Shown: positions 1-64,000 of the stretch, piece by piece | How positions within the stretch are numbered: position 1 is the stretch's first letter | How the letters are laid out: every line of letters begins with the position of its first letter | Sequence record: MH816966 | Source: Escherichia phage FEC19 | Strand: one strand, 5' to 3' | Length of the DNA stretch: 64,000 nt | Position numbers and translations under genes: made by a program | The notes under the pieces: model-generated | Database searches by the model: none | What the model saw: the letters and a program-made list of their open reading frames with translations, nothing else | What the model was told of the DNA's origin: nothing

Positions 1-27
1 GCGAACGCGCCTGCAAGTGAAGAGTTT

Positions 28-369
28 TCATTTGACCTTCTCCAATTGGAATCTTGCTTCTGGAAAGCCTGCGACAAACATGTCACGGCCCTCGACATCA
101 CGCTTCACGAACCAACGCATTCCGCTGACTACCGTGAAGACAATTTGCCTTCCATCAATAATAAGTCCTTTTGCCTCATAAAGCAAATAAGTCTGACCGA
201 CTTTGAAGCTTAACATATCCTTGCTTGTGCTGGTGCACTTGAGCCGCCACTGGGTGAGATTTGATTCGCTTGCTTCGATGTCAACAACCTTACCGCGCAG
301 CGACGATGTGCGCTGAAGCTCTTGCATTTGCTCGTCGAACGTGAGTTCACGGCCTTCTTGCTCTTCCAT
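28..369 (-). CDS. hypothetical early protein (113 aa)
   Basis: Intact ORF in a co-directional tightly packed minus-strand array; no recognisable motif. Confidence 0.45.
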   Translation of the reverse strand: MEEQEGRELTFDEQMQELQRTSSLRGKVVDIEASESNLTQWRLKCTSTSKDMLSFKVGQTYLLYEAKGLIIDGRQIVFTVVSGMRWFVKRDVEGRDMFVAGFPEARFQLEKVK

Positions 370-869
370 TATTCCTCCACGACGCGATAAGCAATGATGT
401 CATAAACGCTTCCGTTGTGCTGCCACAGCCATCCTTCTGAATTGGATGAATAAGAAGACTTCTCTTCATTCCTCCACATCAACATGACCTTCTTACCAGG
501 CACCGGATTCTTGCCGCCAGCCCATTCAATCCAACCTTCATGAGATTCTTCGGGCTTCTTCAAGTGCTCATGCTTCTCACCGATGTGGGCGACAGGTTGA
601 CGGCTTCCGTAATAGAATGCCAACGCAACGTCGTAGGATGGATGGGTGTTGGATAAGCAAATGTCATCACACCAAAGCTCCATGGTGCGCGACTTAAGCG
701 TCATCATATTAGTATACCACTCGATGGTGTAGTGGTCGTTAAGGTTGCCGACAATATAGAAGTTGCGGCAAAAGTGCGCAGCGTCATCCGACTTCTCGCG
801 GCTATAGCTTCTGATTGCGCCTGCCTTTACAGCCATTTCCAATACTGCTTCGAGTTGTTCGATTTTCAT
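369..869 (-). CDS. hypothetical protein (166 aa)
   Basis: ORF abutting its neighbours (start overlaps next stop); His/Trp-rich, no confident family assignment. Confidence 0.45.
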   Translation of the reverse strand: MKIEQLEAVLEMAVKAGAIRSYSREKSDDAAHFCRNFYIVGNLNDHYTIEWYTNMMTLKSRTMELWCDDICLSNTHPSYDVALAFYYGSRQPVAHIGEKHEHLKKPEESHEGWIEWAGGKNPVPGKKVMLMWRNEEKSSYSSNSEGWLWQHNGSVYDIIAYRVVEE

Positions 870-1111
870 TTCTTTACTCCTAGTTCAATTTGATAGCCGA
901 TTGACAATTCATTTTCGCCGATGTTGAATGCATCAACGGGCTGCGACATCACCGCCTTTAAATATACCTTCTTGCGCCGCTTTGCCTTGTACAAACAACG
1001 GTCGCCGCTGCGGTTGTAGATGTTAAGCCAGGTGCGCTTACTGATCTTATAAGGCACATGCGGCTTGATGAATAATAAACGGGCCTTAAGATTGGATGTC
1101 ATAGTATTCAC
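866..1111 (-). CDS. hypothetical basic protein (81 aa)
   Basis: ORF overlapping the upstream gene by 4 nt (coupled); Lys/Arg-rich. Confidence 0.4.
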   Translation of the reverse strand: MNTMTSNLKARLLFIKPHVPYKISKRTWLNIYNRSGDRCLYKAKRRKKVYLKAVMSQPVDAFNIGENELSIGYQIELGVKK

Positions 1112-1410
1112 TTCCCTCCAAACGTTGCAACACGGATGTCGCGACGCGAAAAAGTCAGAACAGTGTCAAGGCTGCCAGCACAGGTTATGAATATATCGTC
1201 TGCAACAAGGTCATACCCGCCGACGCAAAGAATAAATGTGTCATCGCTATTCTTTAATAGCATGATTGCTGCAACACCGTCCTTTTTATTCTTAAAGAAG
1301 AATACTGGCTCACCGCCTTCTTGCGTCTCCTTGAACTCTTTAATTGCACCACAGTTCACGGCTTCTTGCAAAGCATTCAAAACCTTTTTCTTCATTGCTT
1401 CGTTACTCAT
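1108..1410 (-). CDS. hypothetical protein (100 aa)
   Basis: Start refined to ATG at 1410 (MSNEAMKKK) preceded by AAGGAG; the longer ORF-track start lacks an RBS. Confidence 0.5.
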   Translation of the reverse strand: MSNEAMKKKVLNALQEAVNCGAIKEFKETQEGGEPVFFFKNKKDGVAAIMLLKNSDDTFILCVGGYDLVADDIFITCAGSLDTVLTFSRRDIRVATFGGK

Positions 1411-1438
1411 AATCAATTCTCCTTTGCTTGATGAACTA

Positions 1439-1466
1439 AGTATAATACAGGCAAATAAAAAGGCAA
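1439..1466 (-). promoter_or_regulatory. sigma70-like promoter for 1108-1410
   Basis: Minus sense TTGCCT-16-TATACT; -35 lies inside the upstream terminator stem. Confidence 0.4.
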
Positions 1467-1485
1467 GCATTTAGCTCACCTTTTT
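1457..1485 (-). terminator. rho-independent terminator (copy 1 of a duplicated cassette)
   Basis: Minus-strand RNA 5'-AAAAA GGUGAGC UAAAU GCUUGCC UUUUU-3'; the stem uses G-U wobbles that pair only in the minus-sense transcript. Confidence 0.5.
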
Positions 1486-1488
1486 GAA

Positions 1489-1749
1489 TTAAATATTCTT
1501 CGCCTCTTCGTGGAGGCCGACCGACCTTAGTTTTCGTCGCAAGTAAGCTTTCTTTTCACTCTCCCGCCCGGCTGGAGTCACGCGCCAGCGTAATGTGTTC
1601 TCCAGATTCTTGCGTCGGTTGTGCTTGTCGAGTAGCTCTACCAGTGCCTTTGCGTCGTCGAGTGTTAATGCCACGGGCCGCGACCCATTAACGGCTTGTC
1701 GAAGCTTCCGCGCGGCAACGGCTAACTTAGTCATCGGACCTTTGTTCAC
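1489..1749 (-). CDS. hypothetical basic protein (86 aa)
   Basis: ORF followed directly by a hairpin terminator; Arg/Lys-rich, possible nucleic-acid binder. Confidence 0.45.
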   Translation of the reverse strand: MNKGPMTKLAVAARKLRQAVNGSRPVALTLDDAKALVELLDKHNRRKNLENTLRWRVTPAGRESEKKAYLRRKLRSVGLHEEAKNI

Positions 1750-2129
1750 GGCAACTCCTTATTCATAGGCGTGATAGACAACACCTTTACGTCTGTGATG
1801 TCACGGTTGTATTCGCGCTTGATTTGTAGAATCTGGGATTGGATGCGCGCGATAAAGTGCCACGTGATGCCTTCCTTAACGTTAATCCAGGCCGCAAGCT
1901 GAATTGAATCGATTTCACTTCTCAATGTCATCGGTCTGTAAGCAGCACTTTGTGCACCATAAGCAGGCTGTGTATCGTAAGCTGAATACTTGAATGACAC
2001 CAAGAACATTCTTTCTTCAAGCTGACTCTCGCTATTAGGATTCTTATCACAATTAGCCATGTGTCGCAAGAACTCTTCATGCGGAAGATGCATCACATCG
2101 TGACAATACGGACAACGTTTCATTCTCAT
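1746..2129 (-). CDS. small zinc-finger-like protein, paralog A
   Basis: N-terminus KRCPYCHDVMHLPHEEFLRHMANCDKNPNS parallels the neighbouring gene (C-P-x-C ... H ... C ... NPxNS); start chosen to avoid overlap with the upstream stop. Confidence 0.5.
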   Translation of the reverse strand: MRMKRCPYCHDVMHLPHEEFLRHMANCDKNPNSESQLEERMFLVSFKYSAYDTQPAYGAQSAAYRPMTLRSEIDSIQLAAWINVKEGITWHFIARIQSQILQIKREYNRDITDVKVLSITPMNKELP

Positions 2130-2130
2130 T

Positions 2131-2415
2131 TTACACCTCATGCAAGAAAGACAAAGATTTGATGCAGACTATTTCTTTTCCAGATACTTCCTTTATTGTA
2201 TCCAGCAGGCTTTCATACGCCTTTTTGGTGATCACCATTTCTTTCGTGGTAACGATTCCTGTTGCGCCTGAGCCGTCGTCTGCTTCCGCGTGATAATGAT
2301 AATAGTAACGCGTCGAATTTTCAGGATTAGCTTCACAAACGTTAACGTGATGTAAATATTCTTCAACAGGAAGTCGCATAGTTAACAAGCAATGTGGGCA
2401 GCGTTGCACCTTCAT
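2131..2415 (-). CDS. small zinc-finger-like protein, paralog B
   Basis: N-terminus QRCPHCLLTMRLPVEEYLHHVNVCEANPENS; tandem paralog of 1746-2129. Confidence 0.5.
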   Translation of the reverse strand: MKVQRCPHCLLTMRLPVEEYLHHVNVCEANPENSTRYYYHYHAEADDGSGATGIVTTKEMVITKKAYESLLDTIKEVSGKEIVCIKSLSFLHEV

Positions 2416-2648
2416 TTTGCATACTCCATAGCATATTGCTGCAGCTTAAACGCAGCCTTTTGTAATTGTTTGTGACGTTCAAATAACGTCTCACGCTTTT
2501 CAGCAGGGCAATCGGCGCGAAGCATTGTTATGGCAACGCTTGACATAGCATTCAATAAAAACTGAAAACGAGACACCATTCTCAGCTCATTACGCTTGTT
2601 GAAAGACAGCTTACCCAGCGCGGCATTCATAATTGCACCTCGACACAC
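2412..2648 (-). CDS. hypothetical protein (78 aa)
   Basis: ORF overlapping the upstream gene by 4 nt. Confidence 0.4.
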   Translation of the reverse strand: MCRGAIMNAALGKLSFNKRNELRMVSRFQFLLNAMSSVAITMLRADCPAEKRETLFERHKQLQKAAFKLQQYAMEYAK

Positions 2649-2944
2649 GATTCACTAGCCTTGAATCCCCAGCCTTCCAGACCGACTTCGCCGCAGTAAC
2701 GCGCCATTGCACGCTCATCCAAGAACCAACCGTGATATTGCTCTATGTACTTTGGTTTTTCTGAATAACAGTGAATGACTCCGTCGTCATCAATGGCCAC
2801 GTAACGCGTGCCAGGCGCGACTGGTACAACTACGTTTGGGTGGACGATTGGCCAAGGCTTGATGTGTACGGCTGTGTCTAACTTAACGTTTGGCACCCTT
2901 GAAAGGTCTTTGTAAGCGCCCTCGTCCATTCCTAAGTAAATCAT
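2627..2944 (-). CDS. hypothetical protein (105 aa)
   Basis: ATG at 2944 preceded by GAGGTGA; downstream of the duplicated promoter/terminator cassette. Confidence 0.5.
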   Translation of the reverse strand: MIYLGMDEGAYKDLSRVPNVKLDTAVHIKPWPIVHPNVVVPVAPGTRYVAIDDDGVIHCYSEKPKYIEQYHGWFLDERAMARYCGEVGLEGWGFKASESCVEVQL

Positions 2945-2976
2945 AATTCACCTCGCTTGTTAGTCTTGATGAAAAG

Positions 2977-3005
2977 AGTATAAGTATTGATAAAAGAAAA
3001 GGCAA
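2977..3005 (-). promoter_or_regulatory. sigma70-like promoter for 2627-2944
   Basis: Minus sense TTGCCT-17-TATACT; duplicate of the 1439-1466 arrangement. Confidence 0.4.
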
Positions 3006-3024
3006 GCATTTAGCTCACCTTTTT
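2996..3024 (-). terminator. rho-independent terminator (copy 2 of the duplicated cassette)
   Basis: Same 30-bp sequence AAAAGGCAAGCATTTAGCTCACCTTTTTGA as at 1459-1488. Confidence 0.5.
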
Positions 3025-3029
3025 GATAT

Positions 3030-3362
3030 TCATTTTACATAGTGGAGTAGGTCAATCTCTATCTCGTGCCTTGTCCTTGTTATCTTTGTATCACCCGTCC
3101 TGTGGGAGACTTGATGGAAGAAAGAGTCTTTGTGAGCGCATCGTTCAAACATCACGCTGGCAAATCTGCAGCCGCATATTGCATCAAGCTTTGCTCCGTT
3201 AGACAAAAGGTTGAATGTCAATACAGTGTTATCCATCCTTGCATTTTGCTTGATGCAGGACTTTAAGAAGGCGTAAGAATCGGCAAATGATTTGTGCCTT
3301 TTACAAATATCTTTAACCTTTTCACGCTCATGCGCGGCGAGTATCTGATCACGTGTCATCAC
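3030..3362 (-). CDS. hypothetical protein (110 aa)
   Basis: ORF in operon context, followed by the terminator at about 2996-3024. Confidence 0.45.
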   Translation of the reverse strand: MMTRDQILAAHEREKVKDICKRHKSFADSYAFLKSCIKQNARMDNTVLTFNLLSNGAKLDAICGCRFASVMFERCAHKDSFFHQVSHRTGDTKITRTRHEIEIDLLHYVK

Positions 3363-3598
3363 TGCACCTCTGTTATTCCGGTAATGCGAACGATTACGGT
3401 GTCATCTAAATTGAACTGCTGCCGCGCGACGCGCTTGATGTCGTCCTTAAGGTCCGCAATCAACTCCCTTGTTAACACTGTACGCTCTGAGACGTCATAT
3501 TGAACGTCAAAGGTATACTCGCCATAAAATACCGCGCCATTGGGAAGTTGTACGACATAGAATGCCATGTACATTGCATTGATATAATCTTCCATCAT
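3359..3598 (-). CDS. hypothetical protein (79 aa)
   Basis: Start refined to the internal ATG forming an ATGA overlap with the upstream stop. Confidence 0.4.
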   Translation of the reverse strand: MMEDYINAMYMAFYVVQLPNGAVFYGEYTFDVQYDVSERTVLTRELIADLKDDIKRVARQQFNLDDTVIVRITGITEVQ

Positions 3599-3942
3599 AC
3601 ATTCTCCACGGGTCGACGAATGAGTTTGCGTAATCCTTCGGGCCAGACCTTCTTGATGACGGCCTTTGCTGGGCTGGATGAAAGCTTCTTCAGCTTCAAT
3701 AGGACACATCCTTCATCATCGTTCGGTTGCACCTGGATAACGACTCGCGCTTGTCGGTCGATGACCATGACATCCCCAATGCGAATGTCTTTTACCAACA
3801 CGCCCATCTCCTTCGTGCCGGATACGCCATTGATGTGATCAAAACCTTTTCGCAGCGGTTTCATTATTTCTTCTCCTGCCATTTCTCTGACACGCTTCTT
3901 AATCTCTGCGCCAAACAACACTTCGTCTTTAACATGAGCCAT
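3595..3942 (-). CDS. hypothetical protein (115 aa)
   Basis: Start refined to MAHVKD to remove overlap with the upstream gene. Confidence 0.4.
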   Translation of the reverse strand: MAHVKDEVLFGAEIKKRVREMAGEEIMKPLRKGFDHINGVSGTKEMGVLVKDIRIGDVMVIDRQARVVIQVQPNDDEGCVLLKLKKLSSSPAKAVIKKVWPEGLRKLIRRPVENV

Positions 3943-4408
3943 GGTCGAGTACCTTATAGAATTTAGTGGTGAATCGCTCATCGCCATAGTAGCGATACTT
4001 GCCGCCGCCAGTGTTATCAAACCTTACCCATTGAATTAAAGTCTGGTCAGCGTCGTGCGACACGTAAATCACCCGGCCATTAACAGGAATTGCGCCCTCT
4101 TCCGCGTCCTTGCTTATGATTGAATCGCCGTTCTTGATGTCAAATATGTCAATCGGCTTAAGGCGCGGCTTTTTATCAACATAAGTTTGAATAGGAACTC
4201 TTACGCAACGTGATTGATGATGGACAAGTCTTTCAACATGCCTTTTGGTTGGCGGTAAAATCTCGAATGACTCAACGCCTGCAAACTCGCTGTCGATAAA
4301 TTTATTTATTTTCATCCTTAATGGAATTGGGACGTTACATTGACTTGTTGCTGCTAAAATAATTGCTGCTTCTGTTTTACTTAACATTAAAGGGCGATGA
4401 ATGATCAT
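3929..4408 (-). CDS. hypothetical protein (159 aa)
   Basis: Intact ORF in the co-directional early array; no recognisable motif. Confidence 0.45.
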   Translation of the reverse strand: MIIHRPLMLSKTEAAIILAATSQCNVPIPLRMKINKFIDSEFAGVESFEILPPTKRHVERLVHHQSRCVRVPIQTYVDKKPRLKPIDIFDIKNGDSIISKDAEEGAIPVNGRVIYVSHDADQTLIQWVRFDNTGGGKYRYYGDERFTTKFYKVLDHGSC

Positions 4409-4410
4409 AA

Positions 4411-4566
4411 TTAACCTCTGATTTGTGACACAAAACGTTTATAATGTTCTTTGGCTAAGACGCGTGCGCGCTCTTTCGTATGGCCGCTGGCTTCAAGTAC
4501 GCGACGAAGCTGCTTGATTGCGTCTGCTTTACTAACCTTGTTATCGTTAAACTGAAATTTATTCAT
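4411..4566 (-). CDS. small basic protein (51 aa)
   Basis: Not in the ORF track; exactly fills the gap between neighbours, with its ATG overlapping the upstream TGA (ATGA). Confidence 0.3.
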   Translation of the reverse strand: MNKFQFNDNKVSKADAIKQLRRVLEASGHTKERARVLAKEHYKRFVSQIRG

Positions 4567-4784
4567 GCTTCACAAGCCGCCTTAATTTGACGTGGAGTAA
4601 CGATGACTACTTCACCAACCAGTGACTTGTCATCTTCTTTTACCGTATCGATTCGAACGCGATAGTGATTGCGACCGCGTGAATCAGTAAGGTATTGATC
4701 CAGCTCAAGGATGGTGCCTGCGCGCATATTCTGTCCTGACATCCAACGGATACGGTCGCCAGCCTTAAGAGTTTTCTTTCTCAT
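4563..4784 (-). CDS. hypothetical protein (73 aa)
   Basis: Start refined to MRKKTLKAGD; the longer ORF-track N-terminus overlaps the upstream gene. Confidence 0.4.
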   Translation of the reverse strand: MRKKTLKAGDRIRWMSGQNMRAGTILELDQYLTDSRGRNHYRVRIDTVKEDDKSLVGEVVIVTPRQIKAACEA

Positions 4785-4791
4785 CTTCAAC

Positions 4792-5070
4792 TCACTTATA
4801 GTATTTAAACATAGCCGCGCAAAAATCCTGCATGGCATTCTTAATTTGCTTCTTGAACAACGGGTCATGCATCGTTTCAACATTCGTCTTAATCCGAACG
4901 TGACCGATAACATCAAACGCAGTTGCTGGCATCGGCTCATAGATTTCATGATCGTTCAAGATTATATCTAGTCTTGACTCAGAAATCACGGGATAATTCT
5001 TTCCAGCAGTAAACTGGTCATCAATCGATAACGTGCACTTGACAAAGAATACTTTGTATGTAGTAATCAT
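4792..5070 (-). CDS. hypothetical protein (92 aa)
   Basis: Intact ORF in the early array. Confidence 0.45.
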   Translation of the reverse strand: MITTYKVFFVKCTLSIDDQFTAGKNYPVISESRLDIILNDHEIYEPMPATAFDVIGHVRIKTNVETMHDPLFKKQIKNAMQDFCAAMFKYYK

Positions 5071-5276
5071 AGTGAGTCCTTCGGGCCGCAGTAGCGCCCG
5101 TCCAGGTAGCGGTCGTATTGGATTAAAGCGAATGTTTTCAACGAAAGGTTACGGCGCTTAAACAGGTGACCAGTTGATGGATTCTGCTCGTGCGCCGTTG
5201 GATAAAGGCGTGTCAGGTAGTGGATGAGGACTTGTAAAGCTCTACGTTGCTTTGTTATTCTCCCTTGTGTATTCAT
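5067..5276 (-). CDS. hypothetical basic protein (69 aa)
   Basis: ORF with 4-nt overlap downstream; weak RBS. Confidence 0.35.
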   Translation of the reverse strand: MNTQGRITKQRRALQVLIHYLTRLYPTAHEQNPSTGHLFKRRNLSLKTFALIQYDRYLDGRYCGPKDSL

Positions 5277-5466
5277 GGTTGAATCTACCCTCTGTCAATA
5301 TCCGGTCGTGGATTACTATACCAGTACAGCGCAGGCGGTTGGCATTGCTTCGCGCCTTTGCTGCTTGATGAGGATTGAACAAGCCAAACAAACTAGCCTT
5401 AAAGGCAAACTGGTAATATTTGATTAAAGTACTAAGTGCTAACTCAATCCTGTCTAAATTAATCAT
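5242..5466 (-). CDS. hypothetical protein (74 aa)
   Basis: ATG preceded by GAGGTGA; overlaps the next ORF by 35 nt, so one of the two may be spurious. Confidence 0.3.
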   Translation of the reverse strand: MINLDRIELALSTLIKYYQFAFKASLFGLFNPHQAAKARSNANRLRCTGIVIHDRILTEGRFNHEYTRENNKAT

Positions 5467-5505
5467 AATATCACCTCGTCAGAAAAGCAAATATTTTGAT
5501 GATAA

Positions 5506-6153
5506 TTATCCTGTGGCCTGCATATTGCGTACATACTTCTGCTCTAATGAATAGATGAAGTCGGCGACCGTCAATCCTTTTGTGTGCCACTCATACATTG
5601 TGTAGCCTGTATTCAGGAAATAGCCGCGCACCTTGTCCATTGCTTCAGCTTCCTCCATGGAAGCCATCAGCGCGGCGACGTTATCATAAGAAGGCACAAA
5701 TCCCTTCTTGCGTAGCGCATTGCGCAAATCTTTAGTTCTGAATCCAATCTTGCACAGGTCATCACGGCCCGTTGAAGATGCAACCTTCGGCAGTGCAAGG
5801 AACTCTTTGAGGAACATCGAGATGTTCAGGTCGCCTGCATCATCAAGCTTCTGGAGTCGGTTGCGACCGCGACCCTTGAATTCACTTGCACGAGGGTGAG
5901 CGCCAAAACAATGCGCCCCTTCCAATTTAGGGTCGATGATCATCAAATCTTTGCCTACGCGCAATTCAACGTAGTAAAGGTATGTCTCATCGACAAGCTT
6001 CGTGCGTTTACAGGTGATGGAGTCCTTATCGTACCCAAAACCACGCAACACGGTTGAAATCATCCGGTTCATTTCTTCTCCATGAACGTCACTCTCTTTG
6101 TTCAGTTCACCGAGATGTTGAAAGAATTTAGCGATGTTGATTGCTTTATTCAT
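5506..6153 (-). CDS. hypothetical protein (215 aa)
   Basis: ORF immediately downstream of and coupled to the primase-helicase gene. Confidence 0.5.
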   Translation of the reverse strand: MNKAINIAKFFQHLGELNKESDVHGEEMNRMISTVLRGFGYDKDSITCKRTKLVDETYLYYVELRVGKDLMIIDPKLEGAHCFGAHPRASEFKGRGRNRLQKLDDAGDLNISMFLKEFLALPKVASSTGRDDLCKIGFRTKDLRNALRKKGFVPSYDNVAALMASMEEAEAMDKVRGYFLNTGYTMYEWHTKGLTVADFIYSLEQKYVRNMQATG

Positions 6154-7823
6154 CAGAATTCATCCTTATCTCTTCCTAAAGAACGTTTGCGTTCAATAAC
6201 CTTCTTCAAGAATTCAATATCTTCAGGGTCAGACTCGTCGCGGATAAGATACGCTAAGATAGTCATCAAATCAGAAATGTATTCCCCTGCTTCATTCTTA
6301 ATCAGCGGCGTAAAGTAACCACGCTGGTTGCGATAGGTTGCAGGCTCAAATCCAAGCTTCGACATGTGCGGCGCAAGGGTACGTGAGAAAGGCGACTTGC
6401 CGCACTTAGCTCTGAATCCCATAGCGATTGCACCACTGGTGATGTGCCAGCGTCCGCTGTGATGTCGGTCATAAGGCGCGGTGATGACGACTTCAACAAG
6501 GTCGTTGTCGACCATCTCGTCACGGATAACGCCGCGAGCGCGTTCCATTTCGTTCTTGCTGAACTCAGTAAGCATACGAGATGTCTCACCGACAAAGGCG
6601 TTATAACCTGCTTCGCCGTGCTTCTCCATCCACGCAGCGCACTCAGCCATCAGCTGCCAAACGTCTTCTTTCAAAGTTGAAAGGTCAGCTTGGAAGTCTT
6701 TAGACCAGTTCGGTTGCCCGTCCTTGTCGGCGAGTTGGCCAACAAAGATAGGATACACACGACGGTTGCCTGTATCGTCACGTTGCATGCCTGCGTATTC
6801 GTTGCCGTCCATGATAGCAATCCACTGGCGTGGTTTAACCTGCGTGTCTTCAAATTTGAAGTCCAGGTCATCTTCCGTCTTAGTCAGGAATGCTTTCATG
6901 TTTTCGATGTCGGCCTTTTTAAAGCCTGTCATCTCACCAACGTTCGCGATAATTGAGCGACCCGTAATAGCTCGCAAGAACGGGTTGAAGTTCTGCGCGG
7001 CCAAGTTCAACGGAATCGGTGTTGCGTGGCGGTCGTTCATAATAGCTTCGCAAAGTAGCTTACTAAAATAACTCTTCCCTGCGTTCTGGCCGCCGATGAG
7101 CGCAATGGAGATTGGCGCTTGACAGCCAGGGTTGGTCAGGCGGTTATAGAGCGATAGCCAAAAATACACACCGATTTGTCGGTTTAACTCTGTATCGAAC
7201 GGTCGGAATAGCTCGATAAGGTATTTCTCGATGCGCGCAGTGCCGTCCCATTCAGGAAGCTTCTTGTAGAAGAAGTCCATCAGGTCGTCGCGCTGATAAC
7301 GCATGGCCCATTCCTTATAGGATTGAGCGACCTGACGTGAGTTTGGGTTGGACAGACCTGCTGCGTCGACAGCGGCAACTATCTCTGTGACTTCCAATGT
7401 ACGGTCGGTGAATGTTTCGCCGCGATGGTCGACTAAGCGTCCACGAAAAGTATCTTTGTGAGGGAATGGGACAATGCCGCTTCCCTTATCAAACAACGCG
7501 TCGAAAACCGCATAACGGTTCATGTCACTCGTCCGGTCCGCCTGAAGAACAAAATCATCTTTCGTCGGTTTGTAGTGAGGGAACTTGATTACCTGAAGTG
7601 AGGCGAGCAAACGTGCTCTTTCAACCAAGTCTTCTTCGCCGTAGCACTCCATGCGCTCTGCATCTTTCTCAACAGCCTTATGCTGGAGGCTGATTTTAGC
7701 TCTGGTGCCTTGCTGCTCTGCCGCTTGCATCTCTTCTGACACACCAGCGTCTTGAATTTCGTCAAAGATTGCACCAAATTCATCACCTGTATCCTCTGGA
7801 AGATTGTCATGTTCAATTGACAT
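6153..7823 (-). CDS. DNA primase/helicase-like P-loop NTPase (VirE/D5-like)
   Basis: 556 aa with Walker A IALIGGQNAGKSYFSKLL; AGGAGG RBS before the ATG. Confidence 0.65.
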   Translation of the reverse strand: MSIEHDNLPEDTGDEFGAIFDEIQDAGVSEEMQAAEQQGTRAKISLQHKAVEKDAERMECYGEEDLVERARLLASLQVIKFPHYKPTKDDFVLQADRTSDMNRYAVFDALFDKGSGIVPFPHKDTFRGRLVDHRGETFTDRTLEVTEIVAAVDAAGLSNPNSRQVAQSYKEWAMRYQRDDLMDFFYKKLPEWDGTARIEKYLIELFRPFDTELNRQIGVYFWLSLYNRLTNPGCQAPISIALIGGQNAGKSYFSKLLCEAIMNDRHATPIPLNLAAQNFNPFLRAITGRSIIANVGEMTGFKKADIENMKAFLTKTEDDLDFKFEDTQVKPRQWIAIMDGNEYAGMQRDDTGNRRVYPIFVGQLADKDGQPNWSKDFQADLSTLKEDVWQLMAECAAWMEKHGEAGYNAFVGETSRMLTEFSKNEMERARGVIRDEMVDNDLVEVVITAPYDRHHSGRWHITSGAIAMGFRAKCGKSPFSRTLAPHMSKLGFEPATYRNQRGYFTPLIKNEAGEYISDLMTILAYLIRDESDPEDIEFLKKVIERKRSLGRDKDEF

Positions 7824-7889
7824 TTAATCCTCCTGATACGGCTTTGTTATATTGTTGCATGGATATATCCTTTCAGGGTGCGGTAAATA

Positions 7890-7910
7890 AACGCCAGAAA
7901 TCTGGCGTTG
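7890..7910 (-). terminator. hairpin terminator downstream of 7960-8250
   Basis: Perfect inverted repeat ACGCCAG-AAAT-CTGGCGT with U-rich sequence following on the minus transcript. Confidence 0.5.
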
Positions 7911-7959
7911 TATATTAATATAGTAAAACTCAGTTTAAAGCAATATAACTGGTGAACTA

Positions 7960-8250
7960 TCAGCAAGGAAATTGGTCAGCGTATGCCTTTCTCAATTTGT
8001 TTACTGACTGAACAGAATGAAGGTATTGGCAATCGGTGAAGATGCGGCGCAAACAATCCATAGAAGACAGGTCATCGTTAGTAACCACCAGAATCTCTTC
8101 CGAAGGGCAACCAGCTTCTTTGGCAATCTCATTAAGATTTGAGCCATTAATTTCTTCAACACGTTTCACCTCATCGATACCGTAAACATCAACGGCAACT
8201 TCGATGTCGTCATCGCTGATATTCTCACCATAAAGAATTACAATATTCAT
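7960..8250 (-). CDS. hypothetical acidic protein (96 aa)
   Basis: ORF followed by a hairpin terminator. Confidence 0.45.
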   Translation of the reverse strand: MNIVILYGENISDDDIEVAVDVYGIDEVKRVEEINGSNLNEIAKEAGCPSEEILVVTNDDLSSMDCLRRIFTDCQYLHSVQSVNKLRKAYADQFPC

Positions 8251-8369
8251 TTACTCACCCCTGCCAAATAATGTGCCATATCCAATACATATAATAGCCC
8301 CAGGATGATAACAAGGGAAATGATTAATGTGTATTTCTTTACGGCTTTCATATGTATCTATACCTAAAT

Positions 8370-8633
8370 TTACTGTTGAGGATCACCGATGGAGTCTGTC
8401 GCATCCCATTCAACGCGTGCTGTACGTTCTGCTGGTGGACAACCTTCTCCGGCGTAAAGCTCCACCACACCTTCGTGAGAGCAGCACTGGCACTCTACAA
8501 GGTCGCCGTCCTCCCAGGCACCTTCTTCTGCATTGCGATGCTGCCGCACCTTGATCACATCGCTTGCACAGTTAGGACAAGTCGAAAGACTGCTTGTGAC
8601 GTTCCAAACGAACTCGTTGCGGAAAGCACCCAT
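8370..8633 (-). CDS. small zinc-ribbon protein
   Basis: CPNC ... CQCC cysteine pairs; start refined to the internal ATG abutting the upstream stop. Confidence 0.4.
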   Translation of the reverse strand: MGAFRNEFVWNVTSSLSTCPNCASDVIKVRQHRNAEEGAWEDGDLVECQCCSHEGVVELYAGEGCPPAERTARVEWDATDSIGDPQQ

Positions 8634-8634
8634 G

Positions 8635-8925
8635 CTACACCTCTTGATCTCGCTGTTGTTGAATCGCGGCTGCAGCTTCTTCAAAATTGACGGGCTCAAC
8701 GGTAAATGTCGCGCTGACAGTGAAGTTGTTAATCGTCAGCAAAGTATTGAAACGCTCTGCATTCAGATTCATCGCCACGTGCGTCGACACATTAAGGATT
8801 GCACCAACGACTTCTTCCACCGCATAGCCTTTAAACAGAGGAAGAATTTCATTGACAAGCTTCAGCTCGTTCTCCACGCGAAGTTTTTGTGCTTCTTCAG
8901 TGGTCATCATTTTTGGTTCGTTCAT
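8635..8925 (-). CDS. hypothetical protein (96 aa)
   Basis: Intact ORF in operon context. Confidence 0.45.
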   Translation of the reverse strand: MNEPKMMTTEEAQKLRVENELKLVNEILPLFKGYAVEEVVGAILNVSTHVAMNLNAERFNTLLTINNFTVSATFTVEPVNFEEAAAAIQQQRDQEV

Positions 8926-8930
8926 TTTTA

Positions 8931-9074
8931 TTCCTTAACAAATTCAGAGTAGTGTTTGGCCGCAGCCGATTGGTGGTGAGCCATGACACCTTCAAGGGTG
9001 GGAAGCTCTACGTGCTTAGGTTCTAACGAATTTAACAGACCTTCAAGCTCGATGTTCAATTCTTCGCTTTGCAT
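8931..9074 (-). CDS. small hypothetical protein (47 aa)
   Basis: Not in the ORF track; ATG preceded by GAGGTGA and the ORF fills the gap to the next gene. Confidence 0.3.
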
Positions 9075-9132
9075 AAATCACCTCTGCTTCAGTTCATAAA
9101 ATGATTATAGTTGCTAGAAAAATAAAAGCAAA

Positions 9133-10215
9133 CTATTTTATGCCACCTGCGCGACGATTTATCATATCAAGTTGATTCTCAATATAAGGCATGACTACTG
9201 CTTCAACAAAAGCGGTCCAGCCTTTCTTGCCTTCACCTTTCCGGTGACAGTCGTGAGCGCAACCGAAAACGAATTCATGTTCAGCGCCAGGGATTGGGCC
9301 TCGAAAATAAGCGCCGTATGGGTCGCCGTTGGTGTGCTCTTCACCCCAAGGACAGATGATGCGGCATTTACCTGACATGTTTTCAACCACATCGCCATCG
9401 GACCCTTCGCCCATCTTATTGCGCGCAAGGATTTGCTGGGCTATTTTATACCAAACAGCATCATATTTGTATTCGTCAACGTCGATTTGAATTTCACGCT
9501 TTTGCGGCATAACGACGTGGAAACCGAAGGCTTGGCAAATCTCTTCGATTGTGTAGCGCAAGGAATAGTCTGCATGGACAAGTCGGCAGCGGAACGGGTC
9601 GCCGTTCTCATCGACATATTTATAGGGGCCGTCGTGAGTCACACGCTTGTTGTTGATGCACCCAGGAACACGGCCCACGCGCGTCACGTCTTTAATCGTG
9701 TTGTCGCCGCCCTTCTTGAGTACCATGTTTACGAAAGACCCAAGGAATGCTTTGAACTGAATAAGATGGTCAATCGGTTCTTTAAAGAAGTACCACAGCT
9801 GATGGTTGTTCGGCGAAGTCTCGACGATGACGGTTGGTTTTAGGCGCTCGAAAAAGAATTCCAAATCTAAATCGCCCTTTGACCCTTTACCGTGCCCAAT
9901 GTCGTCGACCATCATCGCCATGCCATGACCAAAGGCCGATTCCGTGCGCCAGTATCGCATCTCGCCTGTCTTTGGGTTGGGAGACTTACGCATTGAACTT
10001 ATGCAGGCGTAACCGTTCTGATGTTGCATCAGCGGCTTGCCAAGCTTCCAAGGCTTAGGCCAGAAGCTGCTGTTAATCTTTTTGCCGCGCTCGTCAGTCT
10101 GCACTGTTGCTTCAGGCGCAAACACGGTCATGACGCGTTCATCTTCTGGAATGCCTCTTTGGAGTTCCGTCAAAAACTCTTCGATTATTTTTGCTTCTTC
10201 TCTTAAACTAGCCAT
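9133..10215 (-). CDS. putative primase-polymerase (prim-pol/AEP-like) with C-terminal zinc-binding region
   Basis: VDDIGHG (DxD-like), SPNNHQLWYFF and RVPGCINNK segments resemble prim-pol motifs; C-terminal CPWGEEH ... GCAHDCH cysteine/histidine cluster. Confidence 0.5.
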   Translation of the reverse strand: MASLREEAKIIEEFLTELQRGIPEDERVMTVFAPEATVQTDERGKKINSSFWPKPWKLGKPLMQHQNGYACISSMRKSPNPKTGEMRYWRTESAFGHGMAMMVDDIGHGKGSKGDLDLEFFFERLKPTVIVETSPNNHQLWYFFKEPIDHLIQFKAFLGSFVNMVLKKGGDNTIKDVTRVGRVPGCINNKRVTHDGPYKYVDENGDPFRCRLVHADYSLRYTIEEICQAFGFHVVMPQKREIQIDVDEYKYDAVWYKIAQQILARNKMGEGSDGDVVENMSGKCRIICPWGEEHTNGDPYGAYFRGPIPGAEHEFVFGCAHDCHRKGEGKKGWTAFVEAVVMPYIENQLDMINRRAGGIK

Positions 10216-10244
10216 CTTTCTTTCCTTCGGTGATCAATACCTGC

Positions 10245-10272
10245 AGTATAATATTGAGTGATACAAAGTCAA
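10245..10272 (-). promoter_or_regulatory. sigma70-like promoter for the prim-pol gene
   Basis: Minus sense TTGACT-16-TATACT in the divergent intergenic region. Confidence 0.45.
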
Positions 10273-10375
10273 CAATATTTACCATTTAGTTCACAATTTC
10301 GATTTACTTTGCTTTATACTATATCTGCAATTATACTATCAGAAAATATTTCCGCACTAACAAAGGTCGCCTGAA

Positions 10376-10702
10376 ATGAACGAAAAAGATACGAAGCAAC
10401 GCGAACGTGCAACACACGTCGGCATCGTTGAGTCCTTCCTTAATACAAGACTGAATTCAAGTCTTACAATTATGCGATTCCTGGGTCAACCAGACAGAAT
10501 CAAATTCATCTTTGCCGCAAATCCGGTATCGCTTTACATCCCTGTTGAATCCATGGCGTACCTGGTGCGCGACGAGCAAGGGTGGAAGATACCAAACACG
10601 ACTGTTTTCTTCAGCCACGTTGACGGTGAGATGTTTGAACGAAAAGAAGATTGCCATTTTATTCCAGTATATCTGGACCTTGAAAGCGTAGTGGAGTTAT
10701 AA
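10376..10702 (+). CDS. hypothetical protein (108 aa)
   Basis: First gene of the plus-strand block; stop overlaps the helicase ATG (TAATG). Confidence 0.45.
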   Translation: MNEKDTKQRERATHVGIVESFLNTRLNSSLTIMRFLGQPDRIKFIFAANPVSLYIPVESMAYLVRDEQGWKIPNTTVFFSHVDGEMFERKEDCHFIPVYLDLESVVEL

Positions 10703-11886
10703 TGAACATTCCAGAATTTAATAATGAGCCAGTGATTCAGTTCAACGCGCAACAGATTGATGCCATCGAAAAGGCCGTTGCATGGTACAAGCGATTGCAG
10801 GACGGTAAAACGACGAAGCGCGTGTTTTTCATCGCTGGCTATGCAGGAACAGGTAAAACCTCTATTGCGCGTGAGATTGTGCGCCGTTGTGTCGGTGAGT
10901 ACGGTGCCATTTATATTGCGCCGACCGGAAAGGCCGCCAGCCGATTGAAGCAGAAAGGGTGTCGTGGCGCGAAGACCCTTCACCAGTTCATCTATAACGT
11001 GCGCGGCGTAAATGACGACAATGAGCCAATATTTTCGAGAAAGTCAAAGCTGGACGAAAAGCCGCATCTTGTAGTCCTTGATGAAGCTTCAATGGTTGGC
11101 GAGTGGGATACAGAGCGCCTTCTTGATCACCGCATCCCTGTGCTGGCATTAGGCGACATTGGACAAGTCCCTCCAGTAAAAGCCGCCGCCTACTTTACTG
11201 AAGATGCCGTTGACGTCCTGTTAACCGAAATCATGCGGCAGGGGAAAGAGTCCAACATAATCCGCGCTTCCTTCTTCGTGCGACAGGGCAACCGACTTCC
11301 TCCGCGTGAATACGATGACGTAAAGGTGTTGGCTGAATCGCCGCGCGTTACCGCGCTGAAGAAATTCATGGGCGAAGATGATCAAATTATTTGTTCATAT
11401 AATAGCACTAAAGATAAATGGAATTCATTATTGCGACAAGTGAGCGGACGTATAACGCCAATGCCAGGAATCGGCGAGAAAGTTATTTGCACATTCAACC
11501 AACACGGGCCAGGATTCTGTAATGGCGAGCAAGGGATTGTTATTAGTTATGAGCCAGTGCCGGACTTTGAAAGGGATGAAGACGAGTCTAATGAAATCAT
11601 GTATGTCAATTTGCGCTCGCTTACCGATGGCAAGGATATAAAGGTTAAGATCAATCCTCTTTCCTTCTCTACTGATCAGGAAGTGCGCAAAGAGGCTCAA
11701 CGCGCTGTTGGAGGTATGGACTATGGCTATGTCATAACGGTGCACAAATCGCAAGGCAGCGAGTGGGACAATGTGTGCGTGCTGGAAGAAATCTTGCGCG
11801 GCGTTCCGTATGCCAAGATGATGTACACAGCCATCACCCGCGCTAAGAAGAATCTGACCGTGTACCGTGATTTGAAAGCGCGTTAA
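10702..11886 (+). CDS. SF1 RecD/Dda-like DNA helicase
   Basis: Walker A GYAGTGKTS, Walker B VVLDEASMV, VHKSQGSEWDNV and AITRAKKNL; GTGGAG RBS. Confidence 0.85.
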   Translation: MNIPEFNNEPVIQFNAQQIDAIEKAVAWYKRLQDGKTTKRVFFIAGYAGTGKTSIAREIVRRCVGEYGAIYIAPTGKAASRLKQKGCRGAKTLHQFIYNVRGVNDDNEPIFSRKSKLDEKPHLVVLDEASMVGEWDTERLLDHRIPVLALGDIGQVPPVKAAAYFTEDAVDVLLTEIMRQGKESNIIRASFFVRQGNRLPPREYDDVKVLAESPRVTALKKFMGEDDQIICSYNSTKDKWNSLLRQVSGRITPMPGIGEKVICTFNQHGPGFCNGEQGIVISYEPVPDFERDEDESNEIMYVNLRSLTDGKDIKVKINPLSFSTDQEVRKEAQRAVGGMDYGYVITVHKSQGSEWDNVCVLEEILRGVPYAKMMYTAITRAKKNLTVYRDLKAR

Positions 11887-12045
11887 TGTTGACGTAAATT
11901 TACGAAAAATAAAACTGAAAATCAGTTTAATTAAAGTGGCATCGCCGCCAGAGTTTTTAGTTGCTACTGGCGGCGACTGAAGGCATAATTAAGTTATCCC
12001 AAACGGGGAATATAAAATAAACTAATTTATTTAAGGACTGTGAAT

Positions 12046-12885
12046 ATGGCCGAAGCAATCAAAGTATTATCTAAAGAAGAAAAACAAGCAGCTGCAGCAG
12101 AACGTCGTCGCGTGGCTGAAGAAAAACGCCTGGCTAAAAAGAAAGAAGCCGAAGAAAAACGCCAGAAGCGTGAGCAGGAAAAACAAGCCAAGCGTGAAGA
12201 AGCTGCGCTGAAACGCAAGCAGGCTGCTGATGAGAAGGCTCAGAAGCGTGCTGAAGAAGCAGCGAAGAAAGCCAAAGAGCGTGCAGAAAAGGCTGCTGCT
12301 AAGAAAGCAGAGCGTGAAGCCGCTAAAGCAGCAAAAGAAATCGAAAAGGCAAAGGCTAAAGAAGAAGCCAAGCGCCTGAAAGCTGAACAAGCTGCTGCTA
12401 AGAAAGCAGAGCGTGATCAAGCCCGTGCTGCAGCGAAGGCCGAAAAAGAGAAGGCCAAAGAAGAAGCTAAAGCGAAACGCAAGGCAGAGCGTGAAGCTGC
12501 TAAGATTGCGGCTAAAGAAGCTGCAGAAAAGCAGAAAGAACAGCGTAAGAAAGAAGCTGAAGAACGTCGCAAAGCCATCGCAGAACGTAAGGCTGCTAAA
12601 AAGGCAAACGGTCAGCGTCGTGCAAAAGCAACCCACTTCATCTACACTGGCAATGGCCTGAGCCAGCCGCAAGAGCATTCCACCCGTGGACGCGTTCTGG
12701 CGGCGATCAAAGAAGGCGAAGTTGGCGTGGCGCAGTCTATCGATGAGCTGGGCGAAAAAGTTAAAGATCAACTGTTTGGCGCTTCCGTTCGCTCCTACCT
12801 GAGCAAGCTGGAAGAGATGGGCCACATCGAGTTTGTCGATGTTGAATCCAACGAAGATGCCGAAGACGGTGATCAAGCGGAATAA
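12046..12885 (+). CDS. Lys/Glu/Ala-rich low-complexity protein with globular C-terminal domain
   Basis: About 200 aa of KAKEEAK/AEEKR repeats then an ordinary-composition C-terminal domain; ATG at 12046 with AAGGA RBS preferred over the GTG at 12040. Confidence 0.6.
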   Translation: MAEAIKVLSKEEKQAAAAERRRVAEEKRLAKKKEAEEKRQKREQEKQAKREEAALKRKQAADEKAQKRAEEAAKKAKERAEKAAAKKAEREAAKAAKEIEKAKAKEEAKRLKAEQAAAKKAERDQARAAAKAEKEKAKEEAKAKRKAEREAAKIAAKEAAEKQKEQRKKEAEERRKAIAERKAAKKANGQRRAKATHFIYTGNGLSQPQEHSTRGRVLAAIKEGEVGVAQSIDELGEKVKDQLFGASVRSYLSKLEEMGHIEFVDVESNEDAEDGDQAE

Positions 12886-12912
12886 CCTTAGGACGGTTAT
12901 GCAGCGGTAATT

Positions 12913-12939
12913 GACCCACACTTGTTGTGGGTCTTTTTT
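12913..12939 (+). terminator. rho-independent terminator
   Basis: GACCCACA-CTTGT-TGTGGGTC followed by TTTTTT. Confidence 0.7.
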
Positions 12940-12964
12940 CATCTGTACTAAATAAAATGACTTG

Positions 12965-12993
12965 TTGCTGTAAAATAATTTAGCTATTATACT
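12965..12993 (+). promoter_or_regulatory. sigma70-like promoter
   Basis: TTGCTG-17-TATACT upstream of 13018. Confidence 0.45.
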
Positions 12994-13017
12994 TCTCATA
13001 TCACCCACAAAGGACAA

Positions 13018-14013
13018 ATGAACATGAAACAACCTGTAATGATTATCGGCGGCGGACTGGCAGGACTTATCACCGCGTGTCACTTCCCGAACTCTGTTGT
13101 GTACGAAGCAGGGGAACGAGCGCAACAGCACAAGGCGCTGCTACGCTTTCGCAGCGAAGAAGTAAGCCGTATTACCGGAATCCCTTTTAAGGCCGTGACA
13201 GTTGACAAGGCTGTGTATTTTCGCGGCAACTACTATCACGACCATTGCCCAATCAACCTTGCCAATATGTATTCCATGAAGGTCACCAATCAATTTGGCA
13301 GCCGTTCAATCATGAAGCTTAAGACTGCAACGCGTTATATTGCGCCTGATGACTTTTATGATCAGCTTGTCGACAAACTGGGTGACCGCATATTCTTTGA
13401 TACTCCGGTTGATACTCTTTGCGGCTATAGCGAGACGCCAATCATCAACACGTCGCCGCTGCCAGTAATGATGAAGCTTGCTGGGATTGATCAAAAGCTT
13501 GATTTCTCATTTGATAAAGCAAACATTCGCGTTTACCGCTTTAAGATTAAACGTAAGTGTGATTTGTATCAGACAATTTACTTCCCTGACTACTCCGTCA
13601 GAACTTACCGCGCATCAATTACTGGTGACACGCTTATCATTGAAACAATTCCTTTGGTCAGCGTGAGTGAAGCTGCAGTTGAAGCCGCTGGCGGCATCAC
13701 TCGTTACCGTGACATGAAGCTGCGCGCAGAAGTCGACGAAGTGTTGACAGCCTTTGGCCTCTCATGGAGTGACATTGCTCTTGAAGAAGTTGAAAAGGTC
13801 GACCAGAAATATGGCAAGATTGTCGACATTCCGAAAGACTTGCGACACGCCCTACTCCTGCAGCTGACTATGGATTTGAACGTGTTCAGTGTCGGTCGAT
13901 TTGCTACCTGGCGCAACATTTTGCTTGATGACGTTGCCCATGACCTTGTTGAAGTTGAAAAACTCATCAAAGCAAATAACTATCAAAAATTTGCTTATAT
14001 TGCTAATAAATAA
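13018..14013 (+). CDS. FAD/NAD(P)-binding Rossmann-fold oxidoreductase (possibly UDP-galactopyranose-mutase-like)
   Basis: N-terminal VMIIGGGLAGLITA (GxGxxG); C-terminal VGRFATWRNILLDDV resembles the conserved C-terminal motif of flavin mutase/amine-oxidase-like enzymes. Confidence 0.6.
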   Translation: MNMKQPVMIIGGGLAGLITACHFPNSVVYEAGERAQQHKALLRFRSEEVSRITGIPFKAVTVDKAVYFRGNYYHDHCPINLANMYSMKVTNQFGSRSIMKLKTATRYIAPDDFYDQLVDKLGDRIFFDTPVDTLCGYSETPIINTSPLPVMMKLAGIDQKLDFSFDKANIRVYRFKIKRKCDLYQTIYFPDYSVRTYRASITGDTLIIETIPLVSVSEAAVEAAGGITRYRDMKLRAEVDEVLTAFGLSWSDIALEEVEKVDQKYGKIVDIPKDLRHALLLQLTMDLNVFSVGRFATWRNILLDDVAHDLVEVEKLIKANNYQKFAYIANK

Positions 14014-14014
14014 T

Positions 14015-14043
14015 TTGCTTTCTGCTTCAATGGGCGTATACTT
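14015..14043 (+). promoter_or_regulatory. sigma70-like promoter with -10 inside a palindrome loop
   Basis: TTTGCT-17-TATACT; the -10 lies between 11-bp arms CTGCTTCAATG and CATTGAAGCAG. Confidence 0.45.
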
Positions 14044-14078
14044 TAATCATTGAAGCAGAACTCATAGAGGAAACGAAA

Positions 14079-14525
14079 ATGAAACGAATCACTGGAATCG
14101 CGCTTGCCGCTACTGCTATTCTCGGCACCATGTATATGGAAGCGACTGAAGCTGCCATCCGTACTTCCGATTCAATCGCTGTTTACGATTGCGAAGCGAT
14201 GGACGGCAAGACCTCAGCAACGACTGGTGCAAAGATTACCACTTACATCGGTGTGAACGAGCAAGAAGGTCTGAATATTCAGATTCAAGGATTCACAGGG
14301 AAAGGTACCAACCGTACTCCGTGGATGCAACGTTTCACTTTCGTCCAACCTCGTTCAACTGGCGACTTTATCAATCTGATTGGTGAAAACCGTTCTGGTG
14401 CAGAAATCTTTACATCAATGAGTTCTAATAATGAACCAAAGAAAAGTTTTCAGTTGCTTTATAACGCACAATTCGTTTATCATTGCACCTTCTCTGGTGA
14501 TCAGCAACTAGTGAATTACCGTTAA
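14079..14525 (+). CDS. secreted protein with signal peptide
   Basis: N-terminal MKRITGIALAATAILGTMYMEA hydrophobic signal-like segment; two Cys in the mature part. Confidence 0.5.
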   Translation: MKRITGIALAATAILGTMYMEATEAAIRTSDSIAVYDCEAMDGKTSATTGAKITTYIGVNEQEGLNIQIQGFTGKGTNRTPWMQRFTFVQPRSTGDFINLIGENRSGAEIFTSMSSNNEPKKSFQLLYNAQFVYHCTFSGDQQLVNYR

Positions 14526-14538
14526 TAGGATAATTAAA

Positions 14539-15369
14539 ATGAAAGTTGAATTAATTCGATACACCCAAGATGCACTTGACCTTTTGCTGGAAACAAAGAA
14601 CACGCGCATGACTGGTAAGCCTGTCTCTGAGATGACGGAATCAGAGAAGCAAGAGCATTGGCGCTACATGCTTGATACAATCAAGTCGCCTTTTGACTTT
14701 GTGGACTATATCTTTGACATCACCGATGTTTCAAAGAATATGACCCATCAGATGGTGCGCACACGCACAGGCGCATATCAAGAACGCACCAGCCGCGCTC
14801 AGGAGTCGTCTGCATTTGATGCGATTCGTCCGAAGGCATTCTCACACCAAAATCCAGAGTTGATTGATCAATGTGAAGCATTTGGGACTGATGAAGAGCA
14901 CCAGTCTTTACTTCAAAAGCAATACTTAGCAGAGAAGTGGGATGATGCGATGGCGACTATCGATGTTTTGTATCAAGAGCTTCGCGCGGCTGGCGCAGAG
15001 ATTCAAGATGCACGTGCCGTGTTGCCTTCTAATATGCAAACGCATATCATGGCAAAGTTCAACTTGCGCACGCTGCAACAGATGGCGTCAAACCGCTTGT
15101 GCACGCGCACTCAAGGCGAGTATCAAGAAGTATTCCGCGCGATGGTTGCTGAAGTCCTCAAGGTGCACCCGTGGGCAAATCCATTATTACAGCCGCAATG
15201 CATCGGTATGGGTAAATGCGCGTTTCCTCGTCATGGCAAAGCCCATTGCCCTTGGTATCGTGATTGGATGGATACCACGGCACAGCAAGAAGAGTTGCGC
15301 ATCCAGTTTTGGAGTGCGATGCCAATCACCAACAATCCAGTTGCTAAAGATGGAGTATCAAAAGGATGA
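14539..15369 (+). CDS. flavin-dependent thymidylate synthase (ThyX)-like protein, noncanonical motif
   Basis: VRTRTGAYQERTS aligns to the ThyX RHR-x7-S region and ARAVLPSNMQTHIMAKFNLRTLQQMASNR to the ThyX helix [29 protein letters not shown] (recalled from memory). Confidence 0.55.
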   Translation: MKVELIRYTQDALDLLLETKNTRMTGKPVSEMTESEKQEHWRYMLDTIKSPFDFVDYIFDITDVSKNMTHQMVRTRTGAYQERTSRAQESSAFDAIRPKAFSHQNPELIDQCEAFGTDEEHQSLLQKQYLAEKWDDAMATIDVLYQELRAAGAEIQDARAVLPSNMQTHIMAKFNLRTLQQMASNRLCTRTQGEYQEVFRAMVAEVLKVHPWANPLLQPQCIGMGKCAFPRHGKAHCPWYRDWMDTTAQQEELRIQFWSAMPITNNPVAKDGVSKG

Positions 15370-16238
15370 GCATTAAAAACAGCGAAATCTTAAACGTATT
15401 CGACCTTGACGGAACGCTGTTTGATGACCGTTGGCGCTTAGACCGCATCAAGGTGGCAGGTCCGTTGTCAGACTATGATGACTATCACAGCGGTATTGGT
15501 TATGATCAGTTCTATCCTCACATTGCATCAGCAGTAGAGTCGGCATCTCTTCGCGGTGAGGCGGTTGAATATTGGACTGCAAGGCCAGAAAAATACAGAC
15601 AAGTGACTTTTGAACGTCTGGATAATGTTTTTCCTTTTGATGAATTTACAATCAAGATGAGAGACTATGGCGACAAACGTCCATCAACTATTATGAAATC
15701 TGCATGGCTATCGCACGCATTGCGGCACGGCGATTATCGAATCATCAATGTATTCGACGACCGACAAGACGTACTCGCGCGGATGCAAGATGAAGCATTG
15801 TATTATAATTCCGTTGCTCAAAATAAAATCGCTTTTACATTTAATCTTTGCAAGGCAGGTGAAGTGGTGCAACAATTAGCAATTGATCCAAGCGCAACAG
15901 GGCAAGAAGAGACTAAGGCTGTGGAAGTTGAACAATCTCCGGCAACTGCCGCCGATATTCTTGATGCAATGGCAGCAACCTTCCGTGAGCGCAACGCTGT
16001 CTATGGTGATAACGCTGTGATGGTAGGTCAGGTTATGCAAGTGCTTTTCCCTAATGGCGTGACGTTGAAAACGCCGGAAGACTACCACATGTGGCATCTG
16101 TTCGAGCTTAAGATTGTCAAGCTTACACGCTTCGCAATCAGCGGCCTGAAGCACGAAGACTCTATACACGATGATGGTGTTTACAGCGCCATGTGTGAAC
16201 GTCTTGTTAACGCCCATAATATTAATTTCAATAAATAG
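15366..16238 (+). CDS. HAD-superfamily phosphatase fused to a C-terminal domain of unknown function
   Basis: HAD motif I FDLDGTLF plus downstream T, K and DD motifs; C-terminal about 120 aa with RERNAVYGDNAVMVGQVMQVLFPNG of unknown affiliation. Confidence 0.6.
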   Translation: MSIKNSEILNVFDLDGTLFDDRWRLDRIKVAGPLSDYDDYHSGIGYDQFYPHIASAVESASLRGEAVEYWTARPEKYRQVTFERLDNVFPFDEFTIKMRDYGDKRPSTIMKSAWLSHALRHGDYRIINVFDDRQDVLARMQDEALYYNSVAQNKIAFTFNLCKAGEVVQQLAIDPSATGQEETKAVEVEQSPATAADILDAMAATFRERNAVYGDNAVMVGQVMQVLFPNGVTLKTPEDYHMWHLFELKIVKLTRFAISGLKHEDSIHDDGVYSAMCERLVNAHNINFNK

Positions 16239-16268
16239 TTTACTTGTGCGTTTCGATGAGTTATATTT
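16239..16268 (+). promoter_or_regulatory. sigma70-like promoter with -10 inside a palindrome loop
   Basis: TTTACT-18-TATATT; the -10 lies between 12-bp arms CGTTTCGATGAG and CTCATCGAAACG. Confidence 0.45.
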
Positions 16269-16303
16269 ATCTCATCGAAACGAAGTCCAAAAAGGATAAA
16301 TAA

Positions 16304-16987
16304 ATGAAAAAAGTAATTGTTGTAACTGGCTGCAATTCCGGTCTTGGTAAATCCATTTTTGACACCCTTGGCGCTTACGGTCATGAAGTTGTCGGTATTG
16401 ATTTGGAGAACGGCTATGACATCCGTAACGCGAAACAGATGAAAGAGCTTCTCTCTCAATACGACGTAGAAGGCTTGATCAACTGCGCTGGCGTCAACTC
16501 CAACAACTGGTTCGAAGATGTTAACTACGAAGAGTTCAATCGCGTTATGCACACCAACGCCTTCTCTTTCGTCAACACGACTCAGGCCGCGCTGAAAAGT
16601 CTTATCGACAACAAAGGTTTTGTGATCAATATCGTTTCTAACGCTGCGCATATTCCTATGACGTCCAGCTTGTGTTATAATGCTTCCAAGGCTGCTGCGC
16701 TCATGATTAGCAAGCAGATGGCTCACGAGCTTACGCCTAAATACGGGATCACGGTATTCTCTATTAGTCCTAACAAGCTACGTGGTACTGGCATGTCCAA
16801 ACAAATTGAAGATGCTGTTTGCGCGACTCGCGGCTGGACTCCTGAGTATGCTGCTGAATACCAGAAAAAGGCGTTGATGAATGGATTGGAGACTGAGCCG
16901 CAAGTAATTGCTGACTTCATTCGCCATATCTTAATTACGGGCGCATGGCGCTTTATGTCTGGTACTGATATTCCATTTGGGAAATAA
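16304..16987 (+). CDS. short-chain dehydrogenase/reductase (SDR)
   Basis: Cofactor motif VTGCNSGLGKS (TGxxxGxG) and catalytic YNASKAA (YxxxK). Confidence 0.8.
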   Translation: MKKVIVVTGCNSGLGKSIFDTLGAYGHEVVGIDLENGYDIRNAKQMKELLSQYDVEGLINCAGVNSNNWFEDVNYEEFNRVMHTNAFSFVNTTQAALKSLIDNKGFVINIVSNAAHIPMTSSLCYNASKAAALMISKQMAHELTPKYGITVFSISPNKLRGTGMSKQIEDAVCATRGWTPEYAAEYQKKALMNGLETEPQVIADFIRHILITGAWRFMSGTDIPFGK

Positions 16988-16990
16988 ATC

Positions 16991-17161
16991 ATGACTATCA
17001 AAGTTGTTGTAGAAGTGATTGGCGACGTGGCAGAAGTGAAGATTGATCAAGAAGGCGTTGGATTTGAAGTAATAAGAATCGAAAACGCAAAGATTAACCA
17101 CGAGCGCGTCGGTTCAATTGAGACTTATTCCATAGAAGGCAACACAGTAATTAATCAATAA
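16991..17161 (+). CDS. small hypothetical protein (56 aa)
   Basis: Not in the ORF track; fills the SDR-to-VOC gap; weak RBS. Confidence 0.25.
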   Translation: MTIKVVVEVIGDVAEVKIDQEGVGFEVIRIENAKINHERVGSIETYSIEGNTVINQ

Positions 17162-17181
17162 TATTTAATTAAGGAAACAAA

Positions 17182-17733
17182 ATGCCACATTTTAAAATTG
17201 AACAAATCGCCCTGTCAATTCCAGATGCTCAGCGCGCACAGGATTTTCTGGCTAAAATCGGCCTGACAGAATGGTTCCATGATCATGTTGTTGCTACTGG
17301 TCGCGTATTTGAAGCTGATGACTTTAAAGGTCAGCGCGGCGATTGCACCAACGAAGCTGACTTGCGCTTCAACTATCAAGCTGGCAACGGCACCGATGGC
17401 GGCGCTGGTAAGCCTCTTGAACTTGAAATTCTTGACTACACGAAAGGCCGCAACTGGATTAACGAAAACATCGAATACATCGATGCACATGACAATCAGG
17501 TTAGCCATCTTGGTATGCACGTGACTGCCGCTGAACTTGCTGAATGGCGCAAGTTCTTTAAAGAAGAAGGCATTCAGGTTGCGCAGGAAGTTGTGACCGA
17601 CTCTCACACCAACCCAAACATTGCTGGTCAGCGTCGTTACAACTATGTGATCTTTGATACGCGTGAAATCATTGGTGTCGACCTTAAGTTCATCGTGCGG
17701 TTGAATCAAGACGGTACTCCGTACACTGTATAA
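17182..17733 (+). CDS. VOC/glyoxalase-fold protein (tentative)
   Basis: N-terminus HFKIEQIALSIPDAQRAQDFLAKIGLTEW has the glyoxalase/bleomycin-resistance-like pattern. Confidence 0.45.
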   Translation: MPHFKIEQIALSIPDAQRAQDFLAKIGLTEWFHDHVVATGRVFEADDFKGQRGDCTNEADLRFNYQAGNGTDGGAGKPLELEILDYTKGRNWINENIEYIDAHDNQVSHLGMHVTAAELAEWRKFFKEEGIQVAQEVVTDSHTNPNIAGQRRYNYVIFDTREIIGVDLKFIVRLNQDGTPYTV

Positions 17734-17749
17734 CGAATCGTGAATCTGT

Positions 17750-17775
17750 GGCCGTCCTAATGGGCGGCCTTTTTG
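17750..17775 (+). terminator. rho-independent terminator
   Basis: GGCCGTCC-TAAT-GGGCGGCC followed by TTTTTG. Confidence 0.65.
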
Positions 17776-17787
17776 TAGGAGGCCAAT

Positions 17788-18330
17788 GTGTTATTTCTCC
17801 CTTATGACTTCGAAACAACCGGATTAACCGTGCACCCGAAAGCGCCGCTTGGAATGCAGCCGCGCCCTATTGAATTTGCAGGCCTGTTGACGGATGGAAA
17901 AGAGATTCTTGAAACTTTCGAGTTCATAATTAATCCTGAAATTGTGATTGAAGAAATCATCACAAAGATTACCGGATTAACCAATGAAGACCTTGAGTGC
18001 AATCCACCCTTTATTCATTTCGTTCCGCAACTAAAAGACATCTTCAAGAAGACTGATGCCACTATCGCGCACAACCATGCGTTCGATAAGAACATCCTTG
18101 ATTATGCATTGCAGCGCGAAGGTCTTACACTTGGTGATGTTAATTTTCCAGAAATAAACATTTGTACAGTCGAGCAAACCTTGCCTATTTTTGGCCGAAG
18201 AGTTAAGCTTCAAGAGCTGTATGAATTATATTTCGGAAAATATGAACAGAAGCACCGTGCATTAGACGACGTAATATTACTGCACAAAGTCTGCCAACAA
18301 ATTGGCGTATATGACATCTGGAGTAAATAA
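17788..18330 (+). CDS. DnaQ-like 3'-5' proofreading exonuclease (DEDDh)
   Basis: Exo I LPYDFETTGL, Exo II HNHAFDKNIL, Exo III HRALDDV; GTG start after GGAGG. Confidence 0.85.
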   Translation: MLFLPYDFETTGLTVHPKAPLGMQPRPIEFAGLLTDGKEILETFEFIINPEIVIEEIITKITGLTNEDLECNPPFIHFVPQLKDIFKKTDATIAHNHAFDKNILDYALQREGLTLGDVNFPEINICTVEQTLPIFGRRVKLQELYELYFGKYEQKHRALDDVILLHKVCQQIGVYDIWSK

Positions 18331-21227
18331 TGTTTCCACAATTGAGAGTTCGCAGCGGTTACACGTTCAAAGAAGTATATGGACGGCATCCTGAAATTAT
18401 AGCACGGCTCAAAGAGTTGGGCTGCGAAGTCGCGGCATTAGTTGATAACAATACATGGGGTCACGTTCGCTGGGAAAAGGAATGCCAGAAAAATGATATT
18501 AAGCCTATGTTCGGCATGGAGATTCCAATCATCGACCCTGATGCGGACCCGAAAAAGGGATTCAAACCGAAGGCTTGGATATTGGCGCTTGACCTGAAAT
18601 CCTTTTACAATGCGACCACGCTTGCAACACAGCGCGGCGGATTGACCCGTGCAGAGTTCGGGGCGCTGGATGGCGTCGTTAAATTCTGTGGCGGTGCCGT
18701 GGAGCTGCTGCGGCCAGAGGACTACGATTATATAGACGTCAACCCATCATCGTTCCTTTTGGCCAAGCGCCAGGTATTGGCTCACCGCAGCAACGGAAGG
18801 CCGCTGGTTTTAACCGGATACAACCACATGCCTTCACCTGAGCACGTTGACTTTGCTTATGCTTGGGAAGTGCGCGACACGGTTAAGCCGCACTGCATCG
18901 TTGACGCGGAAGACTTGCGCAAACAGCTTAAAGGAATCCTGACCGAAGATGAGTTGAATCAAGCAACGGCCAATGCGGTTGATATTGCAAACGGAATCGT
19001 TGGGCTTGACCTGAAGCTGCGCAAGGCACCGATTATCCACCTTGCTGGTGACATGGTAAAGCTTGCTCGTGAGGGGATGGAGTACCGCCTCAAAGCAGGT
19101 CACATCAAAGAATGGACGCAGGAATATGAGGACCGATTCAACGAAGAGATTCACCAGATTCAGCTGAAAGATTTCGACTCATACTTTCTGGTGGTAGCGG
19201 ACCTTGTACGATTTGCAAAAACAAAAATGCTCGTCGGACCCGCTCGCGGCTCATCGGCTGGTTCACTGGTTTGTTATTGCCTCGGCATCACGGAAGTTGA
19301 CCCAATCCCGTATAAGCTGCTATTTGCCCGATTCATCGACGTAAGCCGCGCCGACCTCCCTGATATTGATATTGACTTTGAGGACACCAAACGCTATATG
19401 GTGTTTGATTACCTCAAAGAAAAATACGGCGAAATGAACGTTGCAAAGCTTGGAAACATCAACACGCTTAAGGCCAACTCAGTAATGGCTCAGGTTGGTA
19501 AGAAGTTCAACATTGGATATCACGAAACGGCCAACATTAAAAACGCATTGCTTGAATACTCATCCGGTGACGCCCGTTATGGTCACGGTCTGGAGGATAC
19601 CTTTGCAACAACGACCACGGGCCAAGAGTTCGTGGCGAAATATCCTGACGCCGCGCGATGCATGGGTGACCTTGAGATTCACCCTTCTCACACTGGCGTT
19701 CATGCAGCGGGAATCATTGTGTGTAATGACCCAATCTCTGATTACTGTACTGTAACGGCGGAAGGGATTGCGCAAATTGATAAGCCTGACAGCGAATACC
19801 TTAACCTTTTGAAGCTTGATGCGTTGGGCCTTCGTACCCTCGGCATCATTTCTGATACTGGCGTGATAGATGCTGAAACGCTGTACGGAATCAAGCTTGA
19901 TGATCAAAGCGTCCTTGACATCCTTAACGAAAACAAAATGTCAGGCATCTTCCAGTTTGAAGGTGACGCTGTACGCTCAGTAACCAACTTTGTGCACGTT
20001 GATAACTTTAACAAAATCGATAACCTGACAGCACTTGGTCGACCTGGCCCGTTGTCATCCGGTATGGCCCAAAAATACATCGAACGCGCGGCAGGACGTG
20101 CGCCGATTGAGTACGACGTGCCGCAGCTTGAGCCGTACTTAAAAGAGACTTACGGCGTGTTCCTTTACCAAGAGCAAATCATGGCCGTGGTTAAAGAGAT
20201 TGGTTCATTTGACTGGGCGAAAACATCAGCCGTGCGTAAGGCGATGTCAGGTCGTAAGGGTGAGGAATACTTTAACAAGCTTGGCGAAGACTTCGTTGCA
20301 GGCGCAATAAATAACGGCGTACCGGAAGCGGATGCAAGAAAGCTTTGGCAGGCGATGGCGACGTTCGGGTCATGGGGCTTTAACAAGTCACACTCCGTGT
20401 CATACGCGGTCGTAACCTACTGGACCTTGTGGCTTAAACGACACTACCCGTTGGAATTTGCCGCTGCTTGCTTACGCGCTGCTAAGGACGAAGACCAGAC
20501 GATTGCGATATTACGTGAACTTGCGAAGGAAGGCGTGGATTATGTGCCAATCGACCCTGATCACTCTTCAATGAACTGGACCATCGCTAACGGAAAGCTA
20601 ATCGGCGGCATCATGAACGCTAAAGGGTACGGAATGGTGAAGGCGATGAAGTACATCGAAGCACGTGAAGCCGGAACCTTAACGCAAAAGCAGAAGGATG
20701 CATTGGCCAATGCTGAAGTCAAATACGGCGACCTTACAGAGATGCACACCAAGTTCGGCTGGGCATATAATGACCCATATCTTATTGGCGTCACTTCCGG
20801 CGCTTCAATACGCCAGATGAAGGAAGTAGGCGATGATGAGCGTGCAATAGTAATCGGCAAACTGACCAAGAAAGTGCTGGCAGACGAGAACGAAGCAACA
20901 CGCATCCGTAAACGTCTTGAGCGCGGCATTTACACAAAGCACGGCAAACTTAAAAAGGGTCTTCAAGCTGATGGTCGCTACGCAGAGTTTGACCAGTATG
21001 GAAACAAGCTTGAAACTCAATTCATCGACCTTATGTGCAAGGACGATTCGACCGACTCGCCAATGCGCTTCAGGATTCGCCCAGAGAAGTTCCAGAAATA
21101 CGGGAAGTACATTGCAGAGAACGTCGGGAACGGTGCATTCTTCCTGATGAAAGGCCGCAAGCTTGAAGGTATTGATATGTTCATCGTCGACGTTATCAAA
21201 CAGGTGTATCCAGATGGCAACAAATAA
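18330..21227 (+). CDS. DNA polymerase III alpha (DnaE)-like replicative polymerase
   Basis: 965 aa; PHP-like N-terminus and SHSVSYAVVTYWTLWLKRHYPLEFAAA segment; coupled to the exonuclease gene by TAATG. Confidence 0.9.
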   Translation: MFPQLRVRSGYTFKEVYGRHPEIIARLKELGCEVAALVDNNTWGHVRWEKECQKNDIKPMFGMEIPIIDPDADPKKGFKPKAWILALDLKSFYNATTLATQRGGLTRAEFGALDGVVKFCGGAVELLRPEDYDYIDVNPSSFLLAKRQVLAHRSNGRPLVLTGYNHMPSPEHVDFAYAWEVRDTVKPHCIVDAEDLRKQLKGILTEDELNQATANAVDIANGIVGLDLKLRKAPIIHLAGDMVKLAREGMEYRLKAGHIKEWTQEYEDRFNEEIHQIQLKDFDSYFLVVADLVRFAKTKMLVGPARGSSAGSLVCYCLGITEVDPIPYKLLFARFIDVSRADLPDIDIDFEDTKRYMVFDYLKEKYGEMNVAKLGNINTLKANSVMAQVGKKFNIGYHETANIKNALLEYSSGDARYGHGLEDTFATTTTGQEFVAKYPDAARCMGDLEIHPSHTGVHAAGIIVCNDPISDYCTVTAEGIAQIDKPDSEYLNLLKLDALGLRTLGIISDTGVIDAETLYGIKLDDQSVLDILNENKMSGIFQFEGDAVRSVTNFVHVDNFNKIDNLTALGRPGPLSSGMAQKYIERAAGRAPIEYDVPQLEPYLKETYGVFLYQEQIMAVVKEIGSFDWAKTSAVRKAMSGRKGEEYFNKLGEDFVAGAINNGVPEADARKLWQAMATFGSWGFNKSHSVSYAVVTYWTLWLKRHYPLEFAAACLRAAKDEDQTIAILRELAKEGVDYVPIDPDHSSMNWTIANGKLIGGIMNAKGYGMVKAMKYIEAREAGTLTQKQKDALANAEVKYGDLTEMHTKFGWAYNDPYLIGVTSGASIRQMKEVGDDERAIVIGKLTKKVLADENEATRIRKRLERGIYTKHGKLKKGLQADGRYAEFDQYGNKLETQFIDLMCKDDSTDSPMRFRIRPEKFQKYGKYIAENVGNGAFFLMKGRKLEGIDMFIVDVIKQVYPDGNK

Positions 21228-21636
21228 CCGCGAGCAAAAATACATATTCGTTCCTTTGAAGAAGCATTCAGAATCAATATTGAAGCTTCAACGAATCGAA
21301 TCGATGACTGGTGATGGCGTGCCGGACGTAATCGGCACCAACCGGAAAGGTCGCGGCTTTTGGCTTGAAATGAAGTTCTTTGAATCGTGGCCTGCAAGGG
21401 CCACCACTGCACCTTTCAGAAATGCATTTGAGAAAGGTCAGTGCAGCTTTCTTTCTTCGTGGAATGATTGGAAATACCCATCATTTGTTTTGCTTAAAGT
21501 CGATTCTGAGAAGATGTTTTATTTAGTCCACCCTTCGATTGAATTAAAGCGTTATAATATTGCAGACGTTCAACGTGAGATAATCGTGAAGGGAACTATT
21601 CACCACATCATTAAGTATTTAGAGGAATTGTCATGA
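21214..21636 (+). CDS. VRR-NUC-like nuclease
   Basis: GVPDVIGTNRKGRGFWLEMKF; start refined to MATNNREQKY; sits immediately upstream of the SNF2 helicase. Confidence 0.55.
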   Translation: MATNNREQKYIFVPLKKHSESILKLQRIESMTGDGVPDVIGTNRKGRGFWLEMKFFESWPARATTAPFRNAFEKGQCSFLSSWNDWKYPSFVLLKVDSEKMFYLVHPSIELKRYNIADVQREIIVKGTIHHIIKYLEELS

Positions 21637-23156
21637 AAACACAAGGGATGCGCCACCAGCTTCTGGCGCTTGATAAAGCAGGCCGCAGAAAATACTTTGC
21701 CTATTTCATGGAACAGGGTCTTGGTAAAACTTGGACCGCTTTGGCAGAGTTTGAAAAGCACTTCACCGCTGGCGCGTTCGATGCCATGGTAGTCATCGCT
21801 CCAAACGGTGTCCACTCAAACTGGATTCGTCGTGAAGCGCCAGAGCACCTTTCCATCAAGTGGATTGGGCACTACTGGCGCGGCAACGATAAGATGAAAA
21901 CTAAAAAGGGCAAGGCGCTTTGGGAGAAGATGTTTGCTGATCACTACCCCGAAGGCGAAGTGCCTGCGCGCATCTTCTCATTCAACATCGATACTGTCAA
22001 CACACCAGTCGGTTATCAACACATCGAGTCGGTCTTGAAGAAGTACCGCTGCCTGATGATCATCGACGAATCAACGCGCATCAAGAATAACACAGCCAAA
22101 CGCTCCATCAAGGTTGTGGAATTGGGACGGCTGGCAAAGGCCCGTCGAATCCTTTCTGGCACGCCGTTGCCGCGCTCGCCTGCGGATATTTACATGCAAT
22201 ACCACTTCCTTGAAGCAGGATTGCTCGGCACCAAATCATTCCGTGCCTTTAACTCTGAATTTACAGTGCTGCTTGAAGCGCACGACCCAGAGATGCAAGC
22301 CATCCTCAAGAAAATCGGCGGCAATGGCTATGGGATTCCGCAAGTGCCGCGCAAAGACCAGTTTGGCCGACCGATGTACAAGAACCTTGACAAGCTTATC
22401 CGGCTGATGGAACCGCACTATTTTCGTGCAACAAAAGCAGAATACTTGCCTGACCTTCCAGAGAAGGTGTACAAGTTTATTGACTTCGAGTTGTCGCCTA
22501 AACAACGCGATGTTTACGATGAACTCAAGAATGAGTACAACTATTTGATGGAATACAAGGGCGAAGAAGAAAACGTCAAGTTTGAGATGATCGCGTCGCG
22601 CACTAAGATGAAGCAGGTGACATCCGGCTTTGTTAAGGTGTATGATGAGATGGTCTACATGGAAGACAACCCACGATTCACGGCCTTTAAGGATTATGTG
22701 GAAGGTGTGCTGGAAGATGACCCAGAGCGCAAATTCATCGTTTGGGCCATCTTTAAGGAAGAGATGAACCAGATTAAGGACTGGCTTGAGTCTGAAGGCG
22801 TGGTCACTGGTGTATACAATGGTGAAACGTCCAAAGAGCAGCGAGAGTTCTTAATTGATGACTTCCAGAAGAATACAGTCGAGAACGGCGGAACGCAAGT
22901 CTTGGTTTGCCACGCTGCAGCGGCAGGCATCGGCATCACTCTTACCGCCGCTGACTTGGCAATTTATTATTCTTGCAACTACGACAACGAGCTGCGCAAA
23001 CAATCCGAAGACCGAAATCACCGCATCGGCACCAAATCAAGCGTGTTGTATGTTGATTTTATTGGTGTTGATACCATCGACGAAGAAATTCAGCGTTCAC
23101 TCAGTATGAAGTCAATGCTTGCTGATCACATCCTCGACGGCAAAAAGATGAATTAA
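21633..23156 (+). CDS. SNF2-family helicase
   Basis: LMIIDESTRIKN (DExx box), ILSGTPL, and a C-terminal helicase domain; ATGA overlap with the upstream gene. Confidence 0.85.
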   Translation: MKTQGMRHQLLALDKAGRRKYFAYFMEQGLGKTWTALAEFEKHFTAGAFDAMVVIAPNGVHSNWIRREAPEHLSIKWIGHYWRGNDKMKTKKGKALWEKMFADHYPEGEVPARIFSFNIDTVNTPVGYQHIESVLKKYRCLMIIDESTRIKNNTAKRSIKVVELGRLAKARRILSGTPLPRSPADIYMQYHFLEAGLLGTKSFRAFNSEFTVLLEAHDPEMQAILKKIGGNGYGIPQVPRKDQFGRPMYKNLDKLIRLMEPHYFRATKAEYLPDLPEKVYKFIDFELSPKQRDVYDELKNEYNYLMEYKGEEENVKFEMIASRTKMKQVTSGFVKVYDEMVYMEDNPRFTAFKDYVEGVLEDDPERKFIVWAIFKEEMNQIKDWLESEGVVTGVYNGETSKEQREFLIDDFQKNTVENGGTQVLVCHAAAAGIGITLTAADLAIYYSCNYDNELRKQSEDRNHRIGTKSSVLYVDFIGVDTIDEEIQRSLSMKSMLADHILDGKKMN

Positions 23157-23169
23157 TATCAAAAATAAT

Positions 23170-23198
23170 TTGACTTGTCACGGAAGATGAGTCATAAT
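23170..23198 (+). promoter_or_regulatory. sigma70-like promoter
   Basis: TTGACT-17-CATAAT followed by the TCATCGAAACGAA leader motif also seen at 16271-16284. Confidence 0.5.
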
Positions 23199-23230
23199 TA
23201 CTTCATCGAAACGAAATAGAGGAATACAAA

Positions 23231-23494
23231 ATGGTACGCATCCTTGAACGTTACAAAAATGAAGCTACTGGCGCAATCGCGTTCAAACGTCTTTTGGTCA
23301 AAGAAATTGACGGTATGTTCCGCGTTGTAAAAGAGTTTGATTATGGCAACGGTGCTGGGGTGAATACCGTAATTATGCCTGGCATCAAGGCATATAAGAC
23401 TTTAAAAGGCGCTGAGAAGGCTTTGGCGGCTTGGAAACCTGAACGTTATCAAATGACCCGTGTTGAAGGGCTAATGCAAGAAGGTAAAATATGA
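23231..23494 (+). CDS. hypothetical protein (87 aa)
   Basis: ORF downstream of a TTGACT-17-CATAAT promoter. Confidence 0.45.
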   Translation: MVRILERYKNEATGAIAFKRLLVKEIDGMFRVVKEFDYGNGAGVNTVIMPGIKAYKTLKGAEKALAAWKPERYQMTRVEGLMQEGKI

Positions 23495-24048
23495 GCAATA
23501 TTAATTGGGAAGATGATTTGCCGCAGGTTGCTCCTGAGAGCATTCAGGAGCGTCTTGCGCGCTTAGTATCTGAATTGGCAGAGCGCCAAGAAGCTTTGAC
23601 AGAGCTTGAAGATGAAGCTGATATGCAAAAGCAGCGCATCAGTGAAATCAAAACTGTTCTGCTTCCTGGCGTTATGGATGAGCTTGGCGTGTCCGAAATC
23701 AAGCTTGAAGACAAGACCAAAATCAAGGTCGAGTCAAAAGTAAACGCTTCAATCAAGAAAGAAAATGAATTGAAGGTATTCGATTGGCTTGTCAACAATG
23801 GTTACGGCGGCTTGATCAAGTCCAGCGTCACGGCTGAGTTCGGTCGCGAAGAAATCGAGCAAGCGCAAGAGATTGTTGCCGCGCTGCGTGAAGATGGTGT
23901 TGAAGCCACGTTGAAACAAGGCGTTCATTCTGCTACACTGAAGTCGTTTGTAAAAGAACAGCTGGAAGCGGGCAATCCAGTTAGTGAAGATATTAGCGTT
24001 TTTGAATACAAAGAAGCTAAAATAACCTTGCCTAAAAGCAAAAAGTAA
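23491..24048 (+). CDS. hypothetical coiled-coil protein (185 aa)
   Basis: Acidic, heptad-like N-terminus; sits just upstream of the SSB-like gene. Confidence 0.45.
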   Translation: MSNINWEDDLPQVAPESIQERLARLVSELAERQEALTELEDEADMQKQRISEIKTVLLPGVMDELGVSEIKLEDKTKIKVESKVNASIKKENELKVFDWLVNNGYGGLIKSSVTAEFGREEIEQAQEIVAALREDGVEATLKQGVHSATLKSFVKEQLEAGNPVSEDISVFEYKEAKITLPKSKK

Positions 24049-24107
24049 TTTAACCTTTATCTTGAAATCAGGTTGCCACGAAACTTGATACTATAGGAAA
24101 ATATCAA

Positions 24108-24968
24108 ATGTCTAAGAAAGAAACCACCGAAGTTGCAGTGAAAAACACCCAGATGTCCGCTATGGCTGATTTTGTCGACATGACCGATTTTGGCGCTGGT
24201 TTTGAAGGTGCCGATGCCGATGCGTATGCCATTCCTTTTATCGTCGTACTGCAGAAGATGTCTCCTATGGTCGACGAAGATGATCCAAAACACGTTCCTG
24301 GCGCAAAGGCTGGCATGCTTTACAACACCGTTACTGGTGAGTTGTATGACGGCAAGAAAGGCGTGCAGATCATCCCTTGCGCATTCAAACGCACCTTCAT
24401 TCTTTGGGGCGGTCGCGAGTCCGACGATAAAGGCTTTAAAGGTGAATTCACCAAAGAGCACGTTGATGCAGAAGTCGCGGCAGGCCGCGCTGTTGAGATC
24501 AACGGTAAGGTATTCGTGCCGGACGAAAACGGCAAGGTGCACGAGAAGAAATCTCCTTACTACGCAGATACACGCAACCACTTCGTAATTCTGTTGAACG
24601 AAGAAACTGGTGAATTTGGTAGCGCAATGCTGTCTCTGACTTCTTCCATGATCAAGCCGTCTCGCATGCTGATGACCGCTCTGCAGCAGAAGAAAGTTCA
24701 GACTCCGCAGGGTCTGAAAACGCCGCCGACCTTTATGAACATCGTTCGCATGGGTACTGCATCCCAGTCCAAAGACGGCAACACCTGGTCTGTTCTGAAG
24801 TTTGAGCTGGAAGGTCTGGTGCAGGACAAAGGCCTGTACGAAGTCGCCAAGGCATTCCACAACGACGTAGTGGGCGGTAACGTTAACATCGACCGCAGCA
24901 AGCAGGAAGAAGCAAGCGGTGCCGCTGGTCCTGTCAATGAAACTCCTACCGACGCAGAAGAGTTTTAA
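24108..24968 (+). CDS. putative ssDNA-binding protein
   Basis: Acidic C-terminal tail ending in Phe (ETPTDAEEF), as in T7 gp2.5 and bacterial SSBs; AGGAAAA RBS. Confidence 0.45.
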   Translation: MSKKETTEVAVKNTQMSAMADFVDMTDFGAGFEGADADAYAIPFIVVLQKMSPMVDEDDPKHVPGAKAGMLYNTVTGELYDGKKGVQIIPCAFKRTFILWGGRESDDKGFKGEFTKEHVDAEVAAGRAVEINGKVFVPDENGKVHEKKSPYYADTRNHFVILLNEETGEFGSAMLSLTSSMIKPSRMLMTALQQKKVQTPQGLKTPPTFMNIVRMGTASQSKDGNTWSVLKFELEGLVQDKGLYEVAKAFHNDVVGGNVNIDRSKQEEASGAAGPVNETPTDAEEF

Positions 24969-24987
24969 TCGACAATCAAATCAACAA

Positions 24988-25013
24988 GGCTGCCGATTGG
25001 CGGCCTTTTATTT
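24988..25013 (+). terminator. rho-independent terminator
   Basis: GGCTGCC-GATT-GGCGGCC followed by TTTTATTT. Confidence 0.6.
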
Positions 25014-25025
25014 ATCTGGTGCATC

Positions 25026-25544
25026 ATGATAGAAAGAATTGTACCGCTCTTGAAGATTCTGGCCCTTGTTGGCGCGTTTGCCGCTGGATCATACGTTGAA
25101 GACCTGCAGCAAACCAACGCATCACTGGCCAAGGATAATCAATATCTGACATCGCTTAATGAGCGTAAGGACAAGATAAATGCACTCGAAGAGCAAATTG
25201 CATCTTTACAGGTTGAATCGGCATCGGCATATGAGAAAGGTCGCCAGGAAGCGCAACTGGTTGCTGATGACACTATTGCTCGTTACAAGTCTGGGAATAT
25301 CAAGTTGCGCGCGCAACTCAGCTGCTCCCGTGAGTTACTCAGGAGTATGCCCGACTCTGCGACCACTGGACGCCTCTCTATCCCAGAAGGAAACTGTGGA
25401 CTATCAGAAGAAGATGTCAGTTTTCTTGTTCAGTTCGCCGCAGAAACAAATCGATTAAAAGAGAAAGTTAATAGCTTGATTGATACTTATAATCAGGCTA
25501 AAATAAAAATCGATCAATTCAATGCATCAAAGGAAAATAAATGA
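25026..25544 (+). CDS. i-spanin (Rz-like)
   Basis: N-terminal TM helix IVPLLKILALVGAFAAGSYV followed by a long coiled coil; embedded lipoprotein ORF in the +1 frame. Confidence 0.6.
   Translation: MIERIVPLLKILALVGAFAAGSYVEDLQQTNASLAKDNQYLTSLNERKDKINALEEQIASLQVESASAYEKGRQEAQLVADDTIARYKSGNIKLRAQLSCSRELLRSMPDSATTGRLSIPEGNCGLSEEDVSFLVQFAAETNRLKEKVNSLIDTYNQAKIKIDQFNASKENK
25231..25458 (+). CDS. o-spanin (Rz1-like lipoprotein) embedded in the i-spanin gene
   Basis: MRKVARKRNWLLMTLLLVTSLGISSC signal with lipobox ISSC, then a Pro-rich mature part. Confidence 0.5.
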   Translation: MRKVARKRNWLLMTLLLVTSLGISSCARNSAAPVSYSGVCPTLRPLDASLSQKETVDYQKKMSVFLFSSPQKQID

Positions 25545-26164
25545 AACAGATTTATGCAAACATTCGCCAGTGGGCTTCTGACCGTAACATCATCCAAGGT
25601 TGCGACCTTAAGGACCAATACCCGAAGCTTATCAGCGAGTTCGGGGAGTTAACCGACCACGTTGATCAACTCCATGACCTTGTGTTCTTCGACCCTGAAA
25701 TTGGATATACAGAGCAAGCCATCTGTGACTTGCAGGCAGCAATTAAGGACGACATCGGCGATTGCCTTGTTGTGTTGACCATCCTGGCGGCGCAAAACGG
25801 TACTGAAATCGAAAACATTAATGGCGGCGGTTGTGCTGATAAAGGCGCTCACCCTCATTCATTCATCCTTCGCCTGGCAAAGACCCTTGGACGGCTTGGT
25901 GATGCTATTGCTAAGAATCAGACCATGGATATTGACGTCACCATCATGGCCGCAGTCGATTACCTTTCCGGCGTAGCTCATGATTATGGCCTTCGCTTAT
26001 CCGACTGTGCGCAAGCGGCCTACGAAGACATCAAGGACCGCAAAGGTGTCATGTACAACGGAACGTTCATCAAATCTACTGATCCAGCTTATGAGCACTC
26101 CTGCAAAATGGTAAAGAAGCTGGAACTTGAAGACCGTGTGATCAGAGAAGTTACAGGACAATAA
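25541..26164 (+). CDS. MazG-like nucleotide pyrophosphohydrolase (tentative)
   Basis: EFGELTDHV and DDIGDCLVVLTILAAQNG resemble the EExxE and EExxD motifs of all-alpha NTP pyrophosphohydrolases. Confidence 0.45.
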   Translation: MKQIYANIRQWASDRNIIQGCDLKDQYPKLISEFGELTDHVDQLHDLVFFDPEIGYTEQAICDLQAAIKDDIGDCLVVLTILAAQNGTEIENINGGGCADKGAHPHSFILRLAKTLGRLGDAIAKNQTMDIDVTIMAAVDYLSGVAHDYGLRLSDCAQAAYEDIKDRKGVMYNGTFIKSTDPAYEHSCKMVKKLELEDRVIREVTGQ

Positions 26165-26166
26165 TT

Positions 26167-27129
26167 ATGACAGCATTAAAACCAATGAAGGGTTGCCAAC
26201 GTAAGCAGATTATCGAGCGCGGCGAGGACGTGCCGCTGCCTTGCGGACTGTCATTCAAGGTCGATGGCATACGTGCAATGGCGTATGACAACTTGCCAAT
26301 GGGCACTTCCGGCATGCCGTTGCGCAACGTTCAAATCAAAAAAGAGTTCCTCTTTTTGGGTGAACTAATTCACGGACTTGATGGAGAGCTAATCGACGGC
26401 AATCCAAATGATAAGAACGTCATGCAACAGGCCTATACTGCATGCATGAATACTGATGCAATCACTAACTTTACATGGTGGGTGTTTGATGACTTCAGCG
26501 ACCCTGATCTGCCTTTTGAAAAGCGTTATGCAAACTATCGAGCTAGAGTTGCTGAGGTCAATCAGCATCTCATCAACCATGGTCGACGCCCATTCCTTCG
26601 CGCTCTCGAATATCGAAACATCGAAAATATGGAACAGTACGCGGCGATGCAAATCGAAGCAGACCAGCTTGGATATGAAGGCTTGTATGGCAAGTCTTGG
26701 ACGGGCAAATACAAGCATGGCCGCGCGACGCCGAAGTCACGTGATGTGTGGAAGGACAAGCCGTGGACGGATGAAGAAGGATTGATCATAGACTTCGTTG
26801 AGATGATGGAGAACAACAACGAAGCATTCATTGACGAATTGGGTCGCACCAAGCGTTCAAAAGAGGCTGAAGGTTTAGTTGCAAAAGGATACCTTGGCTC
26901 ATTCGTAGTCGTCAATCCGAAATATGTGGATGAGAAAGGTGAAATGATTCCTTTCCGCGTATCCGCTGGTTCAATGCCTATGGCAGAGAGAAAAATGCTT
27001 TGGGAGAATCGCGAGAACTATCGCGATAAATATCTAACGTATAAATTCTTTAACTTCGGCATTGTTGATGTGCCGCGCTCTGCTTTGTATAAATGCTTCC
27101 GTGATATTACCGATATGGAGTATTTTTAA
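26167..27129 (+). CDS. ATP-dependent DNA ligase
   Basis: Motif I KxDG (FKVDGIRAM) and a downstream EGLYGK segment. Confidence 0.8.
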   Translation: MTALKPMKGCQRKQIIERGEDVPLPCGLSFKVDGIRAMAYDNLPMGTSGMPLRNVQIKKEFLFLGELIHGLDGELIDGNPNDKNVMQQAYTACMNTDAITNFTWWVFDDFSDPDLPFEKRYANYRARVAEVNQHLINHGRRPFLRALEYRNIENMEQYAAMQIEADQLGYEGLYGKSWTGKYKHGRATPKSRDVWKDKPWTDEEGLIIDFVEMMENNNEAFIDELGRTKRSKEAEGLVAKGYLGSFVVVNPKYVDEKGEMIPFRVSAGSMPMAERKMLWENRENYRDKYLTYKFFNFGIVDVPRSALYKCFRDITDMEYF

Positions 27130-27203
27130 GACACTAGATAAATAATTGGTGCGGATAATCTATCGCGTTGTTTTATAGAATTTAATATACAGTGTATACA
27201 TAA

Positions 27204-27229
27204 AGCCGGAAATCTCCGGCTTTTCTTTT
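27204..27229 (+). terminator. rho-independent terminator
   Basis: AGCCGGA-AATC-TCCGGCT followed by TTTCTTTTATTT. Confidence 0.7.
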
Positions 27230-27246
27230 ATTTACCTTTCGCCTTA

Positions 27247-27274
27247 TTTACTTTCAAAACCTTCGGCCTATACT
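27247..27274 (+). promoter_or_regulatory. sigma70-like promoter
   Basis: TTTACT-16-TATACT upstream of 27306. Confidence 0.5.
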
Positions 27275-27305
27275 ATTAATATTCGTAATCAAAAGGTGAA
27301 TTATA

Positions 27306-27848
27306 ATGAAATCGAAAACTTTAAAGATTGTTTTGATCACCATCATGGCTATGCTGACAGTCTTGTTCTTCACCAAAAGTGCAGCGGCTGAAAGTATGTT
27401 TACGCCGCCAAATAGTAATGCCAAAGTGTTAACGAGATATTTTAACAACGGCCAATCGTTCGAATTTTGCTGGAACAAATATGATGTGATAAAGGAAAGG
27501 TTTGATAAGGAAAAGATGTGCGTAATGAATGATCGCGGTCGCCAAGTCGTTTCGTTTGTGTTCGGAATGTCAATTGCAAAAGTTGATGCCGCTGAAATCG
27601 TTGTCAGGTATAATACATTGGACAGCGGCCTTGTCGACAAGACATACCCTGTTGCAGTAGACAGCAGGACAGGCGGCGCACTCATACTCACTCCAGAAGA
27701 TAAATCAGATGTCGTTAACATGCTCATCAACAGCAAAGACGTAATCGTGTTTTATCATGTTGAAGGCGTATCAGACTACCAAATGGCCTACTATCCACTG
27801 CCCTTAAGAGATGCTTCAGGTAATGTTAAGACACAGGATGTGCGTTGA
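27306..27848 (+). CDS. secreted protein with signal peptide
   Basis: MKSKTLKIVLITIMAMLTVLFFTKSAAAE; own TTTACT-16-TATACT promoter and AAGGTGA RBS. Confidence 0.5.
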   Translation: MKSKTLKIVLITIMAMLTVLFFTKSAAAESMFTPPNSNAKVLTRYFNNGQSFEFCWNKYDVIKERFDKEKMCVMNDRGRQVVSFVFGMSIAKVDAAEIVVRYNTLDSGLVDKTYPVAVDSRTGGALILTPEDKSDVVNMLINSKDVIVFYHVEGVSDYQMAYYPLPLRDASGNVKTQDVR

Positions 27849-27862
27849 CATGGGTGGTAGTT

Positions 27863-28075
27863 ATGCAGAAAGATTTGGAAGAAAACAAAAGGCTGAAAAA
27901 GGCTTTGACGTCTCAAATCTTGTCCCTGTTGGTAAAGCTTATTGGGGAGTCAATTAGCAACAAGGTGGCACGGGCCGCGATTGTTGGCGTGATTGGCATG
28001 GCGGGGTATTACTTCGACTTGCCAGACATTGATACAAGTTCCGCGCCGCCAGTCCAGGTTGAAGCCGTGAAATAA
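27863..28075 (+). CDS. small membrane protein (70 aa)
   Basis: ATG at 27863 after GGTGG; one predicted TM helix (AAIVGVIGMAGYYF). Confidence 0.4.
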   Translation: MQKDLEENKRLKKALTSQILSLLVKLIGESISNKVARAAIVGVIGMAGYYFDLPDIDTSSAPPVQVEAVK

Positions 28076-28099
28076 ACAAAGGCCCATATGGGCCTTTTT
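28076..28099. terminator. bidirectional terminator between convergent plus and minus blocks
   Basis: Perfect palindrome GGCCCATATGGGCC flanked by an A-run upstream and TTTTT downstream. Confidence 0.7.
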
Positions 28100-28100
28100 C

Positions 28101-28745
28101 TTACATAACTGCTAGTGCATCCTTGTAACGCTTCCGTCGCAAATCCCCATGGTTAGCCGTATTCGGCGCGGCCCCGTTAATCCGCTTCACGGTCGAATCA
28201 AATGCACCCGCATCGGCAAGTGGAATGCAACCGCTGTTCTTGAAGAACCACGCTGCGCTGTCAGCGATGTATTTCGGCTCAGTCAAAATGTCAGGGTTAT
28301 TCAAGGCGTCATACCCTGATTGCTTTGAATACTCTGCATAGTTATCCTTTCCAGTCAGCTGAATGGCACCACGGCCACGGTACTTCCAACCGTCGCCAGA
28401 TGCTACCGAACCATTTCCCATTCGGTTTGCATATGTATTATTGGCGATTTCCATTGGTTTACGGGCAATCGACAACGCCAAGGAGTTTGGTGCGCCACCG
28501 AAACGACCGCTGACGCTGTAACGGCTAGGCCACGTGTTGGCAAGACCCTGTGCAGAGTAGTTGAGATTTTCCACAAATGTTCTCAAGCTGCCTGTCTCTA
28601 CTCCTACGTTTGCAAGGAATGCCGCGATGGCATTCTTGCTTTTGATTCCGTAGTGCTCACAAGCCTGCTTGAAAGGGTCCACCCATTTCTCTGCGACATC
28701 CATGCTGCATCCGGTCCCTTTAGATATTACGTTTGCATTAATCAT
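28101..28745 (-). CDS. endolysin, glycoside hydrolase family 19-like
   Basis: AAFLANVGVETG and RGRGAIQLTGKDNY segments typical of GH19 phage lysins; AAGGTGA RBS. Confidence 0.85.
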   Translation of the reverse strand: MINANVISKGTGCSMDVAEKWVDPFKQACEHYGIKSKNAIAAFLANVGVETGSLRTFVENLNYSAQGLANTWPSRYSVSGRFGGAPNSLALSIARKPMEIANNTYANRMGNGSVASGDGWKYRGRGAIQLTGKDNYAEYSKQSGYDALNNPDILTEPKYIADSAAWFFKNSGCIPLADAGAFDSTVKRINGAAPNTANHGDLRRKRYKDALAVM

Positions 28746-28753
28746 AAATCACC

Positions 28754-30541
28754 TTATGCGCTTCTGTACCAGCCGTTCAAGACGACATATCGCGGCAGAG
28801 TTGAAACAGCCGTTGGGACGGACTGCCCTGCATCGCCAGTGTTACCGACCACATCGTGAGTGTGAGCGGGGAGGGTATATCCATGGCTGTGATTGCCAGC
28901 GTAATTTATATTCAACCCATGAGTGTGTGACCCAGAAGATTGAATATTGTGAACGTGGTTGCCGTTAGTTGAGGTGTTGTATTTATAGTTGTCCCAGTCG
29001 CCGCCCTTTCGACTTCCGAAGTTGTTGTGCGTCCCATCATACACGCCATACCGCGCATCATTCGTATTTGCTTCACCCCAGCTACTGTCATGGTGGTGGT
29101 TGCCTGCTGAATCCATTCCGTGCACGTGAGCACCGTTTTGACTGGTATCGCCTGTGTGGTTATGGTTGCCTGCGTCTCCAGTGGTATTGGACCATGGACC
29201 ACTCTGTCGCGTAGTTATGTTCACGCTGTGATTGTGCAGAGGAAGCATGGCGGCGGTAAGAGTAACAGAGTCTGCACCTCCAGTGTCAAGACCGTTTCTT
29301 GCCGTGCCAGACGTCCTGATGACCATGTTATCAGGCAACCTGGTCCATACCTGACCGTAAGCGCCCAGTTTAGTATTTGGGTTAGTGCCATTAGTCAAGA
29401 ATCGAGTCTCACCGACTTCGAATACATCACCCATAGTTATCAACTTCGCGGCCAAAGCATCGAGTTGGCGCTTTGTGACAAACTGTTGCGGCTCACTAGC
29501 ATCGACACCGATTTGCGCCGCGCCGAATGCTTGAAGAAGACGCCAAACGGTGCCGTCATAAATAATAGTAAAAGGAAGAAGACCGACGATGGACCCTGCT
29601 GGCAGCTCGCCGCCGTCGAATCCAAGGACTGCAACTTTGTTTGCACCAATGGTCACGGTAACAGGTCCGGTGGTCGTTACATCATTGACAATTGTCAGGC
29701 GACTACCTGCTGACGGAGGCCATGAATAACCTGCTGGAACGGTAAGGATTATATCTTGTGCGCCTTTACCTGATGCAAGATTCGGCGTTCCAATTTGCAC
29801 GTCTTGAACAGTTGCATTTTGAATCCAAGCACTCCAAGCGCCAGACGTATAAGAGCGGGTGAAAACATATCCGTTCATTGACGTGTATTGTTGCAGGGCG
29901 AAAGTCTGCGCATTAACCTGCCAAGCGCAAACCTGGAGACGACCTGCAACCTTCGTCGCACCAACCGCGTTCGGGATGTTAGAGCAGAGAGCGGCGACTG
30001 CGTCAGATTGAATAACAATAGTTGTGGAAGTCGTGATATTATCAAAGTCCACAAAGTTTGAAATCAGTCCGCGAACAAAATACGGGTTTTGCGCATCGCC
30101 GCCAGCAGGCATAGGAATATATTTTCGCGCTTCGCTAGGCAGCGTCAATTCCTGCCAAGATTCCGTTTCGCCGTTAGCTGGGACTGCGCTGGTGTTGCCG
30201 TCAACCACGCTCTGGAAAATGCGCCATTCAGGCGCTGAAGGGGTGCCAGAGTTGCTTACAACGATGGCATTTTTCGGGTATCCATCTGGCTTCAAGTCAG
30301 ACGAGAAATACTGTTGAGCGCCGTGGTCCTGGATGAACATAAGGTTGTCGGTGATCAGATTCAGCAACCAGTTCATCGACTCACGTTCAACTGCTTTCGC
30401 GGCGACGTTTCCGGCTTCCAGCGCAAGTGCATAGTCAGGGGTGTAGCCGCGCTGGAAGTTCACATAACCGCTTGGACTTGCATCCGGCACCACGGATACA
30501 TCACCGCTTTGCGCGAAAGGTCTGTTAATAAGTGTTGGCAT
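28754..30541 (-). CDS. tail fibre protein with His-rich C-terminal repeats
   Basis: Start refined to MPTLINRPF; C-terminal HNHSV, NHNHTG, AHVHG, NHHHD, NHVHN, SHTHG, NHSHG, AHTHD repeats resemble metal-binding HxH motifs of long tail fibre tips. Confidence 0.7.
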   Translation of the reverse strand: MPTLINRPFAQSGDVSVVPDASPSGYVNFQRGYTPDYALALEAGNVAAKAVERESMNWLLNLITDNLMFIQDHGAQQYFSSDLKPDGYPKNAIVVSNSGTPSAPEWRIFQSVVDGNTSAVPANGETESWQELTLPSEARKYIPMPAGGDAQNPYFVRGLISNFVDFDNITTSTTIVIQSDAVAALCSNIPNAVGATKVAGRLQVCAWQVNAQTFALQQYTSMNGYVFTRSYTSGAWSAWIQNATVQDVQIGTPNLASGKGAQDIILTVPAGYSWPPSAGSRLTIVNDVTTTGPVTVTIGANKVAVLGFDGGELPAGSIVGLLPFTIIYDGTVWRLLQAFGAAQIGVDASEPQQFVTKRQLDALAAKLITMGDVFEVGETRFLTNGTNPNTKLGAYGQVWTRLPDNMVIRTSGTARNGLDTGGADSVTLTAAMLPLHNHSVNITTRQSGPWSNTTGDAGNHNHTGDTSQNGAHVHGMDSAGNHHHDSSWGEANTNDARYGVYDGTHNNFGSRKGGDWDNYKYNTSTNGNHVHNIQSSGSHTHGLNINYAGNHSHGYTLPAHTHDVVGNTGDAGQSVPTAVSTLPRYVVLNGWYRSA

Positions 30542-30551
30542 TGCCGTTCCT

Positions 30552-33290
30552 CTACACGATGTATTTAATTTTTGATAAAAGGGTTGATGCCCAATCACCA
30601 GTTAAGTCAGTTATGTTCATGCTTGAAACATAACCACCAGCAGCACTTCTCGGAAAGTTTACTGTTGCTACAACATCACCATTAGAAGCAATCAATTGAA
30701 TTCCAGTGGCAAGTGATCCTGGGTTTTTGATGTATATAGAAGTCGCAGTTTTCTTTGCGAAATCTTCGCTTGTTGAAATTGCAAGCGCATTCATCGTACT
30801 ACCAGACACAAGCATCAAGCTTAAAATATCAAGTTCAAGAGTCGTACCAACTTCGGTCGGCAAGTCTTTCCCTGATATCAAACCGATGCTGATGCCGCCT
30901 GTCGATCCATCCCAGGTAGAGCCTTCAACAATCTCAGCGGCAAGGTCAATTTCGATACGTTGCAAATCACCTGCGCCTATGTTGTAGAATTTAGGGATAT
31001 AGCCACCCATCCCATCCGGTACAGTTACAAAAAGTTTTTGACCGTTAACCGTGTTGTTTTTGACTATTGCGATAAACGACAAAGGGCCAGTCAGGGTGCC
31101 AGTGTATTTAGTAGCAAGTACAGCGCGTGCATAACCGGACGCTGGCACAGTCCCTATTGTAGCGGAAAGCTTGAATGATGGGAACTGGTTGGGCACACCG
31201 CTGATTGGCGTCGCTGTGACAGTGTTTACGCCATCCTCAATGATATTGCCAAAAGATGTACCGTCGTTTGGCTGTGTGTAGCGCCAATAGTTAGTGATTG
31301 CCGTGCGTGGTATTTCACGACCAAAGTCATCTCTTGATGCTTTTGAGATTGAATAGTCGTTGACAAGCGCGCCGTCGACGACCTGGTTCACACCTTTCAA
31401 AGATTCAAGCTGGCGTATCACACCGTTGAAGTTGTTCAGCGGCCACTCGTTAATGCCGCCAACTCTGATGATACCGTCAGTGTTAATCCACGCAACACCT
31501 TCCGTTTCAAATCCTACGCGCGTGTCTGTTATGTCGCTGACAGTCAAATCGATATCAGATAAGTCTGCGACTTCTTGGTAAAGCTGCCATCGTATTCCGG
31601 CATTTGCTGGCAAGAATCCTTCATTCCTGTCGCCAACTAGCGTCTTAAAGTTGTCAGACAGGTTGTTGGCGAAATAAGGTCCGATGACGTATTCCATGTA
31701 ATAGTCGGCGGTCGGAGGCGGCGGTACTCCATCCAGCCTGCTAACGTTCCATGAGCGTCTGATTCCATCAGTCTCTGCAATCAGCGTGGCGTTCCCTGGG
31801 TACGGGTAGCCGCCGATTGAGCCAGAGTATGCAAGTGATGAGCCAGGTTGCATGAATGACTCGCCAACTACACCGTTTCTTGTCGTCAGCGGTCCGTTTG
31901 CACAGGAGATGTTATTGAGCGTTCCCGCCGTTACAGACAGGATTGCTGTTCCGTCAGAAGGAGGGTTTTGCGTTCCATAAAAATAAGGCTCAGGCCCATT
32001 TGGATTCTGAACAGGGTCGCAGACGCAAATCGAGTATCCAAACAAAAGGGCATCAGACCCTTCAGGCAATTCACGAGTTTGAGTTGATCCAGCGGCAGTC
32101 GCCTTCAACTCTATTGAAAAGCTGGTACTTACTCCAGAAGCAGCGGTTGCCGTCTGCTCTACAATCCAGATTCGATACCAATCGCCGCCAATTGCTTTTA
32201 TGCCACCACGGTTTGATTCCCTTCTTACTCCATCGAATTTGCCTTTGATGAAATAGCTCAATGACGGGTCCAAGTTGAACTGGCCAGTGACGGGGTCAAA
32301 CAGCTTTCCATTACTCGATGCATCACTATTCTCTGTAACAGAAACAGAAGCGACGTTTTCAGAAAGCACCTTTATGTAGAAGCTATAGCAAACGTTGACG
32401 CCAGCCTGCGAAGGAAGCGAAATTGATTTGGCACTTGGATTATTGGCCAAAGAATACACAGGCTCACCGCTTGAAGCCGTCTTGATGACCCTTACTGCGT
32501 TGGCAAAATTCTCTATGGCCTCGCCTGGGTAATCGCCACACAACTGCCCATAGTAATCAGGCCCACCATACTGTCTGGTATCGCCGCCGACAAGCCCTGC
32601 GCCGGAACCATTTCCCCATGAGTACCAATCTGGGTGCGCCATCCGTGACACGGTGCCTGACACTCCGCTGATGGTCAGCCCGGCGTTGTTGCCATGGCTT
32701 AAAAGTATCTGCTTATAATCATGCTGAATCTCAGTTGACCCCTGCCAGTCGTACAGAAGGAATGAGCCATTGGTTGATTCAGACGAAGACACCGCGCCTT
32801 GAGTATTGTCGGTCACATATGCGTAGCGTGATGAAGAGTAATCCCAAGACTCTCCACGGTTGAAAATCCACTTAAGCATGCGGTTGATACTTTCGATGCG
32901 GCCATCACTTGTAAGCGTCAGATAACGAAGCTTAAGAAGTATGCGCGCTTCTTCGATATTCTTTACAACCTTCCCGCCAGCACCAAAGAAGTTGCCGCCG
33001 ATGTTGTCCGCACCTTCAAAGTTGTCGCGCGTCGGTCCAAACGCCCAGTTGTGCTCATAATTGCTTAAGTCCACAAAGTCTCTTGGTATGCAAAGAATGT
33101 CGCACCAAATATAAATTCCCATTGCATCACAAGTGTCAATGTTAAAAATGTTATTGTACCAGTCAGTCCAAAACTGATCTTGGTATCTTTCATACCAGTC
33201 ACTTTTCTTTTGCACCAAAGATGTAATGTTTGGTGCATTGTTCTGCATCCACTTAAGGTTTTGCAACAGGTTTGTGTCAAACTTTTGCAT
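30552..33290 (-). CDS. large tail fibre/baseplate-associated structural protein (912 aa)
   Basis: Gly/Ser/Thr/Asn-rich beta-type composition; between the baseplate J-like gene and the fibre gene. Confidence 0.55.
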   Translation of the reverse strand: MQKFDTNLLQNLKWMQNNAPNITSLVQKKSDWYERYQDQFWTDWYNNIFNIDTCDAMGIYIWCDILCIPRDFVDLSNYEHNWAFGPTRDNFEGADNIGGNFFGAGGKVVKNIEEARILLKLRYLTLTSDGRIESINRMLKWIFNRGESWDYSSSRYAYVTDNTQGAVSSSESTNGSFLLYDWQGSTEIQHDYKQILLSHGNNAGLTISGVSGTVSRMAHPDWYSWGNGSGAGLVGGDTRQYGGPDYYGQLCGDYPGEAIENFANAVRVIKTASSGEPVYSLANNPSAKSISLPSQAGVNVCYSFYIKVLSENVASVSVTENSDASSNGKLFDPVTGQFNLDPSLSYFIKGKFDGVRRESNRGGIKAIGGDWYRIWIVEQTATAASGVSTSFSIELKATAAGSTQTRELPEGSDALLFGYSICVCDPVQNPNGPEPYFYGTQNPPSDGTAILSVTAGTLNNISCANGPLTTRNGVVGESFMQPGSSLAYSGSIGGYPYPGNATLIAETDGIRRSWNVSRLDGVPPPPTADYYMEYVIGPYFANNLSDNFKTLVGDRNEGFLPANAGIRWQLYQEVADLSDIDLTVSDITDTRVGFETEGVAWINTDGIIRVGGINEWPLNNFNGVIRQLESLKGVNQVVDGALVNDYSISKASRDDFGREIPRTAITNYWRYTQPNDGTSFGNIIEDGVNTVTATPISGVPNQFPSFKLSATIGTVPASGYARAVLATKYTGTLTGPLSFIAIVKNNTVNGQKLFVTVPDGMGGYIPKFYNIGAGDLQRIEIDLAAEIVEGSTWDGSTGGISIGLISGKDLPTEVGTTLELDILSLMLVSGSTMNALAISTSEDFAKKTATSIYIKNPGSLATGIQLIASNGDVVATVNFPRSAAGGYVSSMNITDLTGDWASTLLSKIKYIV

Positions 33291-33296
33291 AGTTCC

Positions 33297-34568
33297 TCAC
33301 ACAAATTTAACGTTGATGAAGCCGCGCATAGTATTCGCCTTATCCCAAGGGTTGGCAATCCACTCGCTGCCGTAATCGGATGGATAATTTGGCGCTGCCT
33401 GTCCGCTTTTTACTGCTGCAATTTTGCAATCTTTAATGTACAGACCTGGATACTCGCAAGACACTGCTGAAGCAATCTCAAAAGAAGATTGAGATTGGCC
33501 CACTGCATATCCTTGCTCGCCGTTAAAATTTCCATTACCGTAATTCAACACAGCGGCAATAATGGATTCGGCATCGGCGGTTGCGGTGCCTCTTACAACA
33601 GTAATATCGACATACAAGTCATATATGACAGCAGTGTTGAACTTTACGAAATAAGACAGTTGCGATTCTTCGTCGACAACTTCTATTCCATCAGGCGAGT
33701 TGACTGGATCACCCTGGTTGGTAGCACCAAAGTCCCACGGCTGGCCGCCCATCTTTGCCTTGAAAATAGTCTCAGCAAAAACTTGCTTATCGAACGTTCC
33801 GCTTGCGCACACCCAGACACCGTTAGGCGTTGAAAAGGTGATGCCGCGCACCGTTCCAGGCAATCCCGTGTCGTTCTCCACGACCATCACCGATTCCACG
33901 CCGTCGACCGACATGGCGCGAGCGCGAATAGCACCAAGCGATGCAATTCCCTGCTGGTAAAGGCGCTTAACGCGAGCGGCCTTTAACGCTCCGTCGCCCA
34001 TGTATTGTGTTCCTGGCACGGTCGTCGTTTCCGACGTTGAATAAGTTCTTGACCATCCGATGACGTCATAACCTTGCACCACTGTGAACTCTTCATCAGG
34101 TGCAACAGTGAATGATCCATAGTCTTTTGACGCAAGAGTCATATTGCTTGTCTTGCCAGTCGAAGCGATTTGAACGTCTTCCAGCACATACCAGTATGTA
34201 CCATTTGAATCAGTAAGAAGACTTCCAGCAGGAATTTCCAGCAGCGGCGTTCCCTCTGCAGTCACACCTTTCAGCATCGTGCTTACGTTTTTTGTGCGCT
34301 CGATACCAAGAAACGCCGCGATTGCATCAAGATATACTCCATATGAGTAGTTAGGGTTGATGAGACTTCCCAATTCGGCATTGTTCTTCATCACTGAAGT
34401 TCTTGCCAACGTCTCTGTTGCGATTAGCGTGCCTTGCGGCGTCGAAGCATCAACATCAAGCCCGACCCCTAAAGACTCAATCCATTCACCTTGAACATCA
34501 GCCAATAAATCTGCCGTGTCAATGGTGATCACACCAGTACTTACTATGTAAGAATATTGTGCACTCAT
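33297..34568 (-). CDS. baseplate J-like protein
   Basis: 423 aa; position between spike-like and fibre genes, as in P2/Mu-type baseplates. Confidence 0.5.
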   Translation of the reverse strand: MSAQYSYIVSTGVITIDTADLLADVQGEWIESLGVGLDVDASTPQGTLIATETLARTSVMKNNAELGSLINPNYSYGVYLDAIAAFLGIERTKNVSTMLKGVTAEGTPLLEIPAGSLLTDSNGTYWYVLEDVQIASTGKTSNMTLASKDYGSFTVAPDEEFTVVQGYDVIGWSRTYSTSETTTVPGTQYMGDGALKAARVKRLYQQGIASLGAIRARAMSVDGVESVMVVENDTGLPGTVRGITFSTPNGVWVCASGTFDKQVFAETIFKAKMGGQPWDFGATNQGDPVNSPDGIEVVDEESQLSYFVKFNTAVIYDLYVDITVVRGTATADAESIIAAVLNYGNGNFNGEQGYAVGQSQSSFEIASAVSCEYPGLYIKDCKIAAVKSGQAAPNYPSDYGSEWIANPWDKANTMRGFINVKFV

Positions 34569-35293
34569 TCTATCATATTCCCAGTTCTGTTTCCAGGCCC
34601 GTTACCGATATGCCCGTGAGTGGATACATCAATGCCGCCGACCGTTGTGCCAGTCGGAAGCGTTGCCGTCGTTCCTTCTTTGCCTTCTATCCCACCATTG
34701 AATGTTGCTTTTCCATTTACTATCAATTGTTGATCGATAGTGGTTATCGGGGTCTTGACGTTTACTCCAGCAGACGCAGTTATGTTTATTGAGTCATCGC
34801 TTAGTGCAATTCTCACAGCGCCGCTGAGGGATTGAATTACCATTGACCCCGCATCCTCTCCGCTTATGGTGTATTTTCGGAATACATCCGGTATGAACAG
34901 TCCATCAGCGAAAGTTTTTACACGGCCATTGGTAGGCGCGGTCGGCTTCAATTCTTCAAGGAATGTCGACAACTCGCGGTCGCCAGCGAATATCCAGCCC
35001 AAGTCGCCTTCCTTCAAAGGGAAGTTGATCACGAATCCGCCGCCGCCGATTGCCAGTACCGGAATTGACACCAAAGGTTGACGCTCCACTGGCTTATCAT
35101 CAAGACTTACGAAATGAATAACAGGTTTTATGACTGCTAAATTTTTCTTGCGGTCATAAGATATTACTTGCGCAGGAATCATGCCATCAGTGGTATACTT
35201 GCCACGGTCCAGCATTCCCTGAAGCGCGGCAAACATACTTGATTTGTCAGTTTGGTTGGGGCTTGTAAGTTGGGTTAACTTTTCTGCCATCAT
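34565..35293 (-). CDS. baseplate spike/assembly protein (gpV-like)
   Basis: N-terminal OB-like segment then Gly-rich C-terminus ending GHIGNGPGNRTGNMIE; AAGGAG RBS. Confidence 0.5.
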   Translation of the reverse strand: MMAEKLTQLTSPNQTDKSSMFAALQGMLDRGKYTTDGMIPAQVISYDRKKNLAVIKPVIHFVSLDDKPVERQPLVSIPVLAIGGGGFVINFPLKEGDLGWIFAGDRELSTFLEELKPTAPTNGRVKTFADGLFIPDVFRKYTISGEDAGSMVIQSLSGAVRIALSDDSINITASAGVNVKTPITTIDQQLIVNGKATFNGGIEGKEGTTATLPTGTTVGGIDVSTHGHIGNGPGNRTGNMIE

Positions 35294-35350
35294 AGACTCC
35301 TTATATCTGATCAACAAATTATAATCTATAAGGAGTCTATAAGCAATATT

Positions 35351-35872
35351 TTAGCGATTTGACTTTGATTCTTTAATGGCAGCTTCGTTTGAGTAGGCTT
35401 CATTAAGTGATTTTGCTATTAAACCATCAAACATGGCAAATGCATCACGCAGTGAATAGTATTCTTCCAACTCCTTTAAAGATGCAAGGCCGTTATTTAT
35501 TAGACTTGCAACCATTGGCTCAAGATAATTAGGCTCTACTGTCGGTGCATCAGCCAAGAATCTATTTGGAATTTTGGTGCTTTTCCAATCGCTAAGGAAT
35601 CCAAAGTTGTGCTTTTTAACGGCTTCCATCAATACTTTCAACACAAGATTAGGCGGCAAGTGATTAGGAATACTTTTCACTTCCTCACTAATTACTTTTT
35701 CAGAATTAAGCCTTACTTTGGACCCGTCATATTTGATCACATAACATTCACTCAATAATTCAAGTGGAGTTAATATACTTATGTCATCCACCATTTCAAA
35801 TGCATCTATTGCGCTAAATTGATGAATTTCATAAGTCACGCCAAACAAGTCGATTATTTTATTCTTTCTCAT
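35351..35872 (-). CDS. hypothetical protein (173 aa)
   Basis: AT-rich gene inside the baseplate module, flanked by AT-rich spacers. Confidence 0.4.
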   Translation of the reverse strand: MRKNKIIDLFGVTYEIHQFSAIDAFEMVDDISILTPLELLSECYVIKYDGSKVRLNSEKVISEEVKSIPNHLPPNLVLKVLMEAVKKHNFGFLSDWKSTKIPNRFLADAPTVEPNYLEPMVASLINNGLASLKELEEYYSLRDAFAMFDGLIAKSLNEAYSNEAAIKESKSNR

Positions 35873-35874
35873 AT

Positions 35875-36747
35875 TTATGCCGATGGTGCAACGCCGCCCG
35901 TCACCGTAAATATATCATCACGACTCGCTAAATCATATTCAAGTTGCATGATGACAAATGTGGTGTCGTTCAAGCTTGGGTTTAAGACTGATTTGAATTT
36001 AACACCTTGTGCAAGCTTCAAATCTGCGTTATACATACAAGTGAAGTCTGCACCCCACTCGTTCCACATCGGTATTCCGACAAATTCCTCAATGACTGTA
36101 ATCTGGTCTGGATTTAGAATTTTGTCTTTATCCTTAACAATTAACGTATCGTCATCAATGTATGCCGCGATGGAGTTGCGTTGATAGTTCTGGATCTCAA
36201 GCAGCAGCGCAGCAGCAACATATGTCGTTCTTCCTGGATTCACAAGGCGCTGATTATTAATCGACGTGTCGCAAATAACAGTATCGATGTCCATTTGTTT
36301 TGCAGACCATTCCACGAACTCTTTGAAAGTCGGGTTGGATGGCGCAGCTTGAGTTATGAACTTCGTTCTGTTTATTTGGTTGGTGTAACAAGTGATTCTG
36401 ATGACTATATTCGGCGGCGGCGCTGTTATCTCAACTGTCGTCACCTGTCCCTTGTATACCAAGTTGCTGCTGATTACGTTTCCCTCTCTGTATCCAGCTT
36501 CAATAGTCACGTTGACGTAGTTCGCCGCCAGCTGACCTTGATCACGCAGACGTTTGTTGAATGCCGTGAAGTTGGAAAGCAGGTACTCTCTCAAGTACCC
36601 TGTTAATCCTGCGACTTCAATCGTGGCCTTATTCTGAACGGAAAGTGCTGCCTTTTTGATTCGGCATCTAAGCATCAATCCTTCATCAAGCACTTGGCTT
36701 GTGCCATCCGGCATAAATAAGGTGACTTTAAGGATTCTCTTTTTCAA
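35875..36747 (-). CDS. tail/baseplate hub protein (tentative)
   Basis: 290 aa immediately downstream of the tape-measure gene. Confidence 0.45.
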   Translation of the reverse strand: MKKRILKVTLFMPDGTSQVLDEGLMLRCRIKKAALSVQNKATIEVAGLTGYLREYLLSNFTAFNKRLRDQGQLAANYVNVTIEAGYREGNVISSNLVYKGQVTTVEITAPPPNIVIRITCYTNQINRTKFITQAAPSNPTFKEFVEWSAKQMDIDTVICDTSINNQRLVNPGRTTYVAAALLLEIQNYQRNSIAAYIDDDTLIVKDKDKILNPDQITVIEEFVGIPMWNEWGADFTCMYNADLKLAQGVKFKSVLNPSLNDTTFVIMQLEYDLASRDDIFTVTGGVAPSA

Positions 36748-36751
36748 ATTA

Positions 36752-38932
36752 TCACCACTTCAAAGGTGTAGCAGTAAGGTTGTTTATGTCGTTGATATCA
36801 TCTTGTTCAAGCACACGCTTAGTCTCAATCGCCGTGCTTCTTGGGTCTTGAGCGCCGTTGACGTTGATGACAACGTTTTTCTGACCCATAGTGATATCAC
36901 GCCCACCAGGTCGACTATTCGCGGAAAGGTCACTGCCGTATTTCTGGAATGCCTCAAGCTGAAATGCCGCAAGACGAGCATTCTTCATCGCTTCGGCCTG
37001 AATGTTCGGTCTTACACCTGGAGTTGAAGCCAGCTGCATGTTTTTAATATAATCCCTTTGCGTTCCAAGTTTAAGGTAAGTTTGAGCAAAGTCAATATCA
37101 CCTTTGTTTACTTGTCCTTGCATCAGCTGCTCAACTGGCACGTTGAGGTATCCTGCAATAGCTTCTTGCAGCTGTCTGTATTGCACCGTTTGGCGGGATT
37201 GTCCCTGTACTGGAGCGTAGCTGCCTTTTGGCGCTTCTACTCCGCTACCGCTAAGCACTGGAGTAACTGGTGCACCTTGCGGCGCTCCCGTGGCGTATTC
37301 TCCATTCGCCTGTCGTTCGAGAGCGGCCATTACCTTGCCAGGGTATGCACGGGTGTTCTTTCCCCATCCGCTGCGGTCATATCCGCCGTGATACATAGTC
37401 AGCGCAAGATTCCAATCGCCATTAGCAGCGGTGAAATATTCCTTGAGAAGTTGAGCGCCGCCCATAATGTTTTGTCTAGGGTCGTTGCCGTCTGTGATGC
37501 CAAGACCCTTGAAGTTGGAAGGCATTATTTGCATCAGTCCGGTCGCGCCTGCTCCGCTTACGGCATTAGGGTTGAATCCAGATTCGACTTCTGTGACGGC
37601 CTTCATCATCGCAACAGGTATTCCATAACGCTTGGAGGCTTCCTCATAGATTGAGTCGTAAGCGGTCGGATTGCCTGACCCCAAGTTATTGCCTACGGTC
37701 GCACCAGTACTTAGTGCTGGTGTTCCAGGTATGGCGGATTGGCCTGCGCTTCGTCCTATCTCACCAGCCCATGCAGCCCACGCTTGTCGCTCATCAATGA
37801 CTCCAGCAAAGGTTGAAACGGCGCTTGAAAACAGGTTTATATCGCGAGTGAAAAGTGCTTGCGCAGAACGTTGTTCAGCCGCGTTTTGCTCCTGGTTCCT
37901 CTGGCGTTTCACATCGCCGTCGGCCATCTGCGTGATCCATCTATCAACGGCACGCTCGTGACGCTCGTTAACAGCCGCTTGTTTATCAAACGGGTGTTTC
38001 AAGTCAGCGATGAAATTGTCGACAAATTCAGACCATCCATCAGACATTCTTTGGAACATCATCTGGAATCCTTCGACTGTATCGGCAGTCTTGCTGACAA
38101 GCGTCGAGAATGCCGGCATCACGTTCTCGCCGATTACCAGTTCAATGCGTCGCCAGTCTTCTTGAATTTGGCCCATGCTGTTTCGTATCGTTTCAAGTGC
38201 GGCCTGCTGTCTTTGCAGCTTCGCGGTTTCTTCGTCGCTTATACGGGTGCTTTCTTTGACTGATTGATTTCGCTCACGAAGCGCACGGACTTCATCAGCG
38301 GTAAAACCTGCCAGAGCACCAATAGCACGAGCGGTTTGCTCATTTACACTTCTCAGCTTTGTGCCAATTTCATCAAGCAGCTGGTTTGTGTCTTTTATGC
38401 CGCCGTTACTGTTGAAAGGACTGGTTCCCATCTTGTTAAGCAACAAGTTGTCCTTGTTCATAACATCTGGGTTGGTGTATGCGTTGAATGCGAGATTAGA
38501 AGCCTTGCTGATCAAATCCCTTGACCCTTGCGCACCAAGAACTCCGCCTGAACTCTCATTCAATTGTCGCTGTAATTGCTCCACGCCAATTGGTGAAAGT
38601 CCTGCTTCAAATCCCAGCTTCCTTTGCGCTTCGTATTCTTTTCGAACATCAACAATGGATTTGACGACGACAGCCAATCCTGCGACAACAGGAACGAGCG
38701 CGGCAAAGCGATAAGTAAGCCGCGCAAGGATTCCGTCAATAGACCCCAGTTCAGCTGTGAGAGGCTTCAGCTCACCAAACACATCTTTGAATGCTCCGGT
38801 GAAGTCTTTACCAGCGGCCTTTGCCTTTTTGTTTGTCTGATCAACCTTATCTTGCAATTGCTCAAGACGATTGATGGACTCTTTCAAGTCCACCGTATAT
38901 TGAAGAACAAATTTTTCTAATGAGTCAGACAC
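36752..38932 (-). CDS. tail tape measure protein with lytic transglycosylase (SLT) domain
   Basis: Long helical N-terminal region; SLT motif EVESGFNPNAVSGAGATGLMQIMP. Confidence 0.75.
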   Translation of the reverse strand: MSDSLEKFVLQYTVDLKESINRLEQLQDKVDQTNKKAKAAGKDFTGAFKDVFGELKPLTAELGSIDGILARLTYRFAALVPVVAGLAVVVKSIVDVRKEYEAQRKLGFEAGLSPIGVEQLQRQLNESSGGVLGAQGSRDLISKASNLAFNAYTNPDVMNKDNLLLNKMGTSPFNSNGGIKDTNQLLDEIGTKLRSVNEQTARAIGALAGFTADEVRALRERNQSVKESTRISDEETAKLQRQQAALETIRNSMGQIQEDWRRIELVIGENVMPAFSTLVSKTADTVEGFQMMFQRMSDGWSEFVDNFIADLKHPFDKQAAVNERHERAVDRWITQMADGDVKRQRNQEQNAAEQRSAQALFTRDINLFSSAVSTFAGVIDERQAWAAWAGEIGRSAGQSAIPGTPALSTGATVGNNLGSGNPTAYDSIYEEASKRYGIPVAMMKAVTEVESGFNPNAVSGAGATGLMQIMPSNFKGLGITDGNDPRQNIMGGAQLLKEYFTAANGDWNLALTMYHGGYDRSGWGKNTRAYPGKVMAALERQANGEYATGAPQGAPVTPVLSGSGVEAPKGSYAPVQGQSRQTVQYRQLQEAIAGYLNVPVEQLMQGQVNKGDIDFAQTYLKLGTQRDYIKNMQLASTPGVRPNIQAEAMKNARLAAFQLEAFQKYGSDLSANSRPGGRDITMGQKNVVINVNGAQDPRSTAIETKRVLEQDDINDINNLTATPLKW

Positions 38933-38935
38933 AGT

Positions 38936-39352
38936 TTACCCCTTGTTTGGAGTCTCGCCGCTGAGGAATGGCGCGATTAATCGCATCGATTCGCCAATAA
39001 ATGCTGCAGCCATTTCGCCGCCAGCTTGTTCCCAGTATCCTTCACGTTCAGCGTGAGTCTCTGGGTTGATTCCGTTTTCCATCAACACTGCTTCGAAAAC
39101 CAATTTCAAGTTTTCCCAGTCGCCAAGATGGTTGTCAATAAGTGCGCCAGTGCTCAGCGGAATTTCTTGCCCGACATCAAGTTCAACCTTTGCAAAGCTT
39201 AACACTTCCATTGTGTATTCTGAACGGAATGCAGGGTCTTTTGACATTGCAAATTCGATGAATCGGCGCTGTATGTTCCAACCTTCCATCGCAGTCATTT
39301 TGCTGATTTTAATTTCTACTTTACGACCAGTTTGTTTATTGGTGATCTTCAT
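38936..39352 (-). CDS. putative tail assembly chaperone
   Basis: Acidic 138-aa protein directly upstream of the tape-measure gene. Confidence 0.45.
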   Translation of the reverse strand: MKITNKQTGRKVEIKISKMTAMEGWNIQRRFIEFAMSKDPAFRSEYTMEVLSFAKVELDVGQEIPLSTGALIDNHLGDWENLKLVFEAVLMENGINPETHAEREGYWEQAGGEMAAAFIGESMRLIAPFLSGETPNKG

Positions 39353-39353
39353 T

Positions 39354-39914
39354 TTATATTCCTACTGTTGATTTTATTTTATTATATAACGAACTCACAG
39401 TTGTAGTCAAACTGACTGGCTCTTTAATAGCCACGCCATTTGACGATTCATCTGCGGACTGTTTAGGGTCAAAGCTTCCTTGAATACTAAATGACGTCTG
39501 TTCAAATGTTATTACAATTGAGACTCCATTCAGGTTTTCTTCTGACTGAGTTATTTCGACATCAGACATCGACATTTTGCTTGCAATTATGCTTCGAGAA
39601 GTTATTGAAAATGTGACTTCATCATTGTCGAATGTATTAATTATGTTTTCAATAGTCGATTGGTCGTTGCAAATTACGTTTAGCGCCATGTGCGCTGGCA
39701 TTATTACTTTTGCCGCCTGTAGATTGCTTACTGAGGATGTACTTGATACTTCCACCACCTGCATCGCCGTTCCAGCAATTGGAAATTGAGTAGTTTCTGC
39801 TGGTGATGTTATTTCTGCAGACACTGGAGAAAGCCTTGTCCAGACAGGAAGCCCTGTCGACTCATTCGTTATGGTCAGAGATTGACCAGAAAGCAGAATC
39901 GAAACAAAGTCCAT
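39354..39914 (-). CDS. tail-associated hypothetical protein
   Basis: ORF packed in the tail operon. Confidence 0.45.
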   Translation of the reverse strand: MDFVSILLSGQSLTITNESTGLPVWTRLSPVSAEITSPAETTQFPIAGTAMQVVEVSSTSSVSNLQAAKVIMPAHMALNVICNDQSTIENIINTFDNDEVTFSITSRSIIASKMSMSDVEITQSEENLNGVSIVITFEQTSFSIQGSFDPKQSADESSNGVAIKEPVSLTTTVSSLYNKIKSTVGI

Positions 39915-40447
39915 CAGAACATCCCCTTGATGCCATTCATCACCTTTGTTGCAACGCCAGTGACGCTGGCAGTAGTCTCTTTTATATAAGCGATGCCGCG
40001 CTCAATGACAGTGGAGTCGGCTGCTTGCGCTGTTTGAATAGACACATCCTGCTGTGTTAATATCTCGTGGAAGACCAGTTGTATGGGTTGTGAAGTTATA
40101 TTGTCAGCATCTTGGCTGAGATTGTTATTTTGCAGCACCATACGTTCAAATATTAGCCCACGAGAATTTATTGTGTATATAGTGGACCTATTTTGCAGCA
40201 TCTTTGCGATTGCTTCGGACGCGCTTTTTGTCTGTGCTATTACAGTCACAGTCAATATTCTAGGCATTTTGACCCTGCCATCGACAATATAGCTTCCATC
40301 CTCCCTTTGGTTCTTGAATATCTTTGCTTGGAGTCTTATTTTAACGTTAACAATCGCCCAACCAAGCGTTGACACTTCCCCAAGGTTGAAGCTTCTTATT
40401 GTGAAGCTTCTGTTGGAAAGACTATATGACAATAAATCGATAGCCAT
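39914..40447 (-). CDS. tail-associated hypothetical protein
   Basis: ORF coupled to both neighbours. Confidence 0.45.
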   Translation of the reverse strand: MAIDLLSYSLSNRSFTIRSFNLGEVSTLGWAIVNVKIRLQAKIFKNQREDGSYIVDGRVKMPRILTVTVIAQTKSASEAIAKMLQNRSTIYTINSRGLIFERMVLQNNNLSQDADNITSQPIQLVFHEILTQQDVSIQTAQAADSTVIERGIAYIKETTASVTGVATKVMNGIKGMF

Positions 40448-40944
40448 TAAATTGACCCCAATATACTCTGCACCACGCCTTTTGCAATTTGTGATGTGCT
40501 CTGTGCGCCGCCGTAGCTGGCAAACACGAATGTGTATCTGTTTGTCTTACGACGACCGGATTGCTCAATGGAGTCGCCAAGCGGACCGCTGATGATGGTC
40601 CCGTTCGAAAATGCTACTCTGCCGCCATCAGGATATGTAATAAGCATTGATGTGACATCCTGTATAGGAAGCCACTTGAATCCGCCTTTACGAGCGGAAA
40701 GCAAAAGCTTTAGATTTATGTCGTCTTCAGTGTTTGGGATCACTGCAATGGATACGCGAACGACGGCGGCCTTGTCATAAATACAAATGCCGCCGTCATA
40801 AGTAAGTTGATAGCCTACTGATTCAACTTCCTCAATAATTAGCGAATCCTGGTCATCAGACAAAGAACTGATATTCAGCCCAACAGGAAAAGATTGGAGA
40901 GCGACAATTCTAATGCTTGTGCCAAATCCACTAATATTGACCAT
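40447..40944 (-). CDS. tail tube-like protein, paralog 2
   Basis: N-terminus MVNISGFGTSIRIVA parallels MINVSGFGASIRLVA of 41895-42362. Confidence 0.55.
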   Translation of the reverse strand: MVNISGFGTSIRIVALQSFPVGLNISSLSDDQDSLIIEEVESVGYQLTYDGGICIYDKAAVVRVSIAVIPNTEDDINLKLLLSARKGGFKWLPIQDVTSMLITYPDGGRVAFSNGTIISGPLGDSIEQSGRRKTNRYTFVFASYGGAQSTSQIAKGVVQSILGSI

Positions 40945-40946
40945 GT

Positions 40947-41213
40947 TTACTCCGCAGATGCAGATTTAACTGCTGCAAGAATTTCATCCTTATAAGAAAG
41001 ACCTTTGATGTCAATCTCATGTTCCTTTGCATAAGCCTTCAATTCAGAGACGCTCATTGAATCAAAATCAACTTTCGATTCCACTGCCTTCTCTTCAACC
41101 TGTTCTTTCTTCTCCGCAACAGGGTTTGAAGTCTTTTTGAATAATTCCGATGCGTCTTCAAATTTTTCGCCAAATTTCATGACGCCATTAGCAAAATGAA
41201 TTACTTGTGCCAT
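40947..41213 (-). CDS. hypothetical acidic protein (88 aa)
   Basis: ORF in the tail operon. Confidence 0.4.
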   Translation of the reverse strand: MAQVIHFANGVMKFGEKFEDASELFKKTSNPVAEKKEQVEEKAVESKVDFDSMSVSELKAYAKEHEIDIKGLSYKDEILAAVKSASAE

Positions 41214-41569
41214 TATTGATTACTCACCTTTATACGTTCGCCATAAATAGTCACCACTTCAGCGGTGAATCCAAGAATACCGTTTTGGATGGTGACAGTC
41301 AATGAGTCGATTCCGGCAACGTCTGCTTTCTTCAGAATAGCATCTGCAATCGACTTTCTCGCACCGTCTTCATCAACGGGCGATTTGAAAACAGTGCCTA
41401 AATAATCGACTCCGTTTTCAACATCGTACAAGTCTTCACCAAGTCGCATTTGATGCGCTGCCTTGATAACTTGTACCATGGCCTTTTCTCCTGACAGAAT
41501 ATTCAAATTTCTTCCATCAGGCAGAAACAGGTCGTTGTTATCATTAACTTCAATCGTTAGAGTTGTCAA
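41213..41569 (-). CDS. hypothetical tail-module protein (118 aa)
   Basis: Coupled ORF. Confidence 0.4.
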   Translation of the reverse strand: MTTLTIEVNDNNDLFLPDGRNLNILSGEKAMVQVIKAAHQMRLGEDLYDVENGVDYLGTVFKSPVDEDGARKSIADAILKKADVAGIDSLTVTIQNGILGFTAEVVTIYGERIKVSNQ

Positions 41570-41895
41570 ATTGCAAACTCCGCTTCAGCAGTTTTCTGGA
41601 ATTCAGCCAACTCAGATTCTGACATGTAATATAAATTACAGCCGCCAGAGTTAAAATTCTCATAATCGGGTGTGCTGTCAAAAATAAAATTGCCGTACCC
41701 AATCATGAGATATTTATAAGGCACCATTGGTATACCACCAAAACAACGTACCCCCTGAATCAACAATTCGCCATTGCGGTAAACATCTGCGCACATGTGC
41801 TCAATTGCGGCGAATATGTGCAGCTGCCAATAAGCACCGTCAACGTTAAAGCTGATATTCTGGTTAGGTACGCTGTCAAGTGGTATTTGATACAT
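41566..41895 (-). CDS. hypothetical tail-module protein (109 aa)
   Basis: Coupled ORF. Confidence 0.4.
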   Translation of the reverse strand: MYQIPLDSVPNQNISFNVDGAYWQLHIFAAIEHMCADVYRNGELLIQGVRCFGGIPMVPYKYLMIGYGNFIFDSTPDYENFNSGGCNLYYMSESELAEFQKTAEAEFAI

Positions 41896-42362
41896 TATAA
41901 AATCTCTTGGTTGCTCACGCCAGTTTTGACTACGTTCTCAAACTTAAAGCGATATTGACGTGTTTTTACACGACCCTGAGACTGGATGCCAGGAATTACT
42001 GAGCCAGTCGTCAAAGTGCCCTTGTTCAGTGTAATGACCATGCCAGAAGGGTAGGTCAGAATAAGGGTGATCACGTCTTTCGCAGAGTTCTTTCGCTTGC
42101 CTACACGGTTAGCCGCTGCCAGAACATCTAAGTTCACATCGCTTTCAGAAGTAGGGATGATGTTGACGCCTACTTCAAGAGGGTTGGCACGGTTCCATAC
42201 TACCAGGTCACCGTTCAATCCCATTGCTGCTTCAGAGATTTGAAGATCAGGCGCGTCAATCGGATCAGCATCATCTGCGAAATCAGAAAGAGTTACACCA
42301 TTTGGAAAAGTGTTTGATGCCACTAAACGAATCGAAGCGCCAAAACCGGAAACGTTAATCAT
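41895..42362 (-). CDS. tail tube protein
   Basis: 155 aa immediately downstream of the sheath gene; paralog of 40447-40944. Confidence 0.6.
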   Translation of the reverse strand: MINVSGFGASIRLVASNTFPNGVTLSDFADDADPIDAPDLQISEAAMGLNGDLVVWNRANPLEVGVNIIPTSESDVNLDVLAAANRVGKRKNSAKDVITLILTYPSGMVITLNKGTLTTGSVIPGIQSQGRVKTRQYRFKFENVVKTGVSNQEIL

Positions 42363-42409
42363 TACAGATTCCTCTCAGAGAGATGGCCGCCAGTTACGGC
42401 GGCAATTAT

Positions 42410-43948
42410 TTAGATAAGAACGTCACGACCTTCAACGCGACGCACAGCATCATCTTTAGAGTAGATTAGCGTGTATGTTGCATAGTATTCGGTGCGCCCA
42501 TCGGAAGTGGTTTCAGTATCAAAATCTACAGTCAGCCAGTAACCGATAGTTTCAACCTGCCGCCAAGCAGTGTTGTCACCGGAAGTTTGCGTGATGTATT
42601 GTTTCTGAATCTCAGTCAGCGCCTTGCCAACAGAGATGGTGCCGTTCACTTTTGCGTTATCCACAGCAACCTGAATCATGGCTTGCACAGTCGCTTTCCC
42701 TTCTTCGTTAGCAGGGACGCGACCAAGATTCAAGAACATGCTGAACAGCTGAGATGTAATAGCAGACTTGAGCCACATTTCGTTGGCATAAGTGTTCATA
42801 TCAACTGCTGCTGTTGACCCGCCCATCAATACGCCGCGCTGGAAGAATGCCAAGGTTTGTCCGGCCTGCTGAGTAGCACCGATGTAGTTCGCACGGTTTT
42901 GATCAGCAGTATCTGCGCGAGAGTCAGTTGAAACAGTCACGTTGCGAGTATCAAACTGATAATACATGTAGTTTTGAGTCGCATTCACAGTATTATAGTT
43001 TGTTGCCGCGAGGATTTCAGCAGGTGCTTGGTCGATGTAATCGTTGGCAAGGTTAGTTGCGCGAATCATCATGCCAACGCCTGAGTACCCTTTCAGAGCG
43101 GTGTAGTATGACCCGATATTAGCGAACGAAGTCGAGAATAAATACATGTACATATTATTCTGCGAATGAGTCCACGCTGCCACAGCGGTAATCTCTTCCA
43201 GAGTTCGGTCTGCTCCAGCGAAAAGGAATGAGCCGAAGTTGTTGGAGATTTCCACAGATGCTGCGATTGCTTCTACCGGACTTGAAACGCCCTGGCCTGC
43301 AACGGTTACGGTGCCAGTGGTGGTCCAACCCAACGCTTGAGACGGGTCGGTCGGTTGGCCTGTGACGTTGATAGACAGGTTGCCTGCACCAGCGGTAGAC
43401 GGTGCTGCTTCCAGCGTGAACTGCTGAGTATTAGCATTCCAATACACTTCTGCATCAGCAAGTGCAGGCACCGATGTGCCACCTTCTGCTGCAAATTTAG
43501 TATTGATTGCCGTTTCCAGAAGTTCAGCAACATTTGCCAGACTTGTCGCTGCTGAAAGGTTAATTGCGTCAGTCAGGTAGTCTGTGCCATCGTAAGTGAT
43601 GCTTAAGATAGCGCCAGTGAATGCCTGAAACGTAGCAAGCACTTTAGGCTCAGTATCACCGATTACCATTGCTGGAATCGCAGTCGACACAATACGCGAG
43701 AAGCTGATCGAATCAGGCGAGTTAATTTGCTTGCTGATGAATCCAAAATATAATGCTGCGCGCTTATATTCTTCGGAAGAATAACCGAAATATGATCCAA
43801 CAGCATCAGCCGTTGAAAATTCTGCTACAATGCCAGGCGGCAGAACTGTATTAGAAGTCATGACGCGAAGAGACAGTTTGCGAACTGCAACAGCCGCGCC
43901 TGCTCCGACCCCTGATACAATTTTAATATAACGAGATTGACTGATCAC
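42410..43948 (-). CDS. tail sheath protein
   Basis: 512 aa Ala/Thr/Gly-rich structural protein just upstream of the tube gene. Confidence 0.6.
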   Translation of the reverse strand: MISQSRYIKIVSGVGAGAAVAVRKLSLRVMTSNTVLPPGIVAEFSTADAVGSYFGYSSEEYKRAALYFGFISKQINSPDSISFSRIVSTAIPAMVIGDTEPKVLATFQAFTGAILSITYDGTDYLTDAINLSAATSLANVAELLETAINTKFAAEGGTSVPALADAEVYWNANTQQFTLEAAPSTAGAGNLSINVTGQPTDPSQALGWTTTGTVTVAGQGVSSPVEAIAASVEISNNFGSFLFAGADRTLEEITAVAAWTHSQNNMYMYLFSTSFANIGSYYTALKGYSGVGMMIRATNLANDYIDQAPAEILAATNYNTVNATQNYMYYQFDTRNVTVSTDSRADTADQNRANYIGATQQAGQTLAFFQRGVLMGGSTAAVDMNTYANEMWLKSAITSQLFSMFLNLGRVPANEEGKATVQAMIQVAVDNAKVNGTISVGKALTEIQKQYITQTSGDNTAWRQVETIGYWLTVDFDTETTSDGRTEYYATYTLIYSKDDAVRRVEGRDVLI

Positions 43949-43960
43949 GTCGGTGTCCTC

Positions 43961-44446
43961 TTATTTAATGACTTGGCTGTTGACAGATTGCCACATAAGA
44001 CTGCTGTGGATTAAAGGCTTGTCGAATCCCTTCACACGTACAGTATATCTGGCGTTTCTTTGCCACGGTCCGTTTTTAATTGATTCGACAATCTTTGCTT
44101 CCATCGCAAGCCCAATTTGACCCAATGCCTGTCTAGCGTCTATTTTACCGGAAAAAATCTTTTTAGCAATTTTATTCTCTATTTCACTGCGCTCACTAAC
44201 GAATAATTCATAGGCATATCTCATGAATGGTCTGGGTGGCACTTCTACCCTGACTGGGCCTTGTCCAAAGTTCAAAACGGCTATGTGACCAAATTCGTTA
44301 AGCCGCGCGACTTCTGAAACCAACATTCCTTCTCCACCAGTTTCTGAAGGGTATCTGGTAGAATCAAACCATCCCGCCTCGACAGTAAGACCCTTCATAG
44401 ATTGAAGCGCCTTAATCTGTTTTTCTATCATTTTTGATTTTGTCAT
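43961..44446 (-). CDS. head-tail connector/tail completion protein (tentative)
   Basis: Start refined to MTKSKMIEKQ to remove overlap. Confidence 0.45.
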   Translation of the reverse strand: MTKSKMIEKQIKALQSMKGLTVEAGWFDSTRYPSETGGEGMLVSEVARLNEFGHIAVLNFGQGPVRVEVPPRPFMRYAYELFVSERSEIENKIAKKIFSGKIDARQALGQIGLAMEAKIVESIKNGPWQRNARYTVRVKGFDKPLIHSSLMWQSVNSQVIK

Positions 44447-44447
44447 A

Positions 44448-45029
44448 TTACACCGGAACGTCACCCAAATCATTATTAACAGCTCTTGCCACTGCAGGAG
44501 TATCAATTGAAATTGCGTTTCTGTGAAGTATTACCAAATCAAAAGAAGGGAATGATTCAAATTGCGACATATCATCATAAAACTTTTCATTATTATTCAT
44601 GTCGATTCGATATACTGAGGCCTGATGCTTTTTGAACCAATCTCTCAGATTAGCTTTATGAGTTATGAATCTTGCCAAATAAGTCAATACGTCATTAGCA
44701 GTAGGCTTTTCTGGGTCACCAGGGACTTCTGGAAATAAGCCACTAATTTGAAAACGTGTTGCGTATATCTGATCTTCAATATCTTTAAATTTGCCGTTTA
44801 CAAATTGAGACTCATCATTGACAAATTCACTTTTCCTCATGGACCATCCAAACGGAACTGAGAATAAAAGGTTAAACCAAATTTGGTCACCAGTCGGAAT
44901 GCCCTGTTGAGTCGGTTGATACTTTTTCTGGACCGGAACAGCAGAAAGGTCTGCACGACTATACGCCGCCAGACCTTCTTCAATTCGCGTTGCCAGCATG
45001 TCAATCAGGTCGACATCTGTCATATACAC
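44448..45029 (-). CDS. head-tail joining protein (tentative)
   Basis: ORF between capsid and sheath genes. Confidence 0.45.
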   Translation of the reverse strand: MYMTDVDLIDMLATRIEEGLAAYSRADLSAVPVQKKYQPTQQGIPTGDQIWFNLLFSVPFGWSMRKSEFVNDESQFVNGKFKDIEDQIYATRFQISGLFPEVPGDPEKPTANDVLTYLARFITHKANLRDWFKKHQASVYRIDMNNNEKFYDDMSQFESFPSFDLVILHRNAISIDTPAVARAVNNDLGDVPV

Positions 45030-45030
45030 C

Positions 45031-45417
45031 TCAAGTAGACACTGGAAAGCTTTGTTTTATTTCCACGGCAAGGCAAGTCGTCCAACCATCTTGGTCAAAC
45101 CATGTCGTTTCATCTTCCATTTTATACGTTTTCCCACCAAACACAAAATAGTCGCCGGAAGCGTCGCGGTCAAGGTCAACAATGTCTTTGTCTACCCAGA
45201 TTTTGACATAGTTCTTTTGAAGCTCCAATCCAAGCTCGACGTATTGATTTCGAAGAACAGCCTGCACCGAAGCAAGTAGCGTGATTGGTTCTTCATAAGT
45301 GGTAACGTAGTTGCGCATTTTATCAAGAGTGCGCCCCTTGTACATGTAATATTGAATCGGTTGGCGACCGATGACCTTTGTCGCAACTCGATATAAGTTT
45401 ACGCCAGGAATCCTCAC
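45031..45417 (-). CDS. head-tail adaptor (tentative)
   Basis: ORF in the connector region. Confidence 0.45.
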   Translation of the reverse strand: MRIPGVNLYRVATKVIGRQPIQYYMYKGRTLDKMRNYVTTYEEPITLLASVQAVLRNQYVELGLELQKNYVKIWVDKDIVDLDRDASGDYFVFGGKTYKMEDETTWFDQDGWTTCLAVEIKQSFPVST

Positions 45418-45878
45418 CAGAATACCCCACCAATTTTACGAAATCCTTCGCGCTCTGGAAGACCGCCAAACGACAAGCCGCCGACAGCCAGTGCTTGCAG
45501 AAGCGCCCAAAGCGCCATGCCATAAGGAGTACTTGAAAGCCAGTATTCCCAACCATCACTTGCAGGCGGCGCTACCTTATTCACGGTGATGTCACCGATT
45601 GTTGCACCAGTCACGAAGCCGCCTTGTTCAACTCCGTCACCAGAAGACACAGACACCTGTTGGTCTGTGGCTATGCATAAAAGATGAGCCGTCATATATT
45701 CCAATGCCAGCTCCAATTTACTGCCATTTAAAACACGACAAGGACTGTCTTGTGATTCAATAAATTCACATGCCATGTCATAGAAAACTTGAAGCGTTGT
45801 GTCAGGGAATTTTACCTGATCAGCAAACTGTGGAAATTTTATTCTGAACTTTTCGTAATCTAATGACATGGCATTCAC
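45414..45878 (-). CDS. head completion protein (tentative)
   Basis: ORF in the connector region. Confidence 0.45.
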   Translation of the reverse strand: MNAMSLDYEKFRIKFPQFADQVKFPDTTLQVFYDMACEFIESQDSPCRVLNGSKLELALEYMTAHLLCIATDQQVSVSSGDGVEQGGFVTGATIGDITVNKVAPPASDGWEYWLSSTPYGMALWALLQALAVGGLSFGGLPEREGFRKIGGVFW

Positions 45879-45883
45879 CTTAT

Positions 45884-46348
45884 TTAAACGCGGAACAAAT
45901 CATCTTCTTGTTCGCCGCTCAATTTAACCTTGATGCGCTTGTCAGCCGTCTCACGCGTCATAGGTGCGAACGGGTCATCTGACATGCCGCGCACTTCTTT
46001 AGCGACAGCTTTATGATTGCCAACGATGTCGTGGTTAACCACTTTAACCAGACCTTTTTCAAGGTGCTGCTTGAATACGTGATGATCTTTTAAATGTTCA
46101 AAATCAGCATCGCTTACAACGGTGACGATTCCTTCAGGAGTCCACAAAGGTGCACCATCAGCGCCTTTTGCCATTTCACCAAAGCCGGAAGTTGCCGAAG
46201 TAAGACCAGCACCGCCCTTGATCAGAATCTGTTTGCGAATATTTGGAAGAGCGCCTGAACCAGCTTTTGCATTCGGGTTTTCTTTCACTTCCGTATAGAA
46301 AGTGTAGTTGACTGACATAGACATAGTTGAAACGATGTATTTTGGCAT
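45884..46348 (-). CDS. hypothetical structural protein (154 aa)
   Basis: First gene after the capsid gene and its intergenic hairpin. Confidence 0.45.
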   Translation of the reverse strand: MPKYIVSTMSMSVNYTFYTEVKENPNAKAGSGALPNIRKQILIKGGAGLTSATSGFGEMAKGADGAPLWTPEGIVTVVSDADFEHLKDHHVFKQHLEKGLVKVVNHDIVGNHKAVAKEVRGMSDDPFAPMTRETADKRIKVKLSGEQEDDLFRV

Positions 46349-46408
46349 TTTGTAGTCCTATTTATATAAGCCTCAGATAAGCCCCTACAGCCCTTGAGGT
46401 CTATTGAT

Positions 46409-46438
46409 ATGGGGCGAAGCCTTTCGACCACGCCCCAT
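46409..46438. other. strong hairpin in the spacer after the major capsid gene
   Basis: ATGGGGCG ... CGCCCCAT, 8-bp perfect arms with a 14-nt loop. Confidence 0.35.
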
Positions 46439-46463
46439 GTGTTTTACTGTGTAATCACAGCAA

Positions 46464-47603
46464 TTAGATACCAGTCATACGGACGACTGCGAAAGGACGC
46501 TTGAGCAGAACGCCTGCTGTTGCGTTTGCGTAGTCTTCAACGTAGCTCTTAGCACGTTTCTCAACGCCCAGAGTCATGAACTTAGTCTGAACCAGCTGGC
46601 TGAATACGGAACCATCGTCGCTTGAACCATCAATTGAGGAATCGATGTGATCAGCGTACAGATATGCCACGTTCAGGAAAGTCGGGTCACTGCCAAGTGC
46701 GCCGTTGAGTTCCGGTGCAGATTTGATCTTCATCTTCGGATAAGTCTGGGTGATCCAGTCACGTACAGAAATACCGAAGTCGGTGGTGTTTGACAGCCAA
46801 TCAATAGAGTTGGTCGGCAGCGCCAGAGTCATATCAACCTTCTCTGGATCAATCTGGTCCTGAGAGTTGACACGGATTTGACGAACCATCAAACGGATGT
46901 CTGCAGTCACCTGTTGGAAGGTCGCAGTAGCCCAGCCGGAAGTGGTGTTTGAAGTCATCGCCGCTGGCAGGTTTGGATCATTCAGGAAGCCGAACGTGCG
47001 GTTGTTCCCGTTGTACCAGCCATAGAAGCCGATTGCGTTACGCATGATTTCCAGAGATACAGCAGCCTGCTGGCGCTTGGTCTCTGCGGAGTTCAGACGC
47101 ATCGCAGACGCGCGACCTTCTTCCAGCATGCCGACTGCCATGCCCATTTCACCACGAACGATGGAGCGGCGTTCAAAGTTTACGTTCCAGCTTGCCAGAG
47201 GAATAGAGGTGAAATCACCATATTCAACTGCGGTGCCAGCTGGTTCAACGATACCCTGAACGATTTCCGCATCTTCCCACTGACCAACGGTGTCAATACC
47301 AACCAGCTCATCGATTTTACGAGCGGCGGTCATGATTTTGACGAAGCCAGGCAGCCACTGTTGCAGGAATTGCAGCGGGGTCGGGATTGATGGCGTGGTC
47401 TGCGGCGCAGTAAACGCGGCGTCACCTACGCGGAAAGCGCCTGCACGGTTTAAGTGCTCAATCTGATCACGCACAATCGCGGAATCAAACACAATACCGA
47501 TACGAGCAAGCTGGGAAACAGCCGCGTCGGTTACGGATTGCATATCAAAAGGACGCACCTTGCTCGCTGGGAGGCGAGAGTGTGTTTGGCTAATGCGAGT
47601 CAT
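46464..47603 (-). CDS. major capsid protein
   Basis: 379 aa; downstream of scaffold-like and accessory genes and followed by a 115-bp spacer with a strong hairpin. Confidence 0.65.
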
Positions 47604-47617
47604 TATTCACCTGCCTA

Positions 47618-48235
47618 TTAACGAGTCAATTGTACAATGGTATAAGTGGAAGACTGGACGCTTGGGCCGGAAAGGGCAATAGTCGTCGGGTCAATCACAA
47701 TACCGCCTGGGATGGCAACCATGCCAGTTGGCAATGAGCCAGTATAGGCGATAATTGCACCAATAGGCAAGTTGTTCGGGTTGTTACCGCTGGAAATGCC
47801 TTTAGGTACATAAGCAAGCAGGTCGCCATAGTTAAGCGTCTGCGGACTGGTGCTTGGGTTGAATACTTCAACTACGAGGCCCGTGCACATATCATAGAAC
47901 TCGCCTTCGCTATATTGAGGCAGAACCATGCTGGCACCCAAAGGGCCAGTAGAGTTGCCATACAGCGCGTAACGCTTGCTATTGCCGAGGATGCCGTAGT
48001 AGTTAGTGCCGCCCAGCTCAACTTCAAAGTCCTGCGCGCCCAAAGTTTTGGTTTGACCAGTACCCATTAAGGATACGTCAGTCTTAAAACCGAACACACG
48101 GCTGATGGCGTTTACGTTTGCGCCTTCGTTAGCGTTGGCAATTCGGCCTGGCTTCCCACGCTGTGGGCCGTCGCGAACGATGTCGCCAGGAAAGCCAGTT
48201 GTATATTGACGGCCTACACTAGTTTGGAAAGTCAT
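47618..48235 (-). CDS. capsid-associated structural protein (possible decoration protein)
   Basis: Gly/Thr/Ser-rich protein between scaffold and capsid genes; start refined to ATG at 48235 (MTFQTSVGRQY). Confidence 0.5.
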   Translation of the reverse strand: MTFQTSVGRQYTTGFPGDIVRDGPQRGKPGRIANANEGANVNAISRVFGFKTDVSLMGTGQTKTLGAQDFEVELGGTNYYGILGNSKRYALYGNSTGPLGASMVLPQYSEGEFYDMCTGLVVEVFNPSTSPQTLNYGDLLAYVPKGISSGNNPNNLPIGAIIAYTGSLPTGMVAIPGGIVIDPTTIALSGPSVQSSTYTIVQLTR

Positions 48236-48237
48236 GT

Positions 48238-49656
48238 TTATTCCCCTTTCAACCAAGCTTCAAACGCTTCGTCAGTTGCTGCAGAATCCGCAGCGGCCTT
48301 TTGTTTTGCGACTACACGCTGTTTTTGACCGTGTTCAACGCCGCGCAGATAATTATCCACCACGTCAAACTCAGCACCATCAACGCACTTCAAGCCTAAC
48401 TTTTTAGCGCCATATTTCGCTACGGACTTGGAGTCCATAGTTGCATGATCAAAGGCACCAACAACTTTAGACAGGCGCTGGTAGAGGCTATTCTTACGAG
48501 CAGAATCAGCGTAGAAAGCAGCAACTGCTGAATCAGATGCCATTGAGTGTTCCCCTTTTGCTGGACCTGGCGACGCTTTCGCCGCTTTTGTCGGTTTGTC
48601 ATCTTTTTCGACCGAAGCCCCCTTTACGTTGCTGTTTTGCAGGCCGCTAACCACATCTTCAGCTTTGTCGCAAGGTGATACATCTTCAGCCTTGACTTCA
48701 ACTTCTTCGTCTTTGACTTCGGCTTCAACTTCTTCTTCATCACCTACCGCGCCACCTTTCAGTTTTGCAATAAGTGCTTCGATTTGGCTGATCAGTTGCG
48801 GAAGCTCGCCGCCAGCGTGAGATTCAGTTTCAACTTCAAACTTCTCTTCACCTTCTGGAGTCTCTTCAGCTTCTGCTTTGACTTCTGGATCAACCATCAC
48901 TTCTTCACGTTCTTCGGTTGAATCCTTCTCTTCTGCTTTCACTTCAACTTCGTCCTGATGAGCAGCTTCGGTGCTCTCTTCATTCAGAAATTGTTCGAGC
49001 GCAGGGATCAGTGACTTCAGCTGTTCAACAGCATTATCACGCGCTTTACCTTTTAACGGTTTTGGCATGTCTAAATCCTCGTTGGATGGTGTTACAGTCG
49101 TCAAACAAAGATGGTCAAAGCAACGACCATCCAGCACCCGTGCACCTGGTACTCGACCAACGTCCACGAGAGCAATGTGGTTGCCGCGAAGAGTTGTCTG
49201 TACCACTTCATACGGCTGCCCGTCAAACTCTCCAGACTGTATGATGAATTCACAGTCATAGCCCAAAGACAAGTCAACCTTTCCAGAATCGATGGCTTTC
49301 TTCAGACGACGGCTAAAAACTTTAAGGTCGCCGCGCATCCATGGCTTGTCATAATAAACATTGCCAGTTAGAACGCCATCAACGCCATACTCTTCGGGTG
49401 CTGTGTTATCCTCATCACCTTCGAATCCAGAAAGCATTTCGTGATTGTCGATGAAAGGGATATTTTTGAATGAATCTATCGCTTCGGGGTCTTTCACCGC
49501 TGACTCTGGGCGATAAACTTTTACGATGCGATTCGGATCACCATCAAGTCCAACCTGACCTGCAGAATAATCAAAAATGCCAAATGACGAAATGGGACAA
49601 CCCACAATCGTCAAGAATCCATTTTTGTCAATTTCGCGTGCCGTTTGCATTCGCAT
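48238..49656 (-). CDS. prohead protease/scaffolding-like protein
   Basis: Globular N-terminal about 180 aa followed by a long acidic Glu/Val/Lys-rich helical region (EEVEAEVKDEEVEVKAED). Confidence 0.55.
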   Translation of the reverse strand: MRMQTAREIDKNGFLTIVGCPISSFGIFDYSAGQVGLDGDPNRIVKVYRPESAVKDPEAIDSFKNIPFIDNHEMLSGFEGDEDNTAPEEYGVDGVLTGNVYYDKPWMRGDLKVFSRRLKKAIDSGKVDLSLGYDCEFIIQSGEFDGQPYEVVQTTLRGNHIALVDVGRVPGARVLDGRCFDHLCLTTVTPSNEDLDMPKPLKGKARDNAVEQLKSLIPALEQFLNEESTEAAHQDEVEVKAEEKDSTEEREEVMVDPEVKAEAEETPEGEEKFEVETESHAGGELPQLISQIEALIAKLKGGAVGDEEEVEAEVKDEEVEVKAEDVSPCDKAEDVVSGLQNSNVKGASVEKDDKPTKAAKASPGPAKGEHSMASDSAVAAFYADSARKNSLYQRLSKVVGAFDHATMDSKSVAKYGAKKLGLKCVDGAEFDVVDNYLRGVEHGQKQRVVAKQKAAADSAATDEAFEAWLKGE

Positions 49657-49744
49657 CCACCCTCAAATAAGTATTGTGTATTATATCTAATGAAAAAAAC
49701 TTAGGCAAACAATAATTATGGTTTGAATATGTATAACAACCGAT

Positions 49745-50030
49745 ATAGCCGCGCCTTAATTAGTGTGATACGGATGATACGGATAAAATGAGGCGTATTT
49801 TTATCCGTATCGGTGTATAAGCCGCGCTATCACTGGTGTGCTACGGATGATACGGATGATACGGATACTTTTCATATATAAGAGTTTATAAAAAAAATAA
49901 AATTAAATTAGATATATAATTTTAAATTAATTTATTTGAATTCCTATAAAGTATCGCGGCAACGCGTATCATCCGTATCATCCGTAAGATTCTTTTGAAA
50001 ACAACTACTTACTTGATACGGATGATACGT
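49745..50030. repeat. iteron-like 9-bp repeat array flanking an AT-rich core
   Basis: GATACGGAT units, direct at 49767-49784, 49843-49868 and 50015-50029 and inverted at 49803-49811 and 49967-49987, around an 80-bp core of over 80% A+T (49869-49950). Confidence 0.7.
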
Positions 50031-50073
50031 CATTATACGCGTAAAATCCTGCGGCAATCCATTGCCAGGCGAT

Positions 50074-50211
50074 TCAGTGAATATTAAAAAGCACTCCAGC
50101 AACTAAAACGCCAATCAGCATCGAGTCGTAAACAGCCCATTTCCAAGAAAGCAAAGAGTTGCAATTAATATTTCGCACTTTAACGTAACGTGACTGAATA
50201 ATCTTTTGCAT
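50074..50211 (-). CDS. small membrane protein (45 aa)
   Basis: Not in the ORF track; GAGGAAG RBS; C-terminal hydrophobic helix MLIGVLVAGVLFNI. Confidence 0.3.
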   Translation of the reverse strand: MQKIIQSRYVKVRNINCNSLLSWKWAVYDSMLIGVLVAGVLFNIH

Positions 50212-50221
50212 AACTTCCTCT

Positions 50222-51142
50222 TTAGTTCAACTTAATTGCGGTGATCTGTCCGTAAACGGTAGATGTCAATGCGTCTGTGCATTGATAGTTTAGATACACA
50301 TTGCCAGGCGCGGCAAGAGTAATTATCTTTGTTGGAATATTGCCGCCGAAACGACCTGCAGCCCGAATGCCAGCAGACATCGTGAATGCATCATCCGTAA
50401 TATCTGAATTACTTGTTGACAATTTTACTGTAATTCCGGTATTCGCTTGAACTCCTTCTGTTGCGACAGTCAACTGACTTGCTGTCACAAGCCATTTCCC
50501 TGCAGGCAGGTTTAATGTTGCCAGATTCACCAGAGTTGTCGGAGGATTGCTTACACTATTGCTTGTGTTTTGCACATTGCTTGCAGCAGCATTAAGAACT
50601 CCAGAACCATCAATTGATAGTGTCGTTCCTACTTTTACGCCACCCAAGGTTGATGCTGATGCAATCGGTAACGAGTATTGAGTAACACTAATTGTACCGT
50701 CACCTGCAACACTTATGCCACTTCCTATCTTGACACCGCCGAGAACAGAAGCCGTTGCCGCTGGTAACGTGTATTGGTTGCCGCTGGATTTGACTACCTT
50801 AACGGCGACAGCATTCTTGGACCCTCCAGACTCCATGCCTATAATCACCGCTTCTCCAAAAGCGATGGTGATTGTAGATGCAGTTAAACCAGTCTGCACG
50901 TCTGTTATGTTCATTTTGGGAACTGAAAGTGTCAGATTCGGCTTGCTGGTAGAATCGCCATCATTACCGATCATAAAGAATTGACCAACTGAATTGTATC
51001 CAGACGCCAATGGCGGACTCAATGGAACAATCAGGTTTTTATCGGATGTAAATTCTGAAACAATCGCCAAACCGTTAGCATATACAGCAGGCAATACTGG
51101 CGTTTGTCCAGATAGAGGAAACGTGCTGATTGGTATCGTCAT
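50222..51142 (-). CDS. fibre-repeat structural protein in the head module
   Basis: Internal repeats LPAATASVLGGVKIGSGISVAGDGTISV and LPIASASTLGGVKVGTTLSIDGSGVLN of the phage fibre-repeat type; start refined to MTIPISTFPL. Confidence 0.55.
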   Translation of the reverse strand: MTIPISTFPLSGQTPVLPAVYANGLAIVSEFTSDKNLIVPLSPPLASGYNSVGQFFMIGNDGDSTSKPNLTLSVPKMNITDVQTGLTASTITIAFGEAVIIGMESGGSKNAVAVKVVKSSGNQYTLPAATASVLGGVKIGSGISVAGDGTISVTQYSLPIASASTLGGVKVGTTLSIDGSGVLNAAASNVQNTSNSVSNPPTTLVNLATLNLPAGKWLVTASQLTVATEGVQANTGITVKLSTSNSDITDDAFTMSAGIRAAGRFGGNIPTKIITLAAPGNVYLNYQCTDALTSTVYGQITAIKLN

Positions 51143-51149
51143 AATGACC

Positions 51150-52001
51150 TCAAATGATTGGTATTTTTCTGCACTTGCAGTGTATTGCCCATCCAGGAGG
51201 ACCGATGTCACCCTTTTTGAACTTCAATTCGCCGCCAACTTCCCATAGGCGCTTGTCATCAAGTTTAAATCTCATTCCGTCGACGTGTTCATGAGAGATT
51301 CGCGGCTCCTTTCCTGCTCCTGAGTGCGCCCATTCAAATTCTTCAACTCCATTCTGGCGCATTCTTTCATCGCTCAGAACGCAATACAATTTGCTTGTCT
51401 GGTCTTTGGCGATTAAGTCGACTCTCTTTGCAGAGAAGTGTTTTACGTTTCGCAGCGCCGCCTGAATGCCTGACGTGCCTTGCTGGGCTGGGTCGGGCGA
51501 AGTCAGTGAAAGCATAACTGCTTCGTACACTCTGTTGTGAATATCCTCGCCAACCTTGGTCACTAGAGTCGTGTTGAACGTCTCGCTTGTTCTAAGAGTG
51601 TTCTCAACGAATTTGTTATATGTGGCCTTTGGCGCTTCTATGCCTGCGGACTTAAGGCTGGCGAATGTAGCAGAAGTGGCACCCTTTTCGACCGACTTGA
51701 TAAAATCAGCGGCAATCTTCGACCCAACACGCGCAAACGCCTTTGCCCATTTCAGCTGCAGACGTTTCATAAGAGTTTGGAATGTTGAATCAGCAGAGTC
51801 TTGCGCAAAGAACTTCTGCACCTGCTTCTTTTCAAGCCATTCTGAAATGCCTGCCTGATAGTCATCAATCATCGCATAGCAAAGACCTTTCATCTCACGA
51901 CGGTAGGCCATCGCAATAGCGTTTGATGGGATTATCGGACTGCCGCGCCCGATTCTATCGGGTGAGCGGCGTTCACGTTTTTTCGAAGCTTTAAAAGCCA
52001 T
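51150..52001 (-). CDS. minor head/head morphogenesis protein (Mu F-like)
   Basis: Position directly after the portal; start refined to MAFKASKKRERR, 1 nt after the portal stop. Confidence 0.6.
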   Translation of the reverse strand: MAFKASKKRERRSPDRIGRGSPIIPSNAIAMAYRREMKGLCYAMIDDYQAGISEWLEKKQVQKFFAQDSADSTFQTLMKRLQLKWAKAFARVGSKIAADFIKSVEKGATSATFASLKSAGIEAPKATYNKFVENTLRTSETFNTTLVTKVGEDIHNRVYEAVMLSLTSPDPAQQGTSGIQAALRNVKHFSAKRVDLIAKDQTSKLYCVLSDERMRQNGVEEFEWAHSGAGKEPRISHEHVDGMRFKLDDKRLWEVGGELKFKKGDIGPPGWAIHCKCRKIPII

Positions 52002-52002
52002 A

Positions 52003-54378
52003 TCAACCTTGCTTCGGTGAATTAGTAGGATTATTGAGTGCTCCGTATGCTTGAGAGCAATCACCCTTCAACCACTCTTTGAATGAGTTCACATCTAATT
52101 CGTGGATTGAGTCGAATCCGTTCCAACCGTTACCAAATGATGCCTGATAAGCTTCTTTTGCTTCTTCTGCTGAATCGAATCCAAGCATGCACTTGTGTTC
52201 ATCGAACTCGCCAGAGTAGTTATCGTTTTGGTTCACGATAAAGACCTTCGGCGACTTCAGATTTGTGCCAACAAAGCAGTCGACTTCATCGCCGTCCGCG
52301 CCCTTGGTGCCTTTGATGAATCCGTAGTGGTGCGGCATCTTGACTGCCCATTCACCGTCAAGGCTGTTTCCTCTACGGATGCTGTTGCGAGGATTCTCAA
52401 TCCCAAGAATCAGCCCATGCAACTTCATCTTAGGTAATGATGCTGCGTCCATCTTTCCAACGTTGTGTCGTAAGTTGACGACATTACCTTTGACGCTTGG
52501 AAGGGTAGACGGTTGCACCGACCGTGAATCTTTTTGAGGGTCAAAATCCACATCCTGACCTTCTTTCAGGTAGTAATCCGCAATACCCTCCAGACCTTCT
52601 TTCAACTGCGTTAGGACATCAACCTGATGGCTTGATTCATCGTCGGTATCGTCCATGTTGATTTCGACAGGCGCTCTGTCAGGGTTTTCCGCCAACTCAC
52701 CGCGCGCGGCACCTTCTGGCATAATGCCTGTTTCACTGTAGAACTGGCCGCCCATCTTAACGACATCAGCTTTCGCCTGTTCAATATCGGCCTTACCTTG
52801 TAGGACTTCACCAGCAGACTTGCCAAGCAATGCCATATTCTCTGGAGACATCCCTGGTGTTTCTTCTGCCGCATCTTCCGGCAGACGGTTGTAGCCGCTG
52901 TTTTTGTCGTCTTTGATGCGGTCGCGCTCTTCATCAGGAGAAATGACGCCAGCATCAATAAGAGTTTTGCCAGTGTTGGCTCGCTTATCATTGATTTCTG
53001 CAAGTTGAGTAGCAGTAAGTGAGCCAACTGGTTCCCATGCAACCTTAACATCGACATCCACCCCTTCTGATTTGAGAAGGATTTTGTAATGGCGGTCGAG
53101 AATTTTTGTCAGGTCATGCTGCTGGCACGTTTCCAACTCTTCGTGATAGCTGACCATCTCGAATTCACCAGTGGCGTTAAAGCCTTTTGGCGAAGTCCCA
53201 AGCAGTTTGGTCGACGGAACTTTTGCGATTGCGGCCACCAGCTGGTACTGGTTCATGATGATGCTGTCGAAGTCTGACAAGTTGATATCAAACTGGTCCA
53301 TCTCTTCTTTTTGGCCAAGCACTTTGACTGCATAGTTGTCGCGGTACTTGATCCACATCATCAGACGTTCTGCAAAAGACCGCTCATTGGCAATCGCCTT
53401 GTCAACGTCGGTCCGCAGCGTGGTTGTACGCTTGGACATCGCCAGCAATGGCGCTTCGTTAGCGGTACGTTCAGCGGCATAGATGCGTTCATAAATCTGC
53501 TGAGTCAGAGGAATGCCGCCGTAAATATAAGTTGGCTTGAGAATATCAGCTGGCTCATCATTGCGCAAGATGATGAGGTGACTTCGATGATAACGTTGTC
53601 CACTGATCACCCAGTATTCTGGATCATAGAAGTGCTGTGATGCAGGGTCGGCGGTGTTTTCAGACGTCAAAAATGGCATCATCCAATAAGGGTCGACCTG
53701 AATGATTCCCTTATAAGACCCCTTTGTCACACCATCAATGTTAAAAGGCTTGCTGTAATATTCTGGGTCATCGCTACGCACATCAAATATGATGACGCGG
53801 ATACCAAAAATATTTTTGAATCGTTCGGCTTCAACTAAGTGCTCTTTGATATTAAATTCTTTATCAATTTGCTTTAGGCGTTCGCTTGCCTGTACTGACA
53901 ATTCTGACTCAGAACTGGATTTGACTTCCCATCCTTTACGGACCGCATCGCGGCCTACCATGGAACAAGCCTTGTTCACCAGCCAGTGCTGCGCGATGAT
54001 GGCGCAAGCTTGATATCCGATAAATGATTGCGATAAGTACCAGTTTTGCAACTGAATAGGTACTGTGTATGGGTTGACTTGCCCTTCTGAACTGATGTTC
54101 TTTAAGGCATTATCCATAACTTTTTTGGATACTGTTGCGGAATCGACTGAGCGACCTTTTATGATTGCAACACCATCGCCATTAATATCAGGCTCATATA
54201 AAGGGAAGTCATCAACCGTTTTAAAGGTCGGTCGATTGCTTTCAGTCTTTTCCCAGCGTTGACCGCTGCCGCGCCTTTCAAGGCGTTCAAACGGTGCCAA
54301 TGGGTCGCCTGGCGGCATCTCCGCTGGTTCGGCTTCTGGTTGCGTCTTCTCCCAGAGTTTTATGCCAAGAATTTTCAT
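52003..54378 (-). CDS. portal protein with C-terminal inorganic pyrophosphatase-like domain
   Basis: Portal-like central region; last about 160 aa carry HHYGFIKGTKGADGDEVDCFVG and GFDSAEEAKEAYQASF, resembling family I pyrophosphatase; start at ATG 54378 (MKILGIK) with GGTGG RBS. Confidence 0.65.
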   Translation of the reverse strand: MKILGIKLWEKTQPEAEPAEMPPGDPLAPFERLERRGSGQRWEKTESNRPTFKTVDDFPLYEPDINGDGVAIIKGRSVDSATVSKKVMDNALKNISSEGQVNPYTVPIQLQNWYLSQSFIGYQACAIIAQHWLVNKACSMVGRDAVRKGWEVKSSSESELSVQASERLKQIDKEFNIKEHLVEAERFKNIFGIRVIIFDVRSDDPEYYSKPFNIDGVTKGSYKGIIQVDPYWMMPFLTSENTADPASQHFYDPEYWVISGQRYHRSHLIILRNDEPADILKPTYIYGGIPLTQQIYERIYAAERTANEAPLLAMSKRTTTLRTDVDKAIANERSFAERLMMWIKYRDNYAVKVLGQKEEMDQFDINLSDFDSIIMNQYQLVAAIAKVPSTKLLGTSPKGFNATGEFEMVSYHEELETCQQHDLTKILDRHYKILLKSEGVDVDVKVAWEPVGSLTATQLAEINDKRANTGKTLIDAGVISPDEERDRIKDDKNSGYNRLPEDAAEETPGMSPENMALLGKSAGEVLQGKADIEQAKADVVKMGGQFYSETGIMPEGAARGELAENPDRAPVEINMDDTDDESSHQVDVLTQLKEGLEGIADYYLKEGQDVDFDPQKDSRSVQPSTLPSVKGNVVNLRHNVGKMDAASLPKMKLHGLILGIENPRNSIRRGNSLDGEWAVKMPHHYGFIKGTKGADGDEVDCFVGTNLKSPKVFIVNQNDNYSGEFDEHKCMLGFDSAEEAKEAYQASFGNGWNGFDSIHELDVNSFKEWLKGDCSQAYGALNNPTNSPKQG

Positions 54379-54540
54379 TGTTAACGCCACCTGACAGTGA
54401 AAGGGAATCAATCTATATTATAAATATTCATGTGTTTGTAAGCAAATGATATGTATGGTGATCATAAATAGTTCATAAAATATTTTGCTTTTGTATCATT
54501 TTGAGTTATATTTTAGTTAACCAAACGAAAGGAGATTGAA

Positions 54541-54957
54541 ATGAGCACAACAATTGTATTTGTCGTCCTACACAACGGCGAAGTCGTTAACGTATGCGAA
54601 TATGAAGAACTGGCAAAGGCCACTGCTGCGCGATACGAAGGTGCTACTATTGACCCGTGGATTTTAGATGCGCGCAACGTCTTGCAGGCGACTTTGGATG
54701 AGTGGCTGTTGGGTCGCAAAGTCTATCCAGTAGACGACATCGACTCAATTCAAGGTGAAACAGTATATTTTGAAGATGAATGCGTTCGCGGCATCGGCAA
54801 ATTTATGGGATTGTGCCCATCTTCATCCAAAAATAAATTTTATCGTATTCAAGTTGAAGAAAACGATATGTTTGACAAAGTTACGCGCTCGATTGTTCCT
54901 GACGGCGGCACTCCAATCTTTATGGCAGAATCAGACATCAAGGGGATCATCAAATGA
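54541..54957 (+). CDS. hypothetical protein (138 aa)
   Basis: Strong AAGGAG RBS; opposite strand to the flanking portal and terminase genes. Confidence 0.5.
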   Translation: MSTTIVFVVLHNGEVVNVCEYEELAKATAARYEGATIDPWILDARNVLQATLDEWLLGRKVYPVDDIDSIQGETVYFEDECVRGIGKFMGLCPSSSKNKFYRIQVEENDMFDKVTRSIVPDGGTPIFMAESDIKGIIK

Positions 54958-55193
54958 GAACGTTAACCGAACTCGATGTTTTGAAAGACGTTGCAGCCGC
55001 GCTGGGCGTAGAATTATCCGAAAAGGCGACACTAGGTGCTTTGCGTCGGGATTTACTCGAAGCTGTTGACCGCAACGATTTTGACCGTAAGTGTATGCAA
55101 AAGAAGATTCGGCAGGCGGTGAGAGCGGGTAAGCGATTCCGTGCCAGGTCGTTTGCCGCAAGAAAGCTTGACCTTCAGCACGGAATGCTTTGA
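54954..55193 (+). CDS. hypothetical basic protein (79 aa)
   Basis: ATGA-coupled to the upstream gene; Arg/Lys-rich C-terminus. Confidence 0.45.
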   Translation: MRTLTELDVLKDVAAALGVELSEKATLGALRRDLLEAVDRNDFDRKCMQKKIRQAVRAGKRFRARSFAARKLDLQHGML

Positions 55194-55196
55194 TTG

Positions 55197-56657
55197 TTAA
55201 AGGTTAGAGAAGAAGCCGGATGCTGCAACGATTGGTTTCATCAATGCCATGATTGCTGCGTCCGCTTTGTTAGGTGATTTGACTCCACGCTTTGCCATAT
55301 CCTTTTTGGATTCAACTTTGAACTTGCCAAGAACAGACGTATCTTTGCGCGGCGCTGACATCTCAAAAAGAAACGTCTCAATCTCTTCAGTAGTCCAAGC
55401 TGGAATCCCAAGTTCCGGTATACCATCGGTGTCGATTGAAATCAATTCATCAGTCGGATATACGGCTTGCCCAGTTGCATATTCGTATGTCTTTCTGAAT
55501 CTCTCTGCAATTTCAGTCCACTTTTGCGCTTTTATGTTTGCGAAATGGTCTTTATTGAGTATTTCAACGTGTGGTAGCTCAAGAAAAACGTCATCAGGAT
55601 CATCAACAGACCCTTGCGCGTTGAACGCATTAAATTCGATTCTTGGAAATGATGGATTTTCATGTATTGCATACTCGTTTAGTTCATCAAACTTTGAACC
55701 AGCAAAAGCGCCGACACCGATGGCGTCATAAGTTATGGAAGCGCCGAATGTAAGCGCATCTTTCCAAACTCCGCTTGCCGATTTCAACAATTCATCTTCC
55801 AGGCCTTCCCACGTCTTGATGCCGCGCAATACGTTTCCTGTGACGAATGCAGTGGCGTTAAGGTCGTCGCCATCGTCCGCTACGTCAAAGCCTATACGGT
55901 TAGACCCTGACAAACTCCAGCCCAGCGTTGGGTGCTTGTGGAGATTAAGCGCGGCCTTAACGAATGCGCGGTTGATTACAGATTTGTCGCCGCCAGTCTT
56001 CGGCACGCCGCCATAAACGTGCTCTGCCTTTTTCGGGTCACGCTCGTACATGCCTGCAATAACGTCCAACATTGTTTGCGACAAGAATGGATTATCTTGC
56101 CAGTTTATCTTTTTAACAATTGCATTCTTCGGCGGTCGCATAACAAAGTTTTGATATACGAAATCGGCCTCTTCATCAGGGTTAAAGATGATCCATATTT
56201 CGGACCCTTCTTTACGTATTGTCGGCTCAATAATGTCCCACTGTTCTTCAGTAAGCGCGTGCGCTTCTTCCAGCCAAAGAACATCAACGCCTTCTGTTGA
56301 TTTGATTTCATCAACGTTACGTGCGATACCATAAAATAGAAATTCAGATTTAGTTCTTTTGTGTTCGATAGAGTTCTTTAATAAATTGAACTCATCTTTA
56401 AAATCAGAAATCTCTATTTTGTCTTTTAATAGTGTATATACAGATTCAGAAATCTTGTTCTGGAATTGTCGAACGCAAAGGAATTTTAATTTGAAGTTTG
56501 CCGCCAAATAAATAGCAAAACCAGCGGCATCGTGCGATTTGGAAGATGCACGACCGCCGTATATTACTTTGTATCGCGCTTTTGTCTTCCAGACTTCTTT
56601 TAAAGCAGGATTCAACTGGTACATGAATTTCCAATTATGTGTTAATATTTTATTCAT
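55197..56657 (-). CDS. terminase large subunit
   Basis: 486 aa; Walker A YGGRASSKSH near the N-terminus and a C-terminal nuclease-like half. Confidence 0.85.
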   Translation of the reverse strand: MNKILTHNWKFMYQLNPALKEVWKTKARYKVIYGGRASSKSHDAAGFAIYLAANFKLKFLCVRQFQNKISESVYTLLKDKIEISDFKDEFNLLKNSIEHKRTKSEFLFYGIARNVDEIKSTEGVDVLWLEEAHALTEEQWDIIEPTIRKEGSEIWIIFNPDEEADFVYQNFVMRPPKNAIVKKINWQDNPFLSQTMLDVIAGMYERDPKKAEHVYGGVPKTGGDKSVINRAFVKAALNLHKHPTLGWSLSGSNRIGFDVADDGDDLNATAFVTGNVLRGIKTWEGLEDELLKSASGVWKDALTFGASITYDAIGVGAFAGSKFDELNEYAIHENPSFPRIEFNAFNAQGSVDDPDDVFLELPHVEILNKDHFANIKAQKWTEIAERFRKTYEYATGQAVYPTDELISIDTDGIPELGIPAWTTEEIETFLFEMSAPRKDTSVLGKFKVESKKDMAKRGVKSPNKADAAIMALMKPIVAASGFFSNL

Positions 56658-56834
56658 ATTATAGTTTGCTTGTACAAGCTATATCAAGTAAAATTATGAT
56701 TCCAGCTTAGTAGTGGATAAAGGGTGATCTTTCGGCCAGATTTTTTCTGGCCATTTTTTTGATTAAAATTCACAAAAAGTTTGCCTTTCTGAAACTCTGC
56801 GTTATAATCATATTAACTCAAAACCGGAGGTAAT

Positions 56835-57050
56835 ATGAAACTCATCGACCGTGCCATCAAAGCCATAGATAACCATTCCACAGCTATTGCATTTGTAATG
56901 GGATTCTGTTTTACTGCTGCGTTTGGCGACGTTCACACATTCAAGTCTGTCATCTTGTGCTGGTCTATCTGGTCCCTCATTTCTCTGGTTTTGATTCTTC
57001 CGATGACGTGGCTTATCCTTACTTGTCTGGAATCTCAAGGTGAAGACTGA
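56835..57050 (+). CDS. small two-TM membrane protein (holin-like)
   Basis: GGAGG RBS; two hydrophobic helices and a charged C-terminus (LESQGED). Confidence 0.4.
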   Translation: MKLIDRAIKAIDNHSTAIAFVMGFCFTAAFGDVHTFKSVILCWSIWSLISLVLILPMTWLILTCLESQGED

Positions 57051-57271
57051 TGAGACTATCAATCAAAGAGCGGGCAAAACGTCCCAAAAGGAGTGAGCCA
57101 AAAGCGAAATATACATGCGTAGGCGGTCCATTCGACGGTCAAGCGATGTGGCTTTCAAAATCTAATCCATCGACGGTTGAGTTTAGCCTTCATGGAATGC
57201 GCGGCAGATACCTGCTAAACAGAGAAACAATCGGCAGCACATTTGTGGAGTGGAAAGAAAATGGCAAGTGA
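57050..57271 (+). CDS. hypothetical basic protein (73 aa)
   Basis: TGATG-coupled ORF. Confidence 0.4.
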   Translation: MRLSIKERAKRPKRSEPKAKYTCVGGPFDGQAMWLSKSNPSTVEFSLHGMRGRYLLNRETIGSTFVEWKENGK

Positions 57272-57494
57272 ATTAACTTTAAAAGTACCAAAAGAAGTGC
57301 TAGATAAGGCATATGCAGATTCTGTAAAAGAATTGGCCGTGGTGCTTGGGATTGAAAATGAATTTAACGTTCAATTGCAATTCCTTAAGGACACGCTTCA
57401 AATTAAAGAGAATAGAGAGGCTGGAAGCGGTGCGCCTTTAGCTCTGGCAATCCTCTATACAGGTCTGATTTTGCAATCTGGAGACGAACTGTGA
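57261..57494 (+). CDS. hypothetical protein (77 aa)
   Basis: Start refined to MASELTLK. Confidence 0.4.
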   Translation: MASELTLKVPKEVLDKAYADSVKELAVVLGIENEFNVQLQFLKDTLQIKENREAGSGAPLALAILYTGLILQSGDEL

Positions 57495-57652
57495 ATCGTT
57501 GGTGCAGTTGGAAGTTGAAACGTCTTGCCTGGGCCAATGCCGCCAATTCTGCTGGCCCAATCACCGCTGGCGTTGGGTCGGTATGGGATGGCGAAGGCCG
57601 TTGGGACTCGCTGTGTGGTACGCGCCTATTCTTTCGCGTAAAATAATTATCA

Positions 57653-57680
57653 CCCTTCCCACTTCGGGAAGGGAATTTAA
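57653..57680 (+). terminator. hairpin, possible terminator or attenuator
   Basis: CCCTTCCC-ACTTC-GGGAAGGG followed by AATTTAAA. Confidence 0.4.
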
Positions 57681-57690
57681 AGAGGTTATC

Positions 57691-58032
57691 ATGAACAACA
57701 CTTTATCACAACTGCTAATCTGGACTATCGCCGCTATCATCGGCACCGTCATTATGATGTCAAGCGCAAAGGCGCAAACTGATATTTGCGGCAGACTTAT
57801 TTCTGAGAATGGCGAGATTTATTATGGCAACTCAAAAGGCGATTATATATCACCTGAAGTTTGCGCTCAGAAGAAGGCGGAAATGCAAAAGCAGTATCAT
57901 GAAGATCAATCCATATCTCAGGCCGCGCTGATTGAATTAAGTATATCAGCCATCATCTTTCTGATCGTTTTTATGCTCATTATTAAACCAAATAATGACA
58001 GCAACCGTCATATTCCTCTCAAAAGAAATTAA
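57691..58032 (+). CDS. membrane protein with N- and C-terminal hydrophobic helices
   Basis: ATG at 57691 after AAAGAGG; the longer ORF-track N-terminus is rejected. Confidence 0.45.
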   Translation: MNNTLSQLLIWTIAAIIGTVIMMSSAKAQTDICGRLISENGEIYYGNSKGDYISPEVCAQKKAEMQKQYHEDQSISQAALIELSISAIIFLIVFMLIIKPNNDSNRHIPLKRN

Positions 58033-58070
58033 GGCTATAATACGGTTGTCGACAAAACGAGGACCGTAAA

Positions 58071-60407
58071 ATGCCAAGGCTAATATTCAAAAACAACTTT
58101 GAGGTCGCGCTTGCTCAGCCAACGACGACTTCAGACACCACAATTACAATCCGCTCAGGGTCGGGCTTTCCGACCTTGGCCGCAAACGAGCGTGTAGTGG
58201 CGACAATCGTCGACGCTGCAACAGGCCTCCAATTCGAAATCATCACAGTAACAGCCGTCGTTGGTGATGTCCTGACCGTTCAGCGTGCACAGGAAGGGAC
58301 TGCAGCGCGTGCATGGGCGGCTGGCGACATGCTTTCCATTCGAACAACTGCTGCGACTTTGACGGGTACTGTCCGAAACTTTGGCGTAATTCCTAATGGA
58401 GTAAACCTTAACGCGCTGAACGGAAGCTGGTTCGGGCAGTATTACCAACTGGCTGATTCTGGGGCATCAATATCACTCAACTATCCTGTCGCACAAGCGG
58501 GAATACTTGAAGTTTTACAAACGGGAGTTTCAACGAACGGATGTGTTCAGCGATACACACCTTACAACACTAACACTGTATACCAGAGGCTGTATAATGC
58601 CATCACATCAACTTGGTCTGATTGGGTTCAAGTTTATAATACGCAAAGCGTTATACCAGTCGCAAATGGCGGTACAGGACAAACGACCATCCAAGGGATG
58701 AAGTCTGCTTTTGGATTCGGAACGGTCGCTGATCAAAACATTGTTCCCACTTCAATGGGCGGTACGGGATCAGCAGACAATGCGCAGGCATGGCTTAACA
58801 TTCGTCCACAAGGGTCGACTCCGCTGGCTGGCGACCCTGTGAATGATTATGATGCCGCAACTAAGCGTTGGGTTGAGAACTTAGTAAATACTGGCACCGT
58901 TGGCCCAAGCATGAACGGTGTTATGAACTATGGCGTCGGTGACTTCCACTTACGCGACAGTCGTGCTTATATTCAACCATATGAAGTCGTTGCTGATGGG
59001 CAGTTGTTAAACCGCGCTGACTGGCCTGAACTTTGGGCGTATGCGCAAATGCTTTCTCCTATTGCTGATGCCGACTGGCTTGCTGACCCAGCGAAACGCG
59101 GCAAGTATTCACTTGGTAATGGCACAACGACATTCCGTGTACCAGACAGAAATGGTGTCCAGACCGGTTCCATACAAGCCTTATTTGGCAGGGGTGACGG
59201 CGGTAATTCATCGGCCAACGGAGTCGTTTCTGAGTCAGGTGCACCAAATATAACTTACTCCGCGCCGCACACAATGGTCACGTTGGCTTCTGCGCCAAGT
59301 CAGGTGGCGACTAATGGCGCTTTTCAGTCGATCACTTCTGGGGACTCTCCAGCAGCAGCAGGTTCTGGTTCAAGATTCATACAAACAAACTTTGACGCTT
59401 CTCGATCAAGCCCTGTATACGGAAGATCAGCAGCGGAAATCGTTCCGCGTAACTTTGTTGGCGTTTGGGTGATTCGTGCATCGGGTGGCTTTGTTGCCGC
59501 GAATACGACTTGGAGCGTTATTAATGGTGACGCAGTAAAACCTGCAACCGGAACGCTTGTCAGAGGCGGCAGTGTAAAATCTGAATATAAAATTGGCACC
59601 AACATTGCGTATCAAGCATTCTTGCAAGCATACGGTAAGATTGATGGATTAACGTCTGAACAAGGTGCTGTGATATCTAATGGGGTGCAAGAATGGAAGT
59701 TTGCGCAAGATGGCACATTTTATTTCCCTAACTCCATAAATCAAATTGGCACGGAAAGGACAGACGGGGCGCTGAATGTTAATGCATATCTCAGACCAAA
59801 AGACCTTGTTGCGCAACCGTTAAACTCAGTAGGCGTTGCAGCGTATGAAAGCAACGGCATGAGGATGATAAACTTCAACCAGTCAACACCTGGGTATGTA
59901 TCATATTTTTCAGGGGATTGGTATGCTGGCAGCTATACATTCGGAGGCGTTCGAGGCACTGGAACTGATTTGATGCACGCGCAAATATCCATAAACAATG
60001 GGCAAGGCGCTGCAGCAGATTTCAAATTCATGCCTGATGGTACTGCTACTGCAGGGAACTGGGTCAGCACGTCTGATGAGAGGGTCAAGACAAATATTCA
60101 AAGGATCTCCGACCCGTTAGGAAAGATGAGATTGATCAAGGGTGTGACTTGGGAGCGCCTTGATAAGTCAGAGAAACCGAATGGCATCGGATTTATAGCT
60201 CAAGATGTAGAAGGTGTATTTCCTGACGCAGTAAAAACTTTGAAATATTCAAACACGGAACTCAAGGATGGGACTGTTGTCGAAGATATCAAGTCAGTTG
60301 ACACTTACGGCGTTGCAGCGGCACTGCACCACGAGGCTATTCTCGCATTGATGGATCAAATAGATGAACTCAAGGCAGAGATAGCCGCGCTGAAAGCAGC
60401 GAAATAA
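58071..60407 (+). CDS. tail fibre/tailspike with C-terminal S74 intramolecular chaperone domain
   Basis: C-terminal SDERVKTNIQRISDPLGKMRLIKGVTWERL and coiled-coil tail, typical of self-cleaving chaperone domains of fibres and endosialidases. Confidence 0.8.
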   Translation: MPRLIFKNNFEVALAQPTTTSDTTITIRSGSGFPTLAANERVVATIVDAATGLQFEIITVTAVVGDVLTVQRAQEGTAARAWAAGDMLSIRTTAATLTGTVRNFGVIPNGVNLNALNGSWFGQYYQLADSGASISLNYPVAQAGILEVLQTGVSTNGCVQRYTPYNTNTVYQRLYNAITSTWSDWVQVYNTQSVIPVANGGTGQTTIQGMKSAFGFGTVADQNIVPTSMGGTGSADNAQAWLNIRPQGSTPLAGDPVNDYDAATKRWVENLVNTGTVGPSMNGVMNYGVGDFHLRDSRAYIQPYEVVADGQLLNRADWPELWAYAQMLSPIADADWLADPAKRGKYSLGNGTTTFRVPDRNGVQTGSIQALFGRGDGGNSSANGVVSESGAPNITYSAPHTMVTLASAPSQVATNGAFQSITSGDSPAAAGSGSRFIQTNFDASRSSPVYGRSAAEIVPRNFVGVWVIRASGGFVAANTTWSVINGDAVKPATGTLVRGGSVKSEYKIGTNIAYQAFLQAYGKIDGLTSEQGAVISNGVQEWKFAQDGTFYFPNSINQIGTERTDGALNVNAYLRPKDLVAQPLNSVGVAAYESNGMRMINFNQSTPGYVSYFSGDWYAGSYTFGGVRGTGTDLMHAQISINNGQGAAADFKFMPDGTATAGNWVSTSDERVKTNIQRISDPLGKMRLIKGVTWERLDKSEKPNGIGFIAQDVEGVFPDAVKTLKYSNTELKDGTVVEDIKSVDTYGVAAALHHEAILALMDQIDELKAEIAALKAAK

Positions 60408-60414
60408 TTCACTC

Positions 60415-60440
60415 AAGGCGCTGAAAAGCGCCTTTACTTT
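60415..60440 (+). terminator. rho-independent terminator after the fibre gene
   Basis: AAGGCGCT-GAAA-AGCGCCTT followed by TACTTTAT. Confidence 0.6.
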
Positions 60441-60460
60441 ATGCGCTATTAAGTTATACT
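60433..60460 (+). promoter_or_regulatory. sigma70-like promoter
   Basis: TTTACT-16-TATACT, overlapping the tail of the preceding terminator. Confidence 0.45.
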
Positions 60461-60488
60461 CATTATACGTTAACAAGTGAGGTGTATT

Positions 60489-60770
60489 GTGAAATTTGAA
60501 GATATTGATAAGGCTCATAAAGCAAAAGCGTTGCCTAAATATGTGATTTGCGGAATTGATCCTGAAGACAACCGCTTGGTTTTCTTGAAACAAGTTGATA
60601 GCAATGATTCTGGCGACGCAGTTAATTGGTGCATCCCTTTGTTTGAGACAGCAGAAGAAGCCCAGAAAGTATTGTCAGAAAGCAATCTGCCTAAACACTA
60701 CAACGTGATTTCACAAGATGACATGGCAAAATTAGTGTTTAATTTTATGGATATTGGGAGAAGGTTCTAA
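60489..60770 (+). CDS. hypothetical protein (93 aa)
   Basis: GTG start after GAGGTG; downstream of a TTTACT-16-TATACT promoter. Confidence 0.4.
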   Translation: MKFEDIDKAHKAKALPKYVICGIDPEDNRLVFLKQVDSNDSGDAVNWCIPLFETAEEAQKVLSESNLPKHYNVISQDDMAKLVFNFMDIGRRF

Positions 60771-60979
60771 TGGAAATTAAATTATTGTCCGATTTCGTAA
60801 AAAGTATTGAAGCCAAAGGCATGACAATCAAGGCTAAGAAAGGCGGCATTGTCTGCATTGACAAACAACAAAGCGATCAAGGCATATCACTTGATGACAT
60901 CAAAACTATGCAAAAGCTTAATAAGAAAGGCGACTTGCACAAGTTCTTGAAGGATATTGGAGCGGTGGACAATGGATAA
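60770..60979 (+). CDS. hypothetical protein (69 aa)
   Basis: Coupled ORF. Confidence 0.4.
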   Translation: MEIKLLSDFVKSIEAKGMTIKAKKGGIVCIDKQQSDQGISLDDIKTMQKLNKKGDLHKFLKDIGAVDNG

Positions 60980-61073
60980 AGAGTCACGACGCTTTGCATT
61001 TTGGGGCACGGTATGCATTGCCGCGCTGTTTGGTATCGCTTATGCAATTGCTTACGCTGCAGCGGCATAAATC

Positions 61074-61469
61074 ATGATCATCGATATTGAAAAGGCTCTC
61101 AAGCGCGAATTGACGCCAGGTGCGACTCCTGGCGAAGAAGCCTACTACCGACCGAAGGCGCAACGCACCAATGAGATTCCGGTCGTGAAGCGGACAGTGA
61201 ATAAGAACGGTCAGCGGTCGCGACCGCGCTCTATCCGGTCCGGTGAAAGGCTGAAAACGATTCGCCAGTGTCTACAACGACTCGAAATCATGGGTTGTCG
61301 CGCTTATATCGACCCTGATGGAAAGGTCATGGTGAGAATTGGCAATAGTACACAACTACAAGACGGATTGCCTTGCGGCGAATCCAGACCCATAGCAAAG
61401 ACCGACCGTGTGGCTACTGGCCGCGAGGTTGAGGAAAGTTGGTTGGGTGCTTTCTTATTAAAATATTGA
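61074..61469 (+). CDS. hypothetical basic protein (131 aa)
   Basis: ORF in the plus-strand late-right block. Confidence 0.4.
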   Translation: MIIDIEKALKRELTPGATPGEEAYYRPKAQRTNEIPVVKRTVNKNGQRSRPRSIRSGERLKTIRQCLQRLEIMGCRAYIDPDGKVMVRIGNSTQLQDGLPCGESRPIAKTDRVATGREVEESWLGAFLLKY

Positions 61470-61476
61470 GGTCGAC

Positions 61477-61671
61477 ATGAATAAAAATGAATCAGTAGCA
61501 TTCTTGCAATGGCTTGAAGGTGTGGTGGAGTATTACGCTCCAAAAGACCGTTTCATCTTTCAAGGTAAAAGCTTCAAGCGCAAAGGCCAAGCCGAGAAGG
61601 CAGCGCGCAAGTACTGGAAGGAAGTTTATTCAGAGTTCTTTCAGCACATCGGCACAGCTGGTATCGATTGA
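61477..61671 (+). CDS. hypothetical protein (64 aa)
   Basis: ORF in operon context. Confidence 0.4.
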   Translation: MNKNESVAFLQWLEGVVEYYAPKDRFIFQGKSFKRKGQAEKAARKYWKEVYSEFFQHIGTAGID

Positions 61672-61766
61672 TGAATCCAATCGTTACAATTAATAAACCG
61701 ATTTGAATGCCGCGCTATGCGGCTTTATTATAATTTAAGTTAATCACCCTCATGAAAGGTAATGAT

Positions 61767-62147
61767 ATGTCAAATAAGAATGATTCTATTCACAATACAT
61801 ATACTAAAGGCAGCGGAATGGCCTTTGGTGGCAGTATCAAAATTGACGCTCCATCTTGCGATTCTGATGGATTGGAAGTCGGCAACCGAGACTTAACATG
61901 GGTTTTACGTCGCCAATCCGATTTAGAAGAGAAGCTGGAAAATATTGAGCGTTCTCTTGAAAGTCTTCGCGACCAGCTTTTTGGTTGTCCTGAAGATGAT
62001 TCAAAACCTGGACCATATGCATCCAATCATGGTTTGATTGATAATATGCTTGCTATTACCGCTCGATCAATTGGTAAAACTGTGTCCATTGAATCATTGA
62101 TCAGTCAGATTGCGGATGGCTTTGGTGATGCCCATAAGAGTGAATAG
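61767..62147 (+). CDS. hypothetical protein (126 aa)
   Basis: Start refined to ATG at 61767 after AAAGGT; followed by a terminator. Confidence 0.4.
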   Translation: MSNKNDSIHNTYTKGSGMAFGGSIKIDAPSCDSDGLEVGNRDLTWVLRRQSDLEEKLENIERSLESLRDQLFGCPEDDSKPGPYASNHGLIDNMLAITARSIGKTVSIESLISQIADGFGDAHKSE

Positions 62148-62176
62148 TGGGTGTTGCTGATTTAACCGTGAATCGT

Positions 62177-62202
62177 GGGTCGCTGTGGCGGCCCTTTCTT
62201 TT
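62177..62202 (+). terminator. rho-independent terminator ending the plus-strand right block
   Basis: GGGTCGC-TGTG-GCGGCCC (one G-U pair) followed by TTTCTTTT. Confidence 0.6.
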
Positions 62203-62216
62203 GCCTGCCGCGCAGG

Positions 62217-62679
62217 AGTGTACTGCAAATTTACTGTGGGCACAAAATAGTACGGTACTGTCTAGGACTTTTTCTTTGAAAAGTTAGTGGACCAAATGTG
62301 TCGTATTTTGATTAGTGTACTGCAAATTTCATCAAGTACCAAAACGCACCAAAAGACCCATGCCCTAAAAACCACACGAACGCAATAATCAATCGCCGTT
62401 ACAGTTTCCAGCGTTACAATTAGAAAGCGAATGATTCGGCGCATAATAATATGAAGCATAATAGTTCGAAAGCGAATGATTGCGCGCAGAATAATATCGG
62501 TTGGGATTATTCTAGATGTCGGTAATTTCGCATGCGTACTATTTTCGGGCGAAGGGTCGGCATATTTCTCGTTTTAGTTCGGAACGAAGGGAAAGTTTTG
62601 CGCCTTTATAAAACAACGACTTGCGCGACCCGCCTTAACGTTCCGATATAGGTGTCTATATAAAACAACGACTTACGCG
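62217..62679. repeat. direct-repeat-rich noncoding region
   Basis: 16-bp AGTGTACTGCAAATTT at 62217 and 62314; about 30-bp GAAAGCGAATGATT...ATAATAT at 62424 and 62468; 22-bp TATAAAACAACGACTT(G/A)CGCGA at 62606 and 62658. Confidence 0.6.
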
Positions 62680-62802
62680 ATGTTCTCCATTTAACGTAAT
62701 ACCTGTTATGCGAACTAAGGCGCATCTCGATGAAGATTATGCGACGAAGAAGGGAAGGATAAAGGAGTTTTCGCGGAGAAGCGCATCGAGATAGGGGCGA
62801 AG

Positions 62803-62824
62803 AAAAGCCGCGACTAAGCGCGGC
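62803..62824 (-). terminator. rho-independent terminator ending the CpG-rich minus-strand gene set
   Basis: GCCGCG-ACTAAG-CGCGGC with a U-run following on the minus transcript. Confidence 0.55.
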
Positions 62825-62850
62825 CTATTAGTAACGGTGGGTGATTATAA

Positions 62851-63060
62851 TTAAAGGAATAATCCGGCGCGTTTAATTTGCCCAAGGACGTTATCGCGAC
62901 GGCGACGCATAACCGCGTATTTAACTTCTTCTTCGTATCCCCAGCCGCCGATGGATAACATCGAGTTCATATTATCGCATAATTCCTTAAGCTCGCGAAA
63001 CATATCGATTACGGCGGAGCGATGGGCGCGCGCGTTAAGAGAGTTATTCATATTAATCAT
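62851..63060 (-). CDS. hypothetical protein (69 aa), CpG-rich island
   Basis: ORF with codon composition distinct from the rest of the window; followed by a minus-strand terminator. Confidence 0.4.
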   Translation of the reverse strand: MINMNNSLNARAHRSAVIDMFRELKELCDNMNSMLSIGGWGYEEEVKYAVMRRRRDNVLGQIKRAGLFL

Positions 63061-63070
63061 TTTCTTCTCC

Positions 63071-63361
63071 TTAAAGGCTTACGATTTTAAAGAAAGTTAC
63101 TTCGCCGCCGAGTTGCGGTACAGCGATATATTCGCCGCCGATTTCGGTAATCGTATAAACGAAGCCGTTAATCGTTACGCGGTAGGATACGATGTCCTCG
63201 TCGCGATACTTGTAAAGGTCGAGGAAGTTGATCGGCTCATAAATAGCCTCGATAGTCGCGTCGACGTTAAAAAGATAGACGTGTTTAAGTTTTTCACCAA
63301 ATACATTGGAGTTTTCGGAAGTCTCGACGCGAGCGTCGCGGATAGCGGCTAAAGTAATCAT
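63071..63361 (-). CDS. hypothetical protein (96 aa), CpG-rich island
   Basis: ATG preceded by CTAGGAG RBS and the conserved promoter/leader cassette. Confidence 0.45.
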   Translation of the reverse strand: MITLAAIRDARVETSENSNVFGEKLKHVYLFNVDATIEAIYEPINFLDLYKYRDEDIVSYRVTINGFVYTITEIGGEYIAVPQLGGEVTFFKIVSL

Positions 63362-63429
63362 AATATTCTCCTAGTTAGTCGGGAGGGTAGCGACCTATTC
63401 GCTACCTCATCCCCTCTCGATATAAAACA

Positions 63430-63457
63430 TTATAGTCTTAGTGTACGAATAAGTAAA
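63430..63457 (-). promoter_or_regulatory. promoter of conserved right-end cassette (copy 1)
   Basis: Minus sense TTTACT-16-TATAAT with conserved flanks, upstream of 63071-63361. Confidence 0.5.
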
Positions 63458-63468
63458 GCACTTTTTCG

Positions 63469-63771
63469 TTATTTTGCGATAAAATATTTATAAGCCTTAT
63501 CGCCTTCTACGTCGATATACTCGACGATAATTAATTCTTCGCCGCGTGGCGTAACCGTCTCGATAAGGGTAACGGCTTCGTCGTCGGTCTTCGCGAAGCG
63601 GATTGCGCTACGTTCGGCATACTTAATATCGTCGAAGGATAATCCGACGAAGGCGACGGCGCGCGCTTTAATAATGCTCGTTTCGAGTTCCGCGTTAACG
63701 GCGGCGATAAGAGAGCGAACGGTTAAGCGGTCTTCGTCGTAAGTAAGGATAGAAGAGATTAAAGTGGTCAT
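63469..63771 (-). CDS. hypothetical protein (100 aa), CpG-rich island
   Basis: Start refined to ATG at 63771 after GGGAG; its own TTTACT-16-TATACT promoter. Confidence 0.45.
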   Translation of the reverse strand: MTTLISSILTYDEDRLTVRSLIAAVNAELETSIIKARAVAFVGLSFDDIKYAERSAIRFAKTDDEAVTLIETVTPRGEELIIVEYIDVEGDKAYKYFIAK

Positions 63772-63827
63772 AATAAAACTCCCGGTGCTAGTAGAAGGAA
63801 GGGCCATCGCCCGTCTCGATATGAACA

Positions 63828-63855
63828 AGTATACGCGAGTGTACGAAGAAGTAAA
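63828..63855 (-). promoter_or_regulatory. promoter of conserved right-end cassette (copy 3)
   Basis: Minus sense TTTACT-16-TATACT followed by the GTTCATATCGAGACGGG leader, upstream of 63469-63771. Confidence 0.45.
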
Positions 63856-63899
63856 GAAAAAAGATAAAATAATTTATCGCATTTTTATCGAAAAAGTGC

Positions 63900-63927
63900 T
63901 TTACTTTTTTCTACACTATATTATAAT
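63900..63927 (+). promoter_or_regulatory. promoter of conserved right-end cassette (copy 2)
   Basis: TTTACT-16-TATAAT driving a plus-strand gene whose ATG is at 63998 (truncated by the window end). Confidence 0.5.
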
Positions 63928-64000
63928 GTACTCATATCGGGACGGGATGAGTTAACGAATAGGTCGTTAACGCCTCTCCCCAACTAGGAGTTTATTATGG

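What the first reader, a model, noticed from the sequence alone, without database searches (positions are those of the whole stretch)
14023..14059. Perfect 11-bp palindrome straddling a promoter -10 element
CTGCTTCAATG and CATTGAAGCAG flank a 15-bp loop that contains the TATACT -10 of the promoter for 14079. Arms this long placed symmetrically around the -10 are typical of an operator for a dimeric regulator. Because it straddles the predicted transcription start, it is unlikely to be an RNA terminator.
Basis: seen in the sequence. Interest (0 to 1): 0.5.

Follow-up and report, generated by a model that had tools for sequence, protein, structure and literature searches.

The report
Promoter-embedded stem-loop cassette in a coliphage
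The palindrome is real and strongly conserved, but it looks like the stem-loop half of a compact promoter-plus-hairpin cassette that this phage family places between genes, a design already described in T4-like phages, and not like a repressor binding site.

Summary
The window is a Wifcevirus, a ~68 kb E. coli myovirus. The inverted repeat is real and longer than reported. It has perfect 13-bp arms (14020-14032 and 14048-14060) and a 15-nt loop holding TATACT (14037-14042). Perfect repeats of this arm length occur 5 times in the window, against 0.08 in shuffles. The hairpin is invariant in 12 wifceviruses, although 18% of neighbouring columns vary.

The promoter reading is supported. The motif ATAHT-N4-TCATYRA occurs 5 times (0.09 expected), each time upstream of a gene. 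The orthologous promoter of Pseudomonas phage 14-1 has an experimentally mapped sigma70-type start at the A of TCAT. By homology the start here is A14049, inside the right arm.

The operator reading is not supported:
- The four promoter palindromes in the window have unrelated arms.
- The paralogous cassette at 16239-16303 keeps its pairing through compensatory changes.
- The same promoter in Myosmarvirus and Kylevirus carries different hairpins at shifted positions.
- The right arm is a start-site box shared by unrelated phages.

Hairpins or canonical terminators accompany 9 of 13 promoters that receive read-through and 0 of 5 that do not. The best reading is a PeSL-like composite promoter/stem-loop boundary element. 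Its RNA-level role is inferred, not shown.

The parts
13957..14013 (+). AT-rich (80% A+T) invariant stretch upstream of the -35. It is the 3' end of the UGM-like CDS, including its stop codon TAA at 14011-14013.
   Evidence: One search gives the composition (window mean 54% A+T). One search shows a single variable column in 13957-14075 across 12 wifceviruses.
14014..14019 (+). -35 element TTTGCT (TTGCTT if read one base later). It matches the family consensus GCTTTACT/TTTGCT.
   Evidence: It aligns with TTTACT of 14-1 promoter P028 and with other mapped 14-1 sigma70 promoters.
14020..14032 (+). Left arm TTCTGCTTCAATG. It occupies the first 13 nt of the 17-nt promoter spacer.
14033..14047 (+). 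Loop GGCGTATACTTTAAT, 15 nt.
14037..14042 (+). -10 element TATACT.
   Evidence: GGGCGTATACT aligns with GGGCGTAATAT of 14-1 P028.
14048..14060 (+). Right arm CATTGAAGCAGAA. It is part of the start-site box TCATTGAAGCAGAA (14047-14060), a variant of TCATCGAAACGAA.
14049..14049 (+). Predicted transcription start (the A of TCAT), inferred by homology and not measured in this phage.
   Evidence: The 14-1 P028 start at 49234(-) is the equivalent A, mapped by ONT-cappable-seq (Table S3 of 10.1101/2023.10.13.562163). Coordinates were converted from L037.
14066..14071 (+). Shine-Dalgarno AGAGGA, 6 nt after the stem and outside the hairpin.
   Evidence: Its accessibility is similar in read-through RNA and in the promoter's own RNA.
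14079..14525 (+). Downstream gene: a 148-aa ORFan with a hydrophobic, signal-peptide-like N-terminus, found only in Wifcevirus.
   Evidence: 27 records, all Wifcevirus; no Pfam match; no similarity to the gene in the same slot of phage Kyle.
16239..16303 (+). Paralogous cassette before the SDR/FabG-like gene: TTTACT-17-TATATT, with perfect 12-bp arms at 16249-16260 and 16271-16282 around the -10.
   Evidence: (z = -5.8).
23170..23230 (+). Paralogous cassette TTGACT-17-CATAAT-TACT-TCATCGAAACGAA. Its hairpin is imperfect (14 bp, two G.U pairs, one bulge) and spans the -35 to the -10.
   Evidence: (z = -2.2).
35292..35340 (-). Same architecture on the other strand: TTGCTT-17-TATAAT with perfect 14-bp arms around the -10. 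The right arm contains the AAGGAG ribosome-binding site of the gene starting at 35290.
   Evidence: z = -5.7.
11942..11976 (+). Perfect 10-bp arms whose 15-nt loop holds the -35 (TTGCTA) of the promoter before ORF 12040.
   Evidence: z = -3.65. Bas98 has a T.G pair in this stem.
1408..1495 (-). Composite canonical terminator plus promoter with the TCATCAAG box. A near-duplicate lies at 2942-3032.
2942..3032 (-). Second copy of the composite terminator/promoter cassette.

Best explanation
The inverted repeat is the stem-loop component of a composite promoter/stem-loop/ribosome-binding-site cassette that fills the whole 65-nt gap between two co-directional genes.

The promoter is -35 TTTGCT, 17-nt spacer, -10 TATACT, with the start at about A14049. 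Host sigma70 RNA polymerase uses it to express the genus-specific ORFan at 14079. Its own transcripts begin inside the right arm and cannot form the hairpin.

The hairpin can form only in RNA that reads through from the upstream UGM-like gene. There it most likely marks a transcript boundary. It could attenuate or pause incoming transcription, or leave a stable 3' stem that protects the upstream message, so that the downstream gene depends on its own promoter.

Shown: the palindrome, its conservation, the promoter family, the homology to a mapped start site, and the turnover of hairpins at orthologous promoters. Inferred: that the pairing acts in sense-strand RNA, and what it does there.
For: Promoter:
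- ATAHT-N4-TCATYRA occurs 5 times against 0.09 expected, always intergenic and co-oriented with a gene.
- The three + strand copies align over about 75 nt at 77% column identity.
- The orthologous 14-1 promoter P028 has a mapped sigma70-type start at the equivalent A. Other 14-1 promoters of this class drive GFP in E. coli.

Pairing rather than sequence is conserved:
- P14079 and P16304 share the core GYTTCRATG...CATYGAARC. They differ at three pairs, each changed on both sides, and each has its own extra pairs.
- The SDR-gene promoter has a 12-bp stem around the -10 in Wifcevirus, GGCCA-AGGA-TGGCC in the spacer in Myosmarvirus, and ACGCCTCTT/AAGGGGCGT (Kyle) or ACGCCGTA/TACGGCGT (PA1) in Kylevirus, followed by a U-rich tail.
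- More distant relatives have no intergenic gap, promoter or hairpin at that site.

Link to incoming transcription:
- 9 of 13 compact promoters that receive co-directional read-through carry a stable embedded hairpin or an adjacent or overlapping canonical terminator. None of 5 promoters in divergent gaps does. Fisher one-sided p is about 0.015, post hoc.
- In 14-1 a mapped terminator (T004) sits 24 nt upstream of a mapped start (P009) that has the same box.

Constraint: 0 of 41 hairpin columns vary, against 18% overall, including the spacer arm that promoter function alone would not constrain.

Precedent: the PeSLs of T4-type phages have the same layout, and one of their stem-loops terminated transcription in vivo.
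Against: - No transcript data exist for any Wifcevirus.
- The hairpin is not a canonical intrinsic terminator. It has a 15-nt loop and the tail CUCAUAGAGG has no U tract. The same genome uses textbook terminators elsewhere (12913, 17750, 25000, 27204, 28078).
- All 49 pairs in the four wifcevirus palindromes are Watson-Crick, which fits DNA-level symmetry at least as well as RNA.
- An unbiased comparison of sense and antisense folding energy over 25 structured promoter windows gave 13 against 12. My hand count of 10 sense G.U against 2 A.C pairs is therefore ascertainment-biased and does not settle the strand.
- The ribosome-binding site of ORF 14079 is not masked by this hairpin.
- The 14-1 ortholog works without any hairpin.
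- The promoter list behind the context test rests on predictions.
Confidence: 0.5

Rival explanations
1. Operator: a dimeric or tetrameric phage regulator binds the two arms on duplex DNA and occludes the -10 and the start site, switching the promoter off or on during infection.
For: The site has perfect dyad symmetry centred on the -10, and every pair is Watson-Crick. The right arm is a conserved box, and P14079 and P16304 share a 9-bp core in both arms, so a single protein could in principle recognise these two sites. The genome does contain an obvious protein-site array elsewhere: GATACGGAT, 7 exact copies within 49767-50023.
Against: - The four promoter palindromes have unrelated arms.
- The two related ones differ by symmetric compensatory changes, which half-site recognition does not predict.
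- The box occurs as a single copy at three other promoters here and in unrelated phages (T1-like, T4-like, Pbunavirus) that would not share a regulator.
- Hairpins at orthologous promoters move and change sequence.
- The arm centres are 28 bp apart.
- No DNA-binding domain was found in 20 early proteins, and no regulator is annotated in Bas98.
Confidence: 0.1
2. DNA-level structure: the palindrome acts as a hairpin or cruciform in DNA. It might modulate the promoter with supercoiling, or serve as a preferred site for recombination between cassettes, as proposed for PeSLs.
For: All pairs are Watson-Crick. The DNA fold gives -12.4 kcal/mol, z = -4.2. There is no strand asymmetry in folding energy. 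Some mapped 14-1 promoters have spacer palindromes with a 1-nt centre (CAGTCTGACTG, CATTCTGAATG) that cannot be RNA hairpins. The gene behind the 1410 cassette is replaced in Bas98 exactly at the cassette edge. The slot behind the UGM-like gene holds different ORFans in different genera.
Against: A 15-nt central spacer strongly disfavours cruciform extrusion (established knowledge of cruciform kinetics; not tested here). The association with read-through context and the interchangeability with canonical RNA terminators point to transcripts. No indel among the wifceviruses examined ends at this cassette.
Confidence: 0.15
3. Transcript-origin switch: because the start lies between the arms, the structure exists only in read-through RNA, where it masks the 5' leader box. 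The gene would then be expressed efficiently only from its own promoter, following the logic of T4 gene e.
For: The sister element at 35292-35340 fits this exactly: the ribosome-binding site has unpaired probability 0.00 in read-through RNA and 0.85 in RNA from the predicted start. Cronobacter phage LPCS28 pairs the box with its ribosome-binding site. The T4 precedent is described in PMC3014915.
Against: At this site the ribosome-binding site lies outside the stem, and its accessibility hardly changes (0.36 against 0.50). No function is known for the leader box in RNA.
Confidence: 0.1
4. No function of its own: a quasi-palindrome made perfect by templated (strand-switch) mutation and carried along by selection on the promoter.
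For: The pairing is perfect with no wobble pairs. The 14-1 ortholog lacks a hairpin. The whole 119-nt region is conserved, not only the arms.
Against: Four such palindromes sit on promoters in one genome against about 0.1 expected. Independent hairpins occur on orthologous promoters in three genera, with compensatory turnover. The spacer arm is invariant across 12 genomes. Hairpins are restricted to promoters that receive read-through.
Confidence: 0.1

Closest known systems
PeSLs (promoter-early stem-loops), composite promoter/terminator cassettes of T4-type phages (Arbiol et al. 2010, PMC2839356; Comeau et al. 2014, PMC4122927)
   Same: [quoted passage not shown] Both have an AT-rich region, a sigma70-like -35/-10, a stem-loop placed between the -35 and -10 or overlapping either box, and then a Shine-Dalgarno sequence and start codon. 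Both occur as several related copies per genome, often before ORFans and in variable slots.
   Different: The host phage is a ~68 kb Lindbergviridae-type myovirus, not a T4-type phage. The stems are A+T-rich with 10-21-nt loops, not polyG/polyC. The arms flank the start site. There is no U-rich tail, so terminator activity is doubtful. There are only about 5-10 copies. Cassette-mediated recombination was not demonstrated here.
Leader hairpins of T4 genes e, soc, 49 and I-TevI, with a promoter between the arms (Uzan & Miller 2010, PMC3014915; McPheeters et al. 1986, cited there)
   Same: The promoter's start lies inside a hairpin, so only RNA coming from upstream can fold it and the promoter's own RNA escapes.
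   Different: In T4 the 3' arm sequesters the ribosome-binding site and the promoters are late (gp55) promoters. Here the ribosome-binding site is outside the stem and the promoter is sigma70-type. The sister element at 35292-35340 does match the T4 design.
Sigma70-type promoters of Pbunavirus 14-1 mapped by ONT-cappable-seq (Putzeys et al. 2024, PMC10914365), especially P028 and the T004/P009 terminator-promoter pair
   Same: P028 is the positional and sequence ortholog: it follows the UGM-like gene, with TTTACT-17-TAATAT-TCCC-TCATCGAAACG. The start is at the A of TCAT. P009 has the same box 24 nt after a mapped intrinsic terminator.
   Different: P028 has no inverted repeat. The left arm is a Wifcevirus innovation.
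Classical palindromic operators overlapping a -10 element (for example LexA or phage repressor sites)
   Same: Dyad symmetry centred on core promoter elements.
   Different: Operators are short half-sites one to two helical turns apart, and they repeat at co-regulated promoters. Here 13-bp arms lie 28 bp apart centre to centre, the sequences are unique to each promoter, and variation is compensatory.
Rho-independent terminators
   Same: A stable stem-loop at the end of a gene. At equivalent positions the same genome uses true terminators.
   Different: The loop is 15 nt instead of 3-8, the stem has only 5 of 13 G-C pairs, and there is no U tract. The terminator scan did not detect it.

Membership tests
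PeSL (composite promoter/stem-loop cassette) | Sigma70-like -35 and -10 with an AT-rich region upstream that contains the upstream stop codon | tested here: met
   TTTGCT-17-TATACT. The 54 nt upstream are 80% A+T, and the stop codon TAA abuts the -35. There is homology to a mapped sigma70 promoter.
PeSL (composite promoter/stem-loop cassette) | Stem-loop between or overlapping the -35/-10 boxes | tested here: met
   13-bp arms in the spacer and at -1 to +12, with the -10 in the loop.
PeSL (composite promoter/stem-loop cassette) | Shine-Dalgarno sequence and start codon at the 3' end; the cassette spans the whole intergenic gap | tested here: met
   AGAGGA at 14066-14071, ATG at 14079, 65-nt gap.
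PeSL (composite promoter/stem-loop cassette) | Repeated, sequence-related copies in one genome | tested here: met
   5 copies of the -10 plus box motif against 0.09 expected. Three copies align at 77% and six at 63% column identity.
PeSL (composite promoter/stem-loop cassette) | Association with ORFans and variable regions; indels bounded by cassettes | tested here: inconclusive
   The downstream gene is a genus-specific ORFan, and the slot varies between genera. One gene replacement in Bas98 starts at the 1410 cassette. No indel ends at this cassette, and other indels are not cassette-bounded.
PeSL (composite promoter/stem-loop cassette) | The stem-loop terminates or attenuates upstream transcription | not testable with these tools
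   The sequence lacks a U tract. Kylevirus orthologs do have one.
PeSL (composite promoter/stem-loop cassette) | Found in T4-type (Straboviridae) genomes | tested here: not met
   The window is a Wifcevirus, related to Pbunavirus. It is therefore a functional analogue outside the group in which PeSLs were defined.
Operator for a dimeric regulator | The same recognition sequence recurs at co-regulated promoters | tested here: not met
   The arms of the four promoter palindromes are unrelated. Near-matches to the arm elsewhere lie inside coding sequence and are not palindromic.
Operator for a dimeric regulator | Half-sites vary independently, with no pairing-preserving covariation | tested here: not met
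   P14079 and P16304 differ at three pairs changed on both sides. Kyle versus PA1 and Kyle versus Myosmarvirus stems are likewise compensatory.
Operator for a dimeric regulator | A cognate DNA-binding protein is encoded nearby | tested here: inconclusive
   No Pfam DNA-binding domain in 20 early ORFs and none annotated in Bas98. Most proteins are of unknown function.
Rho-independent terminator | G+C-rich stem, 3-8-nt loop, U tract directly after the stem | tested here: not met
   5 of 13 G-C pairs, 15-nt loop, tail CTCATAGAGG; absent from the terminator scan.
T4 gene e-type leader hairpin | The 3' arm sequesters the ribosome-binding site, and the promoter start lies between the arms | tested here: not met
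   The start lies between the arms, but the ribosome-binding site is outside the stem and its accessibility is 0.36 against 0.50. The feature is met by the sister element at 35292-35340.
Curated RNA families (Rfam 15) | A match at or above the gathering score | tested here: not met
   No hit in the window. Only sub-threshold chance hits occur around the site.

The most novel reading that the evidence does not exclude
Start-site-straddling palindromes would be a general phage device for making RNA structure depend on where a transcript began. The left arm lies upstream of the start, so only read-through RNA folds. This insulates internal genes from upstream transcription, by attenuation at some sites and by masking the ribosome-binding site or leader at others. 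The device would be built on a previously undescribed start-site box (CTCATCGAAACGAA) shared by sigma70-type promoters of Pbunavirus, Wifcevirus, T1-like, T4-like and unclassified phages.
Probability: 0.25. Interest if true: 0.65.

Novelty: new member of a known kind. Interest (0 to 1): 0.42.

Why it matters
Wifceviruses and their Pbunavirus relatives are candidates for phage therapy, and their gene regulation is almost unstudied. Finding that their internal promoters come as compact promoter-plus-hairpin cassettes extends a design known only from T4-type phages to a second, unrelated myovirus lineage.

The finding gives concrete, testable start sites and transcript boundaries for annotation. 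It also warns against reading every promoter palindrome as an operator.

The side observation may be of wider use. A 14-nt start-site box is shared by early promoters of very different phages. If it reflects optimised promoter escape or a leader function, it would be relevant for promoter engineering.

Tried and rejected
- Covariation within Wifcevirus: the cassette is identical in 12 genomes and 2 metagenome contigs, so it is uninformative.
- Strand test by wobble pairs: the hand tally favoured the sense strand (10 against 2). An unbiased sense/antisense energy comparison was 13 against 12, so I dropped it as evidence.
- Masking of the ribosome-binding site of ORF 14079 by the hairpin: not seen.
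- Canonical terminator on either strand: no U tract directly after the stem on either strand.
- RNase III site: a 13-bp stem is short of the roughly two helical turns usually needed (established knowledge; not tested).
- Phage N4-type hairpin promoter: wrong stem and loop size, and no virion RNA polymerase.
- T4 MotA box: TTTGCTTTC resembles TTTGCTTTA, but it sits about 3 bp too far upstream. It matches the -35 of the mapped 14-1 sigma70 promoters instead.
- Extra copies of the arm: the 9 near-matches (2 or fewer mismatches) are all inside coding sequence and are likely codon-driven.
- Homology between ORF 14079 and the equally long Kyle gene in the same slot: none.
- Rfam: nothing.
- Literature: no promoter or transcript data for Wifcevirus, and no paper containing the box sequence.

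Full report
**What the window is.** Megablast of 13000-16000 finds 27 phage records at 94-99% identity, all Wifcevirus (E. coli/Shigella myoviruses of about 68 kb, such as WFH, ECML-117 and Bas98-101). The site lies in a block of + strand replication and nucleotide-metabolism genes. It sits between a 331-aa gene (13018-14013) and a 148-aa ORF (14079-14525), followed by thyX. Some records annotate the 331-aa gene as UDP-galactopyranose-mutase-like, and it is conserved in Pbunavirus, Myosmarvirus and Kylevirus.

**The observation.** The sequence is TTCTGCTTCAATG / GGCGTATACTTTAAT / CATTGAAGCAGAA at 14020-14032 / 14033-14047 / 14048-14060. TATACT is at 14037-14042 in the loop.
- Perfect inverted repeats with arms of at least 13 nt occur on 5 axes in the window, against a mean of 0.08 in 100 dinucleotide shuffles.
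- The 65-nt intergenic RNA folds at -19.1 kcal/mol, z = -3.4. As DNA it folds at -12.4 kcal/mol, z = -4.2.
- In an alignment of 12 wifceviruses, 18% of 3001 columns vary. None of the 41 hairpin columns varies, and only one column varies in 13957-14075.
- Two metagenome contigs carry the identical cassette.

**It is a promoter.** The generic scan missed it because the -35 is only a 3-of-6 match. The phage has its own recurrent pattern, TTTGCT/TTGCTT/TTTACT-N16-17-TATAMT, followed 14-25 nt later by a Shine-Dalgarno sequence and a start codon.
- The motif ATAHT-N4-TCATYRA occurs five times (1428-, 2966-, 14038+, 16263+, 23194+) against 0.09 expected. Every copy is intergenic and co-oriented with the next gene.
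- In Pseudomonas phage 14-1, the gap after the orthologous gene reads GCTTTACT-TCTGGATCAGGTGGGCG-TAATAT-TCCC-TCATCGAAACG.
- ONT-cappable-seq mapped a sigma70-type start, P028, at 49234(-). That position is exactly the A of TCAT (Table S3 of 10.1101/2023.10.13.562163).
- Other 14-1 promoters of this class were active in E. coli reporters.

By homology the start here is A14049, the second base of the right arm. This is inferred, because no Wifcevirus transcript data exist.

**It is one of a family of promoter-embedded hairpins.** Eight perfect inverted repeats with arms of at least 10 nt and loops of 3-45 nt were listed. Four of them sit on predicted promoters:
- 11942-11976, with the -35 in the loop.
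- 14020-14060, this site, with the -10 in the loop.
- 16249-16282, with the -10 in the loop, before the SDR/FabG-like gene.
- 35292-35340 on the - strand, with the -10 in the loop and the ribosome-binding site in the right arm.

Their arms are unrelated in sequence, except that P14079 and P16304 share a core. These two gaps are both 65 nt and align in register. The arms compare as follows:
- P14079: GCTTCAATG...CATTGAAGC.
- P16304: GTTTCGATG...CATCGAAAC.
- Two core pairs and one adjacent pair are changed on both sides.
- Each stem has private extensions: three outer pairs in P14079 and two inner pairs in P16304.

A third paralog (23170-23230) has the same right-hand box but a different, imperfect hairpin from the -35 to the -10. 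Two early-region cassettes on the - strand (1408-1495 and 2942-3032) combine a textbook terminator, whose 3' arm carries the -35, with the same -10 and box.

**Relatives show turnover of the hairpin on a conserved promoter.** The promoter before the SDR gene is recognisably orthologous in three genera, through a shared TATCTCATC...AACGAAG...AAAAGGA leader.
- Wifcevirus has the 12-bp stem around the -10.
- Seven Myosmarvirus genomes have GGCCA-AGGA-TGGCC inside the spacer.
- In Kylevirus, phage Kyle has ACGCCTCTT-CCA-AAGGGGCGT and PA1 has ACGCCGTA-GAAAA-TACGGCGT. Both overlap the -35 and are followed by a U-rich tail.
- More distant relatives have no gap, promoter or hairpin at that position.

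The Kyle cassette behind the UGM-like region shares TTGCTTTCTGCT with the window's cassette. Its spacer hairpin is GCTCA-AGGA-TGAGC, compensatory with respect to the Myosmarvirus GGCCA-AGGA-TGGCC. Phage 14-1 has no hairpin at P028. Selection therefore appears to maintain some hairpin on the promoter rather than a particular sequence or position. This is hard to reconcile with a sequence-specific operator.

- 20 sites have a -10 hexamer 3-4 nt upstream and a ribosome-binding site plus start codon within 40 nt. 16 of these also have a -35. About one such site would be expected by chance.
- They include five promoters in one 155-kb contig with no GenBank phage match, the T4-like Cronobacter phage LPCS28, the T1-like E. 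coli phage ESCO41 and pbunaviruses.
- In ESCO41 and in contig L091, a left arm in the spacer again pairs with the start of the box.

The Wifcevirus left arm thus evolved to complement a pre-existing, conserved initial transcribed sequence.

**Which molecule folds, and what for.** Compact promoters that receive co-directional read-through carry either a stable embedded hairpin (z of -2.1 or lower) or a canonical terminator within about 30 nt or overlapping the -35 in 9 of 13 cases. Promoters in divergent or non-transcribed gaps do so in 0 of 5 cases. Fisher one-sided p is about 0.015; the test is post hoc and rests on predicted promoters. In 14-1 a mapped terminator (T004, 6661) and a mapped start (P009, 6637) form just such a pair. 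No canonical terminator lies between the 12965-12993 promoter and this site, so the hairpin should be transcribed from upstream.

This links the hairpins to incoming transcription. It matches the PeSLs of T4-type phages, where the stem-loop lies between the -35 and -10 or overlaps either box. In one tested PeSL the stem-loop blocked read-through as well as rrnB T1.

The limits are real:
- This stem has a 15-nt loop and no U tract.
- All 49 pairs in the four wifcevirus palindromes are Watson-Crick.
- My hand count of wobble pairs (10 sense G.U against 2 A.C) was biased, because the hairpins were found with sense-strand folding.
- An unbiased sense/antisense energy comparison gave 13 against 12.
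- The hairpin does not mask the ribosome-binding site of ORF 14079 (0.36 against 0.50 unpaired). The sister element at 35292-35340 masks its site completely in read-through RNA only (0.00 against 0.85), which is the logic of T4 gene e (PMC3014915).

**Verdict.** The operator interpretation is not supported. The most likely identity is a PeSL-like composite promoter/stem-loop boundary cassette in a non-T4 lineage, that is, a new member of a known kind. I put confidence at about 0.5 that the pairing acts in read-through RNA. The remainder is split between DNA-level structure, a transcript-origin switch, an operator, and no function.

Noticed in passing
window 14047-14060, 16272-16284, 23203-23215; loci L077, L081, L091, L099, L102 and others: A start-site box, CTCATCGAAACGAA, sits directly after the -10 of sigma70-type promoters. 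It is shared by Wifcevirus, Pbunavirus 14-1 (mapped starts P028 and P009), a T1-like coliphage (ESCO41), a T4-like Cronobacter phage (LPCS28) and an unclassified 155-kb contig with five copies. 20 of 125 exact IMG/VR hits are in a clear promoter context. No paper containing the sequence was found.
   Followed up: partly
window 35292-35340 (- strand): A perfect 14-bp palindrome surrounds the -10 of TTGCTT-17-TATAAT, between a hypothetical gene and the baseplate-spike gene. The right arm contains the AAGGAG ribosome-binding site. That site is fully paired in read-through RNA (unpaired probability 0.00) and free (0.85) in RNA from the predicted start at 35311. This matches the T4 gene e design. 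It is identical in Bas98.
   Followed up: partly
window 49767-50029: An iteron-like cluster lies in a 565-nt non-coding region: 7 exact copies of GATACGGAT plus near-copies, forming two perfect inverted repeats (49776-49811, and 49965-50029 with 16-bp arms). It is conserved in Bas98 and is a candidate origin or regulator-binding array.
   Followed up: no
window 1408-1495 and 2942-3032 (- strand): Two near-identical composite cassettes lie 1.5 kb apart. Each has the canonical terminator AAAAAGGTGAGC-TAAAT-GCTTGCCTTTT, whose 3' arm carries the -35 TTGCCT, followed by TATACT, TCATCAAG, a Shine-Dalgarno sequence and ATG. The gene behind the 1410 copy is replaced by unrelated sequence in Bas98, starting a few codons after the ATG.
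   Followed up: partly
window 14079-14525; L010/L011 ~4993-5265; L029 3019-3946; L037 4536-5663: The slot between the UGM-like gene and thyX holds different small ORFans in each genus. Wifcevirus has a 148-aa signal-peptide-like protein, Myosmarvirus an 86-aa protein, Kyle two genes (PA1 lacks the first), and 14-1 five small ORFs. In each case the slot is entered through a promoter cassette.
   Followed up: partly
L010, L011, L028, L030-L033, about 130 nt upstream of the 'structural protein' gene: Myosmarvirus has its own -10-straddling inverted repeat: TGGGAATTC...GAATTCCCA around TAAAAT in one clade, and TTTGGGGAA...TTCCCCAAA in the other. The difference includes a matched G/C insertion in both arms.
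   Followed up: partly
14-1 promoters P001, P006, P024, P037 (Table S3 of 10.1101/2023.10.13.562163): Several experimentally mapped 14-1 sigma70 promoters have short spacer palindromes with a 0-1-nt centre: CAGTCTGACTG, CATTCTGAATG, AGTTGCAACT and CTGCGCAG. These cannot be RNA hairpins. P001 and P006 differ by a symmetric change. This is unexplained and keeps a DNA-level reading open.
   Followed up: no
window 12040-12885: A 281-aa protein is made almost entirely of a low-complexity K/E/A-rich repeat (annotated TolA-like in some relatives). A long spurious ORF lies on the opposite strand.
   Followed up: no
window ~17135-17142 versus Bas98 39470-39676: Bas98 carries a 207-bp insertion encoding an extra small membrane-like ORF (Bas98_0047). 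It is inserted between direct repeats of the sequence ...AGAAGGCAA / GACAACACAGTAATTAATCAATAA.... It is not bounded by a promoter cassette.
   Followed up: no

What the first reader, a model, noticed from the sequence alone, without database searches (positions are those of the whole stretch)
14539..15369. ThyX-like protein with a substituted signature motif
Two segments align to flavin-dependent thymidylate synthase, but the RHR-x7-S signature reads RTR-x7-T here (His to Thr, Ser to Thr). That pattern fits a neofunctionalised ThyX-fold enzyme, by analogy with thymidylate-synthase-fold pyrimidine hydroxymethylases, rather than a housekeeping dTMP synthase. The ThyX comparison is from memory.
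Basis: partly seen in the sequence, partly recalled or inferred. Interest (0 to 1): 0.6.

Follow-up and report, generated by a model that had tools for sequence, protein, structure and literature searches.

The report
Divergent phage ThyX with flavoprotein partner
This E. coli phage gene encodes a thymidylate-synthase-like (ThyX-fold) enzyme from a large, mostly viral branch that lacks two key active-site residues of textbook ThyX, often carries four invariant cysteines, and almost always follows a second flavoprotein gene, so it probably makes or modifies thymidine nucleotides in a non-textbook way.

Summary
ORF 14539-15369 (+, 276 aa) of this Wifcevirus window is a ThyX-fold protein (Pfam Thy1 E 6.6e-29; AF2 model matches T. 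maritima ThyX), and its signature reads RTR-x7-T.

The cited residues do not support neofunctionalisation. Across 80 related viral loci the His position is T36/H35/S6/N3 and the Ser position S38/A33/T9. A published Ser-to-Ala ThyX mutant is still active.

The protein is non-canonical in other ways:
- It lacks the His53-Tyr91 pair (Ile48, Ala87).
- It scores below the NCBIfam thyX equivalog cutoff.
- It has four cysteines that are present or absent together across relatives.
- Its gene follows a UGM/protoporphyrinogen-oxidase-fold FAD protein gene in 76/80 viral loci, in Pbunavirus, and in a Rhizobium jumbo phage with a family-A polymerase.
- HAD-phosphatase, SDR and VOC genes recur downstream.

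All dUMP/flavin-contacting arginines are kept. No ThyA is present, even in a relative encoding dCMP deaminase, dUTPase, RNR and DHFR.

Best reading (about 0.5): a partner-dependent dTMP synthase. Rival (about 0.25): it makes a non-canonical pyrimidine, which could explain the published, unexplained restriction resistance of Wifcevirus phages.

The parts
14539..15369 (+). ThyX-fold gene (276 aa), the finding itself
   Evidence: Pfam Thy1 E 6.6e-29. AF2 model plus Foldseek match to T. maritima ThyX. dN/dS 0.21 against phage Bas99, with changes concentrated in the loop at residues 102-129.
14758..14799 (+). ThyX signature region RTRTGAYQERTSRA. R74-T75-R76 corresponds to Tm R78-H79-R80, T84 to S88, R86 to R90, A87 to Y91.
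   Evidence: Translation. Profile alignment to PDB ThyX sequences. RTR, R86 and A87 are invariant in the 120 closest homologues.
14680..14682 (+). Ile48 codon, at the position of the folate/flavin-stacking His53 of T. maritima ThyX
   Evidence: the family 'dtI' aligns with 'hgH' of Tm ThyX and with 'hgA' of the H53A mutant 4gtf. I/V/T in 80/80 viral loci. Translation.
15100..15249 (+). Four-cysteine module (C188, C221, C227, C237). C188 lies two residues after the catalytic-site Arg186 (Tm R174); the other three lie in a C-terminal insertion absent from T. maritima ThyX.
   Evidence: Translation. Invariant in 120 close homologues and in 34 diverse ones down to 24% identity. All four present in 59 and all four absent in 21 of 80 viral loci.
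13018..14013 (+). Partner gene: FAD-binding oxidoreductase of the UGM/protoporphyrinogen-oxidase/amine-oxidase fold (331 aa, N-terminal GxGxxG; PHROG 4828, no Pfam family)
14079..14525 (+). 148-aa ORF between the partner gene and the ThyX-like gene. Hydrophobic N-terminus, no family hit, seen only in the Wifcevirus loci examined.
15366..16238 (+). HAD (PNKP-type) phosphatase domain (about residues 11-142) fused to a conserved helical domain of about 100 aa (about residues 186-290). Its start overlaps the ThyX-like stop codon.
   Evidence: Pfam HAD_PNKP E 5.4e-8. PHROG 4889. HAD found in 47/80 and the C-terminal domain in 49/80 viral loci downstream of ThyX-like. The C-terminal domain is a widespread stand-alone phage protein without a Pfam family.
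16304..16987 (+). Classical short-chain dehydrogenase/reductase (FabG-like), a recurrent cassette member
   Evidence: Pfam adh_short E 1e-31. Generic SDR hits in PDB. Present in 29/80 viral loci.
17182..17733 (+). Glyoxalase/VOC-superfamily protein (weak hit), a recurrent cassette member
   Evidence: Pfam Glyoxalase_4 E 8e-4, below cutoff. Annotated as glyoxalase family in phage Mansfield. Present in 16/80 viral loci.
12913..12933 (+). Terminator-like hairpin upstream of the cassette
   Evidence: A terminator is annotated at the equivalent place in phage Mansfield.
17750..17769 (+). Terminator-like hairpin closing the cassette. The inferred operon runs 13018-17733.
   Evidence: A terminator is annotated at the equivalent place in phage Mansfield.

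Best explanation
The gene encodes a ThyX-fold, flavin-type pyrimidine-nucleotide C5 one-carbon transferase. It belongs to a large, mostly viral clade. It most likely still converts dUMP to dTMP for phage DNA replication, but with altered cofactor and redox handling.

Shown:
- ThyX fold.
- Retention of every arginine that contacts dUMP or the reduced flavin in T. maritima ThyX (R78, R80, R90, R147, R165, R174), plus Gln75.
- Loss of the His53-Tyr91 pair.
- A four-cysteine module that is present or absent as a unit.
- Near-obligate linkage to an FAD oxidoreductase gene immediately upstream.
- Co-transcription signals, and translational coupling to a HAD phosphatase fusion.

Inferred:
- The four cysteines bind one metal centre (Zn or Fe-S), anchored two residues from the catalytic-site Arg186.
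- The partner flavoprotein supplies what the missing His53/Tyr91 machinery supplies in canonical ThyX: flavin reduction and/or delivery of the one-carbon unit.
- The downstream HAD and helical-domain protein process the nucleotide product or substrate.

The RTR/Thr signature itself is a tolerated variant within this clade. It is not the functional switch.
For: Fold and family.

Substrate-site conservation: R74, R76, R86, R159, R186 are 80/80 and R177 79/80 in viral loci. They are also invariant in 120 close homologues. R78 is reported to stabilise FADH- (PMC11940539).

Only TS-like gene:
- tblastn with E. coli ThyA finds nothing in the 64-kb window or in the whole 203-kb Rhizobium phage TM61.
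- TM61 carries the same partner/ThyX-like pair together with dCMP deaminase, dUTPase, RNR alpha/beta and DHFR, a set that normally feeds and surrounds a thymidylate synthase.

Position in replication modules next to the DnaE-type polymerase, in Wifce-, Pbuna- and Burkholderia phages and in metagenomes.

Purifying selection on the core.

Partner linkage:
- 76/80 viral loci.
- Matching genus counts for the two genes in 50,697 phage records: 368 against 360 records.
- Also found in a Vibrio podophage, a Rhizobium jumbo phage that uses a family-A polymerase, two MAG contigs, and weakly in Microbacterium phage Hager.

Controls: two phage ThyX that keep His53 and Tyr91 (Bacillus phi18-2, Clostridium phiCP26F) have no such neighbour. 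The partner search found no Bacillus or Clostridium phages among the genera listed; nine further genera were not shown.

The Ser and His signature positions vary freely, and a Ser-to-Ala ThyX is active (PMC4913046).
Against: - His53 stacks on the folate pterin and on reduced flavin. Tyr91 mutation slows flavin oxidation about 1000-fold in T. maritima ThyX (PMC11940539). Both are absent here, so a textbook mechanism is unlikely to run efficiently.
- The protein scores below the NCBIfam thyX equivalog cutoff (78.8 against 87.9 bits).
- A plain dTMP synthase does not obviously need a dedicated flavoprotein, or the recurrent HAD, SDR and VOC genes.
- Wifcevirus phages resist all tested RM systems except EcoP1_I with no known protection mechanism (PMC11990801), although this window has 13 EcoRI and 9 EcoRV sites.
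- A PB1-like phage DNA was incompletely cut by EcoRI and HindIII (PMC3634792).
- No biochemical data exist for any member of the clade in the literature searched.
Confidence: 0.5

Rival explanations
1. Neofunctionalised ThyX-fold enzyme. With the partner flavoprotein, and in Wifcevirus the HAD, SDR and VOC proteins, it makes a non-canonical pyrimidine nucleotide. One route would be 5-hydroxymethyl-dUMP, formed by trapping the exocyclic methylene intermediate with water, possibly with further derivatisation. The product would enter phage DNA and protect it from restriction.
For: - Loss of the His53-Tyr91 pair.
- Score below the equivalog cutoff.
- A conserved multi-enzyme cassette.
- Wifcevirus is insensitive to all tested RM systems except EcoP1_I, without a known mechanism, despite 13 EcoRI and 9 EcoRV sites in this window.
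- Incomplete EcoRI/HindIII digestion of a PB1-like phage DNA.
- The ThyX mechanism passes through an exocyclic methylene that nucleophiles could trap (PMC8989533 discussion).
Against: - No 5-hmdU DNA kinase, glycosyltransferase or other known hypermodification enzyme is annotated or detected in the genome.
- Pbunavirus and Wifcevirus genomes are routinely sequenced and digested without any reported base modification. This is absence of evidence only.
- Strong avoidance of many 6-bp palindromes (15 absent) suggests the DNA is still exposed to type II enzymes.
- In Rhizobium phage TM61 the pair is the only TS candidate amid dCMP deaminase, dUTPase, RNR and DHFR.
- SDR and VOC are missing from most loci, so they are not core to the function.
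Confidence: 0.25
2. An ordinary stand-alone flavin-dependent thymidylate synthase. The motif changes and the neighbouring flavoprotein gene have no mechanistic meaning; synteny is inherited with a shared replication module.
For: - Clear Thy1 family hit and fold.
- Annotated as thymidylate synthase in GenBank records.
- Many carriers share DnaE-type polymerase modules, so some synteny is by descent.
Against: - Adjacency persists down to 30-35% identity of both proteins, and in Rhizobium phage TM61, which uses a family-A polymerase.
- Phage ThyX proteins that keep His53/Tyr91 lack the neighbour.
- Tyr91 and His53 are mechanistically important in the canonical enzyme.
Confidence: 0.12
3. A C5-methylase with a different substrate (UMP, CMP or dCMP), in the manner of the ThyX paralogue PolB of polyoxin biosynthesis.
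For: - Replacing Tyr91 with a small residue (Ala, Val or Thr) changes the active-site loop that covers the nucleotide.
- ThyX paralogues that methylate UMP are known (PMC5954106).
Against: - The arginines and Gln75 that bind dUMP in canonical ThyX are all kept.
- The genomic context is DNA replication and deoxynucleotide metabolism.
- The match to the PolB structure 4p5a is weak (E 0.18).
Confidence: 0.06

Closest known systems
Flavin-dependent thymidylate synthase ThyX (Pfam Thy1 PF02511; T. maritima TM0449, M. tuberculosis and T. thermophilus ThyX)
   Same: - Same fold: Foldseek E 7e-11, TM 0.74.
- Full-length profile match.
- Conserved Arg78, Arg80, Arg90, Arg147, Arg165, Arg174 and Gln75 equivalents.
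- Phage replication-module context, as for many phage thyX genes.
   Different: - His53 is Ile, His59 is Phe, His79 is Thr, Ser88 is Thr, Tyr91 is Ala, His178 is Arg.
- Added four-cysteine module.
- About 20% identity to T. maritima ThyX in the structural alignment.
- Below the TIGR02170 equivalog cutoff.
- Near-obligate adjacent FAD oxidoreductase gene.
PolB, ThyX paralogue and UMP/dUMP C5-methylase of polyoxin biosynthesis (PDB 4p5a)
   Same: A ThyX-fold protein recruited outside housekeeping dTMP synthesis (PMC5954106). It is a precedent for neofunctionalisation within this fold.
   Different: Only a marginal sequence match (E 0.18). PolB sits in a Streptomyces antibiotic gene cluster, not a phage replication module. 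I know of no partner flavoprotein or Cys4 module for it (from memory).
ThyA-fold pyrimidine hydroxymethylases (T4 gp42 dCMP hydroxymethylase, SPO1-type dUMP hydroxymethylase)
   Different: An unrelated fold. No ThyA-like sequence is present in the window. No downstream hypermodification enzymes were detected.
UDP-galactopyranose mutase / protoporphyrinogen oxidase / amine-oxidase family of FAD enzymes (for the partner gene 13018-14013)
   Different: Only 10-17% identity. Shorter than these enzymes (331 aa against 365-510). No Pfam or NCBIfam family. Substrate unknown. Always linked to a ThyX-like gene rather than to sugar-nucleotide genes.
T7 gp1.7 nucleotide kinase (DUF3310)
   Same: In the Vibrio phage cassette the gene after ThyX-like is a HAD-like protein with a weak DUF3310 match (E 0.0037). 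T7 gp1.7 carries DUF3310 (E 4.5e-23). So a nucleotide-kinase-type domain can occupy the slot that the HAD/helical-domain fusion occupies here.
   Different: No detectable similarity between the window's C-terminal domain and gp1.7 (hhalign probability 0.1). This is a positional analogy only.

Membership tests
ThyX / Thy1 superfamily (PF02511) | Profile match above the curated gathering score over the whole domain | tested here: met
   101.5 bits against 24.8; profile positions 2-191 of 191.
ThyX / Thy1 superfamily (PF02511) | ThyX fold | tested here: met
   AF2 pLDDT 86.5. All top PDB matches are ThyX; 1o26_A TM 0.74.
Canonical ThyX (EC 2.1.1.148 equivalog) | NCBIfam TIGR02170 equivalog score at or above the cutoff | tested here: not met
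   78.8 bits against a cutoff of 87.9.
Canonical ThyX (EC 2.1.1.148 equivalog) | Signature RHR-x7-S | tested here: not met
   Reads RTR-x7-T, with Ser at x8. Both positions vary among clade members. A Ser-to-Ala mutant is active in T. maritima ThyX (PMC4913046), so this feature is only weakly diagnostic.
Canonical ThyX (EC 2.1.1.148 equivalog) | Arginines and Gln contacting dUMP or reduced flavin (Tm R78, R80, R90, R147, R165, R174, Q75) | tested here: met
   R74, R76, R86, R159, R177, R186 and Q71 are invariant in 120 homologues. They are 79-80 of 80 in viral loci.
Canonical ThyX (EC 2.1.1.148 equivalog) | His53 (stacks on folate pterin and reduced isoalloxazine) and Tyr91 (its H-bond partner and proposed general acid) | tested here: not met
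   Ile48 and Ala87. I/V/T and V/T/A/M/L/G in 80 viral loci. Roles taken from PMC11940539.
Canonical ThyX (EC 2.1.1.148 equivalog) | Bound FAD, homotetramer, NADPH- and CH2-H4folate-dependent conversion of dUMP to dTMP | not testable with these tools
   Needs protein biochemistry. Only a monomer model was made.
ThyA-fold thymidylate synthases and pyrimidine hydroxymethylases | Sequence or fold similarity to ThyA | tested here: not met
   No ThyA-like region in the window by tblastn (best E 2.2). The model matches only ThyX structures.
Proposed 'partnered' viral ThyX clade (defined here) | Ile/Val/Leu at the His53 position, Phe at the His59 position, a non-Tyr residue at the Tyr91 position, and a UGM/PPO-fold flavoprotein gene upstream | tested here: met
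   Window: I48, F54, A87, partner gene at 13018-14013. Clade statistics. Controls.
Known thymidine-hypermodification pathways (5-hmdU kinase / aGPT-Pplase type) | Presence of a 5-hmdU DNA kinase and transferase genes | tested here: inconclusive
   None is annotated in the complete Bas99 genome, and none was hit among the cassette proteins. The many small hypothetical ORFs were not profiled individually.

The most novel reading that the evidence does not exclude
The flavoprotein/ThyX-like pair is a two-component system that does not run the textbook folate/NADPH reaction. Either of two versions is possible:

(a) The amine-oxidase/UGM-fold partner generates or carries the one-carbon unit and the reducing equivalents. 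This would make thymidylate synthesis independent of the His53 folate-stacking site, and would fit published evidence that ThyX-bound reduced flavin can use formaldehyde.

(b) The pair, with the HAD, SDR and VOC genes, makes a 5-substituted deoxyuridine nucleotide that replaces part of the thymidine. This would explain why Wifcevirus phages resist nearly all tested restriction systems.
Probability: 0.3. Interest if true: 0.85.

Novelty: new variant of a known kind. Interest (0 to 1): 0.5.

Why it matters
ThyX is a drug target and a model for flavin-mediated carbon transfer. All mechanistic work rests on enzymes that carry His53 and Tyr91.

This gene belongs to a very large viral clade: 4,877 cluster representatives at E<=1e-3 and 1,289 at E<=1e-10 match its profile. 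The clade includes the therapeutic Pbunavirus phages. It lacks both residues, often carries a four-cysteine site, and is almost always encoded next to an uncharacterised FAD enzyme.

If the pair is a two-component thymidylate synthase, it is a new solution to an essential reaction. If it makes a modified base, it would explain an open observation from the BASEL collection, that Wifcevirus resists restriction without a known mechanism, and would add a ThyX-based route to DNA modification.

Either way, the current database label 'thymidylate synthase' is untested for this clade.

Tried and rejected
- Rosetta-stone fusions. Among 150 clade representatives, the long proteins were scanned for a fused partner domain. 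Only one dubious 277-aa chimera had a partner-like N-terminus. The other N-terminal extensions have no Pfam family, and one long member simply carries an intein. No support from fusions.
- Identity of the HAD-fusion C-terminal domain. No Pfam, NCBIfam or PDB sequence hit. The homologue search returned only unnamed stand-alone proteins of about 100 aa. hhalign against T7 gp1.7 was negative. My initial idea that it is a MazG-like or DUF3310 domain is therefore not supported.
- SDR as a pteridine or dihydrofolate reductase (FolM/PTR1-like). PDB and NCBIfam hits are generic FabG-type. Dropped.
- Cellular distribution. A scan of 185,579 species genomes with phage-clade patterns found nothing. With RHR-type patterns it found 7 loci. 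Of the two best, one MAG contig carries phage genes and both carry the same partner gene. This search is pattern-limited, so absence from cells is not proven. One archaeal MAG protein with canonical residues plus the four cysteines exists.
- Literature. Searches for ThyX with Pbunavirus, Wifcevirus, Fe-S, cysteine or hypermodification found no characterisation of this clade or of the partner.
- Spatial clustering of the four cysteines in the model could not be measured. Model coordinates are not exposed.

Full report
**What the window is.**
The region 13000-17000 is 93-98.5% identical to 27 sequenced Wifcevirus phages of E. coli and Shigella, including RCIP0363, Ro157lw, WFH, ECML-117 and BASEL Bas98-101. 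These are 66-72 kb myoviruses distantly related to Pseudomonas Pbunavirus (PMC11990801).

**The observation.**
- ORF 14539-15369 (+, 276 aa) has an AGGA 9 nt before its ATG. Its stop overlaps the next gene's start as ATGA.
- It matches Pfam Thy1 over the whole profile (E 6.6e-29) and PHROG 85 'thymidylate synthase' (E 7.6e-38).
- Single-sequence comparison with solved ThyX structures is weak (best E 1.4e-3). A profile of 48 homologues reaches T. thermophilus, T. maritima and M. tuberculosis ThyX at E 5e-10 to 6e-8.
- The AlphaFold2 model (pLDDT 86.5) matches only ThyX structures (1o26_A, TM 0.74, 20% identity).
- The signature at 14758-14799 reads RTRTGAYQERTSRA and aligns with fRHRiasynelSgRy of T. 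maritima ThyX.
Neither of its refutation conditions applies.

**Why those two residues say little.**
- In the 120 closest homologues RTR is invariant. These proteins are all from one phage lineage.
- Across 80 IMG/VR loci of the wider clade, the His position is T36/H35/S6/N3 and the Ser position S38/A33/T9. All five arginines I scored as nucleotide/flavin contacts are 80/80, and a sixth is 79/80.
- Orthologues with RHR and with RTR share the same gene neighbourhood.
- The conserved Ser was once proposed as the nucleophile, but the Ser-to-Ala enzyme is active (PMC4913046).
- In reduced T. maritima ThyX the Ser hydroxyl hydrogen-bonds flavin C4=O (PMC11940539). A Thr could keep that bond (inference).

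**What is really unusual in the protein.**

1. *The His53-Tyr91 pair is gone.*
   - Ile48 aligns with His53. The alignment to the H53A mutant 4gtf shows Ala at that column. Ala87 aligns with Tyr91.
   - In the 80 viral loci these positions are I/V/T and V/T/A/M/L/G.
   - In T. maritima ThyX, His53 stacks on the folate pterin and on reduced isoalloxazine and hydrogen-bonds Tyr91. Tyr91 mutation slows flavin oxidation about 1000-fold (PMC11940539).
   - His59 and His178 are also replaced, by Phe54 and Arg190.
2. *The protein falls below the NCBIfam thyX equivalog cutoff.* It scores 78.8 against 87.9 bits.
3. *Four cysteines behave as a unit.*
   - C188 lies two residues after Arg186 (the Tm R174 equivalent). 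C221, C227 and C237 lie in an insertion absent from T. maritima ThyX.
   - They are invariant in 120 close homologues and in 34 diverse ones down to 24% identity.
   - In the 80 viral loci either all four are present (59) or all four are absent (21). That pattern is what a single metal site would give (inference; Zn or Fe-S cannot be told apart).
   - The module also occurs with fully canonical residues in an archaeal MAG protein, and apparently in Clostridium phage phiCP26F. It is therefore not tied to loss of His53/Tyr91.

The clade is large. The 48-sequence profile finds 4,877 cluster representatives at E<=1e-3 and 1,289 at E<=1e-10. The top 150 show the same residue pattern.

**The gene neighbourhood.**
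Terminator-like hairpins at 12913-12933 and 17750-17769 bracket a unit of seven ORFs. Terminators are annotated at the same places in phage Mansfield. The ORFs are:
- a 331-aa FAD-type oxidoreductase (13018-14013);
- a 148-aa ORF seen only in the Wifcevirus loci examined;
- the ThyX-like gene;
- a HAD (PNKP-type) phosphatase fused to a helical domain of about 100 aa;
- a classical SDR;
- a 56-aa ORF;
- a VOC/glyoxalase-like protein.

**The flavoprotein gene is linked to the ThyX-like gene almost without exception.**
- It lies upstream in 76 of 80 IMG/VR loci. In three of the four exceptions the ThyX-like gene sits at the contig edge.
- It is upstream in PB1, Burkholderia phage WTB and a metagenomic contig.
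- It is immediately upstream in Vibrio podophage VA-RY-3 (35% identity).
- It lies 1.9 kb upstream in Rhizobium jumbo phage TM61, which uses a family-A polymerase.
- It is immediately upstream in two MAG contigs. One of them (L010) also carries phage genes.
- In 50,697 phage records the two genes have nearly identical distributions: 368 against 360 records, with Pseudomonas 292, Escherichia 25 and Serratia 9 for both.
- Microbacterium phage Hager has an 'oxidoreductase' overlapping the start of its ThyX-like gene. That protein weakly matches the partner's N-terminus (E 7e-4).
- Two phage ThyX that keep His53 and Tyr91 (Bacillus phi18-2, Clostridium phiCP26F) have no such neighbour.
- Mycobacteriophage Adjutor also lacks His53/Tyr91, but no recognisable partner was seen within 2.5 kb.
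- The partner therefore tracks the His53/Tyr91-less clade. It does not track the RTR variant or the cysteine module.
- Downstream, HAD (47/80), the helical domain (49/80), SDR (29/80) and VOC (16/80) recur in the same order.

**What it most likely does.**
The nucleotide-binding and flavin-stabilising arginines are intact. No ThyA-like gene exists in the window, or in the complete Rhizobium phage genome. That phage combines the pair with dCMP deaminase, dUTPase, ribonucleotide reductase and DHFR. The gene sits in replication modules. Its core is under purifying selection: dN/dS is 0.21 overall, with changes confined mainly to a variable loop.

I therefore rank dTMP synthesis first, at about 0.5. 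I expect the partner flavoprotein to supply reduction and/or one-carbon delivery that His53/Tyr91 mediate in canonical ThyX. That mechanistic step is inference.

**The main rival (about 0.25): a non-canonical pyrimidine nucleotide.**
[quoted passage not shown] This window contains 13 EcoRI and 9 EcoRV sites. A PB1-like phage DNA was not fully cut by EcoRI or HindIII (PMC3634792).
- Against: 15 six-base palindromes are completely absent, and GATC is at half its expected count. That suggests the DNA remains exposed to type II enzymes. No known hypermodification enzymes are annotated.

**Novelty.**
The gene is already labelled 'thymidylate synthase' in GenBank, and the fold is known. I found no description, in the searchable literature, of the clade-level features: the missing His53/Tyr91, the all-or-none Cys4 module, or the near-obligate UGM/PPO-fold partner. 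I rate it a new variant of a known kind, of moderate interest. Interest would be higher if either the two-component or the modification reading is confirmed.

**Caveats.**
The key residue equivalences were re-derived against real PDB sequences.
- Many of the 80 viral loci are related, so the counts are not independent events. Independence rests on the Vibrio, Rhizobium, MAG and Microbacterium cases.

Noticed in passing
window 1-64000 (whole window): Strong, selective oligonucleotide bias. 15 six-base palindromes are entirely absent (e.g. GGATCC, AGATCT, CTCGAG, GAGCTC; expected 10-18 each). GATC occurs 119 times against 247 expected and CCGG 76 against 181. GCGC (406 against 181), AAGCTT (49 against 18) and CAGCAG (71 against 26) are over-represented. 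Expectations come from base composition only.
   Followed up: partly
window 14079-14525 (+): 148-aa ORF inserted between the flavoprotein and ThyX-like genes. It has a hydrophobic, signal-like N-terminus (MKRITGIALAATAILG...). No Pfam, PHROG or NCBIfam hit. Found only in the Wifcevirus loci among those examined.
   Followed up: partly
window 15921-16235 (+), C-terminal domain of the HAD fusion: This domain of about 100 aa has invariant R, YG, FP-G, K..R and DS..D...Y positions. It is 60-74% identical to many stand-alone phage proteins of about 100 aa on 35-60 kb contigs, and none has a Pfam family or a name. It recurs downstream of ThyX-like genes, either fused to HAD or free.
   Followed up: partly
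window 12040-12885 (+) and 12067-13131 (-): A 281-aa ORF with no family hit precedes the cassette and is conserved in PB1 and Burkholderia phage WTB at 46-47% identity over its C-terminal part. The overlapping 354-aa minus-strand ORF is a low-complexity mirror (runs of F, L, S) and is probably not a gene.
   Followed up: no
protein P0168 (637 aa, metagenomic; clade member): An intein (Intein_splicing, E 1.6e-12) interrupts the ThyX-like domain after about residue 73, just before the R-x-R signature. P0162 and P0256 show the same split architecture.
   Followed up: partly
Rhizobium phage RHph_TM61 (L098 608-1123; L100 15606-16109; L007 10855-14006): This jumbo phage encodes DHFR, dCMP deaminase, dUTPase, RNR alpha/beta and a 5'-nucleotidase, but no ThyA. 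A DHFR alongside a ThyX-type enzyme is unexpected, because canonical ThyX leaves folate as H4folate (statement in PMC9012536).
   Followed up: partly
L105 1560-3682 (Microbacterium phage Hager gp53-gp54-gp55): An 'oxidoreductase' overlaps the start of a 439-aa ThyX-like gene. The next protein (gp55) contains a YG...K..K...D..D helical pattern reminiscent of the window's C-terminal domain. This suggests the same three-gene set exists in actinophages in a very divergent form.
   Followed up: partly
L104 2360-3022 (Clostridium phage phiCP26F gp43): A ThyX with canonical His53, His59, RHR, Ser, Tyr91 and His178 also appears to carry cysteines at positions equivalent to the four-cysteine module. 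So the module is older than, and independent of, the loss of His53/Tyr91.
   Followed up: no
window 14842-14925 (residues about 102-129 of the ThyX-like protein): A hypervariable, indel-rich acidic loop accounts for most differences between Wifcevirus orthologues (90% overall identity against 98-99% for the flanking genes). The rest of the protein is nearly identical.
   Followed up: partly
window 23491-24968 (+) and 25541-26164 (+): Pam3 gp33-like (DUF7307) and gp34-like proteins lie downstream of the helicase genes. The same two families lie directly upstream of the flavoprotein/ThyX-like pair in MAG contig L010. A MazG-like pyrophosphatase (weak Pfam hit, E 0.023) sits next to the DNA ligase gene.
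   Followed up: no

What the first reader, a model, noticed from the sequence alone, without database searches (positions are those of the whole stretch)
16249..16282. Second palindrome around a -10, sharing a leader motif with a third promoter
CGTTTCGATGAG and CTCATCGAAACG (12-bp perfect arms) enclose the TATATT -10 upstream of the SDR gene. The 3' arm and following bases (TCATCGAAACGAA) recur after the TTGACT-17-CATAAT promoter at 23170-23215, where GATGAG-N10-TTCATC forms a weaker version. This points to a shared regulatory site for a subset of middle-gene promoters.
Basis: seen in the sequence. Interest (0 to 1): 0.55.

Follow-up and report, generated by a model that had tools for sequence, protein, structure and literature searches.

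The report
Promoter overlapped by a stem-loop
The palindrome is real, but it is most likely an RNA stem-loop laid over an ordinary host-type promoter of an E. coli phage, a composite cassette already described in T4-like phages, and its right half is a start-site motif shared by promoters of several unrelated enterobacterial phage families rather than a private regulatory site.

Summary
The window is a Wifcevirus, a roughly 68-kb E. coli myophage. CGTTTCGATGAG (16249-16260) and CTCATCGAAACG (16271-16282) are perfect arms around TATATT of a TTTACT-17-TATATT promoter for the FabG-like SDR gene. TCATCGAAACGAA recurs exactly at 23203-23215, again 4 nt after a -10. Three such perfect repeats occur where 0.07 is expected. 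The "weaker palindrome" at 23186-23208 is not above chance. A third promoter (14014-14060) has the same layout with different arms.

TCATCGAAACGA placed 4 nt after a -10 occurs in at least 122 distinct contexts in viral contigs. These include T1-like, T4-like Klebsiella, lambdoid HK639 pL and KFS-SE2-like phages. It is therefore a generic start-site and leader motif. The left arm is simply its complement placed in the spacer.

A T1-like subfamily carries a homologous hairpin around the -10. It shows compensatory changes, and its non-Watson-Crick pairs are G-U on the sense strand, apart from one unpaired cell. The only two arm variants among 27 Wifcevirus records are also G-U. No DNA-binding domain was detected with Pfam in about 40 small phage proteins.

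Best reading: a PeSL-like composite promoter and stem-loop that forms in read-through RNA. An operator or a cruciform remains possible.

The parts
16239..16244 (+). -35 hexamer TTTACT, directly after the stop codon (16236-16238) of the upstream PNK/phosphatase gene
16249..16260 (+). left arm CGTTTCGATGAG, inside the 17-bp promoter spacer
16262..16267 (+). -10 hexamer TATATT, in the loop of the hairpin; the repeat centre (16265.5) is within 1 bp of the hexamer centre
16271..16282 (+). right arm CTCATCGAAACG
16272..16284 (+). start-site and leader motif TCATCGAAACGAA; the start is predicted at A16274, 7 nt after the -10 (inferred, not mapped)
16292..16296 (+). Shine-Dalgarno AAGGA for the SDR gene
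16304..16987 (+). FabG-like short-chain dehydrogenase gene, first gene of the unit driven by this promoter
17750..17769 (+). terminator-like hairpin followed by a T run; likely end of the SDR-glyoxalase unit
23170..23198 (+). second promoter, TTGACT-17-CATAAT
23203..23215 (+). second exact copy of TCATCGAAACGAA, 4 nt after the -10; there is no significant hairpin here
14014..14042 (+). third promoter, TTTGCT-17-TATACT, directly after the stop of gene 13018-14013; its -35 is weak and the consensus scan did not list it
14020..14032 (+). left arm TTCTGCTTCAATG of the sister palindrome
   Evidence: (I12)
14048..14060 (+). right arm CATTGAAGCAGAA; with T14047 it reads TCATTGAAGCAGAA, a variant of the start motif at the same offset

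Best explanation
The element is a composite cassette in which a host-type (sigma-70) promoter and a stem-loop occupy the same 65-bp intergenic space.

The right arm is not a private site. It is the transcription-start and leader motif (C)TCATCGAAACGA, which many enterobacterial phage promoters carry 4 nt after their -10. The left arm is the complement of that motif written into the promoter spacer, the part of a promoter that is freest to vary. The -10 hexamer therefore ends up in the loop.

Transcripts that start at this promoter begin inside the right arm and lack the hairpin. Transcripts that read through from the upstream thyX-PNK genes contain both arms. There is no terminator in between. 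Those transcripts fold into a 12-15-bp hairpin of -18.7 kcal/mol just after the upstream stop codon.

By analogy with the promoter-early stem-loops (PeSLs) of T4-like phages, the hairpin most likely attenuates, ends or protects the 3' end of upstream transcription. The accessory SDR unit would then depend mainly on its own promoter.

Shown: the anatomy, the non-randomness, the cross-family distribution of the motif, and the covariation with sense-strand G-U pairing in a homologous hairpin family. Inferred: the start site, the read-through, and what the hairpin does to RNA.
For: 1. Geometry recurs with different sequence. A sister promoter at 14014-14060 has 13-bp perfect arms around its own -10. 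Its right arm is again the start region, and both repeats are centred on the -10 within 1 bp. The two share only an 8-bp core at 6 of 8 positions. Each is nevertheless perfectly self-complementary over 12-13 bp, so the differences between them are compensated.

2. The right arm is a generic motif. It is found in the T1-like phage BEK2, as variants in T1, in at least 122 contexts in IMG/VR, in T4-like Klebsiella phages, at the annotated pL of HK639, and in KFS-SE2-like phages. Of the 122 contexts, 62 have a -35 matching at 4 of 6 or better and 72 have a Shine-Dalgarno plus start codon. An offset-8 control gives 6 and 9 of 76.

3. Seven T1-like sequences carry a hairpin around the -10 that uses the same right arm. 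In them, 98.7% of 77 cells pair and 2 pairs show compensatory changes. There are 10 G-U cells, so 76 of 77 cells pair on the sense strand against 66 of 77 on the antisense strand. The sense fold is -20.2 kcal/mol and the antisense fold -13.2. One of the seven (L140) has the left arm CGTTTCGGTGAG, almost the same as here.

4. Among 27 Wifcevirus records, the only arm variants are two independent C-to-T changes in the right arm (16276 and 16281). Both give G-U on the sense strand.

5. PeSLs are described as sigma-70 promoters with stem-loops placed between the boxes or overlapping the -10. One such stem-loop reduced lacZ expression as strongly as a strong terminator in vivo (PMC2839356; PMC4122927).

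6. No DNA-binding domain was found in about 40 small proteins, and there was no Rfam match.
Against: The hairpin is followed by AAGUCCAAAAAGG, not a U tract, so it is not a canonical intrinsic terminator. The terminator scan does not list it.

No transcript ends are mapped for any Wifcevirus.

The close relatives are 91-98% identical, so invariance of the arms carries little weight.

The covariation evidence comes from only 7 related T1-like sequences (6 of 500 shuffles reach the observed score). It is transferred to this phage by analogy.

The PeSL hallmark of association with indels is not seen at this cassette. The indel hot spot at 16988-17181 lies inside the unit and has no cassette at its edges.

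Perfect dyad symmetry centred on a -10 is also what a repressor operator looks like.
Confidence: 0.5

Rival explanations
1. The palindrome is an operator. A dimeric phage or host DNA-binding protein would bind the two arms flanking the -10 and block RNA polymerase. It would co-regulate the promoters at 14014, 16239 and, weakly, 23170, much as the trp operator is centred on its -10.
For: The site has perfect dyad symmetry centred on the -10 at two promoters. The promoters share the core YTTCRATG / CATYGAAR, with core-to-core spacing of 22-23 bp, about two helical turns. The full core dyad occurs only at these two promoters, and the only other intergenic half-site in the window is at the third promoter.
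Against: The third promoter lacks the left half-site. The shared half-site is a generic start motif in phages that have no such dyad. Complementarity continues 4-5 bp beyond the shared core with unrelated sequence, which a protein would not require. Variants here and in T1-like relatives keep pairing through G-U or compensatory changes on one strand only. No helix-turn-helix or other DNA-binding domain was found in about 40 small proteins, and none is annotated in Bas99. No similar site was found in E. coli genomes.
Confidence: 0.2
2. The repeat acts at the DNA level. It would extrude as a cruciform on negatively supercoiled phage DNA, removing the -10 from duplex form. Promoter activity would then depend on superhelical state, as in the selected promoter of Horwitz and Loeb (1988, recalled from memory).
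For: The 34-bp repeat has an entirely A+T 10-bp centre. The single-strand DNA fold is -12.7 kcal/mol, z = -7.1. The same layout occurs at 14020-14060 (-11.9 kcal/mol).
Against: Loops of 10-15 nt disfavour extrusion. The G-T bias is restricted to one strand in the variants, whereas a cruciform needs both strands to pair. No data on supercoiling are available.
Confidence: 0.12
3. The repeat has no function of its own. It would be a historical by-product, for example of recombination between promoter cassettes, and is conserved only because the known Wifcevirus genomes are very close.
For: The 27 records are 91-98% identical, so arm invariance is uninformative. The orthologous SDR promoter of Myosmarvirus has a homologous leader but no such palindrome.
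Against: Two independent perfect repeats of 12-13 bp share the same geometry where 0.07 is expected. There is an independent hairpin family with covariation in T1-like phages.
Confidence: 0.12

Closest known systems
PeSL (promoter-early stem-loop) cassettes of T4-like phages (Arbiol et al. 2010, PMC2839356; Comeau et al. 2014, PMC4122927)
   Same: Both combine a sigma-70-type promoter with a stem-loop in one short intergenic cassette. The stop codon of the upstream gene lies in an A+T-rich stretch just before the -35, and a Shine-Dalgarno and start codon lie at the 3' end. The stem-loop may lie between the boxes or overlap the -10, and G-T pairs occur in the stems. The cassette sequence recurs within a genome. 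A cassette from a T4-like Klebsiella phage carries the same TCATCGAAACGA start motif.
   Different: The host phage is a Wifcevirus, not T4-like. The stems are long (12-13 bp, perfect), A+T-rich rather than polyG/polyC, enclose the whole -10, and use the start region as one arm. There is no U tract. Only 2-3 copies exist. No link to indels or to recombination between copies was found.
T1-like (Drexlerviridae) intergenic cassettes with the direct repeat aaATAGCACnnnTTGnTAAAA (TLS paper, PMC11447400)
   Same: They have the same -10, four bases, then TCATCGAAACGA followed by an A-rich leader. One subfamily has a hairpin enclosing the -10, and one member has a left arm nearly identical to the one here.
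   Different: The T1-like cassettes carry the 21-nt direct repeat 22 nt upstream of the -10 instead of a canonical -35. Most have a GC-rich hairpin in that interval, which the T1 record annotates as a terminator. The paper describes the repeat as of unknown function and was not seen to mention the start motif.
Operators centred on a -10, such as the trp operator or LexA boxes (from general knowledge)
   Same: The dyad symmetry is centred on the -10 hexamer.
   Different: The arms are separated by a 10-15-bp non-symmetric centre. No cognate protein was found. The sequence differs between the two promoters, but each stays perfectly self-complementary.
Hairpin promoters of phage N4 virion RNA polymerase (from general knowledge)
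   Same: An inverted repeat lies at a phage promoter.
   Different: N4 hairpins have 5-7-bp stems and 3-nt loops and are read by a phage polymerase. Here there are canonical -35 and -10 boxes at 17-bp spacing, and no phage RNA polymerase is annotated.
Initial transcribed sequences of T7 early promoters A1 (ATCGAGAGGG) and A3 (ATGAAACGACAG)
   Same: The predicted transcript start ATCGAAACGAAG resembles both (T7 record).
   Different: The resemblance covers only 5-8 bases. No function is assigned to these bases in T7 as far as checked here.

Membership tests
PeSL-type composite promoter/stem-loop cassette | sigma-70-like -35 and -10 boxes at about 17-bp spacing | tested here: met
   TTTACT-17-TATATT and TTGACT-17-CATAAT were found by the consensus scan. 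Activity was not measured.
PeSL-type composite promoter/stem-loop cassette | stable stem-loop within or overlapping the promoter boxes | tested here: met
   A 12-bp perfect stem encloses the -10, at -18.7 kcal/mol and z = -6.4.
PeSL-type composite promoter/stem-loop cassette | upstream stop codon in an A+T-rich stretch before the -35; Shine-Dalgarno and start codon at the 3' end | tested here: met
   TAG at 16236-16238 lies within AATTTCAATAAATAG. AAGGA is at 16292-16296 and ATG at 16304.
PeSL-type composite promoter/stem-loop cassette | cassette repeated many times in the genome | tested here: inconclusive
   Two copies align over about 45 bp (16239 and 23170). A third (14014) shares the layout and a variant motif. 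Other promoters of the window lack it.
PeSL-type composite promoter/stem-loop cassette | stem-loop terminates or attenuates upstream transcription | not testable with these tools
   There is no U tract after the stem and the terminator scan does not list it. Reporter or transcript-end data are needed.
PeSL-type composite promoter/stem-loop cassette | association with ORFans or indels, and recombination between copies | tested here: inconclusive
   The SDR unit is accessory. It is absent from Salmonella phage PCSE1 and is labelled a moron in the Bas99 record. However, the indel hot spot at 16988-17181 has six length states and no cassette at its borders.
PeSL-type composite promoter/stem-loop cassette | described host group: T4-like myoviruses | tested here: not met
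   The window is a Wifcevirus, related to PB1-like phages. The element is therefore called PeSL-like, not a PeSL in the strict sense.
Repressor operator | cognate DNA-binding protein encoded by the phage or host | tested here: inconclusive
   No DNA-binding Pfam domain was found in about 40 small proteins. No regulator is annotated in Bas99. Divergent proteins could be missed.
Repressor operator | same dyad consensus at every regulated promoter | tested here: not met
   The site at 23170 has only the right half. The arms at 14020 and 16249 share 6 of 8 core positions and differ outside the core.
Intrinsic (rho-independent) terminator | G+C-rich hairpin followed by a U tract | tested here: not met
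   The hairpin is followed by AAGTCCAAAAAGG on the + strand and CACAAGTAAACT on the - strand. It is not in the scan list.
Known RNA families (Rfam 15) | match to a curated covariance model | tested here: not met
   There were no matches at E up to 1 in 11800-28200.
N4-type hairpin promoter | short stem, 3-nt loop, phage-encoded virion RNA polymerase | tested here: not met
   The stem is 12 bp and the loop 10 nt. No RNA polymerase is annotated in a complete relative.

The most novel reading that the evidence does not exclude
The exact 12-mer TCATCGAAACGA at the transcription start would be a specific recognition element rather than a merely favourable start sequence. It is shared by promoters of at least five unrelated groups of enterobacterial phages: Wifcevirus, T1-like, T4-like Slopekvirus, lambdoid HK639 pL, and KFS-SE2-like. 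It would be read by the host transcription or translation machinery, or would act as a 5' RNA tag. The Wifcevirus and T1-like hairpins would then exist to mask that element in read-through transcripts and leave it exposed in promoter-initiated ones. That would be a switch telling two classes of mRNA for the same gene apart.
Probability: 0.15. Interest if true: 0.7.

Novelty: new member of a known kind. Interest (0 to 1): 0.42.

Why it matters
There is no published promoter map for Wifcevirus phages, which are being developed against E. coli O157. This work places three of their promoters and explains the conspicuous palindromes without invoking an unknown repressor.

It also extends the composite promoter/stem-loop idea from T4-like phages to a PB1-related group. 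The T1-like comparison shows that pairing, not sequence, is what is conserved there.

The side result may matter more. One 12-base start-site motif is shared word for word by early promoters of several unrelated coliphage families, including an annotated lambdoid pL. That points either to frequent exchange of promoter cassettes between phages of the same hosts, or to a host-imposed optimum that has not been characterised. Either can be tested with simple reporter constructs and would be useful for designing phage-derived promoters.

Tried and rejected
1. Known E. coli regulator sites were recalled from memory (LexA, CRP, FNR, PurR, RbsR, Cra, KdgR, NrdR, NsrR). None fits the arm sequence and arrangement. 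A BLAST of the site against 5,426 E. coli genomes gave only chance hits inside fadJ.

2. Pfam scans of about 40 small proteins looked for a regulator. Nothing DNA-binding was found. Genes 23491 and 24108 are Pam3 gp33/gp34-like.

3. The metagenome scan with the SDR protein gave only the source contig (100% identical) and distant SDRs. No intermediate relatives turned up.

4. The genome-contig scan for the motif was dominated by chance hits across all phyla and was capped. It was not informative.

5. Rfam gave nothing.

6. I asked whether the indel hot spot after the SDR gene is bounded by promoter cassettes. It is not.

7. I considered a rolling-circle nick site, a primase (RepB'-type) recognition hairpin, or an origin. 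I set these aside because the repeat is tied to the promoter boxes at two sites. A far better origin-like region with iterons and an A+T-rich stretch exists at 49657-50221.

8. I considered a T4 MotA-box reading of TTTGCTTTC at 14014. The spacing does not fit, and no MotA homologue is annotated.

9. A literature search for the motif string returned only unrelated primer sequences.

Full report
**What the window is.** The region 15000-24000 is 93-98% identical to 27 Escherichia and Shigella myophage records of the genus Wifcevirus, such as RCIP0319, Ro157lw, WFH and ECML-117. More distant relatives are Serratia/Erwinia Myosmarvirus, a Salmonella phage and, further out, PB1-like Pseudomonas phages. 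A metagenome contig, OKHM01000095.1, encodes a 100% identical SDR protein.

The finding lies in the plus-strand replication and nucleotide-metabolism module. It sits between a PNK/phosphatase gene (15366-16238) and a FabG-like short-chain dehydrogenase gene (16304-16987). I found no paper that describes Wifcevirus promoters.

**The observation.**
- The -35 hexamer TTTACT is at 16239-16244. A 17-bp spacer follows, then the -10 hexamer TATATT at 16262-16267.
- The arms are CGTTTCGATGAG (16249-16260) and CTCATCGAAACG (16271-16282).
- The repeat finder extends them to 15 bp with one mismatch. The consensus scan lists the promoter.
- TCATCGAAACGAA occurs exactly twice in the window, at 16272 and 23203. 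The second copy follows TTGACT-17-CATAAT.
- In both promoters the motif starts at the fifth base after the -10.
- The two promoters align from the -35 to +12, except for seven spacer bases. Those seven bases are exactly the outer part of the left arm.

Perfect inverted repeats with arms of at least 12 bp and loops of 3-20 nt number three in the window. Simulations expect 0.07. The hairpin folds at -18.7 kcal/mol as RNA (z = -6.4) and -12.7 kcal/mol as DNA (z = -7.1). The "weaker version" at 23186-23207 is not above chance (z = -0.8).

**A sister element.** The promoter in front of gene 14079 is TTTGCT-17-TATACT at 14014-14042. It has 13-bp perfect arms, TTCTGCTTCAATG and CATTGAAGCAGAA, around its -10 (-18.4 kcal/mol, z = -5.6).
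- Both intergenic regions are 65 bp long. In both, the upstream stop codon abuts the -35.
- The repeat is centred on the -10 within 1 bp.
- The right arm begins in TCAT at the same offset.
- The two pairs of arms share only an 8-bp core (YTTCRATG / CATYGAAR) at 6 of 8 positions. Each pair is nevertheless perfectly self-complementary, and the pairing runs on beyond the core in unrelated sequence.

Self-complementarity that survives such sequence differences is what selection for pairing produces. A shared protein half-site would not require it.

**The motif is not private to this phage.** A short BLAST of the site unexpectedly hit T1-like siphophages. In BEK2 a terminator hairpin is followed by TATATT-AATC-TCATCGAAACGAAAC, then a Shine-Dalgarno and ATG.

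Exact-pattern scans of viral contigs found the motif 4 nt after a -10-like hexamer in at least 122 distinct contexts.
- Of these, 62 have a -35 matching TTGACA at 4 of 6 or better.
- 72 have a Shine-Dalgarno and start codon within 55 nt.
- A control with the motif 8 nt after the hexamer gave 76 contexts, with 6 and 9 respectively, and none with all features.

The contexts belong to several groups.
- T1-like phages. T1 itself has variants, located where its record annotates terminators.
- T4-like Klebsiella phages. The whole cassette matches 488 records at 730 places.
- Lambdoid phages HK225 and HK639. In HK639 the motif follows the annotated pL and precedes the putL-like antiterminator RNA.
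- KFS-SE2/Bas81-like siphophages.

The T7 record shows that A1 starts ATCGAGAGGG and A3 starts ATGAAACGACAG, which are similar. The upstream 21-nt repeat of the T1-like cassettes is published as an element of unknown function (PMC11447400). The passages retrieved from that paper do not mention the start motif. So the shared "leader motif" is a generic start-site module of enterobacterial phage promoters.

**Evidence on what the palindrome is.** Among the 122 contexts, only a few have an inverted repeat enclosing the -10. They are the Wifcevirus copies and a T1-like subfamily of seven sequences. In that subfamily:
- 98.7% of 77 pair cells form standard pairs.
- Two pairs show compensatory changes (G-C to U-A, and G-C to A-U through G-U).
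- Ten cells are G-U.
- Slid controls give 26-58% paired.
- On the antisense strand the G-U cells become A-C, so 76 of 77 cells pair on the sense strand against 66 of 77.
- The sense fold is -20.2 kcal/mol and the antisense fold -13.2.

One member, L140, has the left arm CGTTTCGGTGAG, almost the Wifcevirus arm. That is expected if the left arm is selected to pair with a fixed right arm.

In Wifcevirus the 27 records are too close to be informative. Even so, the only two arm variants are independent C-to-T changes in the right arm, and both give G-U on the sense strand.

The orthologous SDR promoter of Myosmarvirus keeps a homologous leader. It has a short GC hairpin in the spacer in place of the palindrome. 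This again shows a structure whose position and sequence drift.

**Comparison with what is known.** The best match is the promoter-early stem-loop (PeSL) of T4-like phages. These are sigma-70 promoters with a stem-loop between the boxes or overlapping the -10. The upstream stop codon lies in an A+T-rich stretch, and a Shine-Dalgarno and start codon follow. One stem-loop reduced reporter expression like a strong terminator, and recombination between copies shuffles accessory genes (PMC2839356; PMC4122927).

The anatomy here meets those features. Several other features do not fit.
- The host group differs.
- The stems are longer and A+T-rich.
- There is no U tract.
- Only two or three copies exist.
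- The nearby indel hot spot at 16988-17181 is not bounded by cassettes.

I therefore call it PeSL-like. It is a new member of a known kind, not a member in the strict sense.

**Mechanism proposed.** Transcripts from this promoter would start near A16274, inside the right arm, and lack the hairpin. Transcripts reading through from the thyX-PNK genes carry both arms and fold. No terminator-like site lies between 14079 and 16304 apart from a weak one inside coding sequence.

The hairpin then attenuates transcription, marks a 3' end, or protects the upstream message. This would insulate the accessory SDR-glyoxalase unit, which ends at the terminator at 17750. The start site, the read-through and the effect on RNA are all inferences.

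**Rivals.**
- *Operator centred on the -10.* This remains possible at about 0.2. It is weakened by the missing left half at the third promoter, the generic nature of the "half-site", the strand-biased wobble pattern, and the absence of any detectable DNA-binding protein.
- *Supercoil-driven cruciform.* This fits the A+T-only centre, but not the long loops or the one-strand bias.
- *Neutral by-product.* This is hard to square with two independent perfect repeats of the same geometry.

**Verdict.** The feature is a real but fairly ordinary composite promoter/stem-loop. The more interesting outcome is the cross-family start-site 12-mer, which I could not find described.

Noticed in passing
loci L090, L091-L219, L105, L448 (other phages); window 16272-16283 and 23203-23214: The exact 12-mer TCATCGAAACGA sits 4 nt after the -10 in promoters of T1-like, T4-like (Klebsiella Slopekvirus), lambdoid (HK639 pL, upstream of the putL-like RNA), KFS-SE2-like and Wifcevirus phages. 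It has at least 122 distinct contexts in IMG/VR. A control at a different offset shows no promoter features. I did not find it described.
   Followed up: partly
L096, L140, L149, L154, L186, L210, L326 (T1-like contigs): A T1-like promoter subfamily has an 11-15-bp hairpin enclosing its -10 (TATTAT). It shows compensatory changes and sense-strand-only G-U pairs. L140 has nearly the same left arm as the Wifcevirus palindrome.
   Followed up: yes
L029 (MTx) 9200-9236, 11730-11775, 18610-18653; L031 (PCSE1) 7350-7396, 10870-10913, 16500-16542: In Myosmarvirus and Salmonella phage PCSE1, many replication-module promoters carry a short GC-rich hairpin in the spacer, ending at or in the -10. Often GGAT lies in or beside the loop (for example GGCCAAGGATGGCC and AGCTCACGGATGAGCT). 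The same loop motif appears in T1-like cassettes (CGCCATGGATGGCG).
   Followed up: partly
window 49657-50221: This 565-bp non-coding region carries many copies of GATACGGAT in both orientations. They flank a roughly 90-bp almost pure A+T stretch, and the region includes perfect 13-bp inverted repeats at 49776/49799 and 49974/50017. The layout looks like iterons plus an unwinding element, and so like a candidate replication origin.
   Followed up: no
window 11936-11989: A GC-rich 10-bp perfect inverted repeat, TCGCCGCCAG-N15-CTGGCGGCGA, encloses the -35 (TTGCTA) of a TTGCTA-17-CATAAT promoter. Its left arm overlaps a small terminator-like hairpin followed by a T run, so two mutually exclusive RNA structures are possible.
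   Followed up: no
window 61709-61734 and 60415-60460: Terminator hairpins are fused to promoters. GCCGCgctatGCGGC is followed by TTTATTATAAT, so the U tract contains a TATAAT. AAGGCGCTgaaaAGCGCCTT is followed by TACTTT, where TT plus TACT forms a TTTACT -35. These are further composite terminator/promoter layouts in the same phage.
   Followed up: no
window 16988-17181: The interval between the SDR and glyoxalase-like genes is an indel hot spot. Lengths of 90, 96/97, 194, 239, 352 and 409 bp occur among 14 Wifcevirus genomes, caused by gain, loss and fusion of small ORFs.
   Followed up: yes
window 35292-35340: A 14-bp perfect inverted repeat, ATAGACTCCTTATA-N21-TATAAGGAGTCTAT, lies at the junction of two minus-strand structural genes. 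Both arms contain a Shine-Dalgarno-like AAGGAG or its complement, so translational coupling or masking is possible.
   Followed up: no
window 62148-62950: This 800-bp stretch has no long ORF and carries several direct repeats. Examples are GTACTGCAAATTT, GAAAGCGAATGATT(C/G)(G/C)GCGCA(T/G)AATAATAT and TATAAAACAACGACTT(G/A)CGCGA.
   Followed up: no
window 23491-24968: Two genes downstream of the second promoter match the Pfam families DUF7307 (Pam3 gp33-like, E = 2.6e-37) and Pam3_Gp34 (E = 4.2e-86). Their function is unknown.
   Followed up: no
L019 (TH35, record marked UNVERIFIED): TH35 has TATCTT in place of the TATATT -10 at the SDR promoter, and several changes in the loop at 14033-14035. 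These may be sequencing errors or real promoter variants.
   Followed up: no
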